Part shown: positions 1 through 64,000 of the stretch, piece by piece
How positions within the stretch are numbered: the first letter of the stretch is position 1
How the letters are laid out: every line of letters begins with the position of its first letter
Source of the DNA: Macrostomum lignano
Lineage: Eukaryota
NCBI GenBank assembly: GCA_002269645.1
Contig: NIVC01000672.1
Span: forward strand, 248,001 to 312,000
Reading direction: 5' to 3'
Length of the DNA: 64,000 nt
Program-made: the position numbers and the translations under genes
Notes under the pieces: model-generated
What the model was told of the DNA's origin: nothing
What the model saw: only the letters and a program-made list of their open reading frames with translations
The model's database searches: none

Positions 1-759
1 TTGCTGGGCCAGCCTCCCAGATCTCCAGTTGCTGGGCATACGGGTTTCAGTGTGAAGCCAGCCGCCAATCACTGCATTTCATGCTAGAAGCCGTTGTCAC
101 CGCTAACCCCTGTCTGTTTAACCCAAAGCCCAGCTGCTGTGTTGTGATGCGCTCAGTTGAGAACCGCCGCAGGCTGAATTCGTTTCCCCGCCCGTCCCGA
201 TTGCAGCTCAGTAGGAAAGCTCGCGCTCTCGAGCGCAAATACTCCGTGAGTAGCATCTCCCTGCGGCGCCATTGCCCGGTGCCAAACTCTGCGCCGCGCG
301 CTTTCATTTATAAAATCTTTTTATGCCATTTATTATTTCAATTTTACGTTTAGTTTATACTAGATAGATTTTTAGTATATAGGATTATCAATTTTTGCAT
401 ATCTCAATATGTACAAGTTTTCTTGGAATGCGACTTCAGTTTATGGTTTATTACTTAAGGTTGCTCATTTCATTGTAGCTTATACTGGATGCAGACTTCT
501 CTATGGCTCGTTTGTGATTGCCATATTGCTATACTTGCATGCCTGTCTGTCTGTCTGCCTGTCTGTCTGCCTGTCTGCCTGTCTGTCTGCCTGTCTGTCT
601 GCCTGTCTGCCTGTCTGTCTGTCTGTCTGCCTGTCTGTCTGCCTGTCTGCCTGTCTGTCTGGCTGTCTGCCTGCCTGTCTGGCTATCTGCCTTGCTGTCT
701 GTCTGTCTGTCTGTCTGTCTGGCTGTCTGTCTGTCTTTCTGGCTGTCTGTCTTAGTGTG

Positions 760-800
<41 letters not shown>

Positions 801-980
801 TAGTGTGTGTTTGTCTGTCTGCCTGTCTGTCTGGCTGTCTGCCTGTCTTTCTGGCTGTCTGTCTTAGTGTGTGTCTGTCTGTCTGTCTGTCTGTCTTAGT
901 GTGCGTTTGTCTGTCTGCCTGTCTGTCTGTCTGTCTGTCTGTCTGCCTGTCTGTCTGTCTGTCTTTGTCTGTCTGTCTGT
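1..980 (+). repeat. Direct segmental duplicate, copy A (offset 3,906 bp from copy B)
   Basis: 1-~980 matches 3907-~4890; ORFs 81-353/3987-4259 and 409-867/4315-4773 translate identically; copies diverge inside the (TGTC)n tract. Confidence 0.9.
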
Positions 981-991
981 GTCTGTCTTAG

Positions 992-1034
<43 letters not shown>

Positions 1035-1045
1035 GTCTGTCTTAG

Positions 1046-1084
<39 letters not shown>

Positions 1085-1095
1085 GTCTGTCTTAG

Positions 1096-1146
<51 letters not shown>

Positions 1147-1169
1147 GTCTGTCTTAGTGTCTGTCTTAG

Positions 1170-1268
<99 letters not shown>

Positions 1269-1393
1269 ATCTGTCTTAGTGTCTGTCTGTCTGTCTGTAT
1301 GTCTGTCTGTCTGTCTGTCTGTTTGTCTTAGTGTCTGTCTGTCTGTCTGTCTTAGTGTCTGTCTTAGTGTCTGCCTGTCTGTCTGTCTGTCTG
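541..1393 (+). repeat. (TGTC)n microsatellite, interrupted
   Basis: Tetranucleotide repeat with TGCC and CTTAGTG interruptions. Confidence 0.97.
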
Positions 1394-1649
1394 CCAGCCC
1401 TGTCCGCATGCATGTATGATATTCCTACCGAACGCGCAAATAGCAAACTGTTATGGCTATTACTCGTATTATAATATGTTATATGTATTACTAAACATGA
1501 GCCACACTCTGTCTCAGCGCATTGAGTTCATGATAATTGTCAGTGTTAGCTTAGGGCTTCTGCCAGCGCTTGCTTTTGTGTTTTGAAGGCACATCGCATG
1601 TGCGAGTCTGTTAGTGAGCCTCCATTCCACTGTTTGGTAGAACCGAAGC

Positions 1650-1865
1650 CCCTGTTACAGTGGCGCCGTCCCTGTTACAGTGGCGCCATCCCTGTTACAG
1701 TGGCGCCATCCCTGTTACAGTGGCACCATCCCTGTTACAGTGGCGCCATCCCTGTCACAGTGGCGCCATCCTTGTTACAGTGGCGCCATGCCTGTTACAG
1801 TGGTGCCATCCCTGTCACAGTGGCGCCATCCCTGTCACAGTGGCGCCATCCCTGTCACAGTGGCG
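1650..1865 (+). repeat. 20-bp minisatellite CCCTGTTACAGTGGCGCCAT
   Basis: About 11 tandem units read directly. Confidence 0.95.
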
Positions 1866-1992
1866 CTAGTCCCCCAGTTCCGCAAGCTTTAAAGCGCTTC
1901 ACCACCGCAATACGCTGTTGACGCACCGCTTGCGAACTCGCACCCATCGCGCCCGCCTCTCACTCGCCGCTTTCCCAACCAATCCAACGCAG

Positions 1993-2052
1993 TACAAAAG
2001 CATCCTGACTGTGGACATGCATCAGGCTGGCGACTTCAGCAGCGAACCAATG
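1993..2052 (+). CDS. Candidate small upstream Piezo exon (YKSILTVDMHQAGDFSSEPM)
   Basis: Pyrimidine-rich tract + CAG acceptor at 1990-1992, GTGAGG donor at 2053, open frame; no homology recognised. Confidence 0.25.
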
Positions 2053-2443
2053 GTGAGGCCGCTCGCGCGCGCTGGCACCGGGCCAATGCCAATGCCAATA
2101 AATCAATCGATAACTGCACAGTTCTGTTTGCACTTTTATCATTTAGCGCCTGTCAGTTTGTTTGCTAATCTTCTTTTTTAAACTAAAATGTTAACCTTCG
2201 ATTGGTTTGCCTGAGACTGTCGGAGTTTCCTGGCCTGAGCTGCTTTGCGACTTTATTAACCAGCTGCTCCTTCATAACTGCAATTCCTCAGGTGGCGCAA
2301 CAAAGGTCGGTGTGGTCTGGCATTGAGATGCTCTAATATATTGATTTTATCTTTATTGAGTCTTTTATCGCCCCGGTTACTGGTTGCTATGCTCATTATA
2401 TTTGTTAATTAATGCCGCGCCGTTGGTATTGCCTGTCTCCTAG

Positions 2444-2568
2444 AAGCAAGCAGAAAGCGCCCGCCCCCGGCCTTCCAGAGCCCCGCCGCCCACTGCCACG
2501 GGTCGGTCGGCAAGTCGGCGGCCGCCGCCCACCCGCTGCTGCCGGCCCCCGCCCAGCCTCCGACAGAG
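2444..2568 (+). CDS. Candidate upstream Piezo exon (ASRKRPPPAFQSPAAH...PAQPPTE)
   Basis: GC-rich island, TCTCCTAG acceptor, GT donor at 2569 in phase 0, matching the phase-0 start of the 5400 exon; same Pro/Ala composition as the next exon. Confidence 0.45.
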
Positions 2569-3009
2569 GTTTGTTGCGTTGCCATGGTTACTGAAGAAAC
2601 CAACCAAGCCCCCCCCCTTAACGAGAATGACTAATAGCTGTTTTGTTTCCAACTTTGATTTCTGTAACCAAGGTAAACAAATCGTGTTGCTAAGCTCCTG
2701 CTTCGCTGCCGCCTCGCCGTTGCACATTTGTTTCAGTGTCTGAGCACTGCTATAGTCACCGACCCAGCTGTGTCCTAATTCAGAATTCATAAATTTGCTG
2801 TGCTAATTGCTGCGTACTTCAGCTCATCAGTGTTGTCTACTGGTCTCTGTGCGCTAACGCAGTCAGTTCAGTAGTGGCTTCTAACCGCTTCTGTTTATAG
2901 AAACTGGGCAGCACTTGATGTTTGATTTGATAATGAGTAGAGCTTATATCATGGTGTTTTAACATCACCTTATACATACTTAGTTTTCTGGTTTGTCCAT
3001 TATTACACC

Positions 3010-3942
3010 TGATCCCCAGTTGCTGAGCCAACCTCCTAGATCCCCAGTTGCTGGGCCAGCCTCCCAGTCCCAGATCCCCAGTTGCTGGGCCAGCCTCCCA
3101 GATCCCCAGTTGCTGGGCCAGCCTCTCAGATCCTCAGTTGCTAGGCCAGCCTCCCAGATCCTGAGTTGCTGGGCCAGTCTCCTAGATCCCCAGTTGCTGA
3201 GCCAACCTCTCAGATCCCCAGTTGCTGGGCTAGCCTCCCAGTCCCAGATCCCCAGTTGCTGGGCCAGCCTCTCAGATCCCAAGTTGCTGGGCCAACCTCC
3301 AGTCCCAGATCCCTAGTTGCTGAGCCAGCCTCCCAGTCCCAGATCCCCAGTTGCTGAGCCAGCCTCCCAGATCCCTAGTTGCTGGGCCAGCCTCCCAGTC
3401 CCAGATCCCCAGTTGCTGGGCCAGCCTCTCAGATCCCAAGTTACTGGGCCAACCTCCAGTCCCAGATCCCTAGTTGCTGGGCCAGCCTCCCAGTCCCAGA
3501 TCCCCAGTTGCTGGGCCAGCCTCTCAGTCCCAGATCTTCAGTTGCTGGGCCAGCCTCCCAGATCTCCAGTTGCTGGACCAGCCTCCCAGATGCCCAGTTG
3601 CTGGGCTAGCCTCCCAGTCCCAGATCCCCAGTTGCTGGGCCAGCCTCCCAGTCCCAGATCCCCAGTTGCTGGGCCAGCCTCTCAGTCCCAGATCCCCAGT
3701 TGCTGGGCCAGCCTCCCAGTCCCAGATCCCCAGTTGCTGGGCCAGCCTCTCAGATCCCAAGTTGCTGGGCCAACCTCTAGTCCTAGATCCCTAGTTGCTG
3801 GGCCAGCCTCCCAGATTTCCAGTTTGTGGGCCAGCTTCCCAGATGCCCAGTTGCTGGGCCAGCCTCCCAGTTCTCCAGTTGGTGGGCCAGCTTCCTAGAT
3901 GCCCAGTTGCTGGGCCAGCCTCCCAGATCTCCAGTTGCTGGG
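3010..3942 (+). repeat. 27/34-bp minisatellite GATCCCCAGTTGCTGGGCCAGCCTCCCAG(TCCCA)
   Basis: Tandem degenerate units; the same repeat begins the window at 1-35. Confidence 0.95.
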
Positions 3943-4665
3943 CATACGGGTTTCAGTGTGAAGCCAGCCGCCAATCACTGCATTTCATGCTAGAAGCCGT
4001 TGTCACCGCTAACCCCTGTCTGTTTAACCCAAAGCCCAGCTGCTGTGTTGTGATGCGCTCAGTTGAGAACCGCCGCAGGCTGAATTCGTTTCCCCGCCCG
4101 TCCCGATTGCAGCTCAGTAGGAAAGCTCGCGCTCTCGAGCGCAAATACTCCGTGAGTAGCATCTCCCTGCGGCGCCATTGCCCGGTGCCAAACTCTGCGC
4201 CGCGCGCTTTCATTTATAAAATCTTTTTATGCCATTTATTATTTCAATTTTACGTTTAGTTTATACTAGATAGATTTTTAGTATATAGGATTATCAATTT
4301 TTGCATATCTCAATATGTACAAGTTTTCTTGGAATGCGACTTCAGTTTATGGTTTATTACTTAAGGTTGCTCATTTCATTGTAGCTTATACTGGATGCAG
4401 ACTTCTCTATGGCTCGTTTGTGATTGCCATATTGCTATACTTGCATGCCTGTCTGTCTGTCTGCCTGTCTGTCTGCCTGTCTGCCTGTCTGTCTGCCTGT
4501 CTGTCTGCCTGTCTGCCTGTCTGTCTGTCTGTCTGCCTGTCTGTCTGCCTGTCTGCCTGTCTGTCTGGCTGTCTGCCTGCCTGTCTGGCTATCTGCCTTG
4601 CTGTCTGTCTGTCTGTCTGTCTGTCTGGCTGTCTGTCTGTCTTTCTGGCTGTCTGTCTTAGTGTG

Positions 4666-4706
<41 letters not shown>

Positions 4707-4873
4707 TAGTGTGTGTTTGTCTGTCTGCCTGTCTGTCTGGCTGTCTGCCTGTCTTTCTGGCTGTCTGTCTTAGTGTGTGTCTGTCTGTCTGTCTGTCTGT
4801 CTTAGTGTGCGTTTGTCTGTCTGCCTGTCTGTCTGTCTGTCTGTCTGTCTGTCTGCCTGTCTGTCTGTCTGTC

Positions 4874-4890
<17 letters not shown>
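3907..4890 (+). repeat. Direct segmental duplicate, copy B
   Basis: Near-identical to 1-~980. Confidence 0.9.
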
Positions 4891-4930
<40 letters not shown>

Positions 4931-5003
4931 GTCTGTCTGTCTGTCTTAGTGTGTGTTTGTCTGTCTGTCTGTCTGTCTGCCTGTCTTAGTGTTTGTCTGT
5001 CTG
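4447..5003 (+). repeat. (TGTC)n microsatellite
   Basis: Tetranucleotide repeat; first part has the same interruptions as 541-980. Confidence 0.97.
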
Positions 5004-5399
5004 TCGATAAGCATATTTATTGAGCATTTTTAATTTGGCCGCTGCTCTTCCTCACAGGTGCTCAGCTGTACCAAACCATAATGCTATATTTTCATATCTC
5101 GATGCAGCATTTTCATGGTTAAGAAAATGGTCTCCAAGTTTTTATTTAAGCTTTATAGAAACTCGCATATTTATTGCTCTGGGCATTGAACTCAGCAGAT
5201 TGGGCTGAACTCCAGCAGGTGGAGCTCCGGATGCTGTCCAGTGTTTATCGGTGTTTGGCTTATCTATTGTTAATAGTTTTCAACCCGACCCGCCTGCTCC
5301 GAGATCTCCCCATCTCAGTCAGATCCCATCTCTTTCTCCTATTATCCTGAGCAGTGCCTGATCGACGCTCCCTTTCCCACCGAGTCGATCCCGCTGCAG

Positions 5400-8300
5400 C
5401 ACCAGGGCCCGCGCCGCACCACCTCGGAACCGCTGGCGCTGCTCTCCATGCCGCCCCGGGGGGCCGCCGCAGCTGCTGCCGCCGCCGCCGCTGCAAACAG
5501 CGTCTGCGACGCCGCCTCCGACGCCGGCTTCTCTGCGGCCGCGTCGACTCAGGACGAACCCGCCGTCGGCGCTGCGACCTCCGCCGCTCTTCCCCACTTA
5601 CCGCCTCCGCCGCCGCCGCCACCCGCCCGAGCTCCGTCGCTGGAGAGCTCGACAGTGCAGCACGAGGCCAAACTGACCTGGCTGCTGTACACCCTGAGCG
5701 ACCCGCTGGTGAAGATGTTCCTCAGACTGCGCCAGTTCCTCATGGGCGCCAGCTACATCCTCACCCTGGTCAGCATGATGGCCTGGAGCGTCACCTACGT
5801 GTCGTTTTGCACCCTGCCGTTCCTGCTGCTCTCCTGCCTGCTCTGGCTGTCGCCCGGCACCCGGAGGTTCACGCTGGGCCTGTCGCCGCTGCTGGTGGTG
5901 TACTCCACCGGCCTGCTGCTGGCCAACTATGCCTTCAACTTCAACCTGCCCGAGATCTACCTGGCCAGGCGGAATCAGTCCTCCTTTGCTCAGATCGGAC
6001 TGCAGGTGCGACCTCAGCCTGCCCACTCTCCCTCACACTCTCCCTCACTCTACTCGCCACTCTCGCTCACACTCTCGCTCACACTCTACTACCCACTCTC
6101 CCTCACACTCTACTCCCCACTCTCCCTCACACTACTCCCCACTCTCCCTCACACTCTCCCTCACTCTACTCGCCACTCTCCCTCACACTCTCCCTCACAC
6201 TATACTACCCACTCTACCTCACACTCTACTACCCACTCTCCCTCACACTCTACTACCCACTCTCCCTCACACTCTACTCCCCACTCTCCTTCACACTCTA
6301 CTCCCCACTCTCCCTCACACTCTACTCCCCACTCTCCCTCACACTCTACTACCCACTCTCCCTCACACTCTACTACCCACTCTCCCTCACACTCTACTCC
6401 CCACTCTCCTTCACACTCTACTCCCCACTCTCCCTCACACTCTACTCCCCACTCTCCCTCACACTCTACTACCCACTCTCCTTCACACTCTACTCCCCAC
6501 TCTCCCTCACACTCTACTACCCACTCTCCCTCACACTCTACTACCCACTCTCCTTCACACTCTACTCCCCACTCTCCCTCACACTCTACTACCCACTCTC
6601 CCTCACACTCTACTCCCCACTCTCCTTCACACTCTACTCCCCACTCTCCCTCACACTCTACTCCCAACTCTCCTTCACACTCTACTCCCCAATCTCCCTC
6701 ACACTCTACTTAGTCTCTTGCACTACCCTACTGTCTTTCACAGTCTACCCCGACACCCAATCCCGCTCAGGTGTACGAGGCGCCCATGCTGACATTCGCC
6801 GCTCAGCTGACCTTCTGCTGCGTGTTCTACTTCACGCTGTGGACTTTCCTGTCCGAGAGGCGGCAGGGCGTCAGCCACGACACCCGGGCCGCGCTCGAAC
6901 TGTACCACCTTCGCGGCCATTCCTTGCACCGGCGGCGCCGCAAGACCATGGAGACTCTGATCATCGAGGTCATGTCCAAGTACTCATTGATCATCTGCTG
7001 CACCTTCTGGGTGCTCATGTGCTCACGCTCGGTTGTCAACATCTCCCATATCATTGTGATGGCCATCTTCCTGTACTTCATCATCACGTTCAGGGTGAGT
7101 TCATTTTGATTGTGATGAGGCTTGTGAATGCTGGCAATGCGCATCCTGAATACAAAGCAGTGACAGGCTATCCTTATTACAAATCAGTAACAGGCTGTCT
7201 TAAAAAGTGACAGACTATCCTGAGGAGTGACAGGCTATTCTAAAGAGTGACAGGCTATTCTAAAGAGTGACAGGCTATTCTAAAGAGTGACAGGCTATTC
7301 TAAAGAGTGACAGGCTATTCTAAAGAGTGACAGGCTATTCTAAAGAGTGACAGGCTATTCTAAAGAGTGACAGGCTAACATTAAGAACAAACTGTGTAGC
7401 CTAGTGCAGCTTGAGTACACAGGAAGTTAATCCAACGGTCATCGCCCATTCTTTTCGCGCCTCGCAGCTGTTCTACGGGTTCTGGCGCCGGCAGCTGATT
7501 GTCTGCTTCTGGGGCATCATGCTCTACTCCATGCTCACCCTGCTGCTCATCTACGCCTACCAGTTCCAGAGCGTGCCCGAGTTCATTACCAGGCTGACAG
7601 GCATTCAGCCAGCCACGTGAGTTGCTTGCTGCGGCTGGAAATCCTGGTTTTATTTATACTTAGCTGTTTGCCAGTTTGTTGAAATATCTGCATCTGTAGT
7701 TAGCGGCAGTTTTGGCATCTCTGCATCTGTAGTTAGCGGCAGATTTGACATCTCTGCATCTGTAGTTAGCGGCAGTTTTGACATCTCTGCATCTGGAGTT
7801 AGCGGCATTTTTGTCATCTCTGCATCTGTAGTTAGCGGCAGTTTTGGCATCTCTGCATCTGTAGTTAGCGGCATTTTTGGCATCTCTGCAGCTGTAGTTA
7901 GCGGCATTTTTGGCATCTCTGCATCTGTAGTTAGCGGCATTTTTGGCATCTCTGCATCTGTAGTTAGCGGCATTTTTGGCATCTCTGCAGCTGTAGTTAG
8001 CGGCATTTTTGGCATCTCTGCATCTGTAGTTAGCGGCATTTTTGGCATCTCTGCATCTGTAGTTAGCGGCATTTTTGGCATCTCTGCATCTGTAGTTAGC
8101 GGCATTTTTGGCATCTCTGCATCTGTAGTTAGCGGCATTTTTGGCATCTCTGCATCTGTAGTTAGCGGCATTTTTGGCATCTCTGCAGCTGTAGTTAGCG
8201 GCAGTTTTGGCATCTCTGCATTTGGAGTTAGCGGCAGTTTTGGCATCTCTGCATCTGTAGTTAGCGGCAGTTTTGGCATCTCTGCATCTGTAGTTAGCGG

Positions 8301-11300
8301 CAGATTTGGCATCTCTGCATCTGTAGTTAGCGGCAGTTTCGGCATTTCTGCATCTGTAGTTAGCGGCAGTTTTGGCATCTCTGCATCTGTAGTTAGCGGC
8401 ATTTTTGGCATCTCTGCATCTGTAGTTAGCGGCAGTTTTGGCATCTCTGCATCTGTAGTTAGCGGCAGATTTGAAATCTGCATCTGTAGTTAGCGGCAGA
8501 TTTACAATGTCAGCTAGCGGCAGATTTGCCCCCGATCCATTGCAGCCTGAAGGAGATCGGCATCGAGAAGTACGAGACTCCGCAGCTCTTCCTCAACCTG
8601 CTGTTCCCCACCTCCTTCATCATCGTGATCATGATCCACGTGAAGAACTTCCACAAGACTTTCCTGCAGCTGTCCAACATGCAGCCGGACCTGGACCCCT
8701 CGGCCACCGAGCAGCCCATCCAGCAGCTGCAGCCGGCCCCGCCCAGCTCCATCGAGCGGCCCATCGAAGTTGACGTCGAGATGACGGCGGCGGCCGGCCG
8801 CGAATCCGAGATCGAGGACGATTTTGAGGACCCCGCGACCGCGGCCTCCGGCGGCGGCGCAGCTGGCAAGCGGGCAGGCGGAGCCTTCAACTCCAAGACT
8901 GCTGCGCTGCGGCGGAGTGAGTGGCTGCGGAGAGTCTGGGCACCTGCGGAGTGTGGGGGAGTCTGGGCACCTGTGGAGTCTAGGCACCTGTGGAGTCTGG
9001 GCACCTGTGGAGTCTGGGGACCTGTGGAATCTGGGGAGTCTGGGGACCTGTGGAGTCTGGGGACCTGTGGAGTCTGGGCGAGTCTGGGGACCTGTGGAGT
9101 CTGGGCGAGTCTGGGGACCTTTGGAATCTGGGGGAGTCTGGGACCTGTGGAATCTGGGGAGTCTGGGGACCTGTGGAGTCTGGGCACCTGTGGAGTCTGG
9201 GGACCTGTGGAGTCTGGGCGAGTCTGGGGACCTGTGGAGTCTGGGCGAGTCTGGGGACCTGTGGAATCTGGGGGAGTCTGGGGACCTGTGGAGTCTGGGG
9301 ACCTGTGGAGTCTGGGGACCTGTGGAGTCTGGGGACCTGTGGAGTCTGGGGGAGTCTGGGGACCTGTGGAGTCTGGGCGAGTCTGGGGACCTGTGGAATC
9401 TGGGGGAGTCTGGGGACCTGTGGAGTCTGGGCGAGTCTGGGGACCTGTGGAATCTGGGGGAGTCTGGGGACCTGTGGAGTCTGGGGACCTGTGGAGTCTG
9501 GGGGAGTCTGGGGACCTGTGGAGTCTGGGGAGTCTGGGGACCTGTGGAGTCTGCGGGAGTCTGGGGACCTGTGGAGTCTGGGCGAGTCTGGGGACCTGCG
9601 GAGTCTGGGGGAGTCTGGGGAGTCTGGCGGGCACCTAATTCTGTGTGACTGTAGATTGTGGTAACCTGGTTCTTAAAATCAGCGCATTCTGGGGGAACCC
9701 CATTCCGCATTGCGTGTTGCAATAACTATTTTATTGTTTGTCACTAATTGCACTCACCCTCCCACCCTGTACACATTGCAGCGCTGCTCAAGACTCAATT
9801 GTACGAGAATGCCGTGCTGAGACAGACAAAACGTAAATTTATGGATATTATACTGTATTATTATTAACTGATCCAGAATCTTGGTACACATACTACTTAT
9901 ATGAATACCGCATGCTATAGAAGAAACAATACTCGAACCCCCGACCTTCCACTCTACCCGCAGTGATCCGCAAGGACCTCAACGCCCTGATTGTGAAGGC
10001 CAACGCCTTCTACTCGCTCTATTCGAAGAAATTCTCGCCTACGCTGTGGCGCTTTCTGGAGGTGCACTGGTATAAGGCGGCCGGCCTGGTCATTGTCTGC
10101 ACCGCAACCCGCCCCACCGATGCCGGAAATGTGAGCCTCTGACCTGCTGCTGACACCGCCCCTCCCTAGCATCTGACACCGCCCCTCCCTAGCATCTGAC
10201 ACCGCCCCTCCCTAGCATCTGACACCGCCCCTCCCTAGCATCTGACACCGCCACTCCCTAGCATCTGACACCGCCCCTCCCTAGCATCTGACACCGCCCC
10301 TCCCTAGCATCTGACACCGCCCCTCCCTAGCATCTGACACCGCCACTCCCTAGCATCTGACACCGCCCCTCCCCCGCCGCTGACACCGCCCCCTCACATC
10401 TGACACCGCCTCTCCCTAGCATCTGACACCGCCCCTCCCCACATCTGACACCGCCCTTCCCTAGCATCTGACACCGCCCTTCCCTAGCATCTGACACCGC
10501 CCTTCCTGATATTTGACACCGCTACTCCTGATATTTGACATCGCCCCTCCTGACATCTGACACAGCCTTTCCCTAGCATCTGACACCGCCTTTCCCTAGC
10601 ATCTGACACCGCCCTTCCCTAGCATCTGACACCGCCCTTCCTGACATTTGACACCGCCCTTCCCCACATCTGACACCGCCCCTCCCCACATCTGACACCG
10701 CCACTCCCTAGCATCTGACACCGCCACTCCCTAGCATCTGACACCGCCCCTCCCTAGCATCTGACACCGCCCCTCCCTAGCATCTGACACCGCCCCTCCC
10801 TAGCATCTGACACCGCCACTCCCTAGCATCTGACACCGCCTTTCCCTAGCATCTGACACCGCCCTTCCCTAGCATCTGACACCGCCCTTCCTGACATTTG
10901 ACACCGCCCTTCCCCACATCTGACACCGCCCCTCCCCACATCTGACACCGCCACTCCCTAGCATCTGACACCGCCACTCCCTACATCTGACACCGCCCCT
11001 CCCTAGCATCTGACACCGCCCCTCCCTAGCATCTGACACCGCCCCTCCCTAGCATCTGACACCGCCCCTCCCCCGCCGCTGACACCGCCCCTCCTCACAT
11101 CTGACACCGCCCCTCCCTAGCATCTGACACCGCCCCTCCCCACATCTGACACCGCCCTTCCCTAGCATCTGACACCGCCCTTCCCTAGCATCTGACACCG
11201 CCTTTCCCTAGCATCTGACACCGCCCTTCCTGATATTTGACACCGCTACTCCTGATATTTGACATCGCCCCTCCTGACATCTGACACAGCCTTTCCCTAG

Positions 11301-14300
11301 CATCTGACACCGCCTTTCCCTAGCATCTGACACCGCCCTTCCCTAGCATCTGACACCGCCCTTCCTGACGTTTGACACCGCTACTCCTGATATTTGACAT
11401 CGCCCCTCCTGACATCTGACACCGCCCCTCTCTAGCATCTGACACCGCCCCTCCCTACATCTGACACCGCCCCTCCCTAGCATCTGACACCGCCCTTCCT
11501 GACATCTGACACCGCCTTTCCCTAGCATCTGACACTGCCCCTCCCCACATCTGACACCGCCCTTCCTGACATCTGACACCGCCCTTCCTGACATCTGACA
11601 CCGCCCTTCCTGACATCTGACACCGCCCTTCCTGACATCTGACACCGCCCTCCAGTTTATAGTTTTTTTGCATTTTCAACTCGGCATTTTTCTCCCTGCA
11701 GTACGAGGCCGCCAACTTCTTCTACATCGTCTTGCTGCCGCTTTACCTGGTCGCGCCGGACATCGTGTCCGTCCTCTACCTGTTCTGGAGCGCCTTCCTC
11801 ATCCTAGGCAAAATGATCTACCAGCTGGGGCTCGTGCACACCGCCATTGATAGGCAGGTCGTCACCAACTGCACCGTGAGTGACACCGCTAACCTCTCTG
11901 ACACCACTGACCTCTGTGACATCACTGACCTCTGTGACACCACTGACCTCTGTGACACCACTGACCTCTGTGACACCACTGACCTCTGTGACACCACTGA
12001 CCTCTGTGACACCGCTGACCTCTGTGACATCACTGACCTCTGTGACACCGCTGACCTCTGACACCACTGACCTCTGTGACATCACTAACCTCTGTGACAC
12101 CACTGACCTCTGACACCACTGACCTCTGTGACACCACTGACCTGGGACACCACTGACCTCTGACACCACTGACCTCTGTGACACCACTGACCTGGGACAC
12201 CACTGACCTCTGACACCACTGACCTCTGTGACAGCACTGACCTCTGACACCACTGCCCCATGACACCACTGACATCTGACACCACTGCCTTCTGACACCA
12301 CTGACCTCTGACACCTCTGACATCTGACACTCCTGCCCATGACACCACTGGCACCACTGACCTCTCTGACACCCCTGCCCATGACACCACTGACATCTGA
12401 CACTTTGCGGATCCTGACACCGCCGCCCGCAGTCGGACCTGACCCCGCCGGAGAAGGGCTCGAACGCCACCTATCTGCCCACGCGAATGGTGAACAACGC
12501 CAAGTACTTCGGCTTCTTCGTGGCCGCTGACGGCGAGTTCTTCTCGTACATCATCCAGTACATGGCCATCGTGGTGTGCCTGGCCTTCCAGCACATCATC
12601 TCGCTGCACCAGCGCAAATTCTACCTGAACAACCCGCGCCCGGTGCCCGGCATCGTCTTTCCCAACTTCGCCTTCGCCGACTTTGAGAAATTCTACCGGG
12701 CCCGCGTCATCGGTCAGCCCGCCGCTCCGCCGCCGACCGCGGGAGCCGCCGCGCCAGCCGAGTCTTCCACCGGCCTGGTCGGCACCCTGGTGAAGCTGCT
12801 GGCCAACTTCGGCTGCTACAAGTTCGGCCTGGAGCTGGCGTACACGGCCACAGTGGTTGTGTCCTGCCTCCGCCTGGACCTGCTCAGCTGCCTGTACATG
12901 CTGTTCCTGCTCATCTTCACCTTCATGCAGCGGAGGCTGGTGCGCCGCCTGTGGATTGTTTTCCGCCTGCTGCTGTGCTTCACCTTCCTGGCCCAGTTCC
13001 TCCTGGCCTGCGGCTACCCGCCCATGCTCTGCCTGGAGTATCCCTGGTTCCGCAGCGATATCCGCGCTCAGGCCAGCATCCGCTACGTGCTCACCGACAA
13101 CTTCCGGCACTGGATGTTCCTGCCGGCCTACAATGCGCCCCCGCTGGCGCAGAAACTCATCGGTGAGTGGCCGGGTGTTGGGGCATTTTAGTAGTCTTTG
13201 GCAGTTGATGAGCCGCCATGGACACCATTTTAGCAGTCCTTGGCATTTTCATGAGCCACCATGGACACCATGGTAGCAGTCCTTGGCATTTTCATGAGCC
13301 GCCATGGACACCATTTTAGTAGTCCTTATCATTTAGCATTGCCACATTTGGCCTGGAATTCTGACCTCGCCCTAACAGACCTCTCTTTCAACTCCCCCCC
13401 ACAGCCGACTACTTCCTGCTAGTGCTGGTGAGCTGCCAGCACCGGGTGTTCAAAGCCGAAGTCTACAACGGCGGCGCCGGCTACGACAGCTCCAACGACC
13501 CCGTCTGGCGCGACGTGGCGCCAATGCTGCGCCTGCGGAACTCCTTCATGAACTCGAAGTGAGGCTGGAACTACTTTAAAGAATGCCTATTTTTGAGCTA
13601 TGAGCCCTTATGAACTAATATAAGACCCAATCTATGGACCTATTCAAAACCCCGTCTCTGACCCAACTGCATGTACATGTATCCCATGTCTGTGATCCCA
13701 TGTATAACACCATCACTGACCTCAGTATTAATTATCCCATCTAGATTTATCACCTAATATATGATTTCATCTACATGTTCAACACATTTCTAACCCATCT
13801 ATGACCCTTTCTACTTAGTTGACCCATCTATGACCATGTCTACTTATTTGACTCATCTATGACACTTGTCTATTTAGTTGACCCATCTATGACCCTGTCT
13901 ACTTATTTGACCCATCTATGACCCTGTCTATTTAGTTGACCCATCTATGACCCTGTCTACTTAGTTGACCCATCTATGACCCTGTCTACTTAGTTGACCC
14001 ATCTATGACCTTGTCCTCATAGTTGACCCATCTATGACCCTGTCTATATACTTGACCTATCTATGACCCTGTCTATATACTTGACCCATCTATGACCCTG
14101 TCTATATAGTTGACCCATCTATGACCCTGTCTATATACTTGACCCACCCATGCCCGTCAGGCTATACACCAACAACAAGTCCAAACAATGCAAACCATTT
14201 GCAGATCCGCAGACCTGCTCATCCTGCTGCTCAGGCTGATCTTCTCCTGGATATTCTGGGCCTGCCCGTTTCTGCTGCTGATCCTGGGCTTTCTGTCATT

Positions 14301-17300
14301 CAACATGTTCTCCTTCCTGTACATCCTGACCGCCTTCTACTTCATCGGCAAGGGCCACCGCTTCCTGCTGCAGCAGCGCAAGAAGCTCATTAAGTTGTGG
14401 AACGCCGCCCTGGGCCTCAACGTATTCGTGGTGCTGTGCAAGTGCCTGCTGCAGATCATCGGCTGCTCGTTTCCGCAGCACAGCGTCGACTGGAAGCACC
14501 AGGTGTTCGGCATTCAGTGCCTTAATATGAAGGCCTTCACTGAGTACGCCATCGACAACTCCTGGGACAGCTCCATCAACAATCCGGGTGAGTTCCGCTT
14601 GCGGATTTTAAAAGAAGTTGGGTAGTTCATTTGGGTTGCAGGAGGTTTTAGTTTCTGCCTTTGACGGTTTGAAAACCCAAAGTTGGCTCTTGGAAAATCC
14701 GCGGTTATTCCGTGTGATTCTGTGAGATTTCTTTATTTACGATTTTCGGGGTTTAGCAATTTTCATGATTTTTTGAGTATTTTCATAGGTTTGGAGTTTC
14801 GTGGGTTTTAATGGGTTCAGTGGAAATTTCAGTGGGTTTTGGAGGATTTCAGTGGGTTTTGGAGGACTTCAGTGGGTTTTGGAGTATTTCAGTGGGTTTT
14901 GGATGATTTCAGTGGGTTTTGGATGCTTTTAGTGGGTTTTGGAGGATTTCAGTGGGTTTTGGAGGATTTCAGTGGGTTTTGAGGGATTCCTAAGGGTTTT
15001 GAGGATTTTCAGGGATTTCCATAGATTTTATACGGTATTTCTAGAGCGTTATTGGTTCCCTTAGGATTGGAATATCTTCGCATAGAATTTCTGCATTTTC
15101 AATAAAAGTACAAGCGCTCACAACAGCCGCAATCCCGTCCTGAACCCGGCAGGCATCGTGATGGACATGGTCTGCTTCATCTTTATGATCGTACAGAAGC
15201 GGGTGTTCCTCACCACCTACTTCACCGAGGTGCGGCTGGACACGGAGATCCAGAACTCCTTCACCTCCAAGGGCGCGCGAATAATCACGGCCTCGATGAG
15301 GCGCCAGAAGGAGCAGAACCAGGCCGAGGAGCTCAACGAAGTTGAGTACATCCGGCGCAAGGTTGAGCATCTGAAGTCGCGCAAACGGCAGAAACGCGAA
15401 ATCACTGAGCACTTTCAGGTGAGCAGAGTTTTATTTGGGCCTGCCACCCCCCCCCCCCCTCAGTGCTATGCCGTCTCTTATACATACAGACTACTAAATA
15501 CCAAGGACTACTGAAGTAGAAGAGACGGGAAAGTCTCTACGTTTCTTAGAAAATGCCTAAAACCCAAAAAGATGGCACGGCTCGGCTCATTGGTTTTATG
15601 AATCTACTTTATCATTCTTAGCAACACAGATGATAAAATAGAATCCTAATTTTTGCACAAAAAGCTCTATGAATATCAATGGAGCCATAAGAAAGGCACA
15701 GCATATCAAAATATGAACATTGGGTCCGCCTCCTATCAAAAGCAATATAACAATTTACGTAGTTTCCCAGGCATGAACACTCTCTGTGCCCTCTGGAAAT
15801 TGGCCAACTTTGTTTGCGCACGGAATCGAACCCGCGCGTGTTTTGGCGCCATAGCCAGCTGCTCCGCCCCATCTTTTGCGCACGGAATCGAACCCGCGCG
15901 TGTTTTGGCGCCATAGCCAGCTGCTCCGCCCCATCTTTTGCGCACGGAATCGAACCCGCGCGTGTTTTGGCGCCATAGCCAGCTGCTCCGCCCCATCTTT
16001 TGCGCACGGAATCGAACCCGCGCGTGTTTTGGCGCCATAGCCAGCTGCTCCGCCCCATCTTTTGCGCACGGAATCGAACCCGCGCGTGTTTTGGCGCCAT
16101 AGCCAGCTGCTCCGCCCCATCTTTTTGCGCACGGAATCGAACCCGCGCGTGTTTTGGCGCCATAGCCAGCTGCTCCGCCCCATCTTTTTGCGCACGGAAT
16201 CGAACCCGCGCGTGTTTTGGCGCCATAGCCAGCTGCTCCGCCCCATCTTTTTGCGCACGGAATCGAACCCGCGCGTGTTTTGGCGCCATAGCCAGCTGCT
16301 CCGCCCCATCTTTTTGCGCACGGAATCGAACCCGCGCGTGTTTTGGCGCCATAGCCAGCTGCTCCGCCCCATCTTTTTGCGCACGGAATCGAACCCGCGC
16401 GTGTTTTGGCGCCATAGCCAGCTGCTCCGCCCCATCTTTTTGCGCACGGAATCGAACCCGCGCGTGTTTTGGCGCCATAGCCAGCTGCTCCGCCCCATCT
16501 TTTTGCGCACGGAATCGAACCCGCGCGTGTTTTGGCGCCATAGCCAGCTGCTCCGCCCCATCTTTTTGCGCACGGAATCGAACCCGCGCGTGTTTTGGCA
16601 CCATAGCCAGCTGCTCCGCCCCATCATTAAGCTATGATAATGATTGGCAGGCTTGCAATTCCAATAGTAATGAAGCCGCCCGCCATGCCAACCCCACCAG
16701 GCCGTCCGGTCCGGTACCCGCGACCTGTTCTACGCCGTGGACGCGGACGGCAACAAGGTGCTCACCATTGACGAGTCCGCCGAGGACGAGCCCGACCCGC
16801 ACTGGCAGCCGACCGCCGCCGAGAACCTCATCGAGCAGGGCCTGCTGAAGGCCACCGAGTTCGCCCAGAAGCCGGGCGAGATGATCCGCAAGACCATCAA
16901 TACGCTCGGCCAGCGGCGCTACTCCCGCTCCGTCTCCATTAACGAGGACGAGCTCAAGCGCCTGGTGGCCGGCGCCACCCCCACCGCCGCTGCCACCGCC
17001 GCCACTGCCTCGGCGCTGTCGGGCGAGGAACGGCACTCGCTGCTGCTGGCCGGTCCGCCGATTCCCGAGGAGCTCGAACTGGCAGCCGCGGCGGCCGCTG
17101 CTGCTACCGCTTCCGCCGAGGACACCGACGGAGCGGCTGGTGCCGACAACGACGCGGCGATGTCGGCCTCGACTGAACAGCCGCTGCAGCTGCAGCACAG
17201 CCTCATGGAGGTGCCGCCGCCGCCCACCACCCCCGTGCTGAGTGCCAGCAACACGCTGGTTGACCTCAACGAGGCCATGCTAATGCGGAGCATCGGCAGC

Positions 17301-20300
17301 GACTTCCGGCAGCAGGTGGGCCGGCAGTTCGGGGTGGCCAGGCTAGCAATCCATATTGGCTAGACTAGCAATCCATATTGGCTAGACTAGCAATCCATAT
17401 TGGTCAGACTAGCGATCCATATTGGCTAGACTAGCAATCCATATTGGCTAGACTAGCAATTCATGTTGGTCAGACTAGCAATCCATATTGGTCAGACTAG
17501 CAATCCATATTGGTCAGACTAGAAATCCATATTGGTCAGACTAACAATCCGTATAGGTCAGACTAGCAATCCATTTTGGTCAGACTAGCAATCCATATTG
17601 GTCAGACTAGCAATCCATATTGGTCAGACTAGCAATCCATATTGGCTAGACTAGCAATCCATATTGGCTAGACTAGCAATTCATGTTGGTCAGACTAGCA
17701 ATCCATATTGGTCAGACTAGCAATCCATATTGGTCAGACTAGAAATCCATATTGGTCAGACTAACAATCCGTATAGGTCAGACTAGCAATCCATTTTGGT
17801 CAGACTAGCAATCCATATTGGTCAGACTAGCAATCCATATTGGTCAGACTAGCAATCCATATTGGCTAGACTAGCAATCCATATTGGTCAGGCTAGCAAT
17901 CCATATTGGCTAGACTAGCAATCCATATTGGTCAGACTAGCAATCCATATTGGCTAGACTAGCAATCCATATTGGTCAGGCTAGCAATCCATATTGGTCA
18001 GACTAACAATCCATATTGGCTAGACTAGCAATCCATATTGGTCAGTCTAGCAATCCATATTGGTCAGGCTAGCAATCCGTATAGGTCAGACTAGCAATTT
18101 ATATTGGTCAGATTAGCAATCCATATTGGTCAGACTAGCAATTTATATTGGTCAGACTAGCAATCCATATTGGTCAGGCTAGCAATCCATATTGGTCAGA
18201 CTAGCAATCCATATTGGTCAGACTAGCAATTCATATTGGTCAGACTAGCAATCCATATTGGTCAGACTAGCAATCCATATTGGTCAGACTAGCAATCCAT
18301 ATTGGTCAGACTAGCAATCCATATTGGCTAGACTAGCAATCCATATTGGTCAGACTAGCAATTCATGTTGGTCAGGCTAGCAATCCATGTTGGTCAGGCT
18401 AACAATCCATATTGGTCAGGCTAGCAATCCATATTGGCTAGACTAGCAATCCATATTGGTCAGGCTAGCAATCCATATTGGTCAGGCTAGCAATCCATAT
18501 TGGTCAGATTAGCAATTCATATTGGTCAGACTAGCAATTTATATTGGTCAGATTAGCAATTCATATTGGTCAGACTAGCAATTTATATTGGTCAGACTAG
18601 CAATTTATATTGGTCAGACTAGCAATCCGTATAGGTCAGACTAGCAATCCATATTGGTCAGATTAGCAATTCATATTGGTCAGACTAGCAATTTATATTG
18701 GTCAGACTAGCAATCCGTATAGGTCAGGCTAGCAATCCATATTGGCTAGACTAGCAATCCATATTGGTCAGGCTAGCAATCCATATTGGTCAGATTAGCA
18801 ATTCATATTGGTCAGACTAGCAATTTATATTGGTCAGACTAGCAATCCGTATAGGTCAGACTAGCAATCCATATTGGTCAGATTAGCAATTCATATTGGT
18901 CAGACTAGCAATTCATATTGGTCAGACTAGCAATCCATATTGGTCAGACTAGCAATCCGTATAGGTCAGACTAGCAATTTATATTGGTCAGACTAGCAAT
19001 CCATATTGGTCAGACTAGCAATCCATATTGGTCAGATTAGCAATCCGTATAGGTCAGACTAGCAACCCATTCCTAACATTCCAATCCCTTTAGTCGCCGG
19101 CGCTCTCCGACCAGCAGCGGCTGCAGTTGTCCTTCGTCCATCAGCGCCCACCCCCGCCGCCAGTCCGCGGTCTCGGCGATGTCGGCGACGGCAGCATCGG
19201 CAGAGGCCACGTGGCGGCGGGCTACCCGACCCTCGCTTCGGAGGCTGCCGGCACGCTGCTGGCCGGAGATGGCCTGGCCGCAGCCGTGGCCGCTGCCGGG
19301 GTGTCGGCCAGCAGCTATGAAGGCGACCACGAGGACTTCGACGACGAGGAGGAGGAGGACGCAGGCGCGGAGGGCGGCAACTCGCGGGCCTGGAGCCTGG
19401 TGTGGTGGGTGGTGTCGGCGCTGGGCCGCAACCTGCTGGCTCTGCTGCGGGTGCTGTGCAGCCTGCTGGACCGCGCCACCGAGGACTACCGCAAGATCAA
19501 GGACCAGATGATGCAGAGCAAGCTGGAGGCCAAGGACGAGCGCCTGGGCGAGTCGGCGGTGGACGCGCAGGGCGGCGTGGAGCTGAGCATCCGGCCCTAC
19601 CCGGAGGAGTGCATCCAGGAGGACGAGGACTCAAGCGACGTGCCGCTGGAGCCGCTGCCGGAGCCGCAGACCCTCGGGCAGGCAGCCGGCCAGCTGCTGC
19701 TGCTGCTGCAGTACCTGCTGTTCTCCCGCCTGACACCGCTGTGCTACGTTGCCATGGTAACCTATCACCTGTTGAACTGCACGGTGTTCTCGCTGTCGTA
19801 CCCGCTGGTCGTGTTCATGTGGGGCATGCTGTCCGTGCCCTTCCCCACCAAGCGCTTCTGGCTGTCCGCCATCGCCTACACAATGCTACTCATAGTAGTG
19901 AAGTACGCGCTGCAGTTCACCGTGATCAAGAAGGAGCTGATCAGGGAGGACAGCGGCCTCCTGGCTGCCTGGTTCGCCAACGAGATCGGCGCTACCAGCG
20001 ACTACTCGACCCCGGTTGCCGAGATCATCATCCTGGGCCTGCTGTTCCTGCAGCGGAGCAGCCTGAAGCGCTACGGACTGTGGGACATCTCCAGGCAGCA
20101 CACCACCTCCATGTTCTACTCTGGAACTGGGCGACACAGACCCTGTGAGCAGTTTGCCTGTTGAGTTTGTGGCTGTAGGGTTTTTTAATTAGGCTGACTA
20201 AGCTACCGATATGTTGCGTAAATAACTTTATTTAGACGATTTTCTGAATCTTTATTAAGCTACCCATATGTTGCGTAGAAATCTATATTTAGGCTTTCTC

Positions 20301-23300
20301 CAAATCTCCGATTAAGCTACCGATATGTTGCGTAAATGATTATATTTAGACTATTTTCCGAAGCTGTATCCAGCTACCGATATGTTGCGTAAATAACTAT
20401 ATTTAAGCGATTTTCCTAATGCTATCAATATGTTGCGCAACTTCAAACCTGATTCCGCATTATTATTTTTCCTCCCGGCCCGCAGCGCAAGCAACCCGCG
20501 GCAGTGTTGGCACCGCGGAGCCTTCGACGATCGCCAAGGAGGCGCTGGGCGGCGACAGTTCAGCGGCTGACGTTGCCGACGGCGGCATTCGCTACCGGCG
20601 ATTCCGGCCGCAGGTGCCGCCTTCGCCGACGCCTTCGCCGCTGACGCCTGAGGCGGTAGTGGGCAGCACCGACGGGCTGGAGTCTGAGGACGGGCTGGAC
20701 AGGTCCAGGCAGTTCTTTGATGAAGCTGCAGATGGGGTGAGTTGACAGGGCGTACTGGATTCTGAAGGGCTGTGTTGGAGAGGATGGTCTGTAGGTTAGG
20801 GTGGGGGCTTCTGTTTCTGTAGGTAAGAGCGATTTACTGTTTTTGGGCGGAGTGACTGTTGGGGTGACTCTAGTGAGAGAGCGGAATGGCTGTAGCAGAG
20901 GGCGGGGTGACTCTAGTGAGAGAGCGGAATGGCTGTAGCAGAGGGCGGGGTGACTCTAGTGAGAGAGCGGAATGGCTGTAGGAAGAGTGCTGTAGGAGAG
21001 GGCGGAATGGTTGTAGGAGGGTGGGCGAAATGGCTGTACGCTCGGAGGAGGGCGGAATGGCTGTAGGAGAGGGCGGAATGGCTGTAGAATGTGCGGAATG
21101 GCTGTAGGAGAGGGCGGAATGGCTGTAGAATGTGCGGAATGGCTGTAGGAGAGGGCGGAATGGCTGTAGAATGTGCGGAATGGCTGTAGGAGAGGGCGGA
21201 ATGGCTGTAGAATGTGCGGAATGGCTGTAGGAGAGGGCGGAATGGCTGTAGAATGTGCGGAATGGCTGTAGGAGAGGGCGGAATGGCTGTAGAATGTGCG
21301 GAATGGCTGTAGGAGAGGGCGGAATGGCTGTAGAATGTGCGGAATGGCTGTAGGAGAGGGCGGAATGGCTGTAGAATGTGCGGAATGGCTGTAGGAGAGG
21401 GCGGAATGGCTGTAGAATGTGCGGAATGGCCGTAGGAGAGGGCGGAATGGCTGTAGAATGTGCGGAATGGCTGTAGGAGAGGGCGGAATGGCTGTAGAAT
21501 GTGCGGAATGGTTGTGAGAGAGGGCGGAATGGCTGTAGGAGAGGGCGGAATGGCTGTAGGAGGTTGGATAATTGTGCAACAGGCAGCAGCAGCTCCCGCT
21601 CCCCCCCCCCCAGCATCGGAGCGGGCGCCGGTCCAAGTCCTCCTACCCGACCTCCTGCCTGCTGAGCTGCCTGACCTGCCATCCGTTTCGCGAGTTCTTC
21701 AAGAAGATCGCGGACCCGAACATCTCGGTGCGGGTGGACCTGTACTCCTGGATGTTCATCAGCGAGTTCGTGTCGTTGCTCATCATCTTCTTCGGCTACA
21801 CGGCCGGCTTCGCTGGCCCCGGCCGAGTCGAGGACGAGAACATCATCACCTACATCTCCAAGGAGGAGGTGAGGCTCTCGCTGCTCTACTCGCTAAGTAG
21901 TAATGCAAGCATTTTAATAACTAAATAAATCCTTCAATTCGCGCAGATCCCGCTGACTCTCACGCTGACCATGTTCGTGCAGTTCACCATGCTGCTGGTG
22001 GACCGCGGCCTCTTCCTCACCCGCTCCAGGCGGGGCAAATTCTTCTTTCACCTGCTGCATGTGACTTTGCTGCACGTCTACCTGAAGTTCATCCTGCCCT
22101 ACATGACCTCGTGAGCGTTGGAGCTTTATTTCTGATTCCGCAATCCTAACTCTGATCTTAAAATGCCAAGATAGATCCCAATAATCCCAACACTGATCCC
22201 AATAATCCCATCACTGATCCCAGTAATCCCAACACTGATCCCAATAATCCCAACTCTGATCCCAATAATCCCAACACTGATCCCAATAATCCCAACACAC
22301 TAATCCCAATAATTCCATCACTAGTCCCAATAATCCAATCACTAGTCCCAATAATCCCATCACTCGTCCCAATAATCCCAACTCTGATCCCAATAATCCC
22401 AACACTGATCCCAATAATCCCAACACTGATCCCAATAATCCCATCACTGATCCCAGTAATCCCAACACTGATCCCAATAATCCCAACTCTGATCCCAATA
22501 ATCCCAACACTGATCCCAATAATCCCAACACACTAATCCCAATAATTCCATCACTAGTCCCAATAATCCAATCACTAGTCCCAATAATCCCATCACTCGT
22601 CCCAATAATCCCAACTCTGATCCCAATAATCCCAACACTGATCCCAATAATCCCAACACACTAATCCCAATAATTCTAACTCTGATCCCAATAATCCCAA
22701 CACTGATCCCAATAATGACAACACTGATACCAATAATCCCAACTCTGATCCCAATAATCCCAACTCTGATCCCAATAATCCCAACACTGATCCCAATAAT
22801 CCCAACTCTGATCCCAGTAATCCCAACTCTGATCCCAATAATCCCATCACTGATCCCAATAATCCCAACACTGATCCCAATAATCCCAACACACTAATCC
22901 CAATAATCCCAACTCTGATCCCAATAATCACAACACTGATCCCAATAATCACAACACTGATACCAATAATCCCAACTCTGATCCCAATAACCCAACACTG
23001 ATCCCAATAACCCAACACTGATCCCAATAATCCCAACACTGATCCCAATAATCCCAACTCTGATCCCAATAATCCCAACACTGATCCCAATAATCCCAAC
23101 ACTGGTTCAAAATTCCATTACTGATCACAGCTCAGTAGCGGTGGTAAAACTATGAAATGAAGTGAATATTTAAATATCCTGTCTGAAATGTACTTTTAAC
23201 CGTCCCGCCGCCCCCGCAGAGCCGATTACGTGTCCCGCAGCTGGGTGATCAAGATGTTCTACGCCTCCAAGTGCGTGTACTTCGCCCTGTCAGCCTATCA

Positions 23301-23837
23301 GATCCTCTCGGGCTACCCGTCGCGCGTCCTTGGCAACTTCATCTGCAAGCGGCAGAACTACCTGAACCTGTTCTCATTCAAGATCTACCTCATCATTCCG
23401 TTCCTGTTCGAGCTGCGGTCTGTCATGGACTGGATGCTCACCAACACTGCGCTCAGCATCTCCCACTGGCTGCTGGTTGAGGACATCTACAGCGTCATCT
23501 TCGTGTCGAAGTGCTGGCGCCGGGCCGAGATCGACTACCCCACGGAGCGGGCCAAGAACCGGACACCTTGCTACAAGTACTGTCCGGGATTCTGGCTCAT
23601 TGCCCTCATCGTGGCCTGCATCTGGGCGCCCGTGCTCTGGTTCTCCGTGATGAGCAACGTCTTCTTGGAGATCAATCACGTGACCTCGTGCACCTCTGAG
23701 CTGTCCATCGGCTCCTTTACACCGCTGTACACCCTGCGGACAACCAGCGTGAAGGGCTTCACGCAGGAGAACCGGACCTTCGTGCACGACTGCTTCGCTA
23801 AGAAGGGCGAGGTGTGTGCCTGCGGGTGGGCAGACAT

Positions 23838-23876
<39 letters not shown>

Positions 23877-23899
23877 CTAAGACAGACAGACAGACAGAC

Positions 23900-23954
<55 letters not shown>

Positions 23955-24168
23955 GTAAGACAGACAGACAGACACTAAGACAGAGACAGACAGTAAGACA
24001 GACAGACAGACACTAAGACAGACACAGACAGAGACAGACACTAAGACAGACAGACAGACACTAAGACAGACACTAGACAGACACAGACAGAGACAGACAC
24101 TAAGACAGACAGACAGACAGACAGACACTAAGACAGGCAGACAGAGACAGACAGACAGACAGACAGAC

Positions 24169-24235
<67 letters not shown>

Positions 24236-24447
24236 GTAAGACAGACAGACAGACACTAAGACAGAGACAGACACTAAGACAGACAGACAGACACTAAGAC
24301 AGACACAGACAGAGACAGACACTAAGACAGACAGACAGACAGACACTAAGACAGACACTAGACAGACACAGACAGAGACAGACACTAAGACAGACAGACA
24401 GACAGACAGACTAAGACAGGCAGACAGCGACAGACAGACAGACAGAC

Positions 24448-24494
<47 letters not shown>

Positions 24495-24718
24495 GTAAGA
24501 CAGACAGACAGACACTAAGACAGAGACAGACAGAGACAGACACTAAGACAGACAGACAGACACTAAGACAGACACAGACAGAGACAGACACTAAGACAGA
24601 CAGACAGACAGACACTAAGACAGACACTAGACAGACACAGACAGAGACAGACACTAAGACAGACAGACAGACAGACAGACACTAAGACAGGCAGACAGAG
24701 ACAGACAGACAGACAGAC

Positions 24719-24777
<59 letters not shown>

Positions 24778-24848
24778 GTAAGACAGACAGACAGACACAG
24801 ACAGAGACAGACACTAAGACAGACAGACAGACAGACACTAAGACAGAC

Positions 24849-24883
<35 letters not shown>

Positions 24884-24906
24884 CTAAGACACTAAGACAG
24901 GCAGAC

Positions 24907-24951
<45 letters not shown>

Positions 24952-27655
24952 CACACTAACAGGCTTAATTTTTAATTTCCTAGAATTTGATAATTGGTAG
25001 CTTTTCTGGAAAAAGCATGCCGCATTAACATGTCTTACATATTGAGATCCGGGTCGTTTCACGCTGAGATGAGCTGTCATGAGATCCGCAGGCCGCTCGT
25101 GAGCGCACAGATTGAGCCGCCTTGAATTTTTATTTCTGCTGCTTAATTTTCACAAACCCAGTTGAGCCAATCTGCCATCTGCATGTCGCATCCGCCTTGT
25201 GCTGAATAATGAAAAACAGTACCGATGCAGCTCCGCAGCTTCCCCCACCCCCTCCATCCCGTAGCAGTCAGACCCCTTTCGCCTAGGCAGGCCCGCCTAC
25301 CACCAGGTAACAATGGCATTGTGTTATAACTGCGCCTATAGCTTATATTCAGGCTGAGCATAGCAACAATTTATATCCGAGATGGAGCCTCATTTGACCG
25401 AGTGAGTGCGCTTATAATTCTCATAAAATGCTTTATTTCTCGTCAACTGTTTACTGCTATTTAAAACTGAGACTGATAAAACGCATTACAGACCTACTTA
25501 TAGTAGAGCAGTTTGAGCATCGCTCCTATTTAACTCTGCAACAACATGCTAAAACTGATTTTATTATATCTCTAGATCTAATGCTGGGGAGAATTTTATC
25601 CTTAGGCCTTAGCCGGCTCCTTCAACTCCCCTACCCGCTCCCCAGGAGGCGGACAAGCGCATGGGCCACCTGCTGCAGTCCACCACCGCCTACATTGTGG
25701 AGTTCGACGGCATGTCCAGCGTGCTGTGGACCATCACGCCGCCGTCGCGCCGCGCCCTCAGCAAGGAGCTCGGCAACAACCGCAGCACCGTGCGGCTCTT
25801 CTTCAAGCTCGAGTGCCTCCGCTCCAAGGACGGCGGCGTCTCGAGAAAGAAAGTGTTCGAACGGGAGCTTGGGTTCGGCACCCCTGTGCGGGAGAGCCTC
25901 ATCCGGGTGCTCAACAGCTCGGCCGCCAACGCCTCCGTCACCTTCCACCAGATTGGCGACCGCTTCCTCCTGCTCAGCAGCGACCCCTCTGGTGGCATGG
26001 AGCCGCTGAGCAACAGCCTGCCCGCTAAGAAGCTCAACACCAGCAGGATTGACATTCAGGTGACACCGGTTGCTCACCTGTGATCTCCATTCCATTCACC
26101 GTTGTCATTGGGTCTCACCTGTGATCTCCATTCCATTCACCGTTGTCATTGGGTCTCACCTGTGATCTCCATTCCATTCACCGTTGTCATTAGGTCTCAC
26201 CTGTTATCTCCATTCCATTCACCGGTGCCATAGGGTCTCACCTGTGATCTCCATTCCATTCACCGGTGCCATAGGGTCTCACCTGTAATCTCCATTCCAT
26301 TCACCGTTGTCATTAGGTCTCACCTGTTATCTCCATTCCATTCACCGGTGCCATAGGGTCTCACCTGTGATCTCCATTCCATTCACCGTTGTCATTGGGT
26401 CTCACCTGTGATCTCCATTCCATTCACCGGTGTCATTGGGTCTCACCTGTGATCTCGGCACCATTCACCGGTGTCATTGGGTCTCACCTGTGATCTCGGC
26501 ACCATTCACCGGTGTCATTGGGTCTCACCTGTGATCACTGCTGCTCACATCTACATTGAAAAGCATTCACTAATCCCCTGAGTCAATAAAGCAACTCTGA
26601 ATTGGTGCTCTTCAGGCTGACCTACGATCTGACGAGAACAGCGTGTCCTGGTGGGAGCTGCAGGACATCTACAGCGGCAACTTTCTGTGCCCGATGAACC
26701 GCACGGGCAGGCAGGTGGGCCAGGCCGACATGCACAACATTCTGCGGCTGGTGTTCTTCTCGGAGCGGTCCAAGTCTGAGAACCGGCTTATTCAGGTTAG
26801 AGGAGTGCTATTATAGTTGCTATGCTGTTGCCATCCAGTGGTTGCTATGCAGCGGTTGTTATGCTGGTTGCTATACAGCGGTTGTTATGCTGGTTGCTAT
26901 GGCTTCTAGGCTGGTTGCTATGCAGTGGTTTCCATGCTGGTTGCTATGCAGTGGTTTCCATGCTGGTTGCTATGGCGTGGTTTTTAGGCTGGTTGCTATG
27001 CAGTGGTTTCTATGCTGGTTGCTATGCAGTAGCTTCTATGTTGGTTGCTATGCAGTGGCTGCTATTCTGGTTACTATGCAGTGGTTTCCATTGTAGTCGC
27101 TATGCAGTTGTATGCTGACTGGTCGCTATGCAGTGTAGAATACTGTTTCGTATTCAACTGCTATGTCACTTGTGCTGTTGCTATGACAACGCCAAACCGC
27201 CCCCACCCCCTGTCCCACAGGCCATCCAGAAGGTGGGCATGTACGGCATCCTGTCCGTGTTCGTGATCTCCATCGCGCGGGTGCTGCGGGCGGGCATCAT
27301 CCCCCGCCACTACCTGGTCATGTACGTGGACATGCCGCACGTGGATCGGCTCCTGGCTCTGCTGCACGACATCTACTTGGTCCGCGAGTCCCAGGAGCTC
27401 GAACTGGAGGAGGAGCTGTTCGCCAAGCTGCTGTACCTGTTTCGCTCCCCATCAATGCTGATCAAGTACACGCAGACTCCTGAGTCCATCCTGAGCAAGT
27501 TCTACCACGAGCCCGCGCCGCTGCAGCCCGCCGACCCGCTGGCCAACCTGCCGGCCGCCGCGGCTGCCGAGGAGGCGGGCGGCGTCGGCGGAGGTGGTGG
27601 CGGCCACTGCAGGAAGCCGTCGGACTCGGCCAGCAAGCACTTCAAGCACGAGTGA
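5400..27655 (+). CDS. piezo: Piezo-type mechanosensitive ion channel, 5' part upstream of this model; 20 exons, ~2,465 aa
   Basis: Exons with GT-AG boundaries: 5400-6005, 6771-7094, 7468-7616, 8546-8916, 9782-9832, 9964-10130, 11702-11875, 12433-13162, 13405-13558, 14205-14587, ~15086-15418, 16701-17315, 19094-20144, 20486-20736, 21614-21868, 21947-22110, 23220-23811, 25646-26059, 26616-26795, 27221-27655. Piezo motifs: [77 protein letters not shown]. All phases are consistent except one base near 15088. Confidence 0.96.
6020..6710 (+). repeat. 24-bp intronic minisatellite CCACTCTCCCTCACACTCTACTAC
   Basis: Tandem units filling the Piezo intron 6006-6770. Confidence 0.95.
7208..7377 (+). repeat. 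20-bp intronic minisatellite GTGACAGGCTATTCTAAAGA
   Basis: About 8 near-perfect units. Confidence 0.95.
7689..8500 (+). repeat. 33-bp intronic minisatellite GCATCTGTAGTTAGCGGCATTTTTGGCATCTCT
   Basis: About 24 units. Confidence 0.95.
8925..9630 (+). repeat. Compound GGAGTCTGGGGACCTGT intronic minisatellite
   Basis: Mixed ~10/17-bp subunits starting just after the 8917 donor. Confidence 0.93.
10145..11655 (+). repeat. 23-bp intronic minisatellite GCATCTGACACCGCCCCTCCCTA
   Basis: About 65 units. Confidence 0.95.
11880..12400 (+). repeat. 18-bp intronic minisatellite GACACCACTGACCTCTGT
   Basis: Starts immediately after the 11876 donor. Confidence 0.93.
13790..14145 (+). repeat. 29-bp intronic minisatellite TGACCCATCTATGACCCTGTCTACTTAGT
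   Basis: About 12 units. Confidence 0.92.
14815..15010 (+). repeat. 20-bp intronic minisatellite TTCAGTGGGTTTTGGAGGAT
   Basis: About 9 degenerate units. Confidence 0.9.
15811..16625 (-). repeat. 62/63-bp intronic tandem repeat carrying a tRNA-like B box
   Basis: About 13 near-identical units; the minus strand reads GGGGCGGAGCAGCTGG...GCGGGTTCGATTCCGTG. Confidence 0.93.
17340..19065 (+). repeat. 22-bp intronic minisatellite GACTAGCAATCCATATTGGTCA
   Basis: About 78 units. Confidence 0.96.
20870..21560 (+). repeat. 41-bp (21+20) intronic minisatellite based on GCGGAATGGCTGTAG
   Basis: Alternating ...GAGAGG and ...AATGT subunits. Confidence 0.93.
22175..23102 (+). repeat. 21-bp intronic minisatellite GATCCCAATAATCCCAACACT
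   Basis: Tandem degenerate units. Confidence 0.94.
23831..24950 (+). repeat. (GACA)n intronic microsatellite
   Basis: Reverse complement of the (TGTC)n family at 541 and 4447, with the same CACTAAG interruption. Confidence 0.97.
26072..26535 (+). repeat. 41-bp intronic minisatellite CTCACCTGTGATCTCCATTCCATTCACCGTTGTCATTGGGT
   Basis: About 11 units starting 12 bp after the 26060 donor. Confidence 0.93.
26820..27130 (+). repeat. Degenerate GCTATGCAGTGGTT/GCTGGTT intronic repeat
   Basis: Imperfect tandem units in the last Piezo intron. Confidence 0.8.
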
Positions 27656-27859
27656 CCCTCATTTTGACTGGCTTTTTGGCTGCAGAATTGCCTGCCAAGT
27701 TGATTCAGACTCAGCTGTTTTTAATCCAGATTTTCCAGGTTTTTTTGGCTTTTTGTGTTTTATTTGCATGCACGCCGCTGTCTTTCAGGTTTCACTCGAG
27801 CTTTGCTTTTCATTGGCCTAAAAATGAAGTAATGAACTATTTTATTCGACTGTCAATTA

Positions 27860-28460
27860 CAGTATGAATTAGCCTATTAGCATGTCATCGATTAGAGAAT
27901 GAATTAGGCTATTAGACTGTCAATTAGAGAATAAATTAGGCGATTAGCATGTCAAATAGGAGTTAGATTGGCCTATTAGTCTGTCAATTTGATACTGAAT
28001 TAGCCTATTAGAATGTCAATTTGATACTGAATTAGCCTATTAGCCTATCAATTAGATAATGAATTAGCCTATTAGCCTGTCAATTTGATACTGAATTAGC
28101 CTATTAGCCTGACAATTGGATACTGAATTAGCCTATTAGAATGTCAATTTGATACTGAATTAGCCTATTAGAATGTCAATTTGATACTGAATTAGCCTAT
28201 TAGCCTATCAATTAGATAATGAATTAGCCTATTAGCCTATCAATTAGATACTGAATTAGCCTATTAGCCTGTCAATTTGATACTGAATTAGCCTATTAGC
28301 CTGACAATTGGATACTGAATTAGCCTATTAGCCTGACAATTAGATACTGAATTAGCCTATTAGCCTGTCAATTAGATAATGAATTAGCCTATTAGCCTGT
28401 CAATTTGATACTGAATTAGCCTATTAGACTGTCAATTAGATACTGAATTAGCCTATTAGC
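27860..28460 (+). repeat. 32-bp minisatellite GAATTAGCCTATTAGCCTGTCAATTAGATACT
   Basis: Tandem units downstream of the Piezo stop codon. Confidence 0.92.
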
Positions 28461-29239
28461 ATGCTTACCTATTTTACCTGTTAATCGATGTTTTTCATCG
28501 CTTTGTAAATTCCTTATGAATTTTCCTGGCCACACTGTCAGATTTTCTACGCCTGCATTATGCTGCATGTTAAAATGATTTCGATGTATAATCATACTAT
28601 TATTTCTGTTGTGGCTCATTAGTTCAATATTTATTACCTATGTTACTATGTAATTATTTACCTTGCACTTCTAGCCGCAAATCTTTTCCACTAGTCCTGT
28701 TTCACTCTGCGGATGAATCTCTCTGCATGCTGTCGGTGTTGTCTCAGTGCTTTTACCTGTGAGTCAGAAACTCTCCATCTTCTGAATCGTGAAAATTTAC
28801 CAAATTACCGGTAATGCAGCATTGAATGCCATCTATTTAATTTATTTTTACCATTGTTACTAATTAATATTGCTTAGCGCGCCTATTGCGTCATTTTTAT
28901 TTTAGTCAAACACATTTTGTCTGCAATATTCGCTTCGCCTACTCGCTGACAGTATATTCGCTGACAGTAAAGCAAAGCTAAGTGCAATCGAAATCCGATT
29001 TAATTTTATTAACTTATCCGCGTTCCCACGCGATTTTCTTTCCGTTGTTTTGCTTGAAATTGTCCGGACAATAAATCCTATTATTCGCTAAATAATTGCT
29101 TCATTCGCCGCCTTCTTTTATTTTGTATACTACTCATGTTAGTCCGATTTCAGTAGTTTAGGAATTTTTAATCAGCAAAGTTATTTTCGATACATATCGG
29201 CAAGTGTCACCAGCTGTGGGGCCGGCCACATTTCTGCAG

Positions 29240-32200
29240 AATTCAAGCCAGGCGACCCCCGAGTCCAGCGGCAAGTCGCCGCCGCCTCCGGTCGCTAGTT
29301 GGGCAGCGGTGGCGCGGCCGCCGACGTCCGGGCTGGCTTCGGTGATGTCCGAGCAGCTGGCCGACCACGAGCGCGAGCAGCAGCTCCGCCAGGACCTCCG
29401 GCTGGCCGCCAAGCTGCAGGCTCTGGCACCAGTCGAGGTTCAAAGCGGCAATGGTGAAGAAAGTCGGCTGGCAAAAGACGAGCACGAGGTCGCGAGTTCG
29501 AGTCCGGCTGGTCAGGGCGGCGAGTCTGACAGCGACTTTGTGCTGGCGCTGATGCTGCAGCAGGAATTTGACAGGGAGTTTGACAGACAGGTGCGACTCA
29601 GCGAGGCCAAGCTGAACGGCAACCAGAAGGTGAGAGTCAAATTGCTGGCTGACTGGATGGGCTGCTTGGGAATATTGGCATGGTTTAAGGGCTGACGCAG
29701 GCATTCTCTTAGATAACATCTAGTGACCTCAGTTGACCTCAGAATTTCTCTAGCGCCCTCATTAGACCTGACTTTCTCTAGTGACCTCAGTTGACCCCAG
29801 ACAATCTCTAGTGACCTCAGTTGACCCCAGACAATCTCTAGTGACCTCAGTTGACCCCAGACAATCTCTAGTGAGCTCAGTTGATCCCAGACAATCTCTA
29901 GTGACCTCAGTTGACCTAAAAAATCAGTAATAACCTTATCTCAGCCCAGCTAATCATTGATGACCCCAGGTGACCCCAGACCCCCTCTCCCCGCCGCAGG
30001 TGCGGGTGACGCTGTCCAACCACCTGCGCCGGGACACGACGGGCGCCCCGGCCTCGGACTCCGAGGAGGACCCGGCGGCCACCGCCGTGGAGCCGCCGCT
30101 GCTGCCGCCCGGGCCAGCGCGCAGCTTTAACTCGCGCGGCGTCTCCGGCCGCGGCGCCGACCTGCTGACGAAGCACGACGCCGAGATCTGCGGCCGGCGC
30201 AACGCGGAGCGAATGGCGGGCTTCGGGCACGCCGGCTTCCGCACCGGCGACACCGACGGCCTGCAGCTGGACAACCGCGTCTACAACAGCCTGAAGGTGC
30301 ACGCGGCACAGGAGGAGCGGCGGTCGGCGGCCAGGAGGCAGCGGGACAGCCAGCAGCAGCTGAGCCAGCAGGAGCAGCTGGAGCAGCAGAGGCGGCAGCA
30401 GCTGGACGAGCGGACCCGCCGGCTGCTGCAGCGCCTTGTGACAATCCGGCGGCTGGCGGAGGTCGGCGAGGTGCTGAAAGTGGGCGACCAGAGCCTGGTG
30501 AGCGGTGGGAGCCTTCATGTCCGCCTGACATCCCCACTGGTGCATCCCAATAGCGAAATCCCAATAGCAAGATCGCAGTAGCAAGATCTCAATAGCAAAA
30601 TCCCAATAGCAAAATCTCAATAGCAAAATCTCAATAGCAAAATCCCAATAGCAAAATCTCAATAGCAAAATCCCAATAGCAAAATCCCAATAGCAAAATC
30701 CAAATAGCAAAATCCCAATAGCAAAATCCCAATAGCAAAACTCTCAATAGCAAAATCCCAATAGCAAAATCCCAATAGCAAAATCCCAATAGCAAGATCG
30801 CAGTAGCAAAATCTCAATAGCAGAATCTCAATAGCAAAATCCAAATAGCCAAATCCCACTGCAACCGCCCCAATTTCCAGCTGATCCACGCCCGCTGCGA
30901 CTCGAACTCCCGCTGCAAGGGCGGCCGTCCGATGCCCCCTGATGTGGTCGTCAAGGTCTTCCGGCGGCTCTCCAGGTCGCGGCTCTCCTCCGCGGCAGCG
31001 GCAGCAGCGACGTCTGCGGAGTCTCAGCTGGAGGCGCCGTGCAGCCCGCGCGGCTCCCCACGCGCCCGCTGCCTGCGCGAGCTGCGCGGCCTTCGCCGAC
31101 TTCGCCGGGCGGGCGTCGCCTCGCCGGCCCCGCTGATGCTGCGGCGCCACCTCCTGCTGACGGAGCTCGTCGGGGCCAACGGCGTCGCGGCGCCCTCGCT
31201 GGCCGACTGCCTTGAAGGTGGCCTGCTGAGCGAGGCAGACTGGATGAAGGCCTGGGAGCTGACCGTGACTGCCCTGCGGAGCACGCTGCGACTGGCCAGG
31301 TGGGTGGGGAGTGATCTCTCATTCACCGAGCCCAGGCTGCCTGCTGAATACTGCCATTATACCCCAAGCATGAGAAATCCCTGAATTCCCCAGGCATGAG
31401 AAATCCCCGAATTCCCCAGCATGAGAAATCCCCGAATTCCTAAGCATGAGAAATCCCTGAATTCCCAAGCATGAGAAATTCCCAAGCATGAGAAATTCCC
31501 AAGCATGAGAAATTCCCAAGCATGAGAAATCCCTGAATTCCCCAGGCATGAGAAATCCCCGAATTCCCCAGCATGAGAAATCCCCGAATTCCTAAGCATG
31601 AGAAATCCCTGAATTCCCAAGCATGAGAAATTCCCAAGCATGAGAAATCCCTGAATTCCCCAGGCATGGGAAATCCCCGAATTCCCCAGCATGAGAAATC
31701 CCCGAATTCCTAAGCATGAGAAATCCCTGAATTCCCAAGCATGAGAAATCCCCAAATTCCCAAGCATGAGAAATTCCCAAGCATGAGAAATCCCTGAATT
31801 CCCCAGGCATGAGAAATCCCCGAATCCCGAAGCATGAGAAATCCCCGAATTCCCAAGCATGAGAAATCCCCGAATTCCCAAGCATGAGAAATCCCCGAAT
31901 TCCCTTAGGCATGAGAAATTCCCAAAATTCCCCCACCGCATCCCAGGCTGGTGCACGGCAACCTGGACGGCCGCCACCTGCTGTGGTGGCGCGGCTCCGT
32001 GTGGCTGACCGGCCTGTCCCGCTGGACGGACCGCGGCCACCCCCGCGCCGGCGAGCTCCTTCTGCGCGACTGCCGCGCCGTCTGCGGCTTCTTCGAGCGG
32101 GCGCGGCCCGGCCTGCCCGGCCTGCTGGAGGCGGCCGACCTGGCGGAGCTGCTGGGCGCCGGCGAGGCGGCGGGAGACGCGGCGGCGGCGACGGCGGAGG

Positions 32201-32295
32201 CTGCAGCTGCGGATGAAGAGAGCGGCGAGGAGGATGAGGATGATGACGATGATGCTGAGGAGTCTGGAGATGAGGCTGGGGATCTGTTACACTGA
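29240..32295 (+). CDS. riok3: RIO kinase 3-like protein, predicted catalytically dead; start codon unresolved
   Basis: Exons 29240-29629, 30000-30497, 30881-31299, 31947-32295 with consistent phases (552 codons). RIOK3 N-terminal signatures: LASVMSEQLA, SDFVLALMLQQEFDREFD...KLNGNQKV, TKHDAEICGRRNAERM, NRVYNSLKVHA.QEERRSA; kinase lobe VVVKVF...AGVASP...AAPSL...LVHGNL...LLRDCRAVCGFF. Confidence 0.9.
29720..29915 (+). repeat. 30-bp intronic minisatellite TCTAGTGACCTCAGTTGACCCCAGACAATC
   Basis: Tandem units in RIOK3 intron 1. Confidence 0.88.
30545..30850 (+). repeat. 14-bp intronic minisatellite AAAATCCCAATAGC
   Basis: Tandem units in RIOK3 intron 2. Confidence 0.92.
31365..31930 (+). repeat. 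AAGCATGAGAAATCCCCGAATTCCC intronic minisatellite
   Basis: Variable ~16-27-bp units in RIOK3 intron 3. Confidence 0.92.
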
Positions 32296-32559
32296 AGCCC
32301 GCATCTGCTTGAATTTGTTTAAATTTTGCTTTTCTGTTTTTGCCTATTCTATTCAGAGCTGGGTGGCCGTGCCGCCCAGTGTCAATATAGTTATTGATCA
32401 TAATTAATTGCTTGAGTTGCTTAAGTTCGAACTCGCTTGAACCGCCTGTGTGCTGAGCACAGGCTGCGAAATCGGCATTTTTGTGTCTCGCTTTTTGTTT
32501 GGTTCTTTTTTGCGACCCCCTCATGCTGTGGGGGATTTTCCATTGGCAGGGGTATTTTT

Positions 32560-33235
32560 TCTCAATTGACAGGGGGTATTTATTCTCAATTGACAGGGGG
32601 TATTTATTCTCATTTTTCAGGGATATTGATTCTCAATTGGCAGGGGTATTGATTCTCAATTGGCAGGGGTATTGATTCTCAATTGGCAGGGGTATTGATT
32701 CTCAATTGGCAGGGGTATTGATTCTGAATTGGCAGGGGTATTTATTCTCAATTGGCAGGGGTATTGATTCTCAATTGGCAGGGGTATTGATTCTCAATTG
32801 GCAGGGGTATTGATTCTCAATTGGCAGGGGTATTGATTCTCAATTGGCAGGGGTATTGATTCTCAATTGGCAGGGGTATTGATTCTCAATTGGCAGGGGT
32901 ACTTATTCTCAATTGGCAGGGGTATTGATTCTCAATTGGCAGGGGTATTTATTCTCAATTGGCAGGGGTATTTATTCTGAATTGGCAGGGGTATTGATTC
33001 TCAATTGGCAGGGGTATTTATTCTGAATTGGCAGGGGTATTGATTCTGAATTGGCAGGGGTATTGATTCTGAATTGGCAGGGGTATTTATTCTGAATTGA
33101 CAGGGGTATTGATTCTGAATTGGCAGGGGTATTGATTCTCAATTGGCAGGGGTATTGATTCTCAATTGGCAGGGGTATTGATTCTCAATTGGCAGGGGTA
33201 TTGATTCTCAATTGGCAGGGGTATTTATTCTCAAT
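32560..33235 (+). repeat. 23-bp minisatellite ATTGATTCTCAATTGGCAGGGGT
   Basis: About 29 units. Confidence 0.95.
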
Positions 33236-33699
33236 TGGCTTTGCTAATGCAATTAACGCCATTGAGGGCCAGCGCATCCGCGCGCTTTTGTGCCTGCTCA
33301 GGGGAGTCGGCGGAACGGTCAGTAATTGGGTTTATTGGGTAGTTGAGTCATTTTTATCAACTGGTAGGAGTATTCTCATAGCCGGGGGTATTCTCTGATG
33401 GCCACGTATTCAACTGTCTAGTTAGGGATTCAGTTGTAGGCATCCCTGCAGTTTCCACTCCGCTCTCCTGCTATCGGCCAGCTCTCCATCGGTTGCTGTT
33501 GCTATGGCCGGTGTGGACTTAAACAGACTGCCGCCCTCCTTGCCTCATCGGCCTGCCCTCCCGGATTCTGAAGCCCACTGCCAACCACGCGCAACGAGGT
33601 TGTCTGACTGGAAATGGAAAACAAGCTTGCGCTTCTAGTCATTCTGAGCTCCTTCTGTGGCTGCTTGGGAGGTGAGATTGAACTTCATCACTTTCAGAA

Positions 33700-34410
33700 A
33701 TCACCTGACAACTGAGACACAATCACCTGACAATTGAGACACAATCACCTGACAACTGAGACACAATCACCTGACAACTGGGACGCAATCACCTGACAAT
33801 TGAGACACAATCACCTGACAACTAAGACACAATCACCTCACACCTGAGATACAATCACCTGACAACTGAGACACAATCACCTGACAACTGAGACACAATC
33901 ACCTGACAACTGAGACACAATCACCTGACAACTGGGACGCAATCACCTGACAACTGAGACACAATCACCTGACAACTAAGACACAATCACCTCACACCTG
34001 AGATACAATCACCTGACAACTGAGACACAATCACCTGACAATTGAGACACAATCACCTGACAATTGAAACACAATCACCTGACAACTGAGACACAATCAC
34101 CTGACAATTGAGACACAATCACCTGACAACTGAGACACAATCACCTGACAATTGAGACACAATCACCTGACAACTGAGATACAATCACCTGACAACTGAG
34201 ACACAATCACCTGACAACTGAGATACAATCACCTGACAACTGAGATACAATCACCTGACAACTGAGACACAATCACCTGACAACTGAGATACAATCACCT
34301 GACAACTGAGATACAATCACCTGACAACTGAGACACAATCACCTGACAACTGAGATACAATCACCTGACAACTGAGATACAATCACCTGACAACTGAGAC
34401 GCAATCACTT
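33700..34410 (+). repeat. 22-bp minisatellite AATCACCTGACAACTGAGACAC
   Basis: About 32 units, probably intron 1 of the lectin gene. Confidence 0.95.
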
Positions 34411-34438
34411 AGCAACGAACTCAAACCCCTCCGGTCAG

Positions 34439-35821
34439 GCAACACCTTTCTCCTGCCGAAGAATCTGCCGGCTAAGATTTCGTCGCAGTTCTCAGGCGGC
34501 CAGAGCCCCGGACTGGCCTACAACGGCAACAATGAAGGGCACTTGGTGACTTCCGCGCAGTGCGTCTGCAACTCTGGCGGGGACGCCGTGCCCTGGTGGA
34601 TGCTGGACCTGCAACAGGAATACCGCATCGCTAGTGTCCAGGTGTGGAACCGTCTGGATGCCTCTGATGAGATCCGCTTCACCCAGGTTAGCCTCGGTGA
34701 GTCAGCGATTACCCGGATGTGATTCACCCAGATACAATTCCCCCAGATGCAATTCCCCGGATACAATTCCCCAGACACAATTCCCCCATATGCAATTCCC
34801 AGATAAAATTCCCCAGAATGCAATTCACCAGATGAAATTCCCCATGATATTCTCAGGCATATCATCCAACCAGGCGGTGTGGTCCAGCTTCGACCAAAGC
34901 TTGTTCATCCGCTGCTCCTACTGGACCGGGGTGCCGACCGACGCCACCAACCCGATCCCTCTCAACTGCTCCCAGCCGGTGTCCGGCCGCTACCTGGCCC
35001 TGTACAAGAACCGCACAGGCCTCACCGCCAGCACTCAGAACTACTTCAACTTCTGCGAGGTTGACGTCTACGCTGGTGAGTAGTGGGTGCTCTGGTGCTG
35101 GCGCCTCTGGTGCTGGCGCCTCTGGTGCTGGCGCCTCTGGTGCTGGCGCCTCTGGTGCTGGCGCCTCTGGTGCTGGCGCCTCTGGTGCTGGCGCCTCTGG
35201 TGCTGGCGCCTCTGGTGCTGGCGCCTCTGGTGCTGGCGCCTCTGGTGCTGGCGCCTCTGGTGCTGGCGCCTCTGGTGCTGGCGCCTCTGGTGCTGGCGCC
35301 TCTGGTGCTGGCGCCTCTGGTGCTGGCGCCTCTGGTGCTGGCGCCTCTGGTGCTGGCGCCTCTGGTGCTGGCGCCTCTGGTGCTGGCGCCTCTGGTGCTG
35401 GCGCCTCTGGTGCTGGCGCCTCTGGTGCTGGCGCCTCTGGTGCTGGCGCCTCTGGTGCTGGCGCCTCTGGTGCTGGCGCCTCTGGTGCTGGCGCCTCTGG
35501 TGGCATCAATACAGGCCTGCTCTCTCCCCGCTGCAAATTTCAGTTGCAGGGTACAACGAGCTCAGCGCTCAGGACGTGAAGCCAGCCTTCTCGGCCACAT
35601 CAGCCAGCCTGCTGTCCGTGGAGCAGCGGACAAGATCGAAGGTCGAGTGCCTGCAGTTCTGCCTGACGCGGCCGGACTGCAAGCTCGTCCTGTTCCGCGC
35701 CTCCGAGCTCGAGTGCCGCCTCTTCAACTCCGCCGCCGTTCCGGCCGAATCCTCCGCCCTGGCCGGCAGCCCCGATGCGAAAGTCCTGGCTGTGCAGTTC
35801 CGCATGAGCGGCAGAGGCTGA
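34439..35821 (+). CDS. F-type lectin (fucolectin/F5/8C-like) domain plus C-terminal PAN/apple domain
   Basis: Exons 34439-34696, 34857-35075, 35544-35821 (all phase 1). PWWMLDLQQEYRIASVQVWNRLD and GRYLALY...FCEVDVY are FTLD signatures; SKVECLQFCLTRPDCKLVLF....CRL is a PAN pattern. A candidate hydrophobic first exon ends at 33510 (…SALLLSASSPSVAVAMA|G), but no ATG was found upstream of it. Confidence 0.85.
35090..35500 (+). repeat. Perfect 15-bp minisatellite CTCTGGTGCTGGCGC
   Basis: About 27 invariant units inside the intron 35076-35543. Confidence 0.97.
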
Positions 35822-36404
35822 TTGGCCTGCGAGTGCCACATCCCTGATGTTGACAGACTCAAGAAATCAAGAAACTGTCACTTGTCTATGTTTTTCCTTG
35901 TCTGTTTCAGCCAATGGATTCTTCATATGCCTCATGATGGAGGATAGATGCTGAATTCTGTTTGGCAACAAGACAGACGCTTTGATCCTTCATGATGCCA
36001 CTTTTATCCCTTAGAATTCTGTCCGGATATTTATCAATATATTATATAGAGACACCAGCCTAACAGACAGACAAATGTTGGGCTTGTGTTTGTGGTTTAT
36101 GCTCAGCGAGTGCATGCTGCACTTGTCTCTCTCTCTCTTTTACTTATTTCGCTTCTTCTATGCTTTTTCATACTCATGTTTGCACCATTTGTGCATGCTT
36201 TTGACCCCAAATATTATTGATTCAATATTTACTTTGCACCTGCCCTGCCATACGCGAGTTTTCAATAAAAAGTTTGCCTATGAGCCATCGTTTCCTCGCC
36301 TCTTTGCTTGTAATTATGACTTGTCAAATACACTTGACAATTGACTTGTCAATTTGTCTAGACTGACTAGATTTGTCTCGCTGCACTGCAATCTACCAGA
36401 TACC

Positions 36405-38255
36405 AGACACACACACAGACACCAAGGACACACAGACACCAAGGACACACAGGCACCAAGGACACACAGACACCAAGGACACACAGACACCAAGGACACA
36501 CAGGCACCAAGGACACACAGACACCAAGGACACAGACACCAAGGACACACAGACACCAAGGACACACAGACACCAAGGACACACAGGCACCAAGGACACA
36601 CAGACACCAAGGACACACAGACACCAAGGACACACAGACACCAAGGACACACAGACACCAAGGACACACAGGCACCAAGGACACACAGACACCAAGGACA
36701 CACAGACACCAAGGACACACAGACACCAAGGACACACAGGCACCAAGGACACACAGACACCAAGGACACACAGACACCAAGGACACACAGGCACCAAGGA
36801 CACACAGACACCAAGGACACACAGGCACCAAGGACACACAGACACCAAGGACACACAGACACCAAGGACACACAGGCACCAAGGACACACAGACACCAAG
36901 GACACACAGACACCAAGGACACACAGGCACCAAGGACACACAGACACCAAGGACACACAGGCACCAAGGACACACAGACACCAAGGACACACAGACACCA
37001 AGGACACACAGACACCAAGGACACACAGACACCAAGGACACACAGACACCAAGGACACACAGGCACCAAGGACACACAGACACCAAGGACACACAGACAC
37101 CAAGGACACACAGGCACCAAGGACACACAGACACCAAGGACACACAGACACCAAGGACACACAGACACCAAGGACACACAGACACCAAGGACACACAGGC
37201 ACCAAGGACACACAGACACCAAGGACACACAGACACCAAGGACACACAGACACCAAGGACACACAGACACCAAGGACACACAGACACCAAGGACACACAG
37301 ACACCAAGGACACACAGACACCAAGGACACACAGGCACCAAGGACACACAGACACCAAGGACACACAGGCACCAAGGACACACAGGCACCAAGGACACAG
37401 AGACACCAAGGACACACAGACACCAAGGACACACAGACACCAAGGACACACAGGCACCAAGGACACACAGACACCAAGGACACACAGGCACCAAGGACAC
37501 ACAGACACCAAGGACACACAGACACCAAGGACACACAGGCACCAAGGACACACAGACACCAAGGACACACAGGCACCAAGGACACACAGACACCAAGGAC
37601 ACACAGACACCAAGGACACACAGGCACCAAGAACACACAGACACCAAGGACACACAGACACCAAGGACACACAGGCACCAAGGACACACAGACACCAAGG
37701 ACACACAGGCACCAAGGACACACAGACACCAAGGACACACAGACACCAAGGACACACAGACACCAAGGACACACAGACACCAAGGACACACAGACACCAA
37801 GGACACACAGGCACCAAGGACACACAGACACCAAGGACACACAGACACCAAGGACACACAGACACCAAGGACACACAGACACCAAGGACACACAGACACC
37901 AAGGACACACAGACACCAAGGACACACAGGCACCAAGGACACACAGACACCAAGGACACACAGGCACCAAGGACACACAGACACCAAGGACACACAGACA
38001 CCAAGGACACACAGGCACCAAGGACACACAGACACCAAGGACACACAGGCACCAAGGACACACAGACACCAAGGACACACAGGCACCAAGGACACAGAGA
38101 CACCAAGGACACACAGACACCAAGGACACACAGACACCAAGGACACACAGGCACCAAGGACACACAGACACCAAGGACACACAGGCACCAAGGACACACA
38201 GACACCAAGGACACACAGGCACCAAGGACACACAGACACCAAGGACACAGAGACA
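36405..38255 (+). repeat. 17-bp minisatellite GACACCAAGGACACACA
   Basis: About 108 units with GAC/GGC variants. Confidence 0.97.
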
Positions 38256-38439
38256 CAGAATCAATACTCAACTGAGTGCATGCACATACTAGTAGCTACA
38301 CGACACTGATAAACTGACTGTGCATTGCACAGATACTAATTAGACTGTTCAGGTGGTCCGTAATTTAAGTTTTGTTAATTAGCATCGCTCCATGGGGGAC
38401 TGCAGCTGACAACCACTTTTCAACACACGGTGCTGCAGT

Positions 38440-39610
38440 GGGTCACTGAATGAGCAGCAGTGGTCACTGAATGAGCAGCAGTGGTCACTGAATGAGCAGC
38501 AGTGAGTCACTGAATGGGCAGCAGTGGTCACTGAATGAGCAGCAGTGGTCACTGAATGAGCAGCAGTGGTCACTGAATGGGCAGCAGTGGTCACTGAATG
38601 AGCAGCAGTGAGTCACTGAATGAGCAGCAGTGGGTCACTGAATGGGGCAGCTGTGGGTCACTGAATGAGCAGCAGTGGTCACTGAATGAGCAGCAGTGAG
38701 TCACTGAATGAGCAGCAGTGGGTCACTGAATGGGGCAGCTGTGGGTCACTGAATGAGCAGCAGTGGTCACTGAATGGGGCAGCTGTGGGTCACTGAATGA
38801 GCAGCAGTGGTCACTGAATGAGCAGCAGTGAGTCACTGAATGAGCAGCAGTGGGTCACTGAATGGGGCAGCTGTGGGTCACTGAATGAGCAGCAGTGGTC
38901 ACTGAATGAGCAGCAGTGGTCACTGAATGGGCAGCAGTGGTCACTGAATGAGCAGGAGTGAGTCACTGAATGAGCAGCAGTGGGTCACTGAATGGGGCAG
39001 CTGTGGGTCACTGAATGAGCAGCAGTGGTCACTGAATGAGCAGCAGTGGTCACTGACTGAGCAGCAATGGTCACTGAATGAGCAGCAGTGGTCACTGAAT
39101 GAGCAGCAGTGAGTCACTGAATGGGCAGCAGTGGTCACTGAATGAGCAGCAGTGGTCACTGAATGAGCAGCAGTGAGTCACTGAATGAGCAGCAGTGGTC
39201 ACTGAATGAGCAGCAGTGGTCACTGAATGAGCAGCAGTGGTCACTGAATGGGCAGCAGTGGTCACTGAATGAGCAGCAGTGAGTCACTGAATGAGCAGCA
39301 GTGGGTCACTGAATGGGGCAGCTGTGGGTCACTGAATGAGCAGCAGTGGTCACTGAATGAGCAGCAGTGGTCACTGAATGAGCAGCAGTGGTCACTGAAT
39401 GAGCGGCTGTGGGTCACTGAATGAGCAGCAGTGGTCACTGAATGGGCAGCAGTGGTCACTGAATGAGCAGCAGTGAGTCACTGAATGGGGCAGCTGTGGG
39501 TCACTGAATGAGCAGCAGTGGTCACTGAATGGGGCAGCAGTGGTCACTGAATGAGCAGCAGTGGTCACTGAATGGGCAGCAGTGGTCACTGAATGAGCAG
39601 CAGTGGTCAC
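38440..39610 (+). repeat. 21-bp minisatellite GTGGTCACTGAATGAGCAGCA
   Basis: Tandem units with higher-order variants. Confidence 0.96.
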
Positions 39611-39781
39611 TGGTCACTGGTGGCTAGTTTCCCAAAAGCTAGAAAAAGAGCCAATCAGCGGATTAAACATTCGAGTGATTAATATTTGGCGTTTATTTCT
39701 CCGCTCTCAAAACTAAAACAGAATTTCCGGTTCAGCAGTTTGGCCAGATTGACCTCGAATAGCGCGAGTCGCAGAGGCAGC

Positions 39782-40414
39782 TCAGGTGGCAGCGAACAGC
39801 TTCACCCAGGTGGCCCCTCCGCCTGACCCGCGATACTCAGCCGTCCCGATGGTGTACGGCGTCGCTCGGAAGAAAATGTTCACCCGTCGAAGCCCGCCGT
39901 TCCTTCGGCGCGTGTATTCTTTGACTGCCCCGAGCATGCTGATGCTGCTGCAGTCAGCCCGCAGGTCCACGCTATCGAGAACCTGCTTGGCTGCTGTCAG
40001 CGGCCTTCCACTGGCAGCGAAGGTGTCCCTGGCGCGCTCCAGCTGGGTGTGCAGATCCCGATTGTTCCGGCCGCCCGACTTCCATCTTTCAAGGCCAATA
40101 GAGACGATGAAGCTGCATTTTTTGCCCCCGTTCTGGAACTGGAACTGGAAGCTACGGCAAGGTGAGAAGTGGCTGCCCAGATGGTGTCGTAGACCACCAC
40201 GGTCACCGAGTCGTAGGGAAACCGGATGAATGCCGCATCGTACAGTAATTCGGCCAGCGTGTCGCCGCATGTGAACCTCGCGCGCCGCAGGGCCGTGGTG
40301 AAGGTGTAAATCACATCATTCGGTAGTCCCTTCAGGTTCATGGACTCCTTGTGCAACGGAGAGAAGCAGCAGGGCGGCAGCGGCTGTGAGCTGCGAGAGT
40401 GGCAGTGAGAGCAT
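39782..40414 (-). CDS. Putative small secreted protein (~210 aa) with two apparent 1-nt frameshifts (or a pseudogene)
   Basis: Signal-peptide-like MLSLPLSQLTAAAALLLLSVAQG at 40414; continues in ORF 39997-40356 (MNLKGLPNDVIY...VVVYDTIW), then in ORF 39782-40270 (GSHFSPCRSFQF...KLFAAT). Joins near 40343 and at CCC 40176-40178. Confidence 0.5.
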
Positions 40415-40729
40415 ATTGCTGGCTGATTGGCGCGAGGCGTGTGAGATCAAAAACGGTGTTTTCGAGTATTTATGCAGACATGTACCGAATATGCTTTGTC
40501 GCATAGCTCTGTCTTAGCCTTGTGGGTTTTGATACAAGCAGCTCAGTAGGCTTTCAGTTATTTGAAAATCTGAAATGATTTATTGGTAGAAAATTGTCAA
40601 GAAATTTCAATCTGCTCAATACAGCAACAATGTGGAAACATTTTAGAAAAAAATCTTCGTGAGAAACTATTTCAAAACGCTTTTAGAAATTTGTTTGTAG
40701 CATGCAAATTGCATAAATTCGATTTTATC

Positions 40730-41160
40730 AGGGATTGCTCACTGAATGAAGATCTGTGATCAGATTGCTCACTGAGTAAGTTTGTGATCAGATTGCTCAC
40801 TGAATGAATCGGTGATCAGATTGCTCACTGAATGAATCGGTGATCAGATTGCTCACTGAGTGAATTTGTGATCAGATTTCTCACTTCAACTTCTTCAGCT
40901 TCAGCTTCACTTCAGCTTCACTTCAGATTGCCTCTCCGCTTCATCAGAGAGTGAACCTGCCTCTCCGCTCCATCAGAGAGTTAACCTGCCTCTCCGCTCC
41001 ATCAGAGAGTGAACCTGCCTCTCCGCTCCATCAGAGAGTGAATCAGCCTCTCCGCTCCATCAGAGAGTGAACCTGCCTCTCCGCTCCATCAGAGAGTGAA
41101 TCAGCCTCTCCGCTCCATCAGAGAGTGAATCAGCCTCTCCGCTCCATCAGAGAGTGAATC
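40730..41160 (+). repeat. Two adjacent minisatellites (GATCAGATTGCTCACTGAATG...; 29-bp CTGCCTCTCCGCTCCATCAGAGAGTGAAC)
   Basis: Tandem units at 40730-40885 and 40928-41160. Confidence 0.9.
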
Positions 41161-41339
41161 TGCTACAGACTCTAGCAGATATTCTGCAGACTTGCTCGCC
41201 AACAAAGAGCGCGCATCTCACGGTCGCGCACTTCCTTGGTGTCTATGGGCCAACCCGATTGGTTCTGCGGCACTCTGCTGCCATATTGGTGACTTTGTCT
41301 GGCTCAGCAGCAAAGGCCCTCTCACACCTGACCCAAGCA

Positions 41340-42677
41340 ATGGCCACTGCTGACCAGCTGCGAGCTGCCCTGGATGCTGACGACTGCGACCGGCTGCTGC
41401 AGCTGTGCGGGCAGCTGGACACCAACCTGACGGTGAGGACAGCCAGTTACGAAGGCCCGGTGGTTCACCAAGTCGCTAGAAGGCCGTACGGACTCGACTG
41501 TCTCAAGCTGCTGGTTAGGAAGTTCGGAACTGCCTGCCTGTCAAAATCAAGGGATGAACATGGATTTCTCGCTGTGCACCTGGCAGCTCAGTACCAGAGT
41601 GCGGCTTCCATGGAGTTCATCTACAGCTGCTTGGGACCTGCGTGCCTCAAGCTGAGGGGATACCACGGCAGAACCATGGTGCACACGGCGGCGCTGAACC
41701 CGCACAGCAACTCGGCTCTGAAGTGGCTGGTTCAGAAGGCTGGACCAAACTGCCTCAGGGTGGAAGCTTCTGGTGGCAGCACGCCTGCGCACCTGTCAGC
41801 CATGATTCAGGGCTGCGACTCGTTGCAGTTCATCAAGGAGCAGCTCGGGTCCGGCTGCTTTAAGCAGCGGTGCGAGTTTGGCCGCACAGTCGTTCACGAG
41901 GCAGCCATGAATTTGAGCAGCAACTCAGCCTTCAGGTGGCTGGTCAGCGAGTGCGGCTCAGACTCTCTGATGGAGACGGATAAGCAGGGCTGCACTCCCG
42001 TTCACCTGGCCGCATTCAGACAGGGCTCCGACTCGATGCAGTTCATCAAGGAGCAGCTCGGTCCTGACGTCTTCATGCTGAAAGGCCTCAGCGAAGATAC
42101 TTCGGTGCACTGCGCAGCGAGAAACGTCATCAGCAACTCCGCCTTTGACTGGTGCGTCAAGGAGCTGGGAGCGGATTGTCTGCTGGCCAAGAATGCGTTT
42201 GGCGAAACACCGGTTCACCAGGCAGCTCAGCATCAGGACGAGAAGTCGATGCAGCTGGCGGTGAGCTCGCTCGGACCGAAATGCCTCACGGTGGCATCTG
42301 ACAAGCAGAGAACTGCGGCCCATTTCGCAGCCATCAACTGCAGAAGCAGCTCCGCACTGCGGTGGATTGTCGGCCAGCTGGGACCCGACTGCCTGCAGCT
42401 GAGGGACACCGACGGCAGCCTGGCGCTGCACCTGGCAGCTCGGCATCAGGACGTGGACTCGCTGAGGCTCATCAAGGAGACGCTGGGCATCGCCGCCTTC
42501 GGTCTGACGAATCGTAGCGGTCAGACGGTGGCTCACTATGCCGCTGCGAACAGCAAGAAGCAGCAGCTGATGGACTGGCTCCTCAGCGAGGTCGGGCCGC
42601 AGTGTCTGGTCCTGCCCGACTCAAATGGCCGAACGGCTGCTGAGATGGCTGGCTACAGCCTGGCAATGGACAGGTGA
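41340..42677 (+). CDS. Intronless ankyrin-repeat protein (445 aa, ~10 repeats)
   Basis: First ATG at 41340; repeated G-x-T-P/V-x-H-x-A-A motifs at ~36-aa spacing (GSTPAHLSA, GRTVVHEAA, GCTPVHLAA, GETPVHQAA, GQTVAHYAA). Confidence 0.92.
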   Translation: MATADQLRAALDADDCDRLLQLCGQLDTNLTVRTASYEGPVVHQVARRPYGLDCLKLLVRKFGTACLSKSRDEHGFLAVHLAAQYQSAASMEFIYSCLGPACLKLRGYHGRTMVHTAALNPHSNSALKWLVQKAGPNCLRVEASGGSTPAHLSAMIQGCDSLQFIKEQLGSGCFKQRCEFGRTVVHEAAMNLSSNSAFRWLVSECGSDSLMETDKQGCTPVHLAAFRQGSDSMQFIKEQLGPDVFMLKGLSEDTSVHCAARNVISNSAFDWCVKELGADCLLAKNAFGETPVHQAAQHQDEKSMQLAVSSLGPKCLTVASDKQRTAAHFAAINCRSSSALRWIVGQLGPDCLQLRDTDGSLALHLAARHQDVDSLRLIKETLGIAAFGLTNRSGQTVAHYAAANSKKQQLMDWLLSEVGPQCLVLPDSNGRTAAEMAGYSLAMDR

Positions 42678-42854
42678 CCCGGCTGGCTACTACCTGGCAA
42701 TGGACAGGTGACCCGGCTTCGCTTTATCATTTCTGAGTTCTCATTCTGATAATTTGAGTACTACCACAAGTTTTTTTTCAAATAAACAGTTCACAGAGAA
42801 ACGCTAGGCCGTGACTCCTTCCGCCGTTACGATGTGCCTTGGAATTATTTGCTT

Positions 42855-42910
42855 TGTGAAAGTGGTTAGCGAAGCCCCAGATGGGTCCCGGGTTCGAATC
42901 TGCGCTTGGC
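42855..42910 (+). mobile_element. tRNA-derived SINE-like head
   Basis: A-box-like AGTGGTTAGCG at 42861 and B box GGTTCGAATC at 42891, without a full cloverleaf. Confidence 0.45.
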
Positions 42911-43589
42911 CTCAATACACGAGCACTATATGGAAGCCTCTTACAGTGACCCTGGCTCCGGACCTCTGCCTTTCCTTGGCCGTGTGTCGTATGAAAAATC
43001 TTGTCCAGGCATCTTACTACTAACAGTAGGAATACCAATTGCCTTTTTTTCGCGCGGAGACCCCCCCCCCGATATTCGCGACAGAACGCAGGCACACGAA
43101 AGTCAAGAGCCCGGGCTCACTTTTTGTCGCGCTCCTGCTCAAACAAGAACCAAGTCGCCAGCCCTCCGGACATCGTCGAAATTTTCCATAATTCTGCCAG
43201 AAGGTCAGATTTTTCCCATAAGCGCTGTGCAGCCTTGCCAAGCCTCCAAAACGTACAGAATATTAAATAAGCACTTAAGGCTCACTGGTTTTAACAGCAT
43301 AAAGTAATAACTCATGATTATGACGGCTATCTACATCTACCGATATAGCATTGCTGAAATTATCAGACAGCATAACTGACTTGAAACGAAAACATGGAAC
43401 TGGAATTTGTTGAATTTGGCTTCTGGCGAGAAATGCAGTTGTTCTGCGCCCCTTCATCAGGAGCGCCCGCCTGCAGCCCAACCTGTTGGGACGCTGCGAC
43501 CCCCCCCCCCCAGGTCAACCAGTCAGAGCTGCCGTCCGGTGTCCGAGAGAGGGAGGCAATATTTCCCAGAAATCGTTATATGCAACAAT

Positions 43590-43870
43590 ATTAATCTACG
43601 ATTGCTATTGCAAAGTTATTGCGAAGAATTGGAACAGTTGTCAATTGCATTATTCAGAGTGTGATTCACTGCATGCTATTTTCTGTGATTGTATTCAGGA
43701 TGTTTATGAGGATCTGGAAAAAAAGATCATTTAGACGCATCAGATTATCCAACCAATCATCCGCTATACTCCGAGGAGAATAAAAGTCATTGGAAAGTTG
43801 AAAGATTAAATGAATATTTAAGTAATTTCCAGAGCTGTATTCCTGCGCTCAAAGCAGTATGCATTTGAGA
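43590..43870 (+). mobile_element. Decayed Polinton/Maverick protein-primed DNA polymerase B fragment
   Basis: Across frameshifts and stops: IYDCYCKVIAKNWNSCQLHYSECDSL (cf. YTDTDS), DVYEDL, LDASDYPTNHPLYSEENK-VIGKLKD, FLRSKQYA. Confidence 0.75.
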
Positions 43871-45559
43871 GAGTGTGTTGAGATCAAGGGGGTTGATAAA
43901 GCAGTACTATTATAAATTTTGAAACGTACGTATGGATTTCAAAGCGATTAAAAGAAGCAATGTAAGTATGATTGTATTTGACGAAAATAGTATAAATTTC
44001 GCGATATTTTGAAACAAACAATGAGTTCTTTATATGATAAAATATATTATTTGGATCCGACAGGGTCTCTTCCTCATCAACCAATCCAATCCCATTGATA
44101 AAGTCTTCGTTAATTTTTATCGTGCAGTAAAACAGAACAGCAGACGGTCTCTGCAGATGAGATTGTCACCAATGGCGCACTCAGCCCGGAGGGTTGCGGT
44201 GCGGCCTGGGTTTGCTGGGCCGATGATCAGGAAGATGACCGCGCTTTGTGCTGCAGGCAACTGGCAAGCGGACCACCTGGTCAGGCCTCTTGCTGAGCTC
44301 AGGCGGCAGCTTGAGCCCCAGAAGTGGTATTGCCCTGCTACAGTGAGATCCATCGGGAATTCGGGTATCCTAGGCTTTGGAGATGTCGCTTGCGCGTGAC
44401 GCCATTGATCTCCCAGGCTGCCCAACTGGTCGACTCTGCCTGATGGGTAGTTTACGCCGGCGGATGATGGTCTCTGAGGAGGCCGGACCTGGTCTGCTAA
44501 GCGTGGTGGCAGTTCCAGACCTTGCAAAAAAGTAGAGCTTCGCAGTTAGGACCAGCCGAAATTCTCGCCCACGAAGGCGCTCACCCAGGCCACTCCAAAA
44601 TTACTGCTATCTTTGTGATGCAGCCCAAGCTCTGAGCTACGAAAATGGGAGTCCAAGGTTCAGGTGGCCTGAGTCTATACTCCTGGAGACCCACCAACCC
44701 AGCGGCAGAGCCCACTTGGCCAGTGCTGATCCGCGCTCTTAACAACAAAACAGAACATTTATAGTTTCAAACTGCTTACTCTTTATCCTGCGCCTATTAC
44801 GGCCTATATCGATAATCAGCAACATTGAAAAGTTGCCACTCTATGCGCCAGTGAGCAATTTCTGTTGGACTATTCTGAAATAAAAGATACGAGAAAACTG
44901 ATCGGGGTAGCTTTGATCCGTCCAACCCTCGCACACCGCTTCCCCCCCCCCACTTCATTGCTCAACTCAAGTCTTCTGTGATGGCGACTTTTAGATGTTT
45001 CTGAGTCTATATCATTGTGATTCTTGAAGAAATCAGTTAATATTGCTGTCGAAATTCTTGTTCTCCGGCCATGTCGGGAGAGATTCCTACAGTATTCGGT
45101 ATCCTTTGCGGCAAGGTGTACTGCGCTAATTTGGACATTTTCTCCTCATGCATTTTCTAAAAATTCATACGAATTCATTCGTGTTTTCAATGACATTTTG
45201 AGATAGATAAATTTCACCTTTTGTTTGCCTGACAAGTTCAAGCAGATGTTCACCTCAGCAAGCTTATATTTATGTGCCTAAAATGTCCCCTAATGCACCA
45301 AAGTACCTGTCAACGCCTCGACAACCAGCGCAGAACGTAGACAACACGCGTCTTCGGAGTGAGATCGGCGATTCTTTTTAAAGACTCAATTCTCGATCGC
45401 AGAGCCGACCTGCTGGATTTCACACTTCAGCATATGCGACGGCTAGTCGTGTATTTACTGATGTATGCTGGATGTGGAGCCAGTCTGCCGGATCGCCTAT
45501 TCCATCTGAATCGACTCCAATCGTAAAGTCTCTATCGATATCTCTTGAAGCAGATGCTC

Positions 45560-45800
45560 CGGTCCAGTCCGCTGCCTCCAATTGTATCGATGAGATCAAT
45601 CACGACGGGTTGTCCAAGCCGGCTTGAATTGTGTTAAATCTAGCAAGCCATACAGGTACTGCTGTCTCCAACCTCGTGGACGAGCTGATGGAGGATGGTG
45701 TCTTCGTGGAAAGCTTTTTTGGTCGCACTATCTCTTCTCAAGCCCACTGAATCAAGGGCGGCGTTGTCAGGTTCTTCTTTAATTCGTTGATTCTATTTTA
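45560..45800 (-). mobile_element. Possible decayed Ty3/Gypsy RT-RNase H linker fragment
   Basis: Minus strand gives INELKKNLTTPPLI, then KKAFHEDT and AVPVWLARF across stops and shifts; weak. Confidence 0.3.
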
Positions 45801-46309
45801 GGTGGAAGTTTAGTCTCGCTGCTTCCGGTATTCAAATATTTACTGTTAGAAAGAAACGGAAAATTTTGAGAATAAAAAAGCTTTAATATCACAAATAATC
45901 TGATTAATTGATAGACAGACACCAATGCGCCATGAACGATGTGAAATATCAAATAGACTTTTTTCCTGAGTTATTGTTTGTCTGAGCTGTATAGCCGTGT
46001 GCATTATAACAGAATGTAATGTGATGTAGACAGGAAGAGTGGGCAGGGAGAGGTAGACAGTGCAGTGCAGGTGTCTGCCTTTGCTTCATTTCTTCAGTCA
46101 TTATGGACATTGCGAGAGATTTCTGATACAAAAGAAACATGCAGTTCAAAATGCACTGAAACCATGCTTGCCATTATACTACTGCTAGTAATATTTAGCA
46201 AAAAACAGCTCAAAGATAGCTGAGAAAACATGATGCGACAGTCGGTCTCAATTCCAGGAAATTCGACTGAAACAAACCAATGAACCTGCCGATCGTTGCA
46301 TGCATGTAG

Positions 46310-46610
46310 GTAGCGAGGGAGTGTAGGGAGAGAGGGAGTGTAGGTAGCGAGGGAGTGTAGGGAGAGAGGGAGTGTAGGGAGAGAGGGAGTGTAGGTAGCG
46401 AGGGAGTGTAGGGAGAGAGGGAGTGTAGGGAGAGAGGGAGTTTAGGGAGAGAGGGAGTGTAGGGAGAGAGGGAGTGTAGGGAGAGAGGGAGTGTAGGGAG
46501 ACAGGGAGTGTAGGGAGAGAGGGAGTGTAGGGAGAGAGGGAGTGTAGGGAGACAGGGAGTGTAGGGAGAGAGGGAGTGCAGGGAGAGAGGGAGTGTAGGG
46601 ATAGAGGGAC
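46310..46610 (+). repeat. 17-bp purine-rich minisatellite GGGAGTGTAGGGAGAGA
   Basis: Tandem units. Confidence 0.94.
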
Positions 46611-46710
46611 AGACGAAATGAGGCGTTGTGAGAGCGGCTCTGGTTGATGTCGAATCGAGGAATTCGCAGGTCGAAGAGCAAAGAGACTGCGCAGGAAATT
46701 TGCACCAAGC

Positions 46711-47220
46711 TTGACGCTTCTATGCAGCATCCATTTCTCGAGACGGTCAACTCCAAGAGAATGGGATGCGGCTGCTGGTGTCGCTTCTGTCACCACCACA
46801 GTTGCCTCAGGTGCTGCTGTCACCAACGCAGTTGCTACAGGTGCTGCTGTCACCACCGCAGTTGCTACAGGTGGTGCTGTCACCACCGCAGATGCTACAG
46901 GTGCTGCTGTCACCACCGCAGATGCTACAGGTGCTGCTGTCACCACCGCAGATGCTACAGGTGCTGCTGTCACCACCGCAGTTGCTACAGGTGCTGCTGT
47001 CACCACCGCAGTAGTTGCTACAGGTGGTGCTGTCACCACCGCAGTTGCTACAGGTGGTGCTGTCACCACCGCAGATGCTACAGGTGCTGCTGTCACCACC
47101 GCAGATGCTACAGGTGCTGCTGTCACCACCGCAGATGCTACAGGTGGTGCTGCTACTACTGAGGCTCCTTTTGCTACTGAAGCGGGTGCCAACGCTGATG
47201 AGGATATGATAAGTGAATGA
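46711..47220 (+). CDS. Possible mucin-like Thr/Ala-rich exon (30-bp TTADATGAAV repeats)
   Basis: Open frame; the one length variant of the repeat is in frame; unique tail TTEAPFATEAGANADEDMISE; no clear start or acceptor. Confidence 0.35.
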   Translation: MTLLCSIHFSRRSTPREWDAAAGVASVTTTVASGAAVTNAVATGAAVTTAVATGGAVTTADATGAAVTTADATGAAVTTADATGAAVTTAVATGAAVTTAVVATGGAVTTAVATGGAVTTADATGAAVTTADATGAAVTTADATGGAATTEAPFATEAGANADEDMISE

Positions 47221-47484
47221 GCAGCATCTATTAGCAATGTCTATAAGCAGGTGGTTATTATAGGCATAGAATTTTTTAATGACTGATTATTTCTTCTTGA
47301 TAATTGCAGTTTCCTTTGCAATGCCTACCTTACACCAGGCCTGCTCCGTTGGCCTCAGTGTAAAGTGAGTTGCCCCATCACCTCCCTTGTGCCCTCCTCT
47401 GTACCGCCCCCTACGTCTCATGCGGGGGGTTAAACCCCGTATGTTGCAGGCTTGGCCTTGCCTGTGTGCAATTACTCTGATTTT

Positions 47485-47947
47485 TTATTGTTTTCTTTCC
47501 CACGGCTTTACCTTCCATTTCTTTTCGAGCTGCTCATTTGAAGCATATTTTGCTTCTATATTTTGATTCGAAGCAAATCTTACCTTTGCTTGAATAATTC
47601 TCTTGACCATACGTCGGGTTAGTCGCTCTTTTATGGCCAAGTCTTGTGTTGGAATTGCGTCAAGCTCTTGTAACATTTGCTCGTCAGCTATATGTTTTTG
47701 AGCAGAGGGGGTCTTCTGAATTTCCTGCTTCTCTATAACGTTTATCGTGTCGATATCCCGCCCAGTCCATAGGGTTTATAGGAAGACTATCGGGTTGCGG
47801 TTGATCCGTTATAGGGTTTAATCTTAATGTTAAATTTGTACCGGGGCCCGTAAAAGAATAACCGGGGAGGTGCAGTGCTCCCCTATGCCTACCGGGTGTG
47901 AAAGGAAGTTTTTTGTGAAATATTTGTAAGTGTGGATTGTAAATCAA
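47485..47947 (-). mobile_element. Polinton/adintovirus-type parvovirus-VP1u-like phospholipase A2 ORF, frameshifted
   Basis: LHLPGYSFTGPGTNLTLRL...PINPMDWAGYRHDKRY, then a shift at T5 47695-47699 into KHIADEQMLQELDAI...ERLTRRMVKRIIQAK. Confidence 0.8.
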
Positions 47948-48827
47948 AGCTGCCAGCTTCAGAAAGCCTTTTCTAGCAGACCACGCGCGCAGTTTAGTAC
48001 GAGCTGATCCGCTTTCACCGCCGGGGTTTTTAAACCATACGGATCGACAAGAGGCAGGAATGACGGGTCAAGTCTCAGGCCCCATTTATAGTGCAGTGTC
48101 TACAGTGCCTATTCTTACATCCTCATAGCATTTTACTGGGCAGTTTCCTGTCTACGTCATTCATGATAAAATAATTGTAATAATTGAGAGATTCAGAAAA
48201 GTATGTAAAACTAGATAAGCGTGACAACAGTTATTTACACGGCAGGTTCATTTTCAATTTAGTGTCTAAGGTTACTCATTACTCATCTACTTTGTCTTGT
48301 GTTAAAAATGAATAGATAGCTGAATGAAAACTGCAAACACGAGCAGCAAGCAGGGTAGAAAAGAAAAAGGTACTCAGGGTTTCAAAAGAGCAAATTATGC
48401 TAATGGTGTGGGCATGCTCACACCAGAAAGATGGGGTTAGTGTATTACTCACTGCCGACAGAGATAGAAAGAAACAAGTGGGGGGGGGTTCTGGTGGGTT
48501 TCTTCCGCTCTTTTTTATGATGCTGGGGCAGAAAATGAACTCGCAAGCAGCTACCCTCTTGTGCATCTTCATATAGCTTAGTGATGTGCGCCACTTCATT
48601 ACTCTTTGTTGAAGATAATAATCAAAGCATTGAAGACACAAAAGACTCGAGCGATTGCGCCGCGGCCAGGCCACAGTCCAAGAAGTAAGACAACCCCATT
48701 GGTTGGCGCATGCAATTTGACACGTCGACTTTCAGCATATACAAAAGAGCTGGAGCTGCAGAAAACAGACATTCAATCCGCAAAACAGAAGCGCTATAAT
48801 GGCTTCTTCTTGCGTCCTATAATAGAG

Positions 48828-49160
48828 AGTCCGGAGCTCCGAATCTCTGGCGCGCAAGAGAAGATTTGCTTTGCCAGCGAAACTTAATTAGTCAGCTTTT
48901 TCACTCGCTCAACTCTCTGTTTATCAGCTAGGATTAAACAGAGCCAGACCACTGCTTGCTAGCGGCCGACTCAGGCAACTGCGTTTTAATTTGAAGAATC
49001 TTTCTCTTCTGCAAGAGTAAATTTTCTGCGTAAGTGAATTTGTGTGCTGGAGAGGATTGCCAATTTTGGTATTGTTTGGTTGAGAACCCAGGTTTCATCT
49101 AGGGATTTAGCTGGCTTCATCCCCAATGAAAAGACAGGGGATGAGAATGACCCCGGTTAT
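48828..49160 (+). promoter_or_regulatory. Putative promoter/non-coding leader exon, paralogous to 58916-59219
   Basis: Clear nucleotide homology between the two regions; conserved GTAAGT donor at 49030. Confidence 0.6.
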
Positions 49161-49773
49161 ATGAAGAGAGTTAGTAGAGATGCAACTATGGTCTTGCGGC
49201 TGCAACCCATGCTGCTAAGAATCCACTGTATTGGTCTGCAGATATTTTTGTAGATATTCTCTTCAATTATTGGCGTCAATCGATTGACTAGCCATTTTGC
49301 TGCACGTTTAGGCTGGCCGGAGATGAGCGAAATAAAGCAATTTTGAAGGAGCTGACCATAAAAATATGGAGGTTAAAGTACCTGGTTTGGAGCTGTAGCA
49401 GAATACTTGAAGGCCATTGAGAAGGAAATTGATGTTGCCTACACAGCCGATATGTGCAGAGTTGAGCGCACCGACTCAAGACACGACATGTGTAATAAAG
49501 AAGGACTTGGATTTGTAATTCGGCTCGGGCTGTTTATAATAGGAACCTGGGGAGACAACTGGGAACATTTTTATTAAAAATTAATTTTTGAGAGGGCGAG
49601 GACCCTGTGCTGATGGTTGAAAGTTGTTGGGATCTGCTCTTGGGGAGCGAGTTGAATGAGGCTTGAAGAAAGCGGGTTGAAAATGGATTATGGGAGGATT
49701 GAGCAAGTAGCAAGTAAAATTAGTTTGTTGGGAAGCTTTAGAGATAGGAAGGTGTTGTTCTACAAGCCTCCTC

Positions 49774-51447
49774 ATGACAAATACTGCAGGTGCCCGGGCG
49801 AGAAGCACCCAGCCGGACTGTGTGACATCTGAGATCAGCCAAAGCAAATCATCTGCCATGAGGAACCGGCGTTTAACCCGCCAAATAATCAACATAGAGT
49901 TTCGGACGCACCGCAGCGAAGGCAGGACCGTAGTCATCAAGGGAAATTTCGGAGATCTTGCTGATGAAGAAGGACTCATTCTTCAACAGGTCGAACATAC
50001 AACCTACCTTTGGCAGGAAAGTATGACGATTCCGCTAGTTGCACACAATGAAAACTGGCGTCTTCAGGGGGATTTGCATCGCAAGCTTAAATTTGGTCTC
50101 GCCTTGCGCAGAAATGAGTATGAGAATCAGGATGAGGAAGAAGACAATCAAGGATTAAGAGATTTAGAACTGAGAGTACAAGACGGTCATTCGTTCATCA
50201 TAGAAGCCGTCTGGAACAGTCCGGTAGTTCGAATCTTTCCTCGCAGAAGTATGGAAATGGTGGAGATTCTATGCCGGGTCACTTTTCAAAACGACGACCC
50301 CAACTGCGTACTGGCAGTGCTCGGCAACTGCGCCAAGCTCGGCAACGGCATCGGCTTGAGCCAAAATAAACTTGAAAGAACTGCCACTCAAGACAAATGG
50401 GAAAGACGACTAAAATTAGAATTGATGCCTGAAGATTCTCGGCTCAAGGTCCCAAATGGTCCTGAATTGGAGGAACTTCGTCTAAGGATTGCAAAAATTA
50501 ATGCCCCAGACCAAGTCGAAAACGGAGGGGAGTTCTCTGTAGCCATATTAAGTGGAACAGAGCAGAAAAAGTTCGACTTGGAGTGCGAATTCGATGGAAA
50601 TCATTGGCTCTGCCCTACGATGACCTTGGATAAAACGCCCCGTGAGCCAATCATGGATCTGCTGGCCAATTCCGTTTATCAGCATCTGCCGCATCTGCCT
50701 CTAAGAGGCAATGCAGAACACGATGTGCGGGGCGACGCTGAAAAGTTCGCAAAATACCTTGTGCCGATCATCAACTTACGAGCCGTAAAGGGCAGCTACA
50801 ATGACAATACAAAAAAAACAAGCGGAGATCCTCCTCAGTTTCACGACATCTGGGGACCAAGGCCTGGGGATGAGGAACGATTCGACGTGAATAATAGTAG
50901 TACTCGTAAGATTGTTCGCAGTGCAATTCAATACGCACAGGAGAGACAAAGAAGAGGCCTGAAAAAGAACAAACAAGCCGTATGCCATAGACTCACTATC
51001 AAATATCATGCTCGAGAAAATGATGTTGTGGACATTTTGAATAGAATTAATCAACAAGATCTAGGTGCCATTCCGCAACAGGACATGCCAAACATACAGT
51101 ACAAAAATGTCCTAATGAGCCTTGCTAAAAGAGTTTGCCGCCCTGAGATCAATGCGCACTGGCTCAGTCTGTTTCGGCACTCCGCCGCCATCGTCCGCGG
51201 TCGCATGGAGGCCGCGCTGGTCAGCAAGGAGTGCGACGTGATGCACAGCGACTGGTACAGTTGCTGGAAGGTGCACATGGAGGTGGCTGCCTGCTGGTTC
51301 GTTTTCATGATGGCTGCCTGGTGGCGGCTCGACAGGGGTGCTGGGAAAAACAACAGAAACTTCAAAGAATCGCTCACGGAACCTGGCAACGAAGTCGAAC
51401 GCGTACCAAATTTTTACCGATGGGGTCCCGTTGAAAATGAGGGTTGA
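49774..51447 (+). CDS. Uncharacterised 557-aa protein with two CBM20-like domains and an unknown C-terminal region
   Basis: Intact ORF with ATG. INIEFRTHRSEGRTVVIKGNFGDL...LWQESMTIP and VEILCRVTF...VLAVLGNCAKLGN...KWERRL fit the CBM20 F-x(n)-G-x(n)-LG-x(n)-W skeleton. Confidence 0.7.
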   Translation: MTNTAGARARSTQPDCVTSEISQSKSSAMRNRRLTRQIINIEFRTHRSEGRTVVIKGNFGDLADEEGLILQQVEHTTYLWQESMTIPLVAHNENWRLQGDLHRKLKFGLALRRNEYENQDEEEDNQGLRDLELRVQDGHSFIIEAVWNSPVVRIFPRRSMEMVEILCRVTFQNDDPNCVLAVLGNCAKLGNGIGLSQNKLERTATQDKWERRLKLELMPEDSRLKVPNGPELEELRLRIAKINAPDQVENGGEFSVAILSGTEQKKFDLECEFDGNHWLCPTMTLDKTPREPIMDLLANSVYQHLPHLPLRGNAEHDVRGDAEKFAKYLVPIINLRAVKGSYNDNTKKTSGDPPQFHDIWGPRPGDEERFDVNNSSTRKIVRSAIQYAQERQRRGLKKNKQAVCHRLTIKYHARENDVVDILNRINQQDLGAIPQQDMPNIQYKNVLMSLAKRVCRPEINAHWLSLFRHSAAIVRGRMEAALVSKECDVMHSDWYSCWKVHMEVAACWFVFMMAAWWRLDRGAGKNNRNFKESLTEPGNEVERVPNFYRWGPVENEG

Positions 51448-51629
51448 TACGAGCGTTTTGGCTGTCTGGTGGAGCCTCGGCAAGGGTGCTGGGCTTAAAA
51501 ACGAAAACTTCAAACAATCGCTGAAGGAACCTGGTGACGAAGTCGAACCAAGTTTTTACCGATGGGTTTGAGAACAGTCTCGGATTATAAAAAACAAAAA
51601 CCATTCTTTAGCAAGAGTTTAATTGACAG

Positions 51630-54352
51630 CGCCACTGTTTATTGCTTCTGTTATCCCATCAGCGCCACTGTTTATTGCTTCTGTTATCCCATCAGCATCA
51701 CTGTTTATTGCTTCTGTTATCCCATCAGTGCCACTGTTTATTGCTTCTGTTATCCCATCAGTGCCACTGTTTATTGCTTCTGTTATCCCATCAGTGCCAC
51801 TGTTTATTGCTTCTGTTATCCCATCACTGCCACTGTTTATTGCTTCTGTTATCCCATCACTGCCACTGTTTATTGCTTCTGTTATCCCATCAGCATCACT
51901 GTTTATTGCTTTTGTTATCCCATCAGTGCCACTGTTTATTGCTTCTGTTATCCCATCAGCATCACTGTTTATTTCTTCTGTTATCCCATCAGTGCCACTG
52001 TTTATTGCTTCTGTTATCCCATCAGTGCCACTGTTTATTGCTTCTGATATCCCATCAGCGCCACTGTTTATTGCTTCTGTTATCCCATCAGCATCACTGT
52101 TTATTGCTTCTGTTATCCCATCACTGCCACTGTTTATTGCTTCTGTTATCCCATCAGCATCACTGTTTATTGCTTCTGTTATCCCATCAGCGCCACTGTT
52201 TATTGCTTCTGTTATCCCCTCACTGCCACTGTTTATTGCTTCTGTTATCCCATCACTGCCACTGTTTATTGCTTCTGTTATCCCATCACTGCCACTGTTT
52301 ATTGCTTCTGTTATCCCATCACTGCCACTGTTTATTGCTTCTGTTATCCCCTCACTGCCACTGTTTATTGCTTCTGTTATCCCATCAGCGCCACTGTTTA
52401 TTGCTTCTGTTATCCCATCAGCGCCACTGTTTATTGCTTCTGTTATCCCATCAGCGCCACTGTTTATTGCTTCTGTTATCCCATCAGTGCCACTGTTTAT
52501 TGCTTCTGTTATCCCATCAGCGCCACTGTTTATTGCTTCTGTTATCCCATCACTGCCACTGTTTATTGCTTCTGTTATCCCATCACTGCCACTGTTTATT
52601 GCTTCTGTTATCCCCTCACTGCCACTGTTTATTGCTTCTGTTATCCCATCACTGCCACTGTTTATTGCTTCTGTTATCCCCTCACTGCCACTGTTTATTG
52701 CTTCTGTTATCCCCTCACTGCCACTGTTTATTGCTTCTGTTATCCCATCAGCGCCACTGTTTATTGCTTCTGTTATCCCATCAGCGCCACTGTTTATTGC
52801 TTCTGTTATCCCCTCACTGCCACTGTTTATTGCTTCTGTTATCCCCTCACTGCCACTGTTTATTGCTTCTGTTATCCCATCAGCGCCACTGTTTATTGCT
52901 TCTGTTATCCCATCAGCGCCACTGTTTATTGCTTCTGTTATCCCATCACTGCCACTGTTTATTGCTTCTGTTATCCCATCAGTGCCACTGTTTATTGCTT
53001 CTGTTATCCCCTCACTGCCACAGTTTATTGCTTCTGTTATCCCATCACTGCCACTGTTTATTGCTTCTGTTATCCCATCAGTGCCACTGTTTATTGCTTC
53101 TGTTATCCCATCAGCATCACTGTTTATTGCTTCTGTTATCCCATCAGTGCCACTGTTTATTGCTTCTGTTATCCCATCACTGCCACTGTTTATTGCTTCT
53201 GTTATCCCCTCACTGCCACTGTTTATTGCTTCTGTTATCCCATCACTGCCACTGTTTATTGCTTCTGTTATCCCCTCACTGCCACTGTTTATTGCTTCTG
53301 TTATCCCCTCACTGCCACAGTTTATTGCTTCTGTTATCCCATCAGCGCCACTGTTTATTGCTTCTGTTATCCCATCAGCGCCACTGTTTATTGCTTCTGT
53401 TATCCCATCAGTGCCACTGTTTATTGCTTCTGTTATCCCATCAGCATCACTGTTTATTGCTTCTGTTATCCCATCAGTGCCACTGTTTATTGCTTCTGTT
53501 ATCCCCTCACTGCCACTGTTTATTGCTTCTGTTATCCCATCAGCGCCACTGTTTATTGCTTCTGTTATCCCATCAGTGCCACTGTTTATTGCTTCTGTTA
53601 TCCCATCAGTGCCACTGTTTATTGCTTCTGTTATCCCATCAGTGCCACTGTTTATTGCTTCTGTTATCCCCTCACTGCCACTGTTTATTGCTTCTGTTAT
53701 CCCATCAGCGCCACTGTTTATTGCTTCTGTTATCCCATCAGTGCCACTGTTTATTGCTTCTGTTATCCCATCAGCATCACTGTTTATTGCTTCTGTTATA
53801 TCATCAGTGCCACTGTTTATTGCTTCTGTTATCCCCTCACTGCCACTGTTTATTGCTTCTGTTATCCCATCAGTGCCACTGTTTATTGCTTCTGTTATCC
53901 CCTCACTGCCACTGTTTATTGCTTCTGTTATCCCATCAGTGCCACTGTTTATTGCTTCTGTTATCCCATCAGCATCACTGTTTATTGCTTCTGTTATATC
54001 ATCAGTGCCACTGTTTATTGCTTCTGTTATCCCCTCACTGCCACTGTTTATTGCTTCTGTTATCCCATCAGTGCCACTGTTTATTGCTTCTGTTATCCCA
54101 TCAGTGCCACTGTTTATTGCTTCTGTTATCCCATCAGTGCCACTGTTTATTGCTTCTGTTATCCCATCAGTGCCACTGTTTATTGCTTCTGTTATCCCAT
54201 CAGTGCCACTGTTTATTGCTTCTGTTATCCCATCAGTGCCACTGTTTATTGCTTCTGTTATCCCATCAGTGCCACTGTTTATTGCTTCTGTTATCCCATC
54301 AGTGCCACTGTTTATTGCTTCTGTTATCCCCTCAGTGCCACTGTTTATTGCT
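51630..54352 (+). repeat. 33-bp minisatellite CCACTGTTTATTGCTTCTGTTATCCCATCAGTG
   Basis: About 82 units with variants. Confidence 0.97.
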
Positions 54353-54457
54353 GAACCTTCGTCCCGGAAAAAAGGGAATTTTGGAAATAAGCGGAAGGAA
54401 GATGGCGGGCTTTTTGAGCCGAATTTCTATAGATGGCAAAAAATTAGTGCTCATGAG
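54353..54457 (+). CDS. Candidate exon fragment encoding a third ...NFYRW module
   Basis: EPSSRKKGNFGNKRKEDGGLFEPNFYRWQKISAHE, followed by a GTAAAT donor at 54458. Confidence 0.4.
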
Positions 54458-55454
54458 GTAAATTTCTTGATCTCGTATATAATACTGATGCTGGCACAGT
54501 GGTAATTCAGTATCCCCTGATGCTGACCCCATTGCGTTATTCAATATCCCATGAGTCTGATGCTGATTCCACTGACTCATTCAGCATCCCGTGATGAGAT
54601 GCAGCTAACCACTTGGATAGAACAAACTGATCCATCCAACCCTAACAAAGGATAACAGATCCCACCATACATCAGATCGAGATATCAGTTCGCTCTAACA
54701 TGAGAATCCTGAAACCAGCTTTAATTAATCAAACTCTTACCTGGAACACCCCTTTATACTCTCTGGCAGTAAACATCTCTGAGATTGCGCATATCAAGTA
54801 AACGGATTGAAAGCAAGCATCTCGTGATTGCGTCATCAGGAAATATTCGTGGAATTCGCCAGCCTTGGTTATTTGGCTCTCCCACTGATAACAGAAGCTC
54901 ATTCCAGAGCCATAGTAGTAGAAGTCTAGAAGACTAAGAACACCCCAAAAATAAAATAGTTTACTTCACCGTGATGAGGGAAGGAGCCCCTATTTGAGTT
55001 GTAGCGTCAAAAATCTCATATATTATACTAGGGCTCTGATGCGGCCCACGAAGCCTTTCTATCCGGCCTTTTGAAACTTCACAATAGCAATCCGGCCCGC
55101 TCAGGGTCACAAGGTCTGTCTCTTCTCAGCTCTCTCTCCTCTCTTCTCTCGTCTCCCTTCTCCTCTATCATCTCCCTCTCCTCTCTCATCTCCCCTCTCC
55201 TCTCTCATCTCCCCTCTCCTCTCTCATCTCCCCTCTCCTCTCTCATCTCCCCTCTCCTCTCTCATCTCCCCTCTCCTCTCTCATCTCCCCTCTCATCTCT
55301 CATCTCCCCTCTCCTCTCTCATCTCCCCTCTCTCCCCTCCTCTCCTCTCTATCCTCTCTCTCCCCTCCTCCCCAGCCCTGACCCCGGTTGGTTGCTGTGG
55401 GCTTTGGGCAAAGTAAAATTGAATATTTATAGTAGTTATTGCAAGCATACGGAG

Positions 55455-55850
55455 CAGTGGGACCTGACATTCTGAGGACTGGGACAGGGACCTGAAATTC
55501 TGAGGACTGGAACAGGGACCTGAAATTCTGAGGACTGGAACAGGGACCTGACATTCTGAGGACTGGAACAGGGACCTGACATTCTGAGGACTGGGACAGG
55601 GACCTGACATTCTGAGGACTGGGACAGGGACCTGACATTCTGAGGACTGGGACAGGGACCTGAAATTCTGAGGACTGGAACAGGGACCTGAAATTCTGAG
55701 GACTGGAACAGGGACCTGACATTCTGAGGACTGGAACAGGGACCTGACATTCTGAGGACTGGAACAGGGACCTGACATTCTGAGGACTGGAACAGGGACT
55801 TGAAATTCTAAGGACTGGAACAGGGACCTGCCATTCTGAGGACTGGGACA
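55455..55850 (+). repeat. 28-bp minisatellite GACATTCTGAGGACTGGAACAGGGACCT
   Basis: About 14 units. Confidence 0.94.
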
Positions 55851-55858
55851 TTATAATA

Positions 55859-56357
55859 CGAGGGTCGGCAAACTCCGGCCCGCGGGCCTCTCTATTCGGC
55901 CATCGGCTCATTTGAAACGTCGCAATTGCAATCTGGCTGCTCTCTCCCCCTCTCTCCTCCTCTCCCCTCGCTCCTCTTCTCTCCCCTGTCCTCCCTCCTT
56001 TGTCGCCCTTCTCTTCTTATCTTATCTTTTCTTACTAGAGGGCCCGTCCCGCTGGCCCTCGCCATGCTGCCCCGGCCGACCGAGCAATCGCGCCGTGGCC
56101 AGGCCCGCACTGCCACTCTAGCAGACTGCCTCATCGCTGACCTGCAGGCGCTGCTGCTGCCTGCCCCTCCCGCCTGTTCTGCGAGCGCGTGCGCGCAAGG
56201 GGCCTCCCCTCTGCGTCTTTCTTATCTTCTCTCATCCAATTCTCTCCTCTCCTCTCTATCTCTCATCTTTTATTCCGTCTCCATTCCTCTCATCTGGCCG
56301 TCAGCCGTGAGCTGGATTCTTCCTCTGGCCCGTGAGGTTAAAAATTTCCGACCCCTG
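55859..56357 (+). mobile_element. Non-autonomous hAT-like (Charlie-type) element
   Basis: 5' end GAGGGTCGGCAAACTCCGGCCCGCGGGCC and 3' end GGCCCGTG...AAATTTCCGACCCCTG form imperfect terminal inverted repeats; no clear TSD. A related partial copy lies at ~55030-55380. Confidence 0.6.
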
Positions 56358-57094
56358 CTCTAAGCACTGGATTCGTTGCATTCGTGCAAGTTGTTTAACT
56401 AAGCTTAACTGAGAATGGCTTGCACTCAATTATCCTGGGTGGCCATCCCAGTTACTACAGCATGTGCCTGCAGCCAATGGCACAGCAGGCGCTGTGAGAC
56501 GCAACTGTGAGGGCTTTAAAATGACAGCACAGCAGCTGGTCTGCCAGTCTGCGGCAGAGTTTGTAATGGAATTTCTATCGCATTTTGCGGTGCAAACAGA
56601 CTGCCTCACGGAGCAGGCAGCAAGGACTACTCAACAACTTTTAGCCGCAATCTTCAAGGGCCTCCCCAATCGCAATCAAAAAGCAGTTTTTGCAACTCTT
56701 TCCCCCAGCTCCAGCCTGCGGCAGGCGACTGCCGATCAGCTGCAGTAGCAGAGCGGCTGGCTTTTGGCCACACAGCCTGGCCTCTCTATCCGTGATGAAG
56801 CTGTGCCTGTCCATGACCTACAAGGCCATCCAGGACATTCGCATGGCCTCTCTATCCGTGATGAAGCTGCGGGGAGCGGCAGCGCCTTCTGTCCTCTGCC
56901 GTTTAGTGCGTTGCGTCAGCCTGCACCCGCTGACGTAACCTATGCAGCCCCGCACCCCCTGTTGCTACAGATGGATTCCCACCATTTTCTATTGGACAAA
57001 GTCACCACAGCTTTGCTTTGATCTTTCTGAAAATATTTTAGTTGTCTGTAAAATATACTTCACACTTCCACTATTCTGAAGCAACTTGTGTCTG

Positions 57095-58580
<1,486 letters not shown>

Positions 58581-58915
58581 TTAGCTATTAAATTTACACC
58601 GGTCTTAACCTGCAGATTGGGACTGGTTTGAAGTGTCTGGTTGGTCTACTCTGTCTTTCGTCACCGAATGAAGAGTTTCTCACGGTAGCTGTTGCAGTTG
58701 GTCATTAGGACAGCAGTACAAATTATAGTGCCTTAAATCTCGGAGTTTTTCTCCATCTGCCGAGCCGTGCCATTTTTTATTATCGAGCTGAAACTTCGGC
58801 ACAGCCAATGCACGCACTCAGCAGAGAAACGCAGCTACCCGAGAACAATGAGAGACTCACGGCCTCTCCTAAGCCTGTTGTACGCGCATGGGGTCTCCCC
58901 TCTGGATATCTTTCT

Positions 58916-59219
58916 GTCCGGAACTCCGAGTCTCTGGCGCGAGAGAAAATTTGCTCAGTCAAGCGATGCTATTTAACTCACTCACTCTGTTTATCAACTA
59001 GGATTGGACAGACCAGCCCACTGCTTGCGAGCGACCGACTCAGACAGCTGCGCCTCAATCTGAACAGAATCTTTTACGTCTGCATTTTCTGCGTAAGTGC
59101 ATTTGTGTGCTGGCAACAGCCAACTCTGGCAGTGTTTGGTTGAGAACCCAGATTTCATCAGGGGATCTGGTTGGCTTAATCCCCAATGGAAAGACAGGGG
59201 ATGAGAATGACCCGGTTAT
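58916..59219 (+). promoter_or_regulatory. Putative promoter/non-coding leader exon of the TPR gene
   Basis: Paralog of 48828-49160; GTAAGT donor at 59093; candidate acceptor TTTCAG at 60171-60176. Confidence 0.6.
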
Positions 59220-60150
59220 TCACTCACTGTGATACGGAGATTCACTCACTGTGATACGGAGATTCACTCACTGTGATATGGAGATTCACTCACTGTGATA
59301 TGGATATTTACTCACTGTGATATGGATATTTACTCACTGTGATACGGAAATTCACTCACTGTGATATGGAGATTCACTCACTGTGATATGGAGATTCACT
59401 CACTGTGATATGGAGATTCACTCACTGTGATATGGATATTTACTCACTGTGATATGGAGATTCACTCACTGTGATATGGAGATTCACTCACTGTGATATG
59501 GATATTTACTCACTGTGATACGGAAATTCACTCACTGTGATATGGAGATTCACTCACTGTGATATGGAGATTCACTCACTGTGATACGGAGATTCACTCA
59601 CTGTGATATGGATATTTACTCACTGTGATATGGAGATTCACTCACTGTGATACGGAGATTCACTCACTGTGATATGGAGATTCACTCACTGTGATACGGA
59701 AATTCACTCACTGTGATACGGAGATTCACTCACTGTGATACGGAAATTCACTCACTGTGATATGGAGATTCACTCACTGTGATACGGAAATTCACTCACT
59801 GTGATACGGAGATTCACTCACTGTGATACGGAAATTCACTCACTGTGATACGGAGATTCACTCACTGTGATACGGAAATTCACTCACTGTGATATGGAGA
59901 TTCACTCACTGTGATATGGAGATTCACTCACTGTGATATGGAAATTCACTCACTGTGATATGGAGATTCACTCACTGTGATATGGAGATTCACTCACTGT
60001 GATATGGAGATTCATTCACTGTGATATGGAAATTCATTCACTGTGATATGGAGATTCACTCACTGTGATATGGAGATTCACTCACTGTGATATGGAGATT
60101 CACTCACTGTGATATGGAGATTCATTCACTGTGATATGGAGATTCACTTG
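59218..60150 (+). repeat. 22-bp minisatellite ATTCACTCACTGTGATATGGAG
   Basis: About 42 units in the presumed leader intron. Confidence 0.96.
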
Positions 60151-60331
60151 CTGTGAGAACTCATTTGCTCTTTCAGCTCAGCTCAGCGCTAATTGGCTGC
60201 TCACTCGGCACTCTTCTCTCAGCAGGGACTCTGAGCAGCCGCTCACCCGAGCCGCCCCAGGAGAGCAGAGAAGCTCGGATTCAATCTGAGCTAGACTAGA
60301 CTAGCACGCAGTCGGAATCGTCACTGTCGAC

Positions 60332-63300
60332 ATGACCGACATGGGAACCGAAAATGCAGAGACAGTCGGAGTTTCAATCAGCTTCAACTGCAGCGCTGCA
60401 GCCGGTGAGCGAATTGCATTGGCTGGAAACTGCCCAGAGCTCGGCAATAATCGGGTGATCCAGCAGGGGCATCTGAGAAACTTGAGAGACAGCATCTGGC
60501 AGAAAAAGGTCACCATCAACATGATAGAGACGGACGGTAATTTTAAAGTTCCGGACGGAGCGACTTTGACGGATCTTTCATTCAAGCTGAAGAAGACTGA
60601 TGGCACCGAGTTGCTTCCCGAAGACACAGAGCATTCTCTGAAGCTCAATTCGAACCTTGGCCGCTGGTTCGAAGTCGAGATCGTCAGAGGCGTCGAGCAC
60701 CAGCTGAGTCCAGTAGGCATGGAGCGCCATTTTAAGCGGCTCCCCGACATCAGTAAAGTTGAAGACGTCAAAGACCTGATTGAGAAATTCGAATGGAAAC
60801 GGAAAACTGAGCCGTGGCTCGAGACGGTGTACCTGGTTGCTTTGTCGTGTCTGCACACGCATCCTGATATGGCGGATCTGCCTCAAGCTCTGGAGCTTAT
60901 TGGTGAAGCTGAGCAGCTCGAGGGTTCCCCAGATCGGGTGAGCGCAAAGTACCTCATCAATACAGCGCGGCTGAAGCTGCGATCTCTTCAGTCCTGCGAC
61001 GGCTTCCCCAAGGATTGGCAAAGAGATGTGGAAGAGTTGGAGAGTCTGTGGAATCCAGCAGATGATGATGATTCCTCAGATGATTCCTCGGCATCTCGGC
61101 AGCTCAGCTCGGTGGGCTGGATTCTGCTGCGCTGCGGCTTCGGGAAACTGACTGAGGCTGAAGAGTATTTCACCGAAGCATCTGAAAAGGATTCAAGCAA
61201 TTTTTACGGGCTGTTTGGACTCGCCGTCACAAAGTCTCGAATTCGCAGGAGCAGAGACAACAGATGCGCCGCCGAAAAAGAAGAGCTGGATTTGTGGAAA
61301 GAAGCCGAAAAGATTTGCAGAGAGAGTCACAGGGACACTCTGCCTTTGCTTCTTGCCAGCTATGCTGAGGCAACTCTGAATTCTGACGGCCCAAGAGCCA
61401 AGGATTTGATAGCGGAGGCCTATGAGGATCTTAAAAACGAGCAGGAGAACAACTTATCAGCCCCAAAATGCCTCTCCGTGCTCGTGATTGTTTTGAGTGT
61501 GTGCAGAAAACTGTGCAAAAAATTGAAAGGGGAGGATAGAATGAAAACAGTAGAGATTTCAGCAAAGGTGTTTCGGCTCGCGTCAGAGCTTCTACAACAG
61601 AGTGGCTCTGACAAATGGTATGAAAGCCCCGACTTGCACCATCAAATGGCGCTTTACTTGTTGAAGCAAGAAAGAAATATCAAGGAAGCTCGAGAGCACT
61701 TTAAAAAAGCTGATCTCGACAACAACATTTGGGTGGCCAAATCGCTCATTGATTTGGATCAGAATCAAAGAGACTTAGATAAAGGCCAAGAGCGCAAATC
61801 AAAATATGATCACATCAAATGGATCTGCCAGCGCTACGATTCTCTCTGCCTAAGACCCAGAAGGGAAGCCCATAAAGCACACGTTGTGGCAGAGAAGGGC
61901 TATTTCCTGGCAGTTAATGGTCGCCTAGCTGAAGGTGCGCAGTGCATCGCATGGGCGCTGAATGAGTACGCTGGAGATGAGCCTCCCAATTGGCACAGTT
62001 GTGTCAGTGAGTATCAGAAAAATAAATTGAAAAAAAGCTGGCCCATAGCGAAAACGATGATGCAAGATTTATTCTTTCCTTCATCGATGAAAGGGACTCT
62101 GCTGCCGCCGTGAGAGAATGCTGCAGTGAAATCAAAGCGCAGCCAAATATTCATATTTCATTTGCGCGGCTCAGTGATCTGCTTAACAATTCAAAGCTGT
62201 TCCTTGAATTTCTGCGAGCTGTGGATGCCAAATTCCCTGCCGATTCCGTCCGGACTGCGCTAGAAAGTCAGCGGGACAGCTGGGCGACTGCAGCAATGCT
62301 CAAGTTCTATCGGGAATATCCAGAGAGTGACACTTTTACGGAGGACGAGCTCAGATATCTGCTGTCAAATCCTAAGCAAGTGCAGTTGAAAAGATTTATA
62401 AAACAACTCAACGGCAAGTTCAGGGCTACTTCCGTCTTGGCTGCGCTAAACCAGTGTCCAAAATGGGCGACTGCTGCTAAAGGAAAACTCCGTCAAAAAT
62501 ATCAGAATGCTGATCTTAAAATTGACGAACTTAAAGATCTGCTTTCAGCTTCAGATGAAAATATGTTAGCTAAATTTATAGCACAGATCGATAACAGAGG
62601 TATTCCTGCAAAAAATGTTATTGCTGAACTTCGTGAACAGCGGAAGAAACTGATTGAGGACTTACTTGCTGCCACAACAAATTTTCCGCATCAGTTGTGG
62701 ACTGAGCTTCAAGGAGTTCTGCATCTGGAGTTAGAGCAGTTCGATGCTGCAAAGGAGAAGTTCGAGCTGCTTGATTCGAAACTGCCGCACAGACGCGAGC
62801 TGATTGCCGACTCCATCATGAGCAAGCTGGAGCATCCTGAGACTCAATCTGAAGCCAAACGCGATGGTCTACTCGAGTGTCTCAGGCTGAAGTGCAAAGA
62901 TGCTGGCCAGCAAGTTTTGGAGTTTCTTCAGGGCCTGAGGAACGATCCTAAACTTCACCACAGGAATCAGTATGAGCTGGTTGCTCGGCTGCTGAACCTG
63001 CGGAAAAGCTCAACGTCCTTCTTCATCAAGAAAAGGTTGCTGTACAAAAAATTACAGAGTTCAGATGAGGAATTCGATCTAGCGATGCAGGACAGCTACG
63101 AAAAGGCAGTAAATGAAGCGGAAGTTAAATTCCGGGACGTTTGCCAGAAGGTAAAAGAGGAGTTCGATCTGAACCCGTATCCACGTCAAGCACTGCTCTC
63201 GGCCACTCGGAACCATCTCATAGCCGATCGCCAGCAAGAGAAGAAGTTCCTCAAGCAGACACTGGAGAACTCGCACAGGGCCCTGGACCACGCTTGGAAA

Positions 63301-64000
63301 AATTTCATTTATTCAGCTAAAAAATGTAGGCTTCCACGATATTTTCCTTTCGCTTACAAAAGAAGACAAGATGCTGATACTGGTGCTTTTATTAAGCCAA
63401 GAGACCAATTAAAACATTATAATCGAAATCCAAGCGAGCTCACAATTGAAAAAGTGACAGAATATTTTGAAAACAATTTTGAATCGACCGTCAATATGGA
63501 CCAGAAATTAATCGACTATTTTGTACGAAGAGAATTTAATATCCTAACAGAAGAGGGAGCGTGGATCATCCAATGGGTCAGTTCAGTGAATGAGGAGAAG
63601 CACAGGCTGCAAGTTAATATTGACGAACTTGAGCGAAGCGTGAACGAATTGCTTACTGCGACTGAAGCTCCGAAGAGTGTCTACGAACTGGCGCACAAAG
63701 CGACCGAGTTCGTTGAAGAGACCCGCCTAGTACTGCACCGGGAAAATGAGAATAGCGATGGAAGAAATCCCAACGGCTCACCAGGCGGAGGCGCTGGCCG
63801 CAGGCGCCGTGGAGGGAGTCACTCCATCCTACGAGGCGAAGACGCTGGCGAAAGTGACCTTGAAGGGAGTCATTTCGACCCACGAGGCGGAGGCGCTGAC
63901 GGCAGAGGCCGTGGAGGGAGTCACTTCGACCCACGAGGCGGAGGCGCTGGTGCCAGAGGGAGTCACTCCGTCCCACGAGGCGGAGGCGCTGGCGGCAGAG
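60332..64000 (+). CDS. Large intronless CBM20-like/TPR/HEPN-like/RGG protein (>1,200 aa, 3' end beyond window), with a 1-nt frameshift at A7 62030-62036
   Basis: ORF 60332-62113, plus a second frame open from 62026 to the window end that is absent from the ORF track because it has no stop. TPR-like helices: GKLTEAEEYFTEASEKDSSNFYGLFGLA, LHHQMALYLLKQERNIKEAREHFKKA, LQGVLHLELEQFDAAKEKFE. C-terminal ENSHRALDHAW...YFPF...NEEKHR module, then RGGGAG repeats. Confidence 0.8.

Follow-up and report, generated by a model that had tools for sequence, protein, structure and literature searches.

The inner pore helix of a Piezo gene in the flatworm Macrostomum lignano bears Ser at the position of mouse Piezo1 V2476, the key hydrophobic gate in Piezo structures and MD, and the same Ile-Ser pair occupies the LV site in each of the three Piezo paralog groups (A, B and C) found in M. 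lignano. The gene lies in a 64,000-nt window (the whole stretch of DNA that was analysed), and the segment under study is the pore-lining inner helix (TM38) of an intact Piezo channel gene. The hydrophobic gate is already known, and the one at V2476 is regarded as conserved from nematodes to mammals; what is new, as judged by alignment, is Ser at this position in a clade of intact Piezo genes. We suggest that the product probably functions as a mechanically gated channel and still inactivates, with kinetics tuned by Ser2300 and not necessarily dramatically slow.

Gene structure and placement of Ser2300

The spliced translation of the gene (Table 1) is identical with P0159 (PAA78665.1) and contains no internal stops; the introns are GT-AG throughout, and the last exon runs from an acceptor AG at 27219-27220 to a TGA stop at 27653-27655. 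Five Piezo Pfam families are matched in order by the protein, all far above the gathering thresholds (Piezo_TM1-24, 271 bits; Piezo_TM25-28, 116; THU_Piezo1, 103; Piezo_THU9_anchor, 258; Piezo_cap, 159). The pore module aligns over 583 residues with 6BPZ and 5Z10 (phmmer, E = 2.6e-93), and its AlphaFold2 model gives 22 significant Foldseek matches, all 22 to Piezo (best E = 9.6e-36), the cap matching the crystal structures 4RAX, 4PKX and 4PKE. The anchor motif PF(X2)E(X6)W is present in exon 17, where a 12-residue stretch aligns with mouse PFLVELRAVMDW and the anchor Glu with mouse E2133. The annotated model covers only profile positions 385-682 of Piezo_TM1-24 and lacks the distal N-terminal blade that the models of paralogs B and C include. 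Because exon-like matches to residues ~190-335 of paralogs B/C occur 3-4.5 kb upstream of the window, the annotated model is probably truncated and the real start of the gene probably lies upstream of the window.

Minisatellites occur in almost all introns of the gene, including a 41-bp minisatellite between exons 18 and 19. A second, alternative inner-helix exon was sought within the window and was not found; tandem segments of inner helix and C-terminal domain are seen in some invertebrate gene models (P0010, P0012, P0013 and P0019). The window contains no tRNA genes (ARAGORN), and no Pfam family matches the ORFs at 49774-51447, 60332-62113 or 62026-63999.

Exon 20 aligns with mouse PIEZO1 without gaps (phmmer, PDB chains), such that exon residue n corresponds to mouse residue 2459+n. 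This agrees with the sequence-only reading of this DNA, which had put Ser at V2476 and Val at F2480 from a mouse peptide that is the same as the aligned PDB sequence. Ser2300 also stays in the V2476 column in multiple alignments of Piezos, both by profile HMM (~165 Piezo sequences) and in an independent MAFFT alignment (70 sequences). A hydrophobic residue is retained at the position equivalent to L2475 (Ile2299) and is absent from the position equivalent to V2476. In the AlphaFold2 monomer residues 2280-2309 form a single continuous helix of low confidence (pLDDT 52-58, with a mean of 72 for the pore module), hence the model is uninformative on the pore-lining face. On an ideal helical wheel, positions 2472 and 2476 share one helical face, 40 degrees apart, with Ser and Val exchanged between them, and the mean hydropathy of the pore face is 1.43 in the window gene vs 1.46 in mouse. 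By this projection the pore face retains one Ser, shifted by one turn.

Table 1. Features of the Piezo gene in the window (positions counted from the first letter of the window)
Feature	Position	Strand	Detail or basis
Piezo gene, M. lignano paralog group A, annotated coding region	5448..27655	+	2427 aa, 20 exons
Exons 1-7	5448-6005, 6771-7094, 7468-7616, 8546-8916, 9782-9832, 9964-10130, 11702-11875	+	
Exons 8-14	12433-13162, 13405-13558, 14205-14587, 15153-15418, 16701-17315, 19094-20144, 20486-20736	+	
Exons 15-20	21614-21868, 21947-22110, 23220-23811, 25646-26059, 26616-26795, 27221-27655	+	
Exon 17: THU9 end, anchor, outer helix	23220..23811	+	mouse PIEZO1 alignment E ~1e-93; Pfam Piezo_THU9_anchor
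Exons 18 and 19: extracellular cap (CED)	25646-26059, 26616-26795	+	Pfam Piezo_cap; Foldseek cap matches
Exon 20 (last): inner pore helix (TM38), C-terminal domain, low-complexity tail	27221..27655	+	
Inner helix core, 21 residues = mouse 2463-2483 (segment under study)	27230..27292	+	alignment to mouse PIEZO1
Leu-Ser-Val = mouse Y2470, V2471, S2472	27251..27259	+	alignment column counts
Ile2299 (ATC) = mouse L2475	27266..27268	+	phmmer alignment
Ser2300 (TCC) = mouse V2476, hydrophobic transmembrane gate	27269..27271	+	phmmer, profile HMM, MAFFT
Arg-Val-Leu-Arg = mouse K2479, F2480, V2481, R2482; two positive charges retained	27278..27289	+	
Met-Tyr-Val-Asp = mouse M2493/F2494 constriction and E2495/E2496	27320..27331	+	
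Pro-Ser = mouse P2536/E2537 constriction; Ser in place of Glu	27449..27454	+	

Conservation of the remodelled helix

To judge how unusual this helix is, we used 146 inner-helix segments from Piezos other than those of Macrostomum (142 cluster representatives). In this set the V2476 column holds V in 94 segments, L in 41, I and F in 4 each, A in 2 and M in 1, with no polar residue (0/146). Position 2470 is Y in every segment and Leu in the window gene, and position 2472 is T (67), S (66), G (7) or A (6) and Val in the window gene. Because polar residues are absent from this column elsewhere and Ser is kept in three diverged paralogs, the comparison argues that Ser at V2476 is more than a chance substitution.

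Groups A, B (P0166, PAA BOX15_Mlig015119g5; P0001) and C (P0172, BOX15_Mlig022252g1; P0030) are mutually 48-51% identical overall and monophyletic (100/100 bootstraps), and B and C share with the window gene the remodelled helix VGMYG[IV]LSVF[VL]IS[IV]AR[VI]LR, Ser included. Ser is thus not the peculiarity of one paralog for which it was first taken; since all three groups carry Ile-Ser, comparison of the paralogs indicates that it is a lineage trait older than their duplication. The exon structure of paralog B at the 3' end matches that of the window gene; on its contig (L001) the exons correspond to those in the window, but introns and downstream genes (Skp1, methyltransferase) differ, and neither B nor C has downstream synteny in common with the window gene. 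The Ser codon is TCC in A vs TCT in B, a synonymous difference, and the last exon gives dN = 0.19 and dS = 1.07 between A and B (dN/dS ~0.17). These data indicate that Ser is fixed across the Macrostomum Piezo clade, as represented by the three groups found, and is maintained by selection. The word-indexed homolog searches returned few or mainly vertebrate matches, so that the listing of M. lignano Piezos is incomplete, and a fourth paralog whose gate is canonical may exist; the exhaustive representative search covers its best 150 of 1533 matches. From the same alignments, Ser belongs with other changes that remodel the helix more widely: Y2470 is replaced by L, S/T2472 by V, L2475 by I, V2476 by S, and F2480 by V or I. 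The N-terminal half of the helix is without the invariant GLY motif and may be packed differently.

The nearest structurally known systems, mouse PIEZO1 (PDB 5Z10, 6B3R, 6BPZ, 7WLT) and PIEZO2 (6KG7), have the same domain set as the window gene and the same pore module, made up of anchor, outer helix, cap, inner helix and C-terminal domain, with ~31-34% identity in the pore module and no gap in the inner helix. The window gene keeps R2482, M2493 and, in the form of Arg, K2479, whereas V2476 is replaced by Ser, L2475 by Ile, Y2470 by Leu and S2472 by Val, MF has become MY, EE has become VD and PE has become PS, and the cap is shorter and divergent. C. elegans PEZO-1 (PDB 9UOY, 9UOX, 9ZIS, 9ZIT; PMC12951647) is an invertebrate Piezo whose pore architecture is the same; it retains the hydrophobic gate as V2366 (equivalent to V2476), which is among its tightest constrictions (PMC12951647), but the flatworm protein does not. 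Neodermatan Piezos (Echinococcus P0168, Paragonimus P0065, Cichlidogyrus P0140, Protopolystoma P0121) belong to the same phylum as Macrostomum and have in common with it an MPHVD/ELPHVD signature following the inner helix; they differ in that the residue at the V2476 position is hydrophobic (F, L or V), the GMY/GIY motif is kept, and SL, CL or AL stands in place of the MF constriction.

Consequences for inactivation

In Zheng, Gracheva and Bagriantsev (eLife 2019, PMC6349400), mouse Piezo1 V2476S inactivates with a tau of 46.8 ms vs 11.9 ms in wild type (~4-fold slower), L2475I with a tau of 2.8 ms (~4-fold faster), and hydrophobicity at the V2476 position correlates with inactivation rate; Ser at L2469, I2473 or F2480 has no significant effect. 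The proposal that a polar residue at L2475, V2476 or F2480 slows mouse Piezo1 therefore holds for V2476 and fails for F2480, which these data do not support as an inactivation-gate residue; its column holds Val in 11 of the 146 other Piezo segments. The window gene naturally bears both the V2476S and the L2475I substitutions together, and Ile at L2475, which acts in the opposite direction to Ser at V2476 in mouse, had escaped the earlier reading. That study describes the two mutants singly, in a canonical helix, and the passages covered contain no report of an I-S double mutant. Because the helix of the window gene also differs at Y2470 and S/T2472, a mouse single mutant is a poor proxy for it, and extrapolation from such mutants presumes equal helix orientation and additive effects. 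A literature search found no recordings or other functional data on flatworm Piezos, and a Piezo3 preprint has no content on the gate.

Ser at the gate may alter the speed at which the channel switches off. In the trimer, three hydroxyls would line a girdle that is otherwise wholly hydrophobic, and would make the dewetting barrier for pore closure during inactivation smaller. This effect is probably buffered by the neighbouring Ile, whose mouse equivalent L2475I speeds inactivation, and probably also by Val at 2472, one turn above on this face of the helix, which would make the face hydrophobic again there. If Ser2300 tunes the kinetics, its reversion to Val would make inactivation faster. Weighing against this explanation are the possibly different packing of the N-terminal half of the helix and the shorter, divergent cap, the cap being a major inactivation determinant in Piezos.

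Other readings of the helix have been considered. That Ser makes the channel naturally slow- or non-inactivating, with a tau at least several-fold that of mouse Piezo1 or a persistent current, draws on the ~4-fold effect of V2476S, the dependence of rate on hydrophobicity at V2476, the role of this residue in structures and MD, and the selection on Ser; however, if the two mouse effects multiply, 11.9 x (46.8/11.9) x (2.8/11.9) gives ~11 ms, near wild type, mouse V2476S by itself still inactivates, F2480 is not a gate residue, and a trait common to three paralogs leaves no paralog specialisation to explain. We regard this strong form as unlikely. Doubtful, with rather more in its favour, is full compensation, by which the girdle is shifted one turn outward (Ile2469, Val2472, Phe2473) and Ser is kinetically neutral, being kept for conductance, selectivity or helix packing or inherited from the clade ancestor. 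The exchange of residue types between 2472 (elsewhere S/T/G/A) and 2476 (elsewhere non-polar) on one helical face, at an equal mean hydropathy, fits this explanation, as do the further pore changes (MY, VD and PS), but the constriction in closed mouse and worm structures is V2476 itself, and the retention of Ser over dS ~1 argues against neutrality. A related, rather unlikely reading is that the V2476-level hydrophobic gate of Macrostomum Piezos has been lost or shifted one helical turn, such that all three paralogs would be naturally slow-inactivating or gated chiefly at the cap and cytoplasmic neck.

It is very unlikely that Ser2300 owes its placement to a register error, either a 3-residue indel (GMY vs the invariant GLY) or a one-residue bulge, and is neither the V2476 equivalent nor pore-facing. 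The invariant Tyr2470 is indeed absent, with a Tyr three residues earlier, which fits a 3-residue insertion; but any contiguous 3-residue insertion N-terminal of Ser keeps it six residues before R2482, that is, at the V2476 position. HMMER, profile HMM and MAFFT agree on the gapless solution, ISIARVLR vs LVVGKFVR is conservative at all other sites, and moving Ser2300 off the column puts a Ser at the conserved V2474 or requires two indels. When the 3-residue-indel alignments were enumerated, none compatible with the conserved positions shifted Ser from the V2476 column. One might suspect a decaying copy, or an artefact of assembly or annotation, in a highly duplicated, repeat-rich genome in which near-identical copies exist (P0158, 99.8% identical; P0011, a half-length model on another contig), almost every intron has a minisatellite and the annotated start is probably wrong. 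This is highly improbable: Ser is identical among all copies and paralogs, the window shows 0 mismatches with the public contig in 37,655 nt, and the complete ORF over 20 exons with canonical introns, together with the low dN/dS, rules out a pseudogene. We favour a channel that still inactivates, with its kinetics probably tuned by Ser2300.

Meaning for Piezo gating

The Macrostomum Piezo clade, with a hydroxyl at the gate, an opposing Ile and a Ser/Val exchange one turn off, represents a natural double-mutant cycle. A test of this helix would show whether LV-site effects carry over from one Piezo to another and add up, and whether the position of the gate can move along the helix. In vivo work is feasible, since stable transgenesis is available in the laboratory flatworm M. 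lignano. If the gate is lost or shifted, the clade would be a natural, selection-kept test of the hydrophobic-gate model in an animal capable of transgenesis; if the channel inactivates normally, it would be a warning against inferring kinetics from single gate residues.

Piezo gene and its surroundings

The gene examined here is intact and a genuine member of the Piezo family. From position 248001 onwards, contig NIVC01000672.1 of assembly GCA_002269645.1 agrees with the window at 0 mismatches over 37,655 nt. Its introns are all GT-AG, internal stops are absent, and its spliced 2427-aa translation is identical to the M. lignano protein P0159; on the reverse strand nothing recognisable was found at the inner-helix segment. 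A profile of the last exon and its first relatives, run exhaustively with HMMER over 1.84 billion cluster representatives, returned 1533 Piezo-like proteins. Among them is P0011, an annotated product of this locus, whose cluster includes the full-length, near-identical M. lignano proteins P0158 and P0159 (GenBank PAA69190.1 and PAA78665.1). Five Pfam Piezo families score far over threshold, the anchor motif is there together with its counterpart of E2133, and all 22 significant Foldseek matches to an AlphaFold2 pore-module model are Piezo structures, cap crystal structures included (best E = 1e-35).

GenBank annotation of this locus family is inconsistent between records: PAA78665.1 is a 2427-aa model from the window's contig, PAA72971.1 a 1165-aa C-terminal model from a different contig (start Met corresponding to 17160), and PAA69190.1 a copy with 99.8% identity. 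These suggest several near-identical gene copies, as expected in a recently duplicated genome. Translation probably begins upstream of the annotated ATG at 5448. Of Pfam Piezo_TM1-24 the model matches just the latter half, and exon-like matches to residues ~190-335 of two other M. lignano paralog groups, B and C, were found 3-4.5 kb before window base 1 (upstream sequence L002, 15-239 and 1158-1400; E down to 4e-12), so that distal blade exons likely lie beyond the window and are missing from the GenBank model.

Minisatellite arrays, each its own, occupy 13 of the 19 introns (periods 17-63 bp, up to ~79 copies) and, with microsatellite tracts, give rise to numerous long but spurious ORFs on either strand. 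Positions 1-1400 and 3906-5300 form a direct duplication (period ~3.9 kb) with ORF translations identical at a 3906-bp offset, CTGT microsatellite included. Long forward-strand ORFs at 49774-51447 (557 aa), 60332-62113 (593 aa) and 62026-63999 (>650 aa) have no Pfam match.

Features of the window and residue equivalences to mouse PIEZO1
Feature	Position	Strand	Remarks
Piezo coding region	5448-27655	+	20 exons; reconstructed with P0159 as guide
Terminal exon	27221-27655	+	polypyrimidine tract, then AG 27219-27220; ends TGA 27653-27655
Inner-helix segment	27230-27292	+	translates to 21 residues
Ile2299	27266-27268	+	L2475 (phmmer)
Ser2300	27269-27271	+	V2476 (phmmer)
Arg; Val; Arg			K2479; F2480; R2482 (phmmer)
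Met-Tyr; Val-Asp	27320-27331		M2493/F2494; E2495/E2496 (phmmer)
Pro-Ser	27449-27454		P2536/E2537 (phmmer)
Intron minisatellites (examples)	6070-6710, 7687-8503, 8932-9627, 10150-11653, 15813-16625, 17335-19070, 20989-21562, 22142-23104, 26073-26536
(CTGT)n/(CAGA)n tracts	543-1393, 4449-5005, 23831-24949
(AGTT)n tract	57097-58584
RIO1-family kinase gene	29261-32295	+	544 aa, PF01163; public contig annotation; just downstream of Piezo
Ankyrin-repeat ORF	41154-42677	+	507 aa, multiple repeats; Ank_2, E = 3.5e-28

Register and rarity of the serine

A phmmer search of the last exon against all PDB chains hit Piezo channels only (E = 4e-18 to 1e-13). The alignment with mouse PIEZO1 is gap-free, exon residue n matching mouse 2459+n, and a 587-residue whole-pore-module query gave the identical register (E ~1e-93). 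When 70 pore modules were aligned independently with MAFFT, Ser2300 again fell in the V2476 column. The sequence-only reading, with Ser at V2476 and Val at F2480, was correct in its coordinates and translation as well as in its mouse peptide and alignment. A register error or an artefact is very improbable, even when the two are taken jointly. Were GMY the counterpart of the invariant GLY motif, offset by a 3-residue insertion, any such insertion N-terminal of Ser would still leave it six residues ahead of R2482, and ISIARVLR and LVVGKFVR match conservatively at all sites other than Ser, which makes the equivalence to V2476 robust.

To the last-exon profile we aligned the best 150 of the 1533 representatives plus relatives and tabulated the inner helix in 146 segments (142 non-Macrostomum proteins, from vertebrates, arthropods, molluscs, annelids, echinoderms, rotifers and parasitic flatworms). 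The V2476 column holds V (94), L (41), I (4), F (4), A (2) and M (1) and no polar residue; the serine keeps its column in this metazoan alignment and recurs only in M. lignano proteins. Judged from sequence, Ser2300 is unique to M. lignano among the sampled animal Piezos. Distant, probably non-metazoan Piezos carry Gly (a Chlamydomonas protein), Ala (two metagenomic proteins) or Thr (one), so the non-polar rule is valid for the sampled animals and not the whole family. C. elegans Piezo keeps the hydrophobic gate (V2366, structural evidence; PMC12951647), whereas M. lignano has Ser.

In the same comparison set, position 2470 is Leu in M. lignano and Tyr in all 146 others, 2472 is Val against T, S, G or A in all 146, and 2467 is Tyr against aliphatic residues. 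Upper-helix packing may differ from mouse; an AlphaFold2 monomer shows residues 2280-2309 as one continuous helix at low confidence, trimer orientation being outside a monomer's reach. Published structures and MD simulations single out V2476 as the key hydrophobic gate in the transmembrane pore, with S2472 the sole polar residue of that pore segment. On an ideal helical wheel both positions are pore-facing, 40 degrees apart, and are Ser/Val in mouse but Val/Ser in the flatworm. The sole polar pore-lining residue appears shifted one turn cytoplasm-ward, beside a conserved positive charge.

Other inactivation determinants also diverge, namely the cap, MF (MY here) and the PE constriction (PS here); the PS change is common to A (the window's gene), B and C and rare elsewhere (S in 9 of ~160 sequences). 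Mouse E2495/E2496, which we take to line the lateral ion portals of PIEZO1, is replaced by Val-Asp. In the neodermatan Piezos P0168, P0065, P0140, P0037, P0039 and P0002, the MF constriction is SL, CL, AL or CK and the V2476 position is hydrophobic. P0010 (Mya arenaria), P0012 (Didymodactylos), P0013 and P0019 bear two tandem inner-helix/C-terminal-domain copies with different gate-region sequences, a pattern suggestive of alternative, mutually exclusive last exons that gene predictors read through; if so, some invertebrates would have alternative pore helices. The 64-kb window holds no second such copy.

The serine across M. lignano paralogs

At least three Piezo paralog groups are present in M. 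lignano, A, B (P0166, P0001) and C (P0172, P0030), with 48-51% pairwise identity. All share VGMYG[IV]LSVF[VL]IS[IV]AR[VI]LR, including the Ile-Ser pair, and they are monophyletic in 100 of 100 bootstraps of a neighbour-joining pore-module tree, neodermatan Piezos branching apart with F, L or V at the V2476 site. Between the last exons of A and a B copy (contig L001), dN is 0.19 and dS 1.07, and the Ser codons are synonymous (TCC and TCT); the last four exons are alike in structure and the introns unalignable. Its presence in all three paralogs, the synonymous codons and dN far below dS indicate that Ser predates the paralog split and has been conserved by purifying selection. No M. lignano Piezo with the canonical gate turned up in the searches that report organism names, which were not exhaustive. 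The sequence evidence marks the serine as a lineage trait, and the idea that this paralog is special did not hold.

Proposed effect on inactivation

In Zheng, Gracheva and Bagriantsev (eLife 2019, PMC6349400), mouse Piezo1 inactivation tau is 11.9 ms in wild type, 46.8 ms in V2476S, 62.2 ms in L2475S and 103 ms in the double LV/SS mutant, and Ser at L2469, I2473 or F2480 has no significant effect. The earlier claim that polar changes at L2475, V2476 and F2480 slow inactivation thus stands for the first two residues and fails for F2480, which these data place outside the inactivation gate; Val there is ordinary, in 11 of the 146 segments (best 150 of 1533 plus relatives).

From V2476S alone a markedly slow or non-inactivating channel might be expected, as the sequence-only reading proposed, but we consider this unlikely. 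Ile2299 is exactly the residue of mouse L2475I, which inactivates faster (tau 2.8 ms, PMC6349400); if both mutant effects multiply, 11.9 x 3.9 x 0.24 would give ~11 ms, similar to wild type. This estimate removes the simple slow-inactivation prediction. Full compensation, with Ser kinetically silent, is favoured by the unchanged mean pore-face hydropathy (ideal helical wheel; 1.46 in mouse, 1.43 in the flatworm), Ser and Val being swapped between 2472 and 2476, yet it seems rather doubtful. Somewhat probable, in our view, is that Ser tunes kinetics while its neighbours buffer it: a hydroxyl ring from Ser2300 would lower the hydrophobic barrier and so tune inactivation and deactivation, the adjacent Ile2299 and the relocated Val (2472) would buffer the effect, and the channel would most likely still inactivate. 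The literature searched contains no electrophysiological recordings of any flatworm Piezo. The gate serine is confirmed, the interpretation built on it holds in part, and the feature represents a Piezo pore-gate variant specific to this lineage.

What the first reader, a model, noticed from the sequence alone, without database searches (positions are those of the whole stretch)
29240..32295. RIOK3 homolog with an intact reading frame but every catalytic residue replaced: a RIO pseudokinase
Against human RIOK3 motifs, the P-loop STGKES reads KVGDQS, the catalytic loop HADLSEYN reads HGNLDGRH (catalytic Asp to Asn, Asn to His; codons 31960 and 31975), and the metal-binding IDVSQ reads TGLSR (Asp to Gly, codon 32011). 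The VxxK lysine, the RIOK3 N-terminal motifs, splice sites and 552-codon frame are intact, which argues for selection on a non-catalytic role. RIOK3 is tied to pre-40S particles and antiviral signalling; I am not aware of a described dead RIO kinase paralog.
Basis: partly seen in the sequence, partly recalled or inferred. Interest (0 to 1): 0.75.

Follow-up and report, generated by a model that had tools for sequence, protein, structure and literature searches.

The report
Catalytically dead RIOK3 paralogue in a flatworm
The flatworm Macrostomum lignano has a normal RIOK3 gene and also a second, fast-evolving copy that has lost the residues needed to bind and split ATP but keeps its ubiquitin-binding front end, so it is probably a non-enzymatic reader of tagged small ribosomal subunits.

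Summary
Window 29240-32295 (+) is a four-exon GT-AG gene from Macrostomum lignano (GenBank PAA78666.1, "hypothetical protein"). Its closest solved relative is human RIOK3 (E=2e-56).

- **Dead by sequence:** P-loop STGKES reads KVGDQS, HADLSEYN reads HGNLDGRH and IDVSQ reads TGLSR. The beta3 Lys and alphaC Glu remain.
- **Not an assembly error:** three syntenic copies and an older assembly carry the same codons.
- **Not a decaying pseudogene:** all three copies are intact. The two diverged copies differ by 12 synonymous and 4 non-synonymous changes (dN/dS 0.12, P=7.5e-5), at least as constrained as the canonical gene (0.26-0.46).
- **An active RIOK3 exists:** PAA93645, PAA67553 and PAA48910 have intact motifs. 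The dead gene is their sister (300/300 bootstraps) on a branch 2.6 times longer.
- **Loss is regional:** family-invariant residues survive in the ubiquitin-binding N-terminus (17/21) and the linker (24/36), but not in the RIO N-lobe (15/46).

Human data show that the RIOK3 N-terminus binds ubiquitylated 40S and that K290A/D406A blocks decay. I therefore infer a non-catalytic reader or antagonist of ubiquitylated 40S. This is untested. The start codon is unresolved. The result also contradicts a published claim that flatworms lack riok-3.

The parts
29240..29629 (+). Exon 1. It carries the SPW-like motif (ASWAAV, 29294-29311) and the MIU1-like helix region (SVMSEQLADHEREQQLRQDLRLAAKLQALA, 29339-29428). 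The MIU2-like motif DSDFVLALMLQQEFDREFD starts at 29528. The exon begins directly after an acceptor site (tttctgcag|AATTC). The first in-frame ATG is at 29345-29347.
   Evidence: AF2 predicts helices at residues 25-55 and 89-119 of P0001.
29630..29999 (+). Intron 1 (GT-AG, phase 0). It lies at the same position and phase as intron 1 of the canonical M. lignano RIOK3. Most of it is a 30-bp minisatellite (29719-29916).
30000..30497 (+). Exon 2. It carries the end of MIU2, an acidic disordered stretch and the conserved helical linker (SRGVSGRGADLLTKHDAEICGRRNAERM...NRVYNSLKVHAAQEERR, 30132-30332). It also carries a Gln-rich insert, the alphaR helix (30402-30476) and the degenerate P-loop KVGDQS (30477-30494; canonical S-T-G-K-E-S).
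30498..30880 (+). Intron 2 (GT-AG, phase 0). It lies at the same position and phase as intron 2 of the canonical paralogue. It holds a 14-bp minisatellite at 30544-30858.
30881..31299 (+). Exon 3. It carries the retained beta3 Lys (VVVKVF, Lys codon 30953-30955). The RIO flexible loop is replaced at equal length by low-complexity RLSRSRLSSAAAAAATSAESQLEAPCSPRGSPRAR (30965-31069). It also carries alphaC with the retained Glu (CLRELRGL, 31070-31093), the hinge LLLTELVG (31151-31174) and the first C-lobe helix.
   Evidence: pLDDT is below 50 over the loop replacement.
31300..31946 (+). Intron 3 (GT-AG, phase 2). It is not shared with the canonical paralogue, whose introns 3 and 4 lie elsewhere. 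Almost all of it is a 25-bp minisatellite (31363-31932).
31947..32295 (+). Exon 4. It carries the catalytic loop LVHGNLDGRH (31948-31977; Asp to Asn at 31960, Asn to His at 31975) and the metal-binding loop WLTGLSR (32002-32022; Asp to Gly at 32011). It also carries the conserved HPRAGELLLRDCRAVCGFF (32038-32094), an Ala-rich and acidic tail, and the stop codon TGA at 32293-32295.

Best explanation
This is a lineage-specific duplicate of riok-3 in Macrostomum lignano that became a RIO pseudokinase (here called RIOK3-like).

Shown:
- It arose by DNA-level duplication of the flatworm's own RIOK3.
- It evolved about 2.6 times faster than its sister.
- It lost the P-loop Lys, the catalytic Asp and Asn, the metal-binding (phospho-acceptor) Asp, and the conserved flexible loop.
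- It kept the RIOK3-specific N-terminal MIU-type ubiquitin-binding helices and the helical linker as well as the canonical gene does.
- It is kept intact under purifying selection in all three copies.
- The annotation that carries it was built from transcripts.

Inferred mechanism: like human RIOK3, it docks through its MIU motifs and linker onto 40S subunits whose uS3 and uS5 have been ubiquitylated. It cannot run the ATP-dependent step that recruits the uridylation and exonuclease machinery (TUT7 and DIS3L2 in humans). It would therefore act as a non-degrading reader. It would either be a natural counterpart of the K290A/D406A mutant, shielding or holding tagged 40S and competing with the active RIOK3, or a scaffold that couples tagged 40S to another output.

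My confidence is about 0.8 that it is a maintained, catalytically inactive paralogue. It is about 0.35 for the specific model of binding and antagonising decay of ubiquitylated 40S. The figure given below is a blend of the two.
For: - **Identity and dead motifs:**
- **Same codons at three loci, all ORFs intact:**
- **Purifying selection:** window versus L002 shows 12 synonymous and 4 non-synonymous differences, dN/dS 0.12, binomial P=7.5e-5. The canonical copies over the same dS (0.022-0.030) give 0.26-0.46.
- **Active paralogue:** P0011, P0158 and P0159 carry ATGKES, VAIKVFK, LVHADYSEYN and IIDVSQ.
- **Sister relationship and rate:** sister in 300/300 NJ bootstraps, branch 0.90 versus 0.34. 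Tajima relative-rate tests give 95-109 versus 39-50 unique changes, P<=8e-5.
- **Shared gene structure:** introns 1 and 2 share position and phase with the canonical gene.
- **Regional pattern of retained family-invariant residues (dead versus canonical):** N-terminus 17/21 versus 17/21, linker 24/36 versus 28/36, RIO N-lobe 15/46 versus 38/46, C-lobe 19/36 versus 33/36. Fisher's test for front half against RIO domain within the dead copy gives P=5e-4. In the RIO domain, dead versus canonical gives P=2e-9.
- **Fold:** the RIO fold is still predicted with confidence, and the top structural matches are RIOK3 on the ubiquitylated 40S, 8zdc and 8zdb.
- **Functional precedent in human cells:** the N-terminal MIU1/2 region binds ubiquitin. 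K290A/D406A keeps ubiquitin binding but fails to drive 40S decay and raises uS3/uS5 ubiquitylation (PMC12008924). RIOK3 residues 1-230 still bind ribosomes, while K290A/D406A loses DIS3L2 recruitment and 18S oligo(U) tails (bioRxiv 10.64898/2026.04.26.720784).
- **Transcription:** the GenBank CDS matches my spliced model over 544 residues, and that annotation derives only from RNA-seq and transcript assemblies.
Against: - No biochemical data exist for this protein. Inactivity and ubiquitin or 40S binding are both inferred from sequence.
- The selection test rests on 16 substitutions between recently duplicated copies. Gene conversion between the copies could distort it.
- No orthologue from another species was found. 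The searched collections also hold no other macrostomid RIOK3, so neither the age of the duplication nor long-term constraint could be measured.
- The first MIU-like segment is altered (LADHER in place of LAKELQ), although a second LAAKLQ motif follows it.
- The coding sequence sits at 72% GC and 86% GC3, against 56% and 61% for the canonical gene. Part of the divergence may therefore be compositional drift rather than adaptation.
- The RIO domain still keeps about 40% of its invariant residues, the Lys-Glu pair and a confident predicted fold. It may still do something, such as contact 40S or bind nucleotide.
- The start codon is undefined.
- The AF2 model used an alignment of canonical RIOK3 proteins, so its confidence is partly borrowed from them.
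Confidence: 0.6

Rival explanations
1. The gene is a redundant duplicate drifting towards loss. It has not yet been hit by a stop codon, and its dead motifs only reflect relaxed constraint.
For: The branch is very long and the relative rate is raised. The flexible loop has been replaced by low-complexity sequence. GC3 is extreme and Gly, Ala, Arg and Pro are enriched (38% versus 27%), which suggests compositional drift. Parasitic and other flatworms are reported to have lost riok-3 altogether (PMC4894443).
Against: All three copies are intact over 551 codons. dN/dS between the copies is 0.12-0.15 with P<=2e-4, lower than for the canonical RIOK3. The N-terminus and linker are conserved as well as in the canonical paralogue. 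All splice sites are intact, and the annotation that carries the gene was built from transcripts. At a protein distance of about 1.2 substitutions per site, a neutral sequence would be very unlikely to keep an open frame.
Confidence: 0.1
2. The protein is not really dead. It still binds nucleotide, acting as an ATP-locked switch that stays on the 40S, or it catalyses through non-canonical residues as some 'pseudokinases' do.
For: The beta3 Lys and the alphaC Glu are retained, and the fold is predicted with pLDDT above 90 across the RIO domain. In RIO proteins, ATP binding and hydrolysis govern ribosome binding and release (established knowledge of Rio1 and Rio2; cited in the reference list seen).
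Against: The P-loop Lys is replaced by Asp, which reverses the charge at the phosphate-binding position. The Asn and Asp that coordinate metal are both gone. The phospho-acceptor Asp is Gly. Only 15 of 46 invariant N-lobe residues remain.
Confidence: 0.15
3. The gene has taken on a function unrelated to ribosomes, for example as a ubiquitin-binding adaptor in a signalling pathway. Vertebrate RIOK3 has been linked to RIG-I/MDA5 regulation.
For: The MIU motifs would bind ubiquitin on any substrate. Riok3 is reported to act with TRIM40 on RIG-I and MDA5 (PMC8363743, abstract). The RIO domain has changed strongly.
Against: The helical linker and about 40% of the invariant RIO residues are kept. 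Human residues 1-230, which span the MIU region and the linker, suffice for ribosome binding. That points to a ribosome-related role. No evidence for any other partner was found.
Confidence: 0.12
4. The dead motifs are a sequencing, assembly or annotation artefact.
For: The assembly is redundant, and older protein models of this gene are frameshifted (P0002-P0004).
Against: Identical motif codons occur at three separate scaffolds of Mlig_3_7. The same KVGDQS and LVHGN strings appear in models from the older, independent assembly. The window is identical to NIVC01000672.1 over 23 kb.
Confidence: 0.01

Closest known systems
Human RIOK3 (PDB 8zdb, 8zdc and 8zdd, bound to ubiquitylated 40S or pre-40S)
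   Same: The architecture is the same: an SPW motif, MIU-type helices, the helical linker (TKHD..CGRRNA..NxVYNxLKxH..E.R) and a RIO domain. It is the best sequence match (E=2e-56) and the best structural match.
   Different: K261 is Asp, D406 is Asn, N411 is His and D423 is Gly. The conserved flexible loop (TLNEFKNRxKY..D.RF.K...K.NPRK) is replaced by low-complexity sequence. A Gln-rich insert lies before the RIO domain, and the tail is acidic. Overall identity is about 30%.
Canonical M. lignano RIOK3 (PAA93645.1, PAA67553.1, PAA48910.1; locus L004)
   Same: It is the sister gene (300/300 bootstraps). The two share the first two intron positions and lineage-specific strings (QKVRVTL[AS]NH, G[KR]PMP, LLWWR). 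Both are present in three copies, with dS of about 0.02-0.03 between copies.
   Different: The canonical gene keeps all catalytic motifs, has five exons, and sits at 56% GC and 61% GC3. It lies at a different locus, next to an adenylate kinase gene, whereas the dead copy lies downstream of Piezo.
Engineered human RIOK3 K290A/D406A and the kinase-domain deletion mutant
   Same: These also lose ATP binding or hydrolysis while keeping an intact N-terminus. They still bind ubiquitin or ribosomes but do not drive 40S decay. The window gene naturally carries a substitution at the D406 position.
   Different: They are laboratory mutants with the K290 Lys removed. The flatworm protein keeps that Lys, has lost more of the active site, and has been shaped by selection.
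Pseudokinases that arose by duplication of active kinases, as a general class
   Same: Catalytic motif residues are lost while the fold is retained and purifying selection continues. Such proteins often regulate or compete with the active paralogue.
   Different: The members I know of are mostly eukaryotic protein kinase (ePK) fold proteins. My limited literature searches turned up no RIO-family example.

Membership tests
RIO kinase family (Pfam PF01163) | RIO domain recognisable by profile and by fold | tested here: met
   RIO1 scores 76 bits, E=3.4e-21, above the 22-bit cut-off. Foldseek top hits are RIOK3, RIOK1 and Rio1 structures.
RIO kinase family (Pfam PF01163) | Catalytic set: P-loop STGKE[SA], beta3 Lys, alphaC Glu, catalytic-loop Asp and Asn, metal-binding (phospho-acceptor) Asp | tested here: not met
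   The state is K-D-K-E-N-H-G, against S-K-K-E-D-N-D in more than 210 of about 275 RIO proteins. Only the Lys and Glu are retained.
RIOK3 subfamily | RIOK3-specific N-terminal region (SPW, MSEQLA and MIU helices) and helical linker | tested here: met
   17 of 21 N-terminal and 24 of 36 linker invariant residues are retained, similar to the canonical paralogue.
RIOK3 subfamily | Groups within RIOK3 in a tree | tested here: met
   It is sister to the M. lignano RIOK3 inside the RIOK3 set in 300/300 NJ bootstraps. No RIOK1 or RIOK2 outgroup was included. However, RIOK1 structures score far lower (E=1e-16 against 2e-56).
Pseudokinase (sequence definition) | At least one of the three key catalytic residues (beta3 Lys, catalytic Asp, metal-binding Asp) is missing | tested here: met
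   The catalytic Asp is Asn and the metal-binding Asp is Gly. The catalytic Asn and the P-loop Lys are also lost.
Pseudokinase (functional definition) | No phosphotransfer or ATPase activity | not testable with these tools
   This needs purified protein and ATPase, phospho-Asp and nucleotide-binding assays.
Pseudogene (non-functional copy) | Disrupted frame or neutral evolution (dN/dS about 1) | tested here: not met
   Three intact copies. dN/dS is 0.12-0.15, P<=2e-4.
Retrocopy (processed duplicate) | No introns | tested here: not met
   There are three GT-AG introns, two of them at the same positions and phase as in the parent gene.
Ubiquitin reader of 40S (RIOK3-type function) | Binds ubiquitin or ubiquitylated uS3/uS5 through MIU motifs | not testable with these tools
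   Only motif conservation (LAAKLQ, LALMLQQEFDRE) and predicted helices are available.

The most novel reading that the evidence does not exclude
The flatworm has evolved a natural 'anti-RIOK3'. This would be a catalytically dead decoy reader that occupies ubiquitin-marked 40S subunits and protects them from RIOK3-driven uridylation and decay. It would give the animal a tunable brake on ribosome destruction. Flatworms are known for degrowth under starvation and for regeneration, which is where such a brake could matter.
Probability: 0.25. Interest if true: 0.75.

Novelty: new variant of a known kind. Interest (0 to 1): 0.58.

Why it matters
A selected, naturally dead paralogue that keeps the reader module is a natural experiment separating binding from catalysis. 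If it antagonises the active enzyme, it would be an evolved regulator of ribosome turnover. I found no other described dead paralogue in the RIO family.

It sits in a laboratory model that has transgenesis (PMC5730564) and published gene knock-downs, so the idea can be tested directly.

The finding also corrects the record. M. lignano has a canonical riok-3 as well as this derivative, whereas a published survey reported no riok-3 in any flatworm, M. lignano included. The gene may be lineage-restricted, which limits how general the result is.

Tried and rejected
- **Orthologues in other species.** A word-indexed search and an exhaustive HMMER search of 1.84 billion representatives returned only M. 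lignano sequences above 41% identity. A search with the canonical paralogue also found no other macrostomid RIOK3. The absence therefore says nothing either way.
- **Direct transcript evidence by exact look-up.** I tried the spliced protein with an SL-donated Met and with the first internal Met.
- **Mlig gene identifiers in papers and supplements.** No hits.
- **Operon test.** I asked whether the upstream Piezo gene shares a transcriptional-unit name with this gene. The last protein search returned only an unrelated Piezo fragment.
- **Compensated frameshift as the cause of the odd flexible-loop segment.** The other two frames of exon 3 show no RIOK3 similarity, so I rejected this.
- **Non-coding RNAs.** An Rfam scan of the window found none.
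- **Assembly artefact.** Rejected, because three loci and an older assembly agree.
- **Retrocopy.** Rejected, because introns are shared with the parent gene.
Full report
**What is there.** Region 29240-32295 on the + strand holds four GC-rich exons: 29240-29629, 30000-30497, 30881-31299 and 31947-32295. They are 65-74% GC, with GC3 of 86%. Three GT-AG introns of 41-49% GC separate them. Joined, the exons give an open frame of 551 codons plus TGA. The translation matches Pfam RIO1 (E=3.4e-21). Among solved structures its best match is human RIOK3 (8zdb, E=2e-56), and RIOK1 is far behind at about 1e-16.

The window is identical to scaffold NIVC01000672.1 of the Macrostomum lignano assembly GCA_002269645.1. 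The protein is GenBank PAA78666.1, "hypothetical protein BOX15_Mlig019372g2, partial", at 100% identity over 544 residues, including all three splice junctions.

**The observation.**
- STGKES (S258-S263) aligns to KVGDQS (30477-30494).
- HADLSEYN aligns to HGNLDGRH, with D406 to Asn at 31960 and N411 to His at 31975.
- IDVSQ aligns to TGLSR, with D423 to Gly at 32011.
- The beta3 Lys (human K290) is kept in VVVKVF (codon 30953-30955), and so is the alphaC Glu (CLRELRGL).

The strongly conserved RIO flexible-loop segment (TLNEFKNRxKY..D.RF.K...K.NPRK) is replaced at equal length by low-complexity RLSRSRLSSAAAAAATSAESQLEAPCSPRGSPRAR. This is not a frameshift, because the other frames of exon 3 show no RIOK3 similarity.

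More than 210 have the state S-K-K-E-D-N-D at the seven key positions, and only the M. lignano copies of this gene have K-D-K-E-N-H-G.

**Not an artefact and not a decaying pseudogene.** The assembly holds three syntenic copies, each downstream of a Piezo gene. They are the window copy, PAA69189 (L001) and PAA72970 (L002). All three are intact and carry the same dead motifs. Protein models from the older assembly (P0002-P0004, P0012) are frameshifted chimeras but still show KVGDQS and LVHGN.

The window copy and L002 differ at 16 coding positions, 12 synonymous and 4 non-synonymous. This gives dS 0.028, dN 0.0033 and dN/dS 0.12. The probability of so few replacements under neutrality is 7.5e-5. 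The three copies of the canonical RIOK3 have the same dS (0.022-0.030) and give dN/dS of 0.26-0.46. The dead gene is therefore at least as constrained as the live one. The caveats are the small number of substitutions and possible gene conversion between copies.

**An active RIOK3 exists in the same genome.** The exhaustive representative search returned one protein at 41% identity, well above all other RIOK3 proteins at about 31%. It is also from M. lignano: PAA93645.1, with the further copies PAA67553.1 (named RIO3 by UniProt) and PAA48910.1. It has ATGKES, VAIKVFK, LVHADYSEYN and IIDVSQ, and it is about 42% identical to nemertean, brachiopod and mollusc RIOK3.

In an NJ tree of 36 RIOK3 proteins, the dead gene and this canonical gene are sisters in 300 of 300 bootstraps. 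Their terminal branches are 0.90 and 0.34. Tajima relative-rate tests against four outgroups give 95-109 unique changes in the dead copy against 39-50 in the canonical one (P<=8e-5).

The canonical gene (L004) has five exons. Its first two introns (after ...SSQK|VRVTL and ...KESV|VLHAY, both phase 0) match introns 1 and 2 of the dead gene in position and phase. The dead gene's third intron is not shared. The dead gene is therefore a DNA-level, lineage-specific duplicate and not a retrocopy.

**Where the protein has and has not decayed.** I took columns that are at least 90% conserved in 34 non-Macrostomum RIOK3 proteins and counted how many each paralogue retains.

| Region | Dead copy | Canonical copy |
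|---|---|---|
| N-terminal ubiquitin-binding region | 17/21 | 17/21 |
| Helical linker | 24/36 | 28/36 |
| RIO N-lobe | 15/46 | 38/46 |
| RIO C-lobe | 19/36 | 33/36 |

Within the dead copy, the contrast between the front half and the RIO domain is significant (P=5e-4). In the RIO domain the dead copy differs from the canonical one (P=2e-9). In the front half it does not (P=0.5).

AlphaFold2, run with an alignment of canonical RIOK3 proteins, still predicts a confident RIO fold. pLDDT is above 90 for residues of about 260-500, except over the replaced loop. It also predicts two long N-terminal helices over the MIU-like motifs. The best structural matches are RIOK3 on the human ubiquitylated 40S and pre-40S, 8zdc and 8zdb. 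Part of that confidence is inherited from the alignment.

**Mechanism (inferred).** The relevant facts come from human cells:
- The RIOK3 N-terminal region carries tandem MIU motifs that bind ubiquitin.
- K290A/D406A keeps ubiquitin binding, fails to support 40S decay, and raises uS3/uS5 ubiquitylation. The authors suggest that inactive RIOK3 shields the marks (PMC12008924).
- A construct lacking the kinase domain (residues 1-230) still binds ribosomes.
- K290A/D406A loses DIS3L2 recruitment and 18S oligo(U) tailing (bioRxiv 10.64898/2026.04.26.720784).

The flatworm protein keeps the part that binds and has lost the part that triggers decay. It carries a natural substitution at the D406 position, and it also lacks the Asp that RIO proteins use as phospho-acceptor (established knowledge of Rio1 and Rio2). 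I therefore propose that it docks on ubiquitylated 40S without committing it to decay. It would act as a competitor or brake on the active paralogue, or as a scaffold. This step is inference and nothing here tests binding.

Alternatives are that it still binds nucleotide, since the Lys-Glu pair is kept, that it serves an unrelated ubiquitin-adaptor role, or that it is drifting to loss. The very high GC3 and the enrichment of Gly, Ala, Arg and Pro (38% against 27%) suggest that compositional drift contributed to the divergence.

**Expression and the 5' end.** The GenBank annotation of this assembly was produced only from RNA-seq-guided and de novo transcript assemblies plus TransDecoder (PMC5730564). 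The annotated junctions therefore imply a spliced transcript. I could not obtain read-level evidence.

The frame has no ATG at 29240, which directly follows an acceptor site that is conserved in all three copies. The first in-frame ATG (29345-29347, MSEQLADHE...) lies downstream of the conserved SPW-like motif (ASWAAV). The 35-nt spliced leader of M. lignano ends in ...TTGCATG (PMC8629364). If it is trans-spliced at 29240, its ATG would be in frame and would give Met plus 551 residues. This is a hypothesis, and an upstream cis-spliced exon is equally possible.

**Comparison with what is known.** The gene is a member of the RIO family by fold and profile, and of the RIOK3 subfamily by architecture and tree. 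It fails the family's catalytic-residue test and meets the sequence definition of a pseudokinase. My limited literature searches found no described RIO-family pseudokinase.

A 2015 survey stated that there is no evidence for riok-3 in flatworms, explicitly including M. lignano (PMC4894443). The present data contradict that for this species, which has three canonical and three degenerate copies.

**Verdict.** This is a new variant of a known kind. Interest is moderate to high for people working on ribosome quality control and on pseudoenzymes. It is limited by the lack of orthologue and biochemical data and by a possibly narrow taxonomic range.

Noticed in passing
locus L004 5001-14234 (NIVC01000023.1); also L005 and L006: M. 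lignano has a canonical riok-3 with intact catalytic motifs, in three copies next to an adenylate kinase gene. A published survey (PMC4894443) reported no riok-3 in flatworms, including this species.
   Followed up: yes
window 27843-28460, 29719-29916, 30544-30858, 31363-31932, 32534-33239, 33699-34408: Every intron of the gene, and both flanks, consist mostly of different minisatellite arrays with periods of 32, 30, 14, 25, 23 and 22 bp. Array lengths differ between the three gene copies, so intron sizes are 370/580/677, 383/354/242 and 647/613/231 bp.
   Followed up: partly
window 29240-32295 versus L004: The dead paralogue's coding sequence is 72% GC with GC3 of 86%. The canonical paralogue is 56% and 61%. 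The protein is enriched in Gly, Ala, Arg and Pro. This suggests GC-biased substitution, possibly biased gene conversion, at this locus.
   Followed up: partly
window 29180-29240: The frame opens directly after a conserved acceptor site (tttctgcag|AATTC) and has no ATG there. The M. lignano spliced leader ends in ATG and would be in frame if trans-spliced at this point, donating the start codon.
   Followed up: partly
protein P0144 (Logan transcript contig of about 2.3 kb, organism unknown): This is a second RIO-like protein with a degenerate active site. It has LVHGNISERT (catalytic Asp to Asn, Asn to Thr) and a P-loop HTGQDA, keeps the metal-binding Asp, and has an MIU-like N-terminal motif (LMDEALAHQLQQLE). 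It may be an independent dead RIO protein.
   Followed up: partly
window about 5350-27655 (+): A large multi-exon Piezo-type mechanosensitive channel gene (about 2,427 aa) lies directly upstream. The same Piezo and RIOK3-like gene order is kept at all three copies.
   Followed up: partly
window 41154-42677 (+): A single-exon ORF of 507 aa made of ankyrin repeats (Ank_2, E=3.5e-28).
   Followed up: partly
window 49774-51447 (+) and 60332-62113 (+): Two long single-exon ORFs (557 and 593 aa) with no significant Pfam family. The second has only a sub-threshold CBM20 hit at its N-terminus.
   Followed up: partly
window 409-867 and 4315-4773: Two ORFs with identical translations lie 3,906 bp apart. 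This indicates a direct repeat of about 3.9 kb, rich in CLSV-type simple repeats, at the start of the window.
   Followed up: no
proteins P0002, P0003, P0004, P0012 (UniProt A0A1I8... entries): The UniProt models of this gene from the older M. lignano assembly are frameshifted or fused to neighbouring sequence, and are named after unrelated domains (RING-type, RPAP1_N). They should not be used as evidence for domain fusions.
   Followed up: partly

What the first reader, a model, noticed from the sequence alone, without database searches (positions are those of the whole stretch)
60332..64000. Candidate animal RNA-sensing nuclease: CBM20-like + TPR array + HEPN-like domain + RGG tail
The frame missed by the ORF track (62026-64000) encodes LENSHRALDHAW (63262-63297), RYFPF (63337-63351), WIIQWVSSVNEEKHRL (63562-63609) and a closing helix VYELAHKATEFVEETRLVL. 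That order matches my recollection of a bacterial HEPN-like family (NLRSALD...FP...N-x-x-K-H-R) often found in defence contexts, with KHR as a variant of the R-x4-6-H RNase site. Upstream are multiple TPR helices (IFIT-like sensors use TPRs to bind RNA), and downstream are RGG/RG repeats typical of RNA binders. A TPR sensor fused to a HEPN-type RNase in an animal would parallel prokaryotic antiviral sensor-effectors; the functional reading is inference.
Basis: partly seen in the sequence, partly recalled or inferred. Interest (0 to 1): 0.85.

Follow-up and report, generated by a model that had tools for sequence, protein, structure and literature searches.

The report
Flatworm IFIT-like RNA-binding gene, not HEPN
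This is one large gene of the flatworm Macrostomum lignano that joins a starch-binding-like domain, an IFIT-like repeat array, a conserved helical domain of unknown type and a long arginine-glycine tail; the proposed HEPN RNA-cutting domain finds no support.

Summary
The window is Macrostomum lignano contig NIVC01000672.1.

Both frames belong to one gene. A paralog (PAA70671.1) covers both halves in a single frame. The break fits one missing A in the A7 run at 62030-62036. The fused product is about 1,721 aa.

- **N-terminal domain:** CBM20-like; Foldseek's top 17 hits are all CBM20.
- **Repeat array:** IFIT-like at family level; the profile's best PDB hit is IFIT5, E 1e-6.
- **C-terminal module:** about 266 aa, all helical.
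- **Tail:** 581 aa, RGG/GRG-rich.

The HEPN reading is not supported:
- K-H is conserved, but the following R is not.
- No Rx4-6H motif is conserved.
- No HEPN profile matches in Pfam or PADLOC.
- A confident AlphaFold model (pLDDT 83) has no significant match in PDB or BFVD.
- No bacterial relatives were found; all 19 hits are M. lignano proteins or come from one unidentified eukaryote assembly.

Paralogs carry RRM, CCCH zinc-finger or RGG modules. The most likely role is therefore an RNA-binding, IFIT-like protein. What its conserved C-terminal module does is unknown.

The parts
58916..59219 (+). Conserved upstream block shared with the neighbouring CBM20-led gene. It is probably a promoter plus a non-coding first exon, with a splice-donor-like CTGC|GTAAGT (GT at 59093).
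   Evidence: 78% identical over about 330 nt to 48829-49160, which lies upstream of ORF 49774-51447. The role as exon or promoter is inferred.
59218..60156 (.). 22-bp minisatellite (ATTCACTCACTGTGATATGGAG, about 43 copies). It lies between the upstream block and the coding exon, probably inside a 5' intron. A candidate acceptor ctctttcAG ends at 60176.
   Evidence: Tandem Repeats Finder; sequence read. The intron reading is inferred.
60332..62035 (+). Coding frame A (fused-protein aa 1-568). The literal ORF runs on to a stop at 62111-62113.
60359..60691 (+). CBM20-like beta-sandwich domain (aa ~10-120).
   Evidence: Pfam CBM_20 is sub-threshold (E 0.0085, 16.3 bits against a 23.3 cut-off). It is homologous to modules of the neighbouring ORF (E 1e-8) and of P0008, which passes the CBM_20 cut-off (37.8 bits). 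The AlphaFold model (pLDDT 64.8) has CBM20 domains as its top 17 Foldseek PDB hits (E 1.5e-4 to 1.6e-2; probability 0.97-1.00).
60719..62952 (+). IFIT-like TPR/helical-repeat region (aa ~130-874). It starts at MERHFKRLPD, which aligns with the IFIT signature LECHFTW of paralogs. It spans the frame break.
   Evidence: Family alignment. The family profile's best PDB hit is IFIT5 (E 1e-6), aligned from the CHFTW motif. Paralog P0004 on its own has IFIT5 and IFIT2 as its best PDB hits (E 7e-4 and 0.02-0.03), with one weak unrelated hit at E 0.14. Pfam TPR is significant in P0004 but sub-threshold in the target.
62030..62036 (+). A7 homopolymer where the reading frame shifts from frame A to frame B. 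One extra A (A8) would give an uninterrupted ORF reading ...KNKLKKKLAHSENDD...
   Evidence: Sequence. Under the A8 reading the segment HSCVSEYQKNKLKKKLAHSENDDA aligns without a gap to RGCLSPFKWRNLETLLGHKTAFEA in the paralog. Removing a 35-nt GT-AG intron aligns worse (score 268 against 241). The paralog gene is one continuous frame at this point.
62038..64000 (+). Coding frame B, open from 62026. It continues beyond the window to a stop at window-equivalent 65494-65496. The GenBank model (P0001) starts at the internal ATG at 62296.
62194..62667 (+). Target-specific insertion of about 2.5 copies of a 60-aa helical module (FLRAVDAKF...WATAA...DELRYLLS / FIKQLNGKF...WATAA...DELKDLLS). It is absent from paralog P0024.
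   Evidence: Repeat 1 against repeat 2 scores z = 14.8 and beat all 500 shuffles. The insertion is visible in the alignment to P0024.
62953..63750 (+). Conserved C-terminal all-helical module (aa 875-1140) that defines the family. Motifs: L..S[RH]..LD (63262-63297), Y[FY]P[FH]A[FY] (63340-63360), RRE (63523-63546), W...W....N..KH (63562-63603), AH.A.EF.E (63688-63720).
   Evidence: Alignments A1, A2 and A4. W, W and E are invariant. R, E, N, K, H, A, H, A, E and F are at least 90% conserved. The AlphaFold model has pLDDT 83.2 and pTM 0.81, with 11 helices. No significant match in PDB, BFVD, PDB sequence profiles or Pfam.
63760..64000 (+). Start of the RGG/GRG low-complexity tail (17-aa units such as GGSHFDPRGGGAGGRGR). 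The tail is 581 aa in all and is cut by the window end.

Best explanation
The locus is one gene of Macrostomum lignano whose coding sequence lies on a single exon. It encodes a multidomain protein of about 1,721 aa. The N-terminal half is not annotated, because the reference sequence is one A short in a poly-A run (62030-62036), either through an assembly error or through a very recent frameshift.

The protein belongs to a family so far seen only in M. lignano and one unidentified eukaryote assembly, and it is expanded there. It has four parts:
1. A CBM20-like beta-sandwich. This was probably recruited, together with its 5' leader, from the neighbouring gene family.
2. An IFIT-like TPR solenoid.
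3. A conserved all-helical C-terminal module of about 266 aa, of no recognisable type.
4. An RGG/GRG tail of about 580 aa.

Inferred mechanism: the protein binds RNA. The IFIT-like solenoid provides a groove or clamp for RNA, as in IFIT1 and IFIT5. The RGG tail adds non-specific RNA affinity and a tendency to join RNA-protein granules. The C-terminal module is the family's constant output part. Its conserved R/E...N..KH...H...E..E residues suggest a ligand-binding, metal-binding or catalytic site, but it is not demonstrably HEPN.

Shown: gene identity and organism, domain order, homologies, motif conservation. Inferred: RNA binding, any immune role, any catalysis.
For: Organism and locus:
- The window is 100% identical over 11,705 nt to GCA_002269645.1 NIVC01000672.1.

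One gene:
- Paralog P0024 (PAA70671.1, 1091 aa) aligns to both frames.
- Its gene is a single frame across the junction.
- The A8 reading aligns without a gap.
- The two halves share codon usage.

Domains:
- CBM20-like fold.
- IFIT-like repeats: family profile to IFIT5 at E 1e-6, anchored on LECHFTW; P0004 alone to IFIT5 at E 7e-4 and IFIT2 at 0.02; target aa 142-375 to P0007 at E 2.5e-8.
- C-terminal module: family conservation and a confident model.
- RGG tail.

RNA link by domain association:
- P0007 has an RRM (Pfam 5.5e-9).
- P0017 and P0029 are named C3H1-type zinc-finger proteins by UniRef.
- P0004 has an RGRGG tail.

Family expansion:
- Several M. lignano loci and a tandem array in L001.
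Against: - The target's own TPR region has only sub-threshold Pfam hits and no direct PDB hit. Its CHFTW motif has decayed to ERHFKRL. The IFIT link rests on paralogs and covers only the first ~170 residues.
- No RNA-binding or expression data exist here.
- RRM, CCCH and RGG accretions are circumstantial evidence.
- The frame break may be real. In that case the locus could be a young pseudogene or give two separate products.
- GC3 is about 0.5, against 0.91 in the conserved Piezo gene of the same window. This is unexplained.
- The CBM20-like model is only moderately confident (pLDDT 64.8, six sequences).
Confidence: 0.6

Rival explanations
1. One reading: the C-terminal module is a HEPN-type, metal-independent RNase, which makes the protein a sensor-effector nuclease.
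For: - The module is all helical and has strongly conserved His, Lys, Asn, Arg and Glu residues.
- The conserved H of AH.AAEFAE lies about five residues into the last helix, roughly where the HEPN histidine lies.
- The HEPN review notes families that keep H but lose R.
- The weak Foldseek hits include Csm6, a CARF-HEPN protein (E 1.6-2.1, TM 0.27).
- Paralogs carry RNA-binding modules.
Against: - No Rx4-6H motif is conserved.
- The R after KH is unique to the target.
- The one Rx4H in the target (RDQLKH, 63400-63417) sits in a variable linker and is absent even from the closest paralog.
- No HEPN family appears in Pfam for any of 20 members, even at E up to 10. PADLOC and NCBIfam give none.
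- No significant fold match in PDB or BFVD, despite pLDDT 83.
- No bacterial homologs were found.
Confidence: 0.08
2. The frame break is a real mutation. The locus is then a recently disabled pseudogene, or it is split into two products: a 593-aa CBM20-TPR protein, and the annotated 1001-aa protein that starts at the internal Met.
For: - The reference sequence shows A7, not A8.
- GenBank annotates only the product that starts at 62296.
- ORF-A is not on record as a gene product.
- The family is large and redundant, so losing one copy is plausible.
Against: - Both frames stay open for 593 and 1156 codons, so any inactivation would be very recent.
- The break lies in a homopolymer. The assembly is largely PacBio-based (PMC5730564). 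That long-read assemblies are prone to homopolymer length errors is my own knowledge.
- The 330-bp 5' block shared with the neighbouring gene lies upstream of ORF-A, not of the internal Met. Read as a promoter or leader, which is itself an inference, it would place transcription upstream of ORF-A.
Confidence: 0.22
3. The two frames are joined in the mRNA or during translation: by a 35-nt mini-intron (GT 62003 ... AG 62037), by transcriptional slippage, or by -1 ribosomal frameshifting on the A run.
For: - A GT-AG pair 35 nt apart restores the frame, and that stretch is AT-rich.
- GAAAAAA-type runs are known slippage sites in some viruses (my own knowledge).
Against: - The paralog has no intron there.
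- Removing the 35 nt deletes 12 residues that align well with the paralog.
- Average intron length in this genome is 1.1-1.4 kb (PMC5730564).
- The heptamer is not a canonical X XXY YYZ site in frame A.
Confidence: 0.05
4. Same protein, different biology. It is a scaffold of RNA-protein granules (for example germ-line or stem-cell granules) recruited through methylated GRG repeats, with no role in sensing foreign RNA.
For: - The 581-aa tail has 50 GRG and 82 RG motifs. These are typical arginine-methylation and Tudor-binding substrates (established knowledge).
- No immune signalling domains are present (no Death, TIR, CARD or NACHT).
Against: - Most family members lack the RGG tail yet keep the IFIT-like and C-terminal modules. 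The tail is therefore an accessory, not the core function.
- Expansion, tandem arrays and fast divergence (46-50% identity to the nearest paralog) look more like a conflict-driven family.
Confidence: 0.2

Closest known systems
IFIT proteins (IFIT1/2/5, vertebrate interferon-induced TPR proteins that bind 5'-ppp or cap0 RNA)
   Same: The family's N-terminal region starts with the IFIT signature (LECHFTW) and aligns colinearly over about 170 residues to IFIT5, IFIT1 and IFIT2. The profile gives E 1e-6. A single paralog has IFITs as its three best PDB hits. Both are long all-helical TPR solenoids.
   Different: - Only the first subdomain is detectably similar.
- The target's own signature has decayed (ERHFKRL).
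- The flatworm proteins are two to four times longer and carry a conserved C-terminal module that IFITs lack.
- They also carry variable RRM, CCCH, RGG and CBM20-like additions.
- No interferon system is known in flatworms (my own knowledge).
- RNA binding is untested.
HEPN superfamily, including the animal TPR-HEPN architectures (DZIP3/hRUL138, C6orf70) described in PMC3710099
   Same: An all-helical domain at the C-terminus of a TPR protein in an animal, with a conserved histidine in the last helix.
   Different: No conserved Rx4-6H, no HEPN profile hit and no significant fold match. It is not filed as HEPN.
CBM20 starch-binding domains (GPCPD1/GDE5, STBD1, glucoamylase, CGTase)
   Same: The predicted fold matches CBM20 structures (probability 0.97-1.00, TM up to 0.71 normalised to the target). 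It has the G.C.ELGN and W...T motifs. Homolog P0008 passes the Pfam CBM_20 threshold.
   Different: The target is below the Pfam threshold. The Trp of the canonical LGNW motif is Asn (LGNN), and a second sugar-stacking Trp appears to be missing. That reading rests on my memory of the Aspergillus niger domain and was not tested. Glucan binding is therefore doubtful. CBM20 fused to an IFIT-like protein is, to my knowledge, undescribed.
Uncharacterised M. lignano proteins PAA70671.1, PAA92423.1, PAA75149.1, A0A1I8FW97, A0A1I8GYW7
   Same: True homologs that share the IFIT-like region and the C-terminal module. The nearest, PAA70671.1, is 46-50% identical.
   Different: None of those compared has the CBM20-like N-terminus or the 60-aa repeat insertion. 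Only PAA92423.1 has an RGG-type tail.

Membership tests
HEPN superfamily | Conserved Rx4-6H catalytic motif at the start of the last core helix | tested here: not met
   Family alignments A1 and A2. K216-H217 and H248 are conserved, but no R lies 4-6 residues upstream of either. The R of 'KHR' occurs only in the target. The target's single Rx4H (63400-63417) lies in a variable linker.
HEPN superfamily | Fold similarity to solved HEPN domains | tested here: not met
HEPN superfamily | Profile match to any curated HEPN family | tested here: not met
   Pfam on the target and on 20 family members at E up to 10; PADLOC; NCBIfam. No HEPN family was listed.
HEPN superfamily | Metal-independent RNase activity | not testable with these tools
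   Needs biochemistry.
IFIT family | N-terminal CHFTW signature followed by the first IFIT TPR subdomain | tested here: met
   Met for the protein family. Profile A5 hits IFIT5 (3zgq) at E 1e-6 and IFIT1 at 0.014-0.16, aligned from LECHFTW. P0004 alone hits IFIT5 at 7e-4 and IFIT2 at 0.02. In the target the motif reads ERHFKRL, and the target alone has no IFIT hit.
IFIT family | Full-length colinearity with IFIT, including the RNA 5'-end pocket residues | tested here: inconclusive
   Only about 170 N-terminal residues align significantly. Later matches are generic TPR. Pocket residues were not mapped.
IFIT family | Binding of 5'-ppp or unmethylated-cap RNA; induction by infection | not testable with these tools
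   Needs experiments.
CBM20 | CBM20 beta-sandwich fold | tested here: met
   The top 17 Foldseek PDB hits are all CBM20 domains (E 1.5e-4 to 1.6e-2, probability 0.97-1.00). Model confidence is moderate (pLDDT 64.8).
CBM20 | Pfam CBM_20 score above the gathering cut-off | tested here: not met
   The target scores 16.3 bits against a 23.3 cut-off. The homologous module in P0008 scores 37.8 bits.
CBM20 | Aromatic sugar-binding residues | not tested
   By eye, LGNW reads LGNN in the target. The comparison rests on my memory of the Aspergillus niger domain.
TPR repeat proteins | Significant TPR profile matches | tested here: inconclusive
   The target has only sub-threshold hits (E 0.08-0.18). Paralog P0004 is significant (TPR_2 7.4e-10). 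The family profile hits consensus TPR proteins at E 6e-6.
RGG/RG-rich RNA-binding tails | Dense RGG/RG repeats in a Gly/Arg-rich disordered region | tested here: met
   581 aa, 40% Gly, 15.5% Arg, with 53 RGG, 82 RG and 50 GRG.

The most novel reading that the evidence does not exclude
The conserved C-terminal helical module (W...W....N..KH / AH.AAEFAE) is a previously unrecognised enzymatic effector domain, for example a new kind of nuclease or a metal-dependent RNA-modifying enzyme. Fused to an IFIT-like RNA sensor, it would give flatworms a single-chain sensor-effector against foreign RNA that evolved independently of interferon.
Probability: 0.12. Interest if true: 0.8.

Novelty: new variant of a known kind. 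Interest (0 to 1): 0.4.

Why it matters
IFITs are usually treated as a vertebrate, interferon-linked family (my own knowledge; the paper searches found no description of flatworm IFIT-like genes). This locus belongs to an expanded, fast-diverging family in M. lignano, a regenerating flatworm in which transgenesis has been established (PMC5730564). The family keeps the IFIT N-terminal signature but adds a constant C-terminal domain with no detectable sequence or fold relatives, plus interchangeable RNA-binding modules. If the family handles foreign or aberrant RNA, it would show how IFIT-type sensing is wired without interferon, and it would supply a new domain to characterise. On the practical side, the GenBank model for this gene lacks its N-terminal 655 residues and should be revised.

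Tried and rejected
- **Word-indexed protein searches.** The merged protein, the TPR profile and the core-domain profile gave nothing or only 7 short fragments. The exhaustive HMMER search was what found the family.
- **35-nt intron.** Rejected as less likely than a 1-nt homopolymer deficit.
- **Bacterial defence families.** PADLOC and NCBIfam gave no hits.
- **PDB sequence searches.** Single-sequence and profile searches with the C-terminal module gave nothing below E 0.02.
- **Foldseek against viral structures.** Nothing.
- **Rfam and tRNA scans of the window.** Nothing.
- **Prokaryotic promoter and terminator scan.** Uninformative for a eukaryote.
- **Direct-repeat finder on 42.7-64 kb.** Swamped by minisatellites; replaced by BLASTN.
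- **RNase III-like, ferritin-like or hemerythrin-like reading of the H...E..E stripe.** Considered only by eye. There is no fold support, so it is not claimed.
- **Organism behind ENA assembly ERZ25074608.** Could not be identified.
Full report
**Observation.**
The window holds a 593-codon ORF (60332-62113) and a second frame that is open from 62026 to the window end. Frames this long are not chance: by base composition, P is about 1e-14 and 3e-16. The two frames share codon usage (r = 0.80, against 0.14-0.24 for off-frame controls).

**Organism and locus.**
- The window also carries a multi-exon Piezo gene (Pfam Piezo_THU9_anchor, 1.5e-51) and dense minisatellites.
- The exhaustive HMMER search returned a 1001-aa protein that is 100% identical to frame B.
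- The record encoding that protein is Macrostomum lignano assembly GCA_002269645.1, contig NIVC01000672.1.
- Locus L003 is 100% identical to window 52296-64000 over 11,705 nt. The window is therefore NIVC01000672.1:248001-312000.
- In the record, frame B runs 1156 codons to a stop at window-equivalent 65494-65496.

**One gene, one missing base.**
- Paralog P0024 (PAA70671.1, 1091 aa, 46-50% identical) aligns to both frames.
- Its gene (L004 6001-9366) is a single uninterrupted frame across the homologous point.
- The two frames can only be joined within 62026-62113.
- If the A7 run at 62030-62036 is read as A8, the joined segment HSCVSEYQKNKLKKKLAHSENDDA aligns without a gap to RGCLSPFKWRNLETLLGHKTAFEA in the paralog. 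Removing a possible 35-nt GT-AG intron (62003-62037) deletes 12 well-aligned residues and scores lower (268 against 241).
- The simplest reading is therefore a 1-nt homopolymer deficit. It is either an error of a largely PacBio-based assembly (PMC5730564) or a very recent mutation. The tools here cannot decide between these.
- GenBank annotates only the part that starts at the internal Met at 62296. ORF-A is not on record as a gene product.
- A 330-bp block upstream of ORF-A (58916-59219) is 78% identical to a block upstream of the neighbouring ORF 49774-51447. It includes a conserved CTGC|GTAAGT. I read it as a shared promoter or non-coding exon; that is inference.

**Architecture of the fused product (about 1,721 aa).**
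1. *aa ~10-120, CBM20-like.* Pfam CBM_20 is sub-threshold. The domain is homologous to modules of the neighbouring ORF (E 1e-8) and of M. lignano PAA69187.1, which passes the CBM_20 cut-off. The AlphaFold model (pLDDT 64.8) has CBM20 domains as its top 17 PDB matches. Paralog P0024 lacks this module. It looks like a local accretion from the neighbouring gene family.
2. *aa ~130-874, helical repeats.* Long paralogs begin with LECHFTW/ECHFKW, which aligns to the target's MERHFKRLPD.
   - The family profile's best PDB hit is IFIT5 (E 1e-6), aligned from that signature over about 170 residues. IFIT1 and consensus TPR proteins follow.
   - Paralog P0004 on its own has IFIT5 (7e-4) and IFIT2 (0.02) as its best PDB hits.
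   - The target's own TPR hits are sub-threshold.
   - The target carries a private insertion of about 2.5 copies of a 60-aa helical unit at 62194-62667 (z = 14.8).
3. *aa 875-1140, the family's conserved C-terminal module.*
4. *A 581-aa tail.* It is 40% Gly and 15.5% Arg, with 53 RGG and 50 GRG.

**The C-terminal module and the HEPN claim.**
- Alignments of 17-29 sequences show two invariant Trp and one invariant Glu. Another ten residues are at least 90% conserved: R, E, N, K, H (W...W....N..KH) and A, H, A, E, F (AH.AAEFAE).
- Upstream lie the conserved motifs L..S[RK]..LD and Y[YF]P[FH]A[FY].
However, the R of 'KHR' is unique to the target.
- No Rx4-6H is conserved. The only Rx4H in the target (RDQLKH, 63400-63417) lies in a variable linker.
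- No HEPN family appears in Pfam, PADLOC or NCBIfam for the target. Pfam also lists none for any of 20 members, even at E up to 10.
- AlphaFold with the family alignment gives a confident 11-helix model (pLDDT 83.2, pTM 0.81).
- Foldseek finds nothing significant in 350,542 PDB chains. The best E is 1.3. Csm6, the only HEPN-containing chain seen among the top 50 hits listed, is at E 1.6-2.1 with TM no higher than 0.27. BFVD also gives nothing.
- PDB sequence profiles give nothing.

**Phyletic range.**
The exhaustive search of 1.84 billion representatives gave 19 hits. They are M. lignano proteins or come from one unidentified eukaryotic assembly in ENA (ERZ25074608), where members lie in tandem near retroelements. 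No bacterial relatives were found at that sensitivity, so the recalled bacterial family is not confirmed. TPR-HEPN fusions are in any case already described in animals (DZIP3, C6orf70).

**Function (inferred).**
- Family members swap accessory modules. P0007 has an RRM (5.5e-9). P0017, P0029 and P0006 have C-terminal Cys-rich regions, and UniRef names P0017 and P0029 C3H1-type zinc-finger proteins. The target and P0004 have RGG tails.
- Together with the IFIT-like solenoid, this points to RNA binding.
- I commit to this reading: an IFIT-like RNA-binding protein whose solenoid engages RNA, whose RGG tail adds avidity and granule partitioning, and whose C-terminal module is the constant output part.
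- The conserved polar residues of that module suggest a binding or catalytic site.
- Expansion, tandem arrays and fast divergence fit a conflict-driven (antiviral or anti-transposon) role. A housekeeping RNA-granule role remains a live rival.

**Verdict.**
It is a new variant of a known kind, with a C-terminal domain that has no detectable relatives. Interest is moderate (0.4).

Noticed in passing
window 5354-27655 (+): A multi-exon Piezo mechanosensitive-channel gene (Pfam Piezo_THU9_anchor, Piezo_cap, Piezo_TM25-28). Its exons have GC3 of about 0.91, against about 0.5 for the target and its neighbour. Its introns are packed with 17-33 bp minisatellites.
   Followed up: partly
window 49774-51447 (+): A 557-aa ORF with two CBM20-like modules and a conserved C-terminal region of unknown function. 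It is a homolog of M. lignano PAA69187.1 (P0008). It shares the N-terminal module and the 330-bp upstream block (48829-49160) with the target gene.
   Followed up: partly
window 51627-54352: A 2.7-kb minisatellite with a 33-bp period (about 83 copies) directly after the neighbouring ORF. Short duplicated coding fragments (PNFYRW) flank it on both sides.
   Followed up: no
window 41154-42677 and 42986-46351; L003 13659-19857 (window-equivalent 65954-72152): An ankyrin-repeat ORF (507 aa) has a 62% identical paralog just beyond the window end. Several non-coding blocks are 76-92% identical between the two regions. This indicates segmental duplication around the CBM20-led genes.
   Followed up: partly
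L003 11603-13201 (window-equivalent 63898-65496): The GenBank protein model (P0001, 1001 aa) omits in-frame pieces of the RGG repeat relative to the genome ORF. This is probably repeat collapse in the transcript model.
   Followed up: partly
window 409-867 and 4315-4773: Identical 152-aa ORFs about 3.9 kb apart, each followed by a (CTGT)n array. A direct duplication at the start of the window.
   Followed up: no
window 57097-58584: A 1.5-kb (AGTT)n microsatellite, 96% pure.
   Followed up: no
L001 1-10291 (ENA ERZ25074608, ctg185430): In an unidentified eukaryote, at least four members or fragments of the same family lie in tandem on one strand within 10 kb, next to reverse-transcriptase genes.
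   Followed up: no
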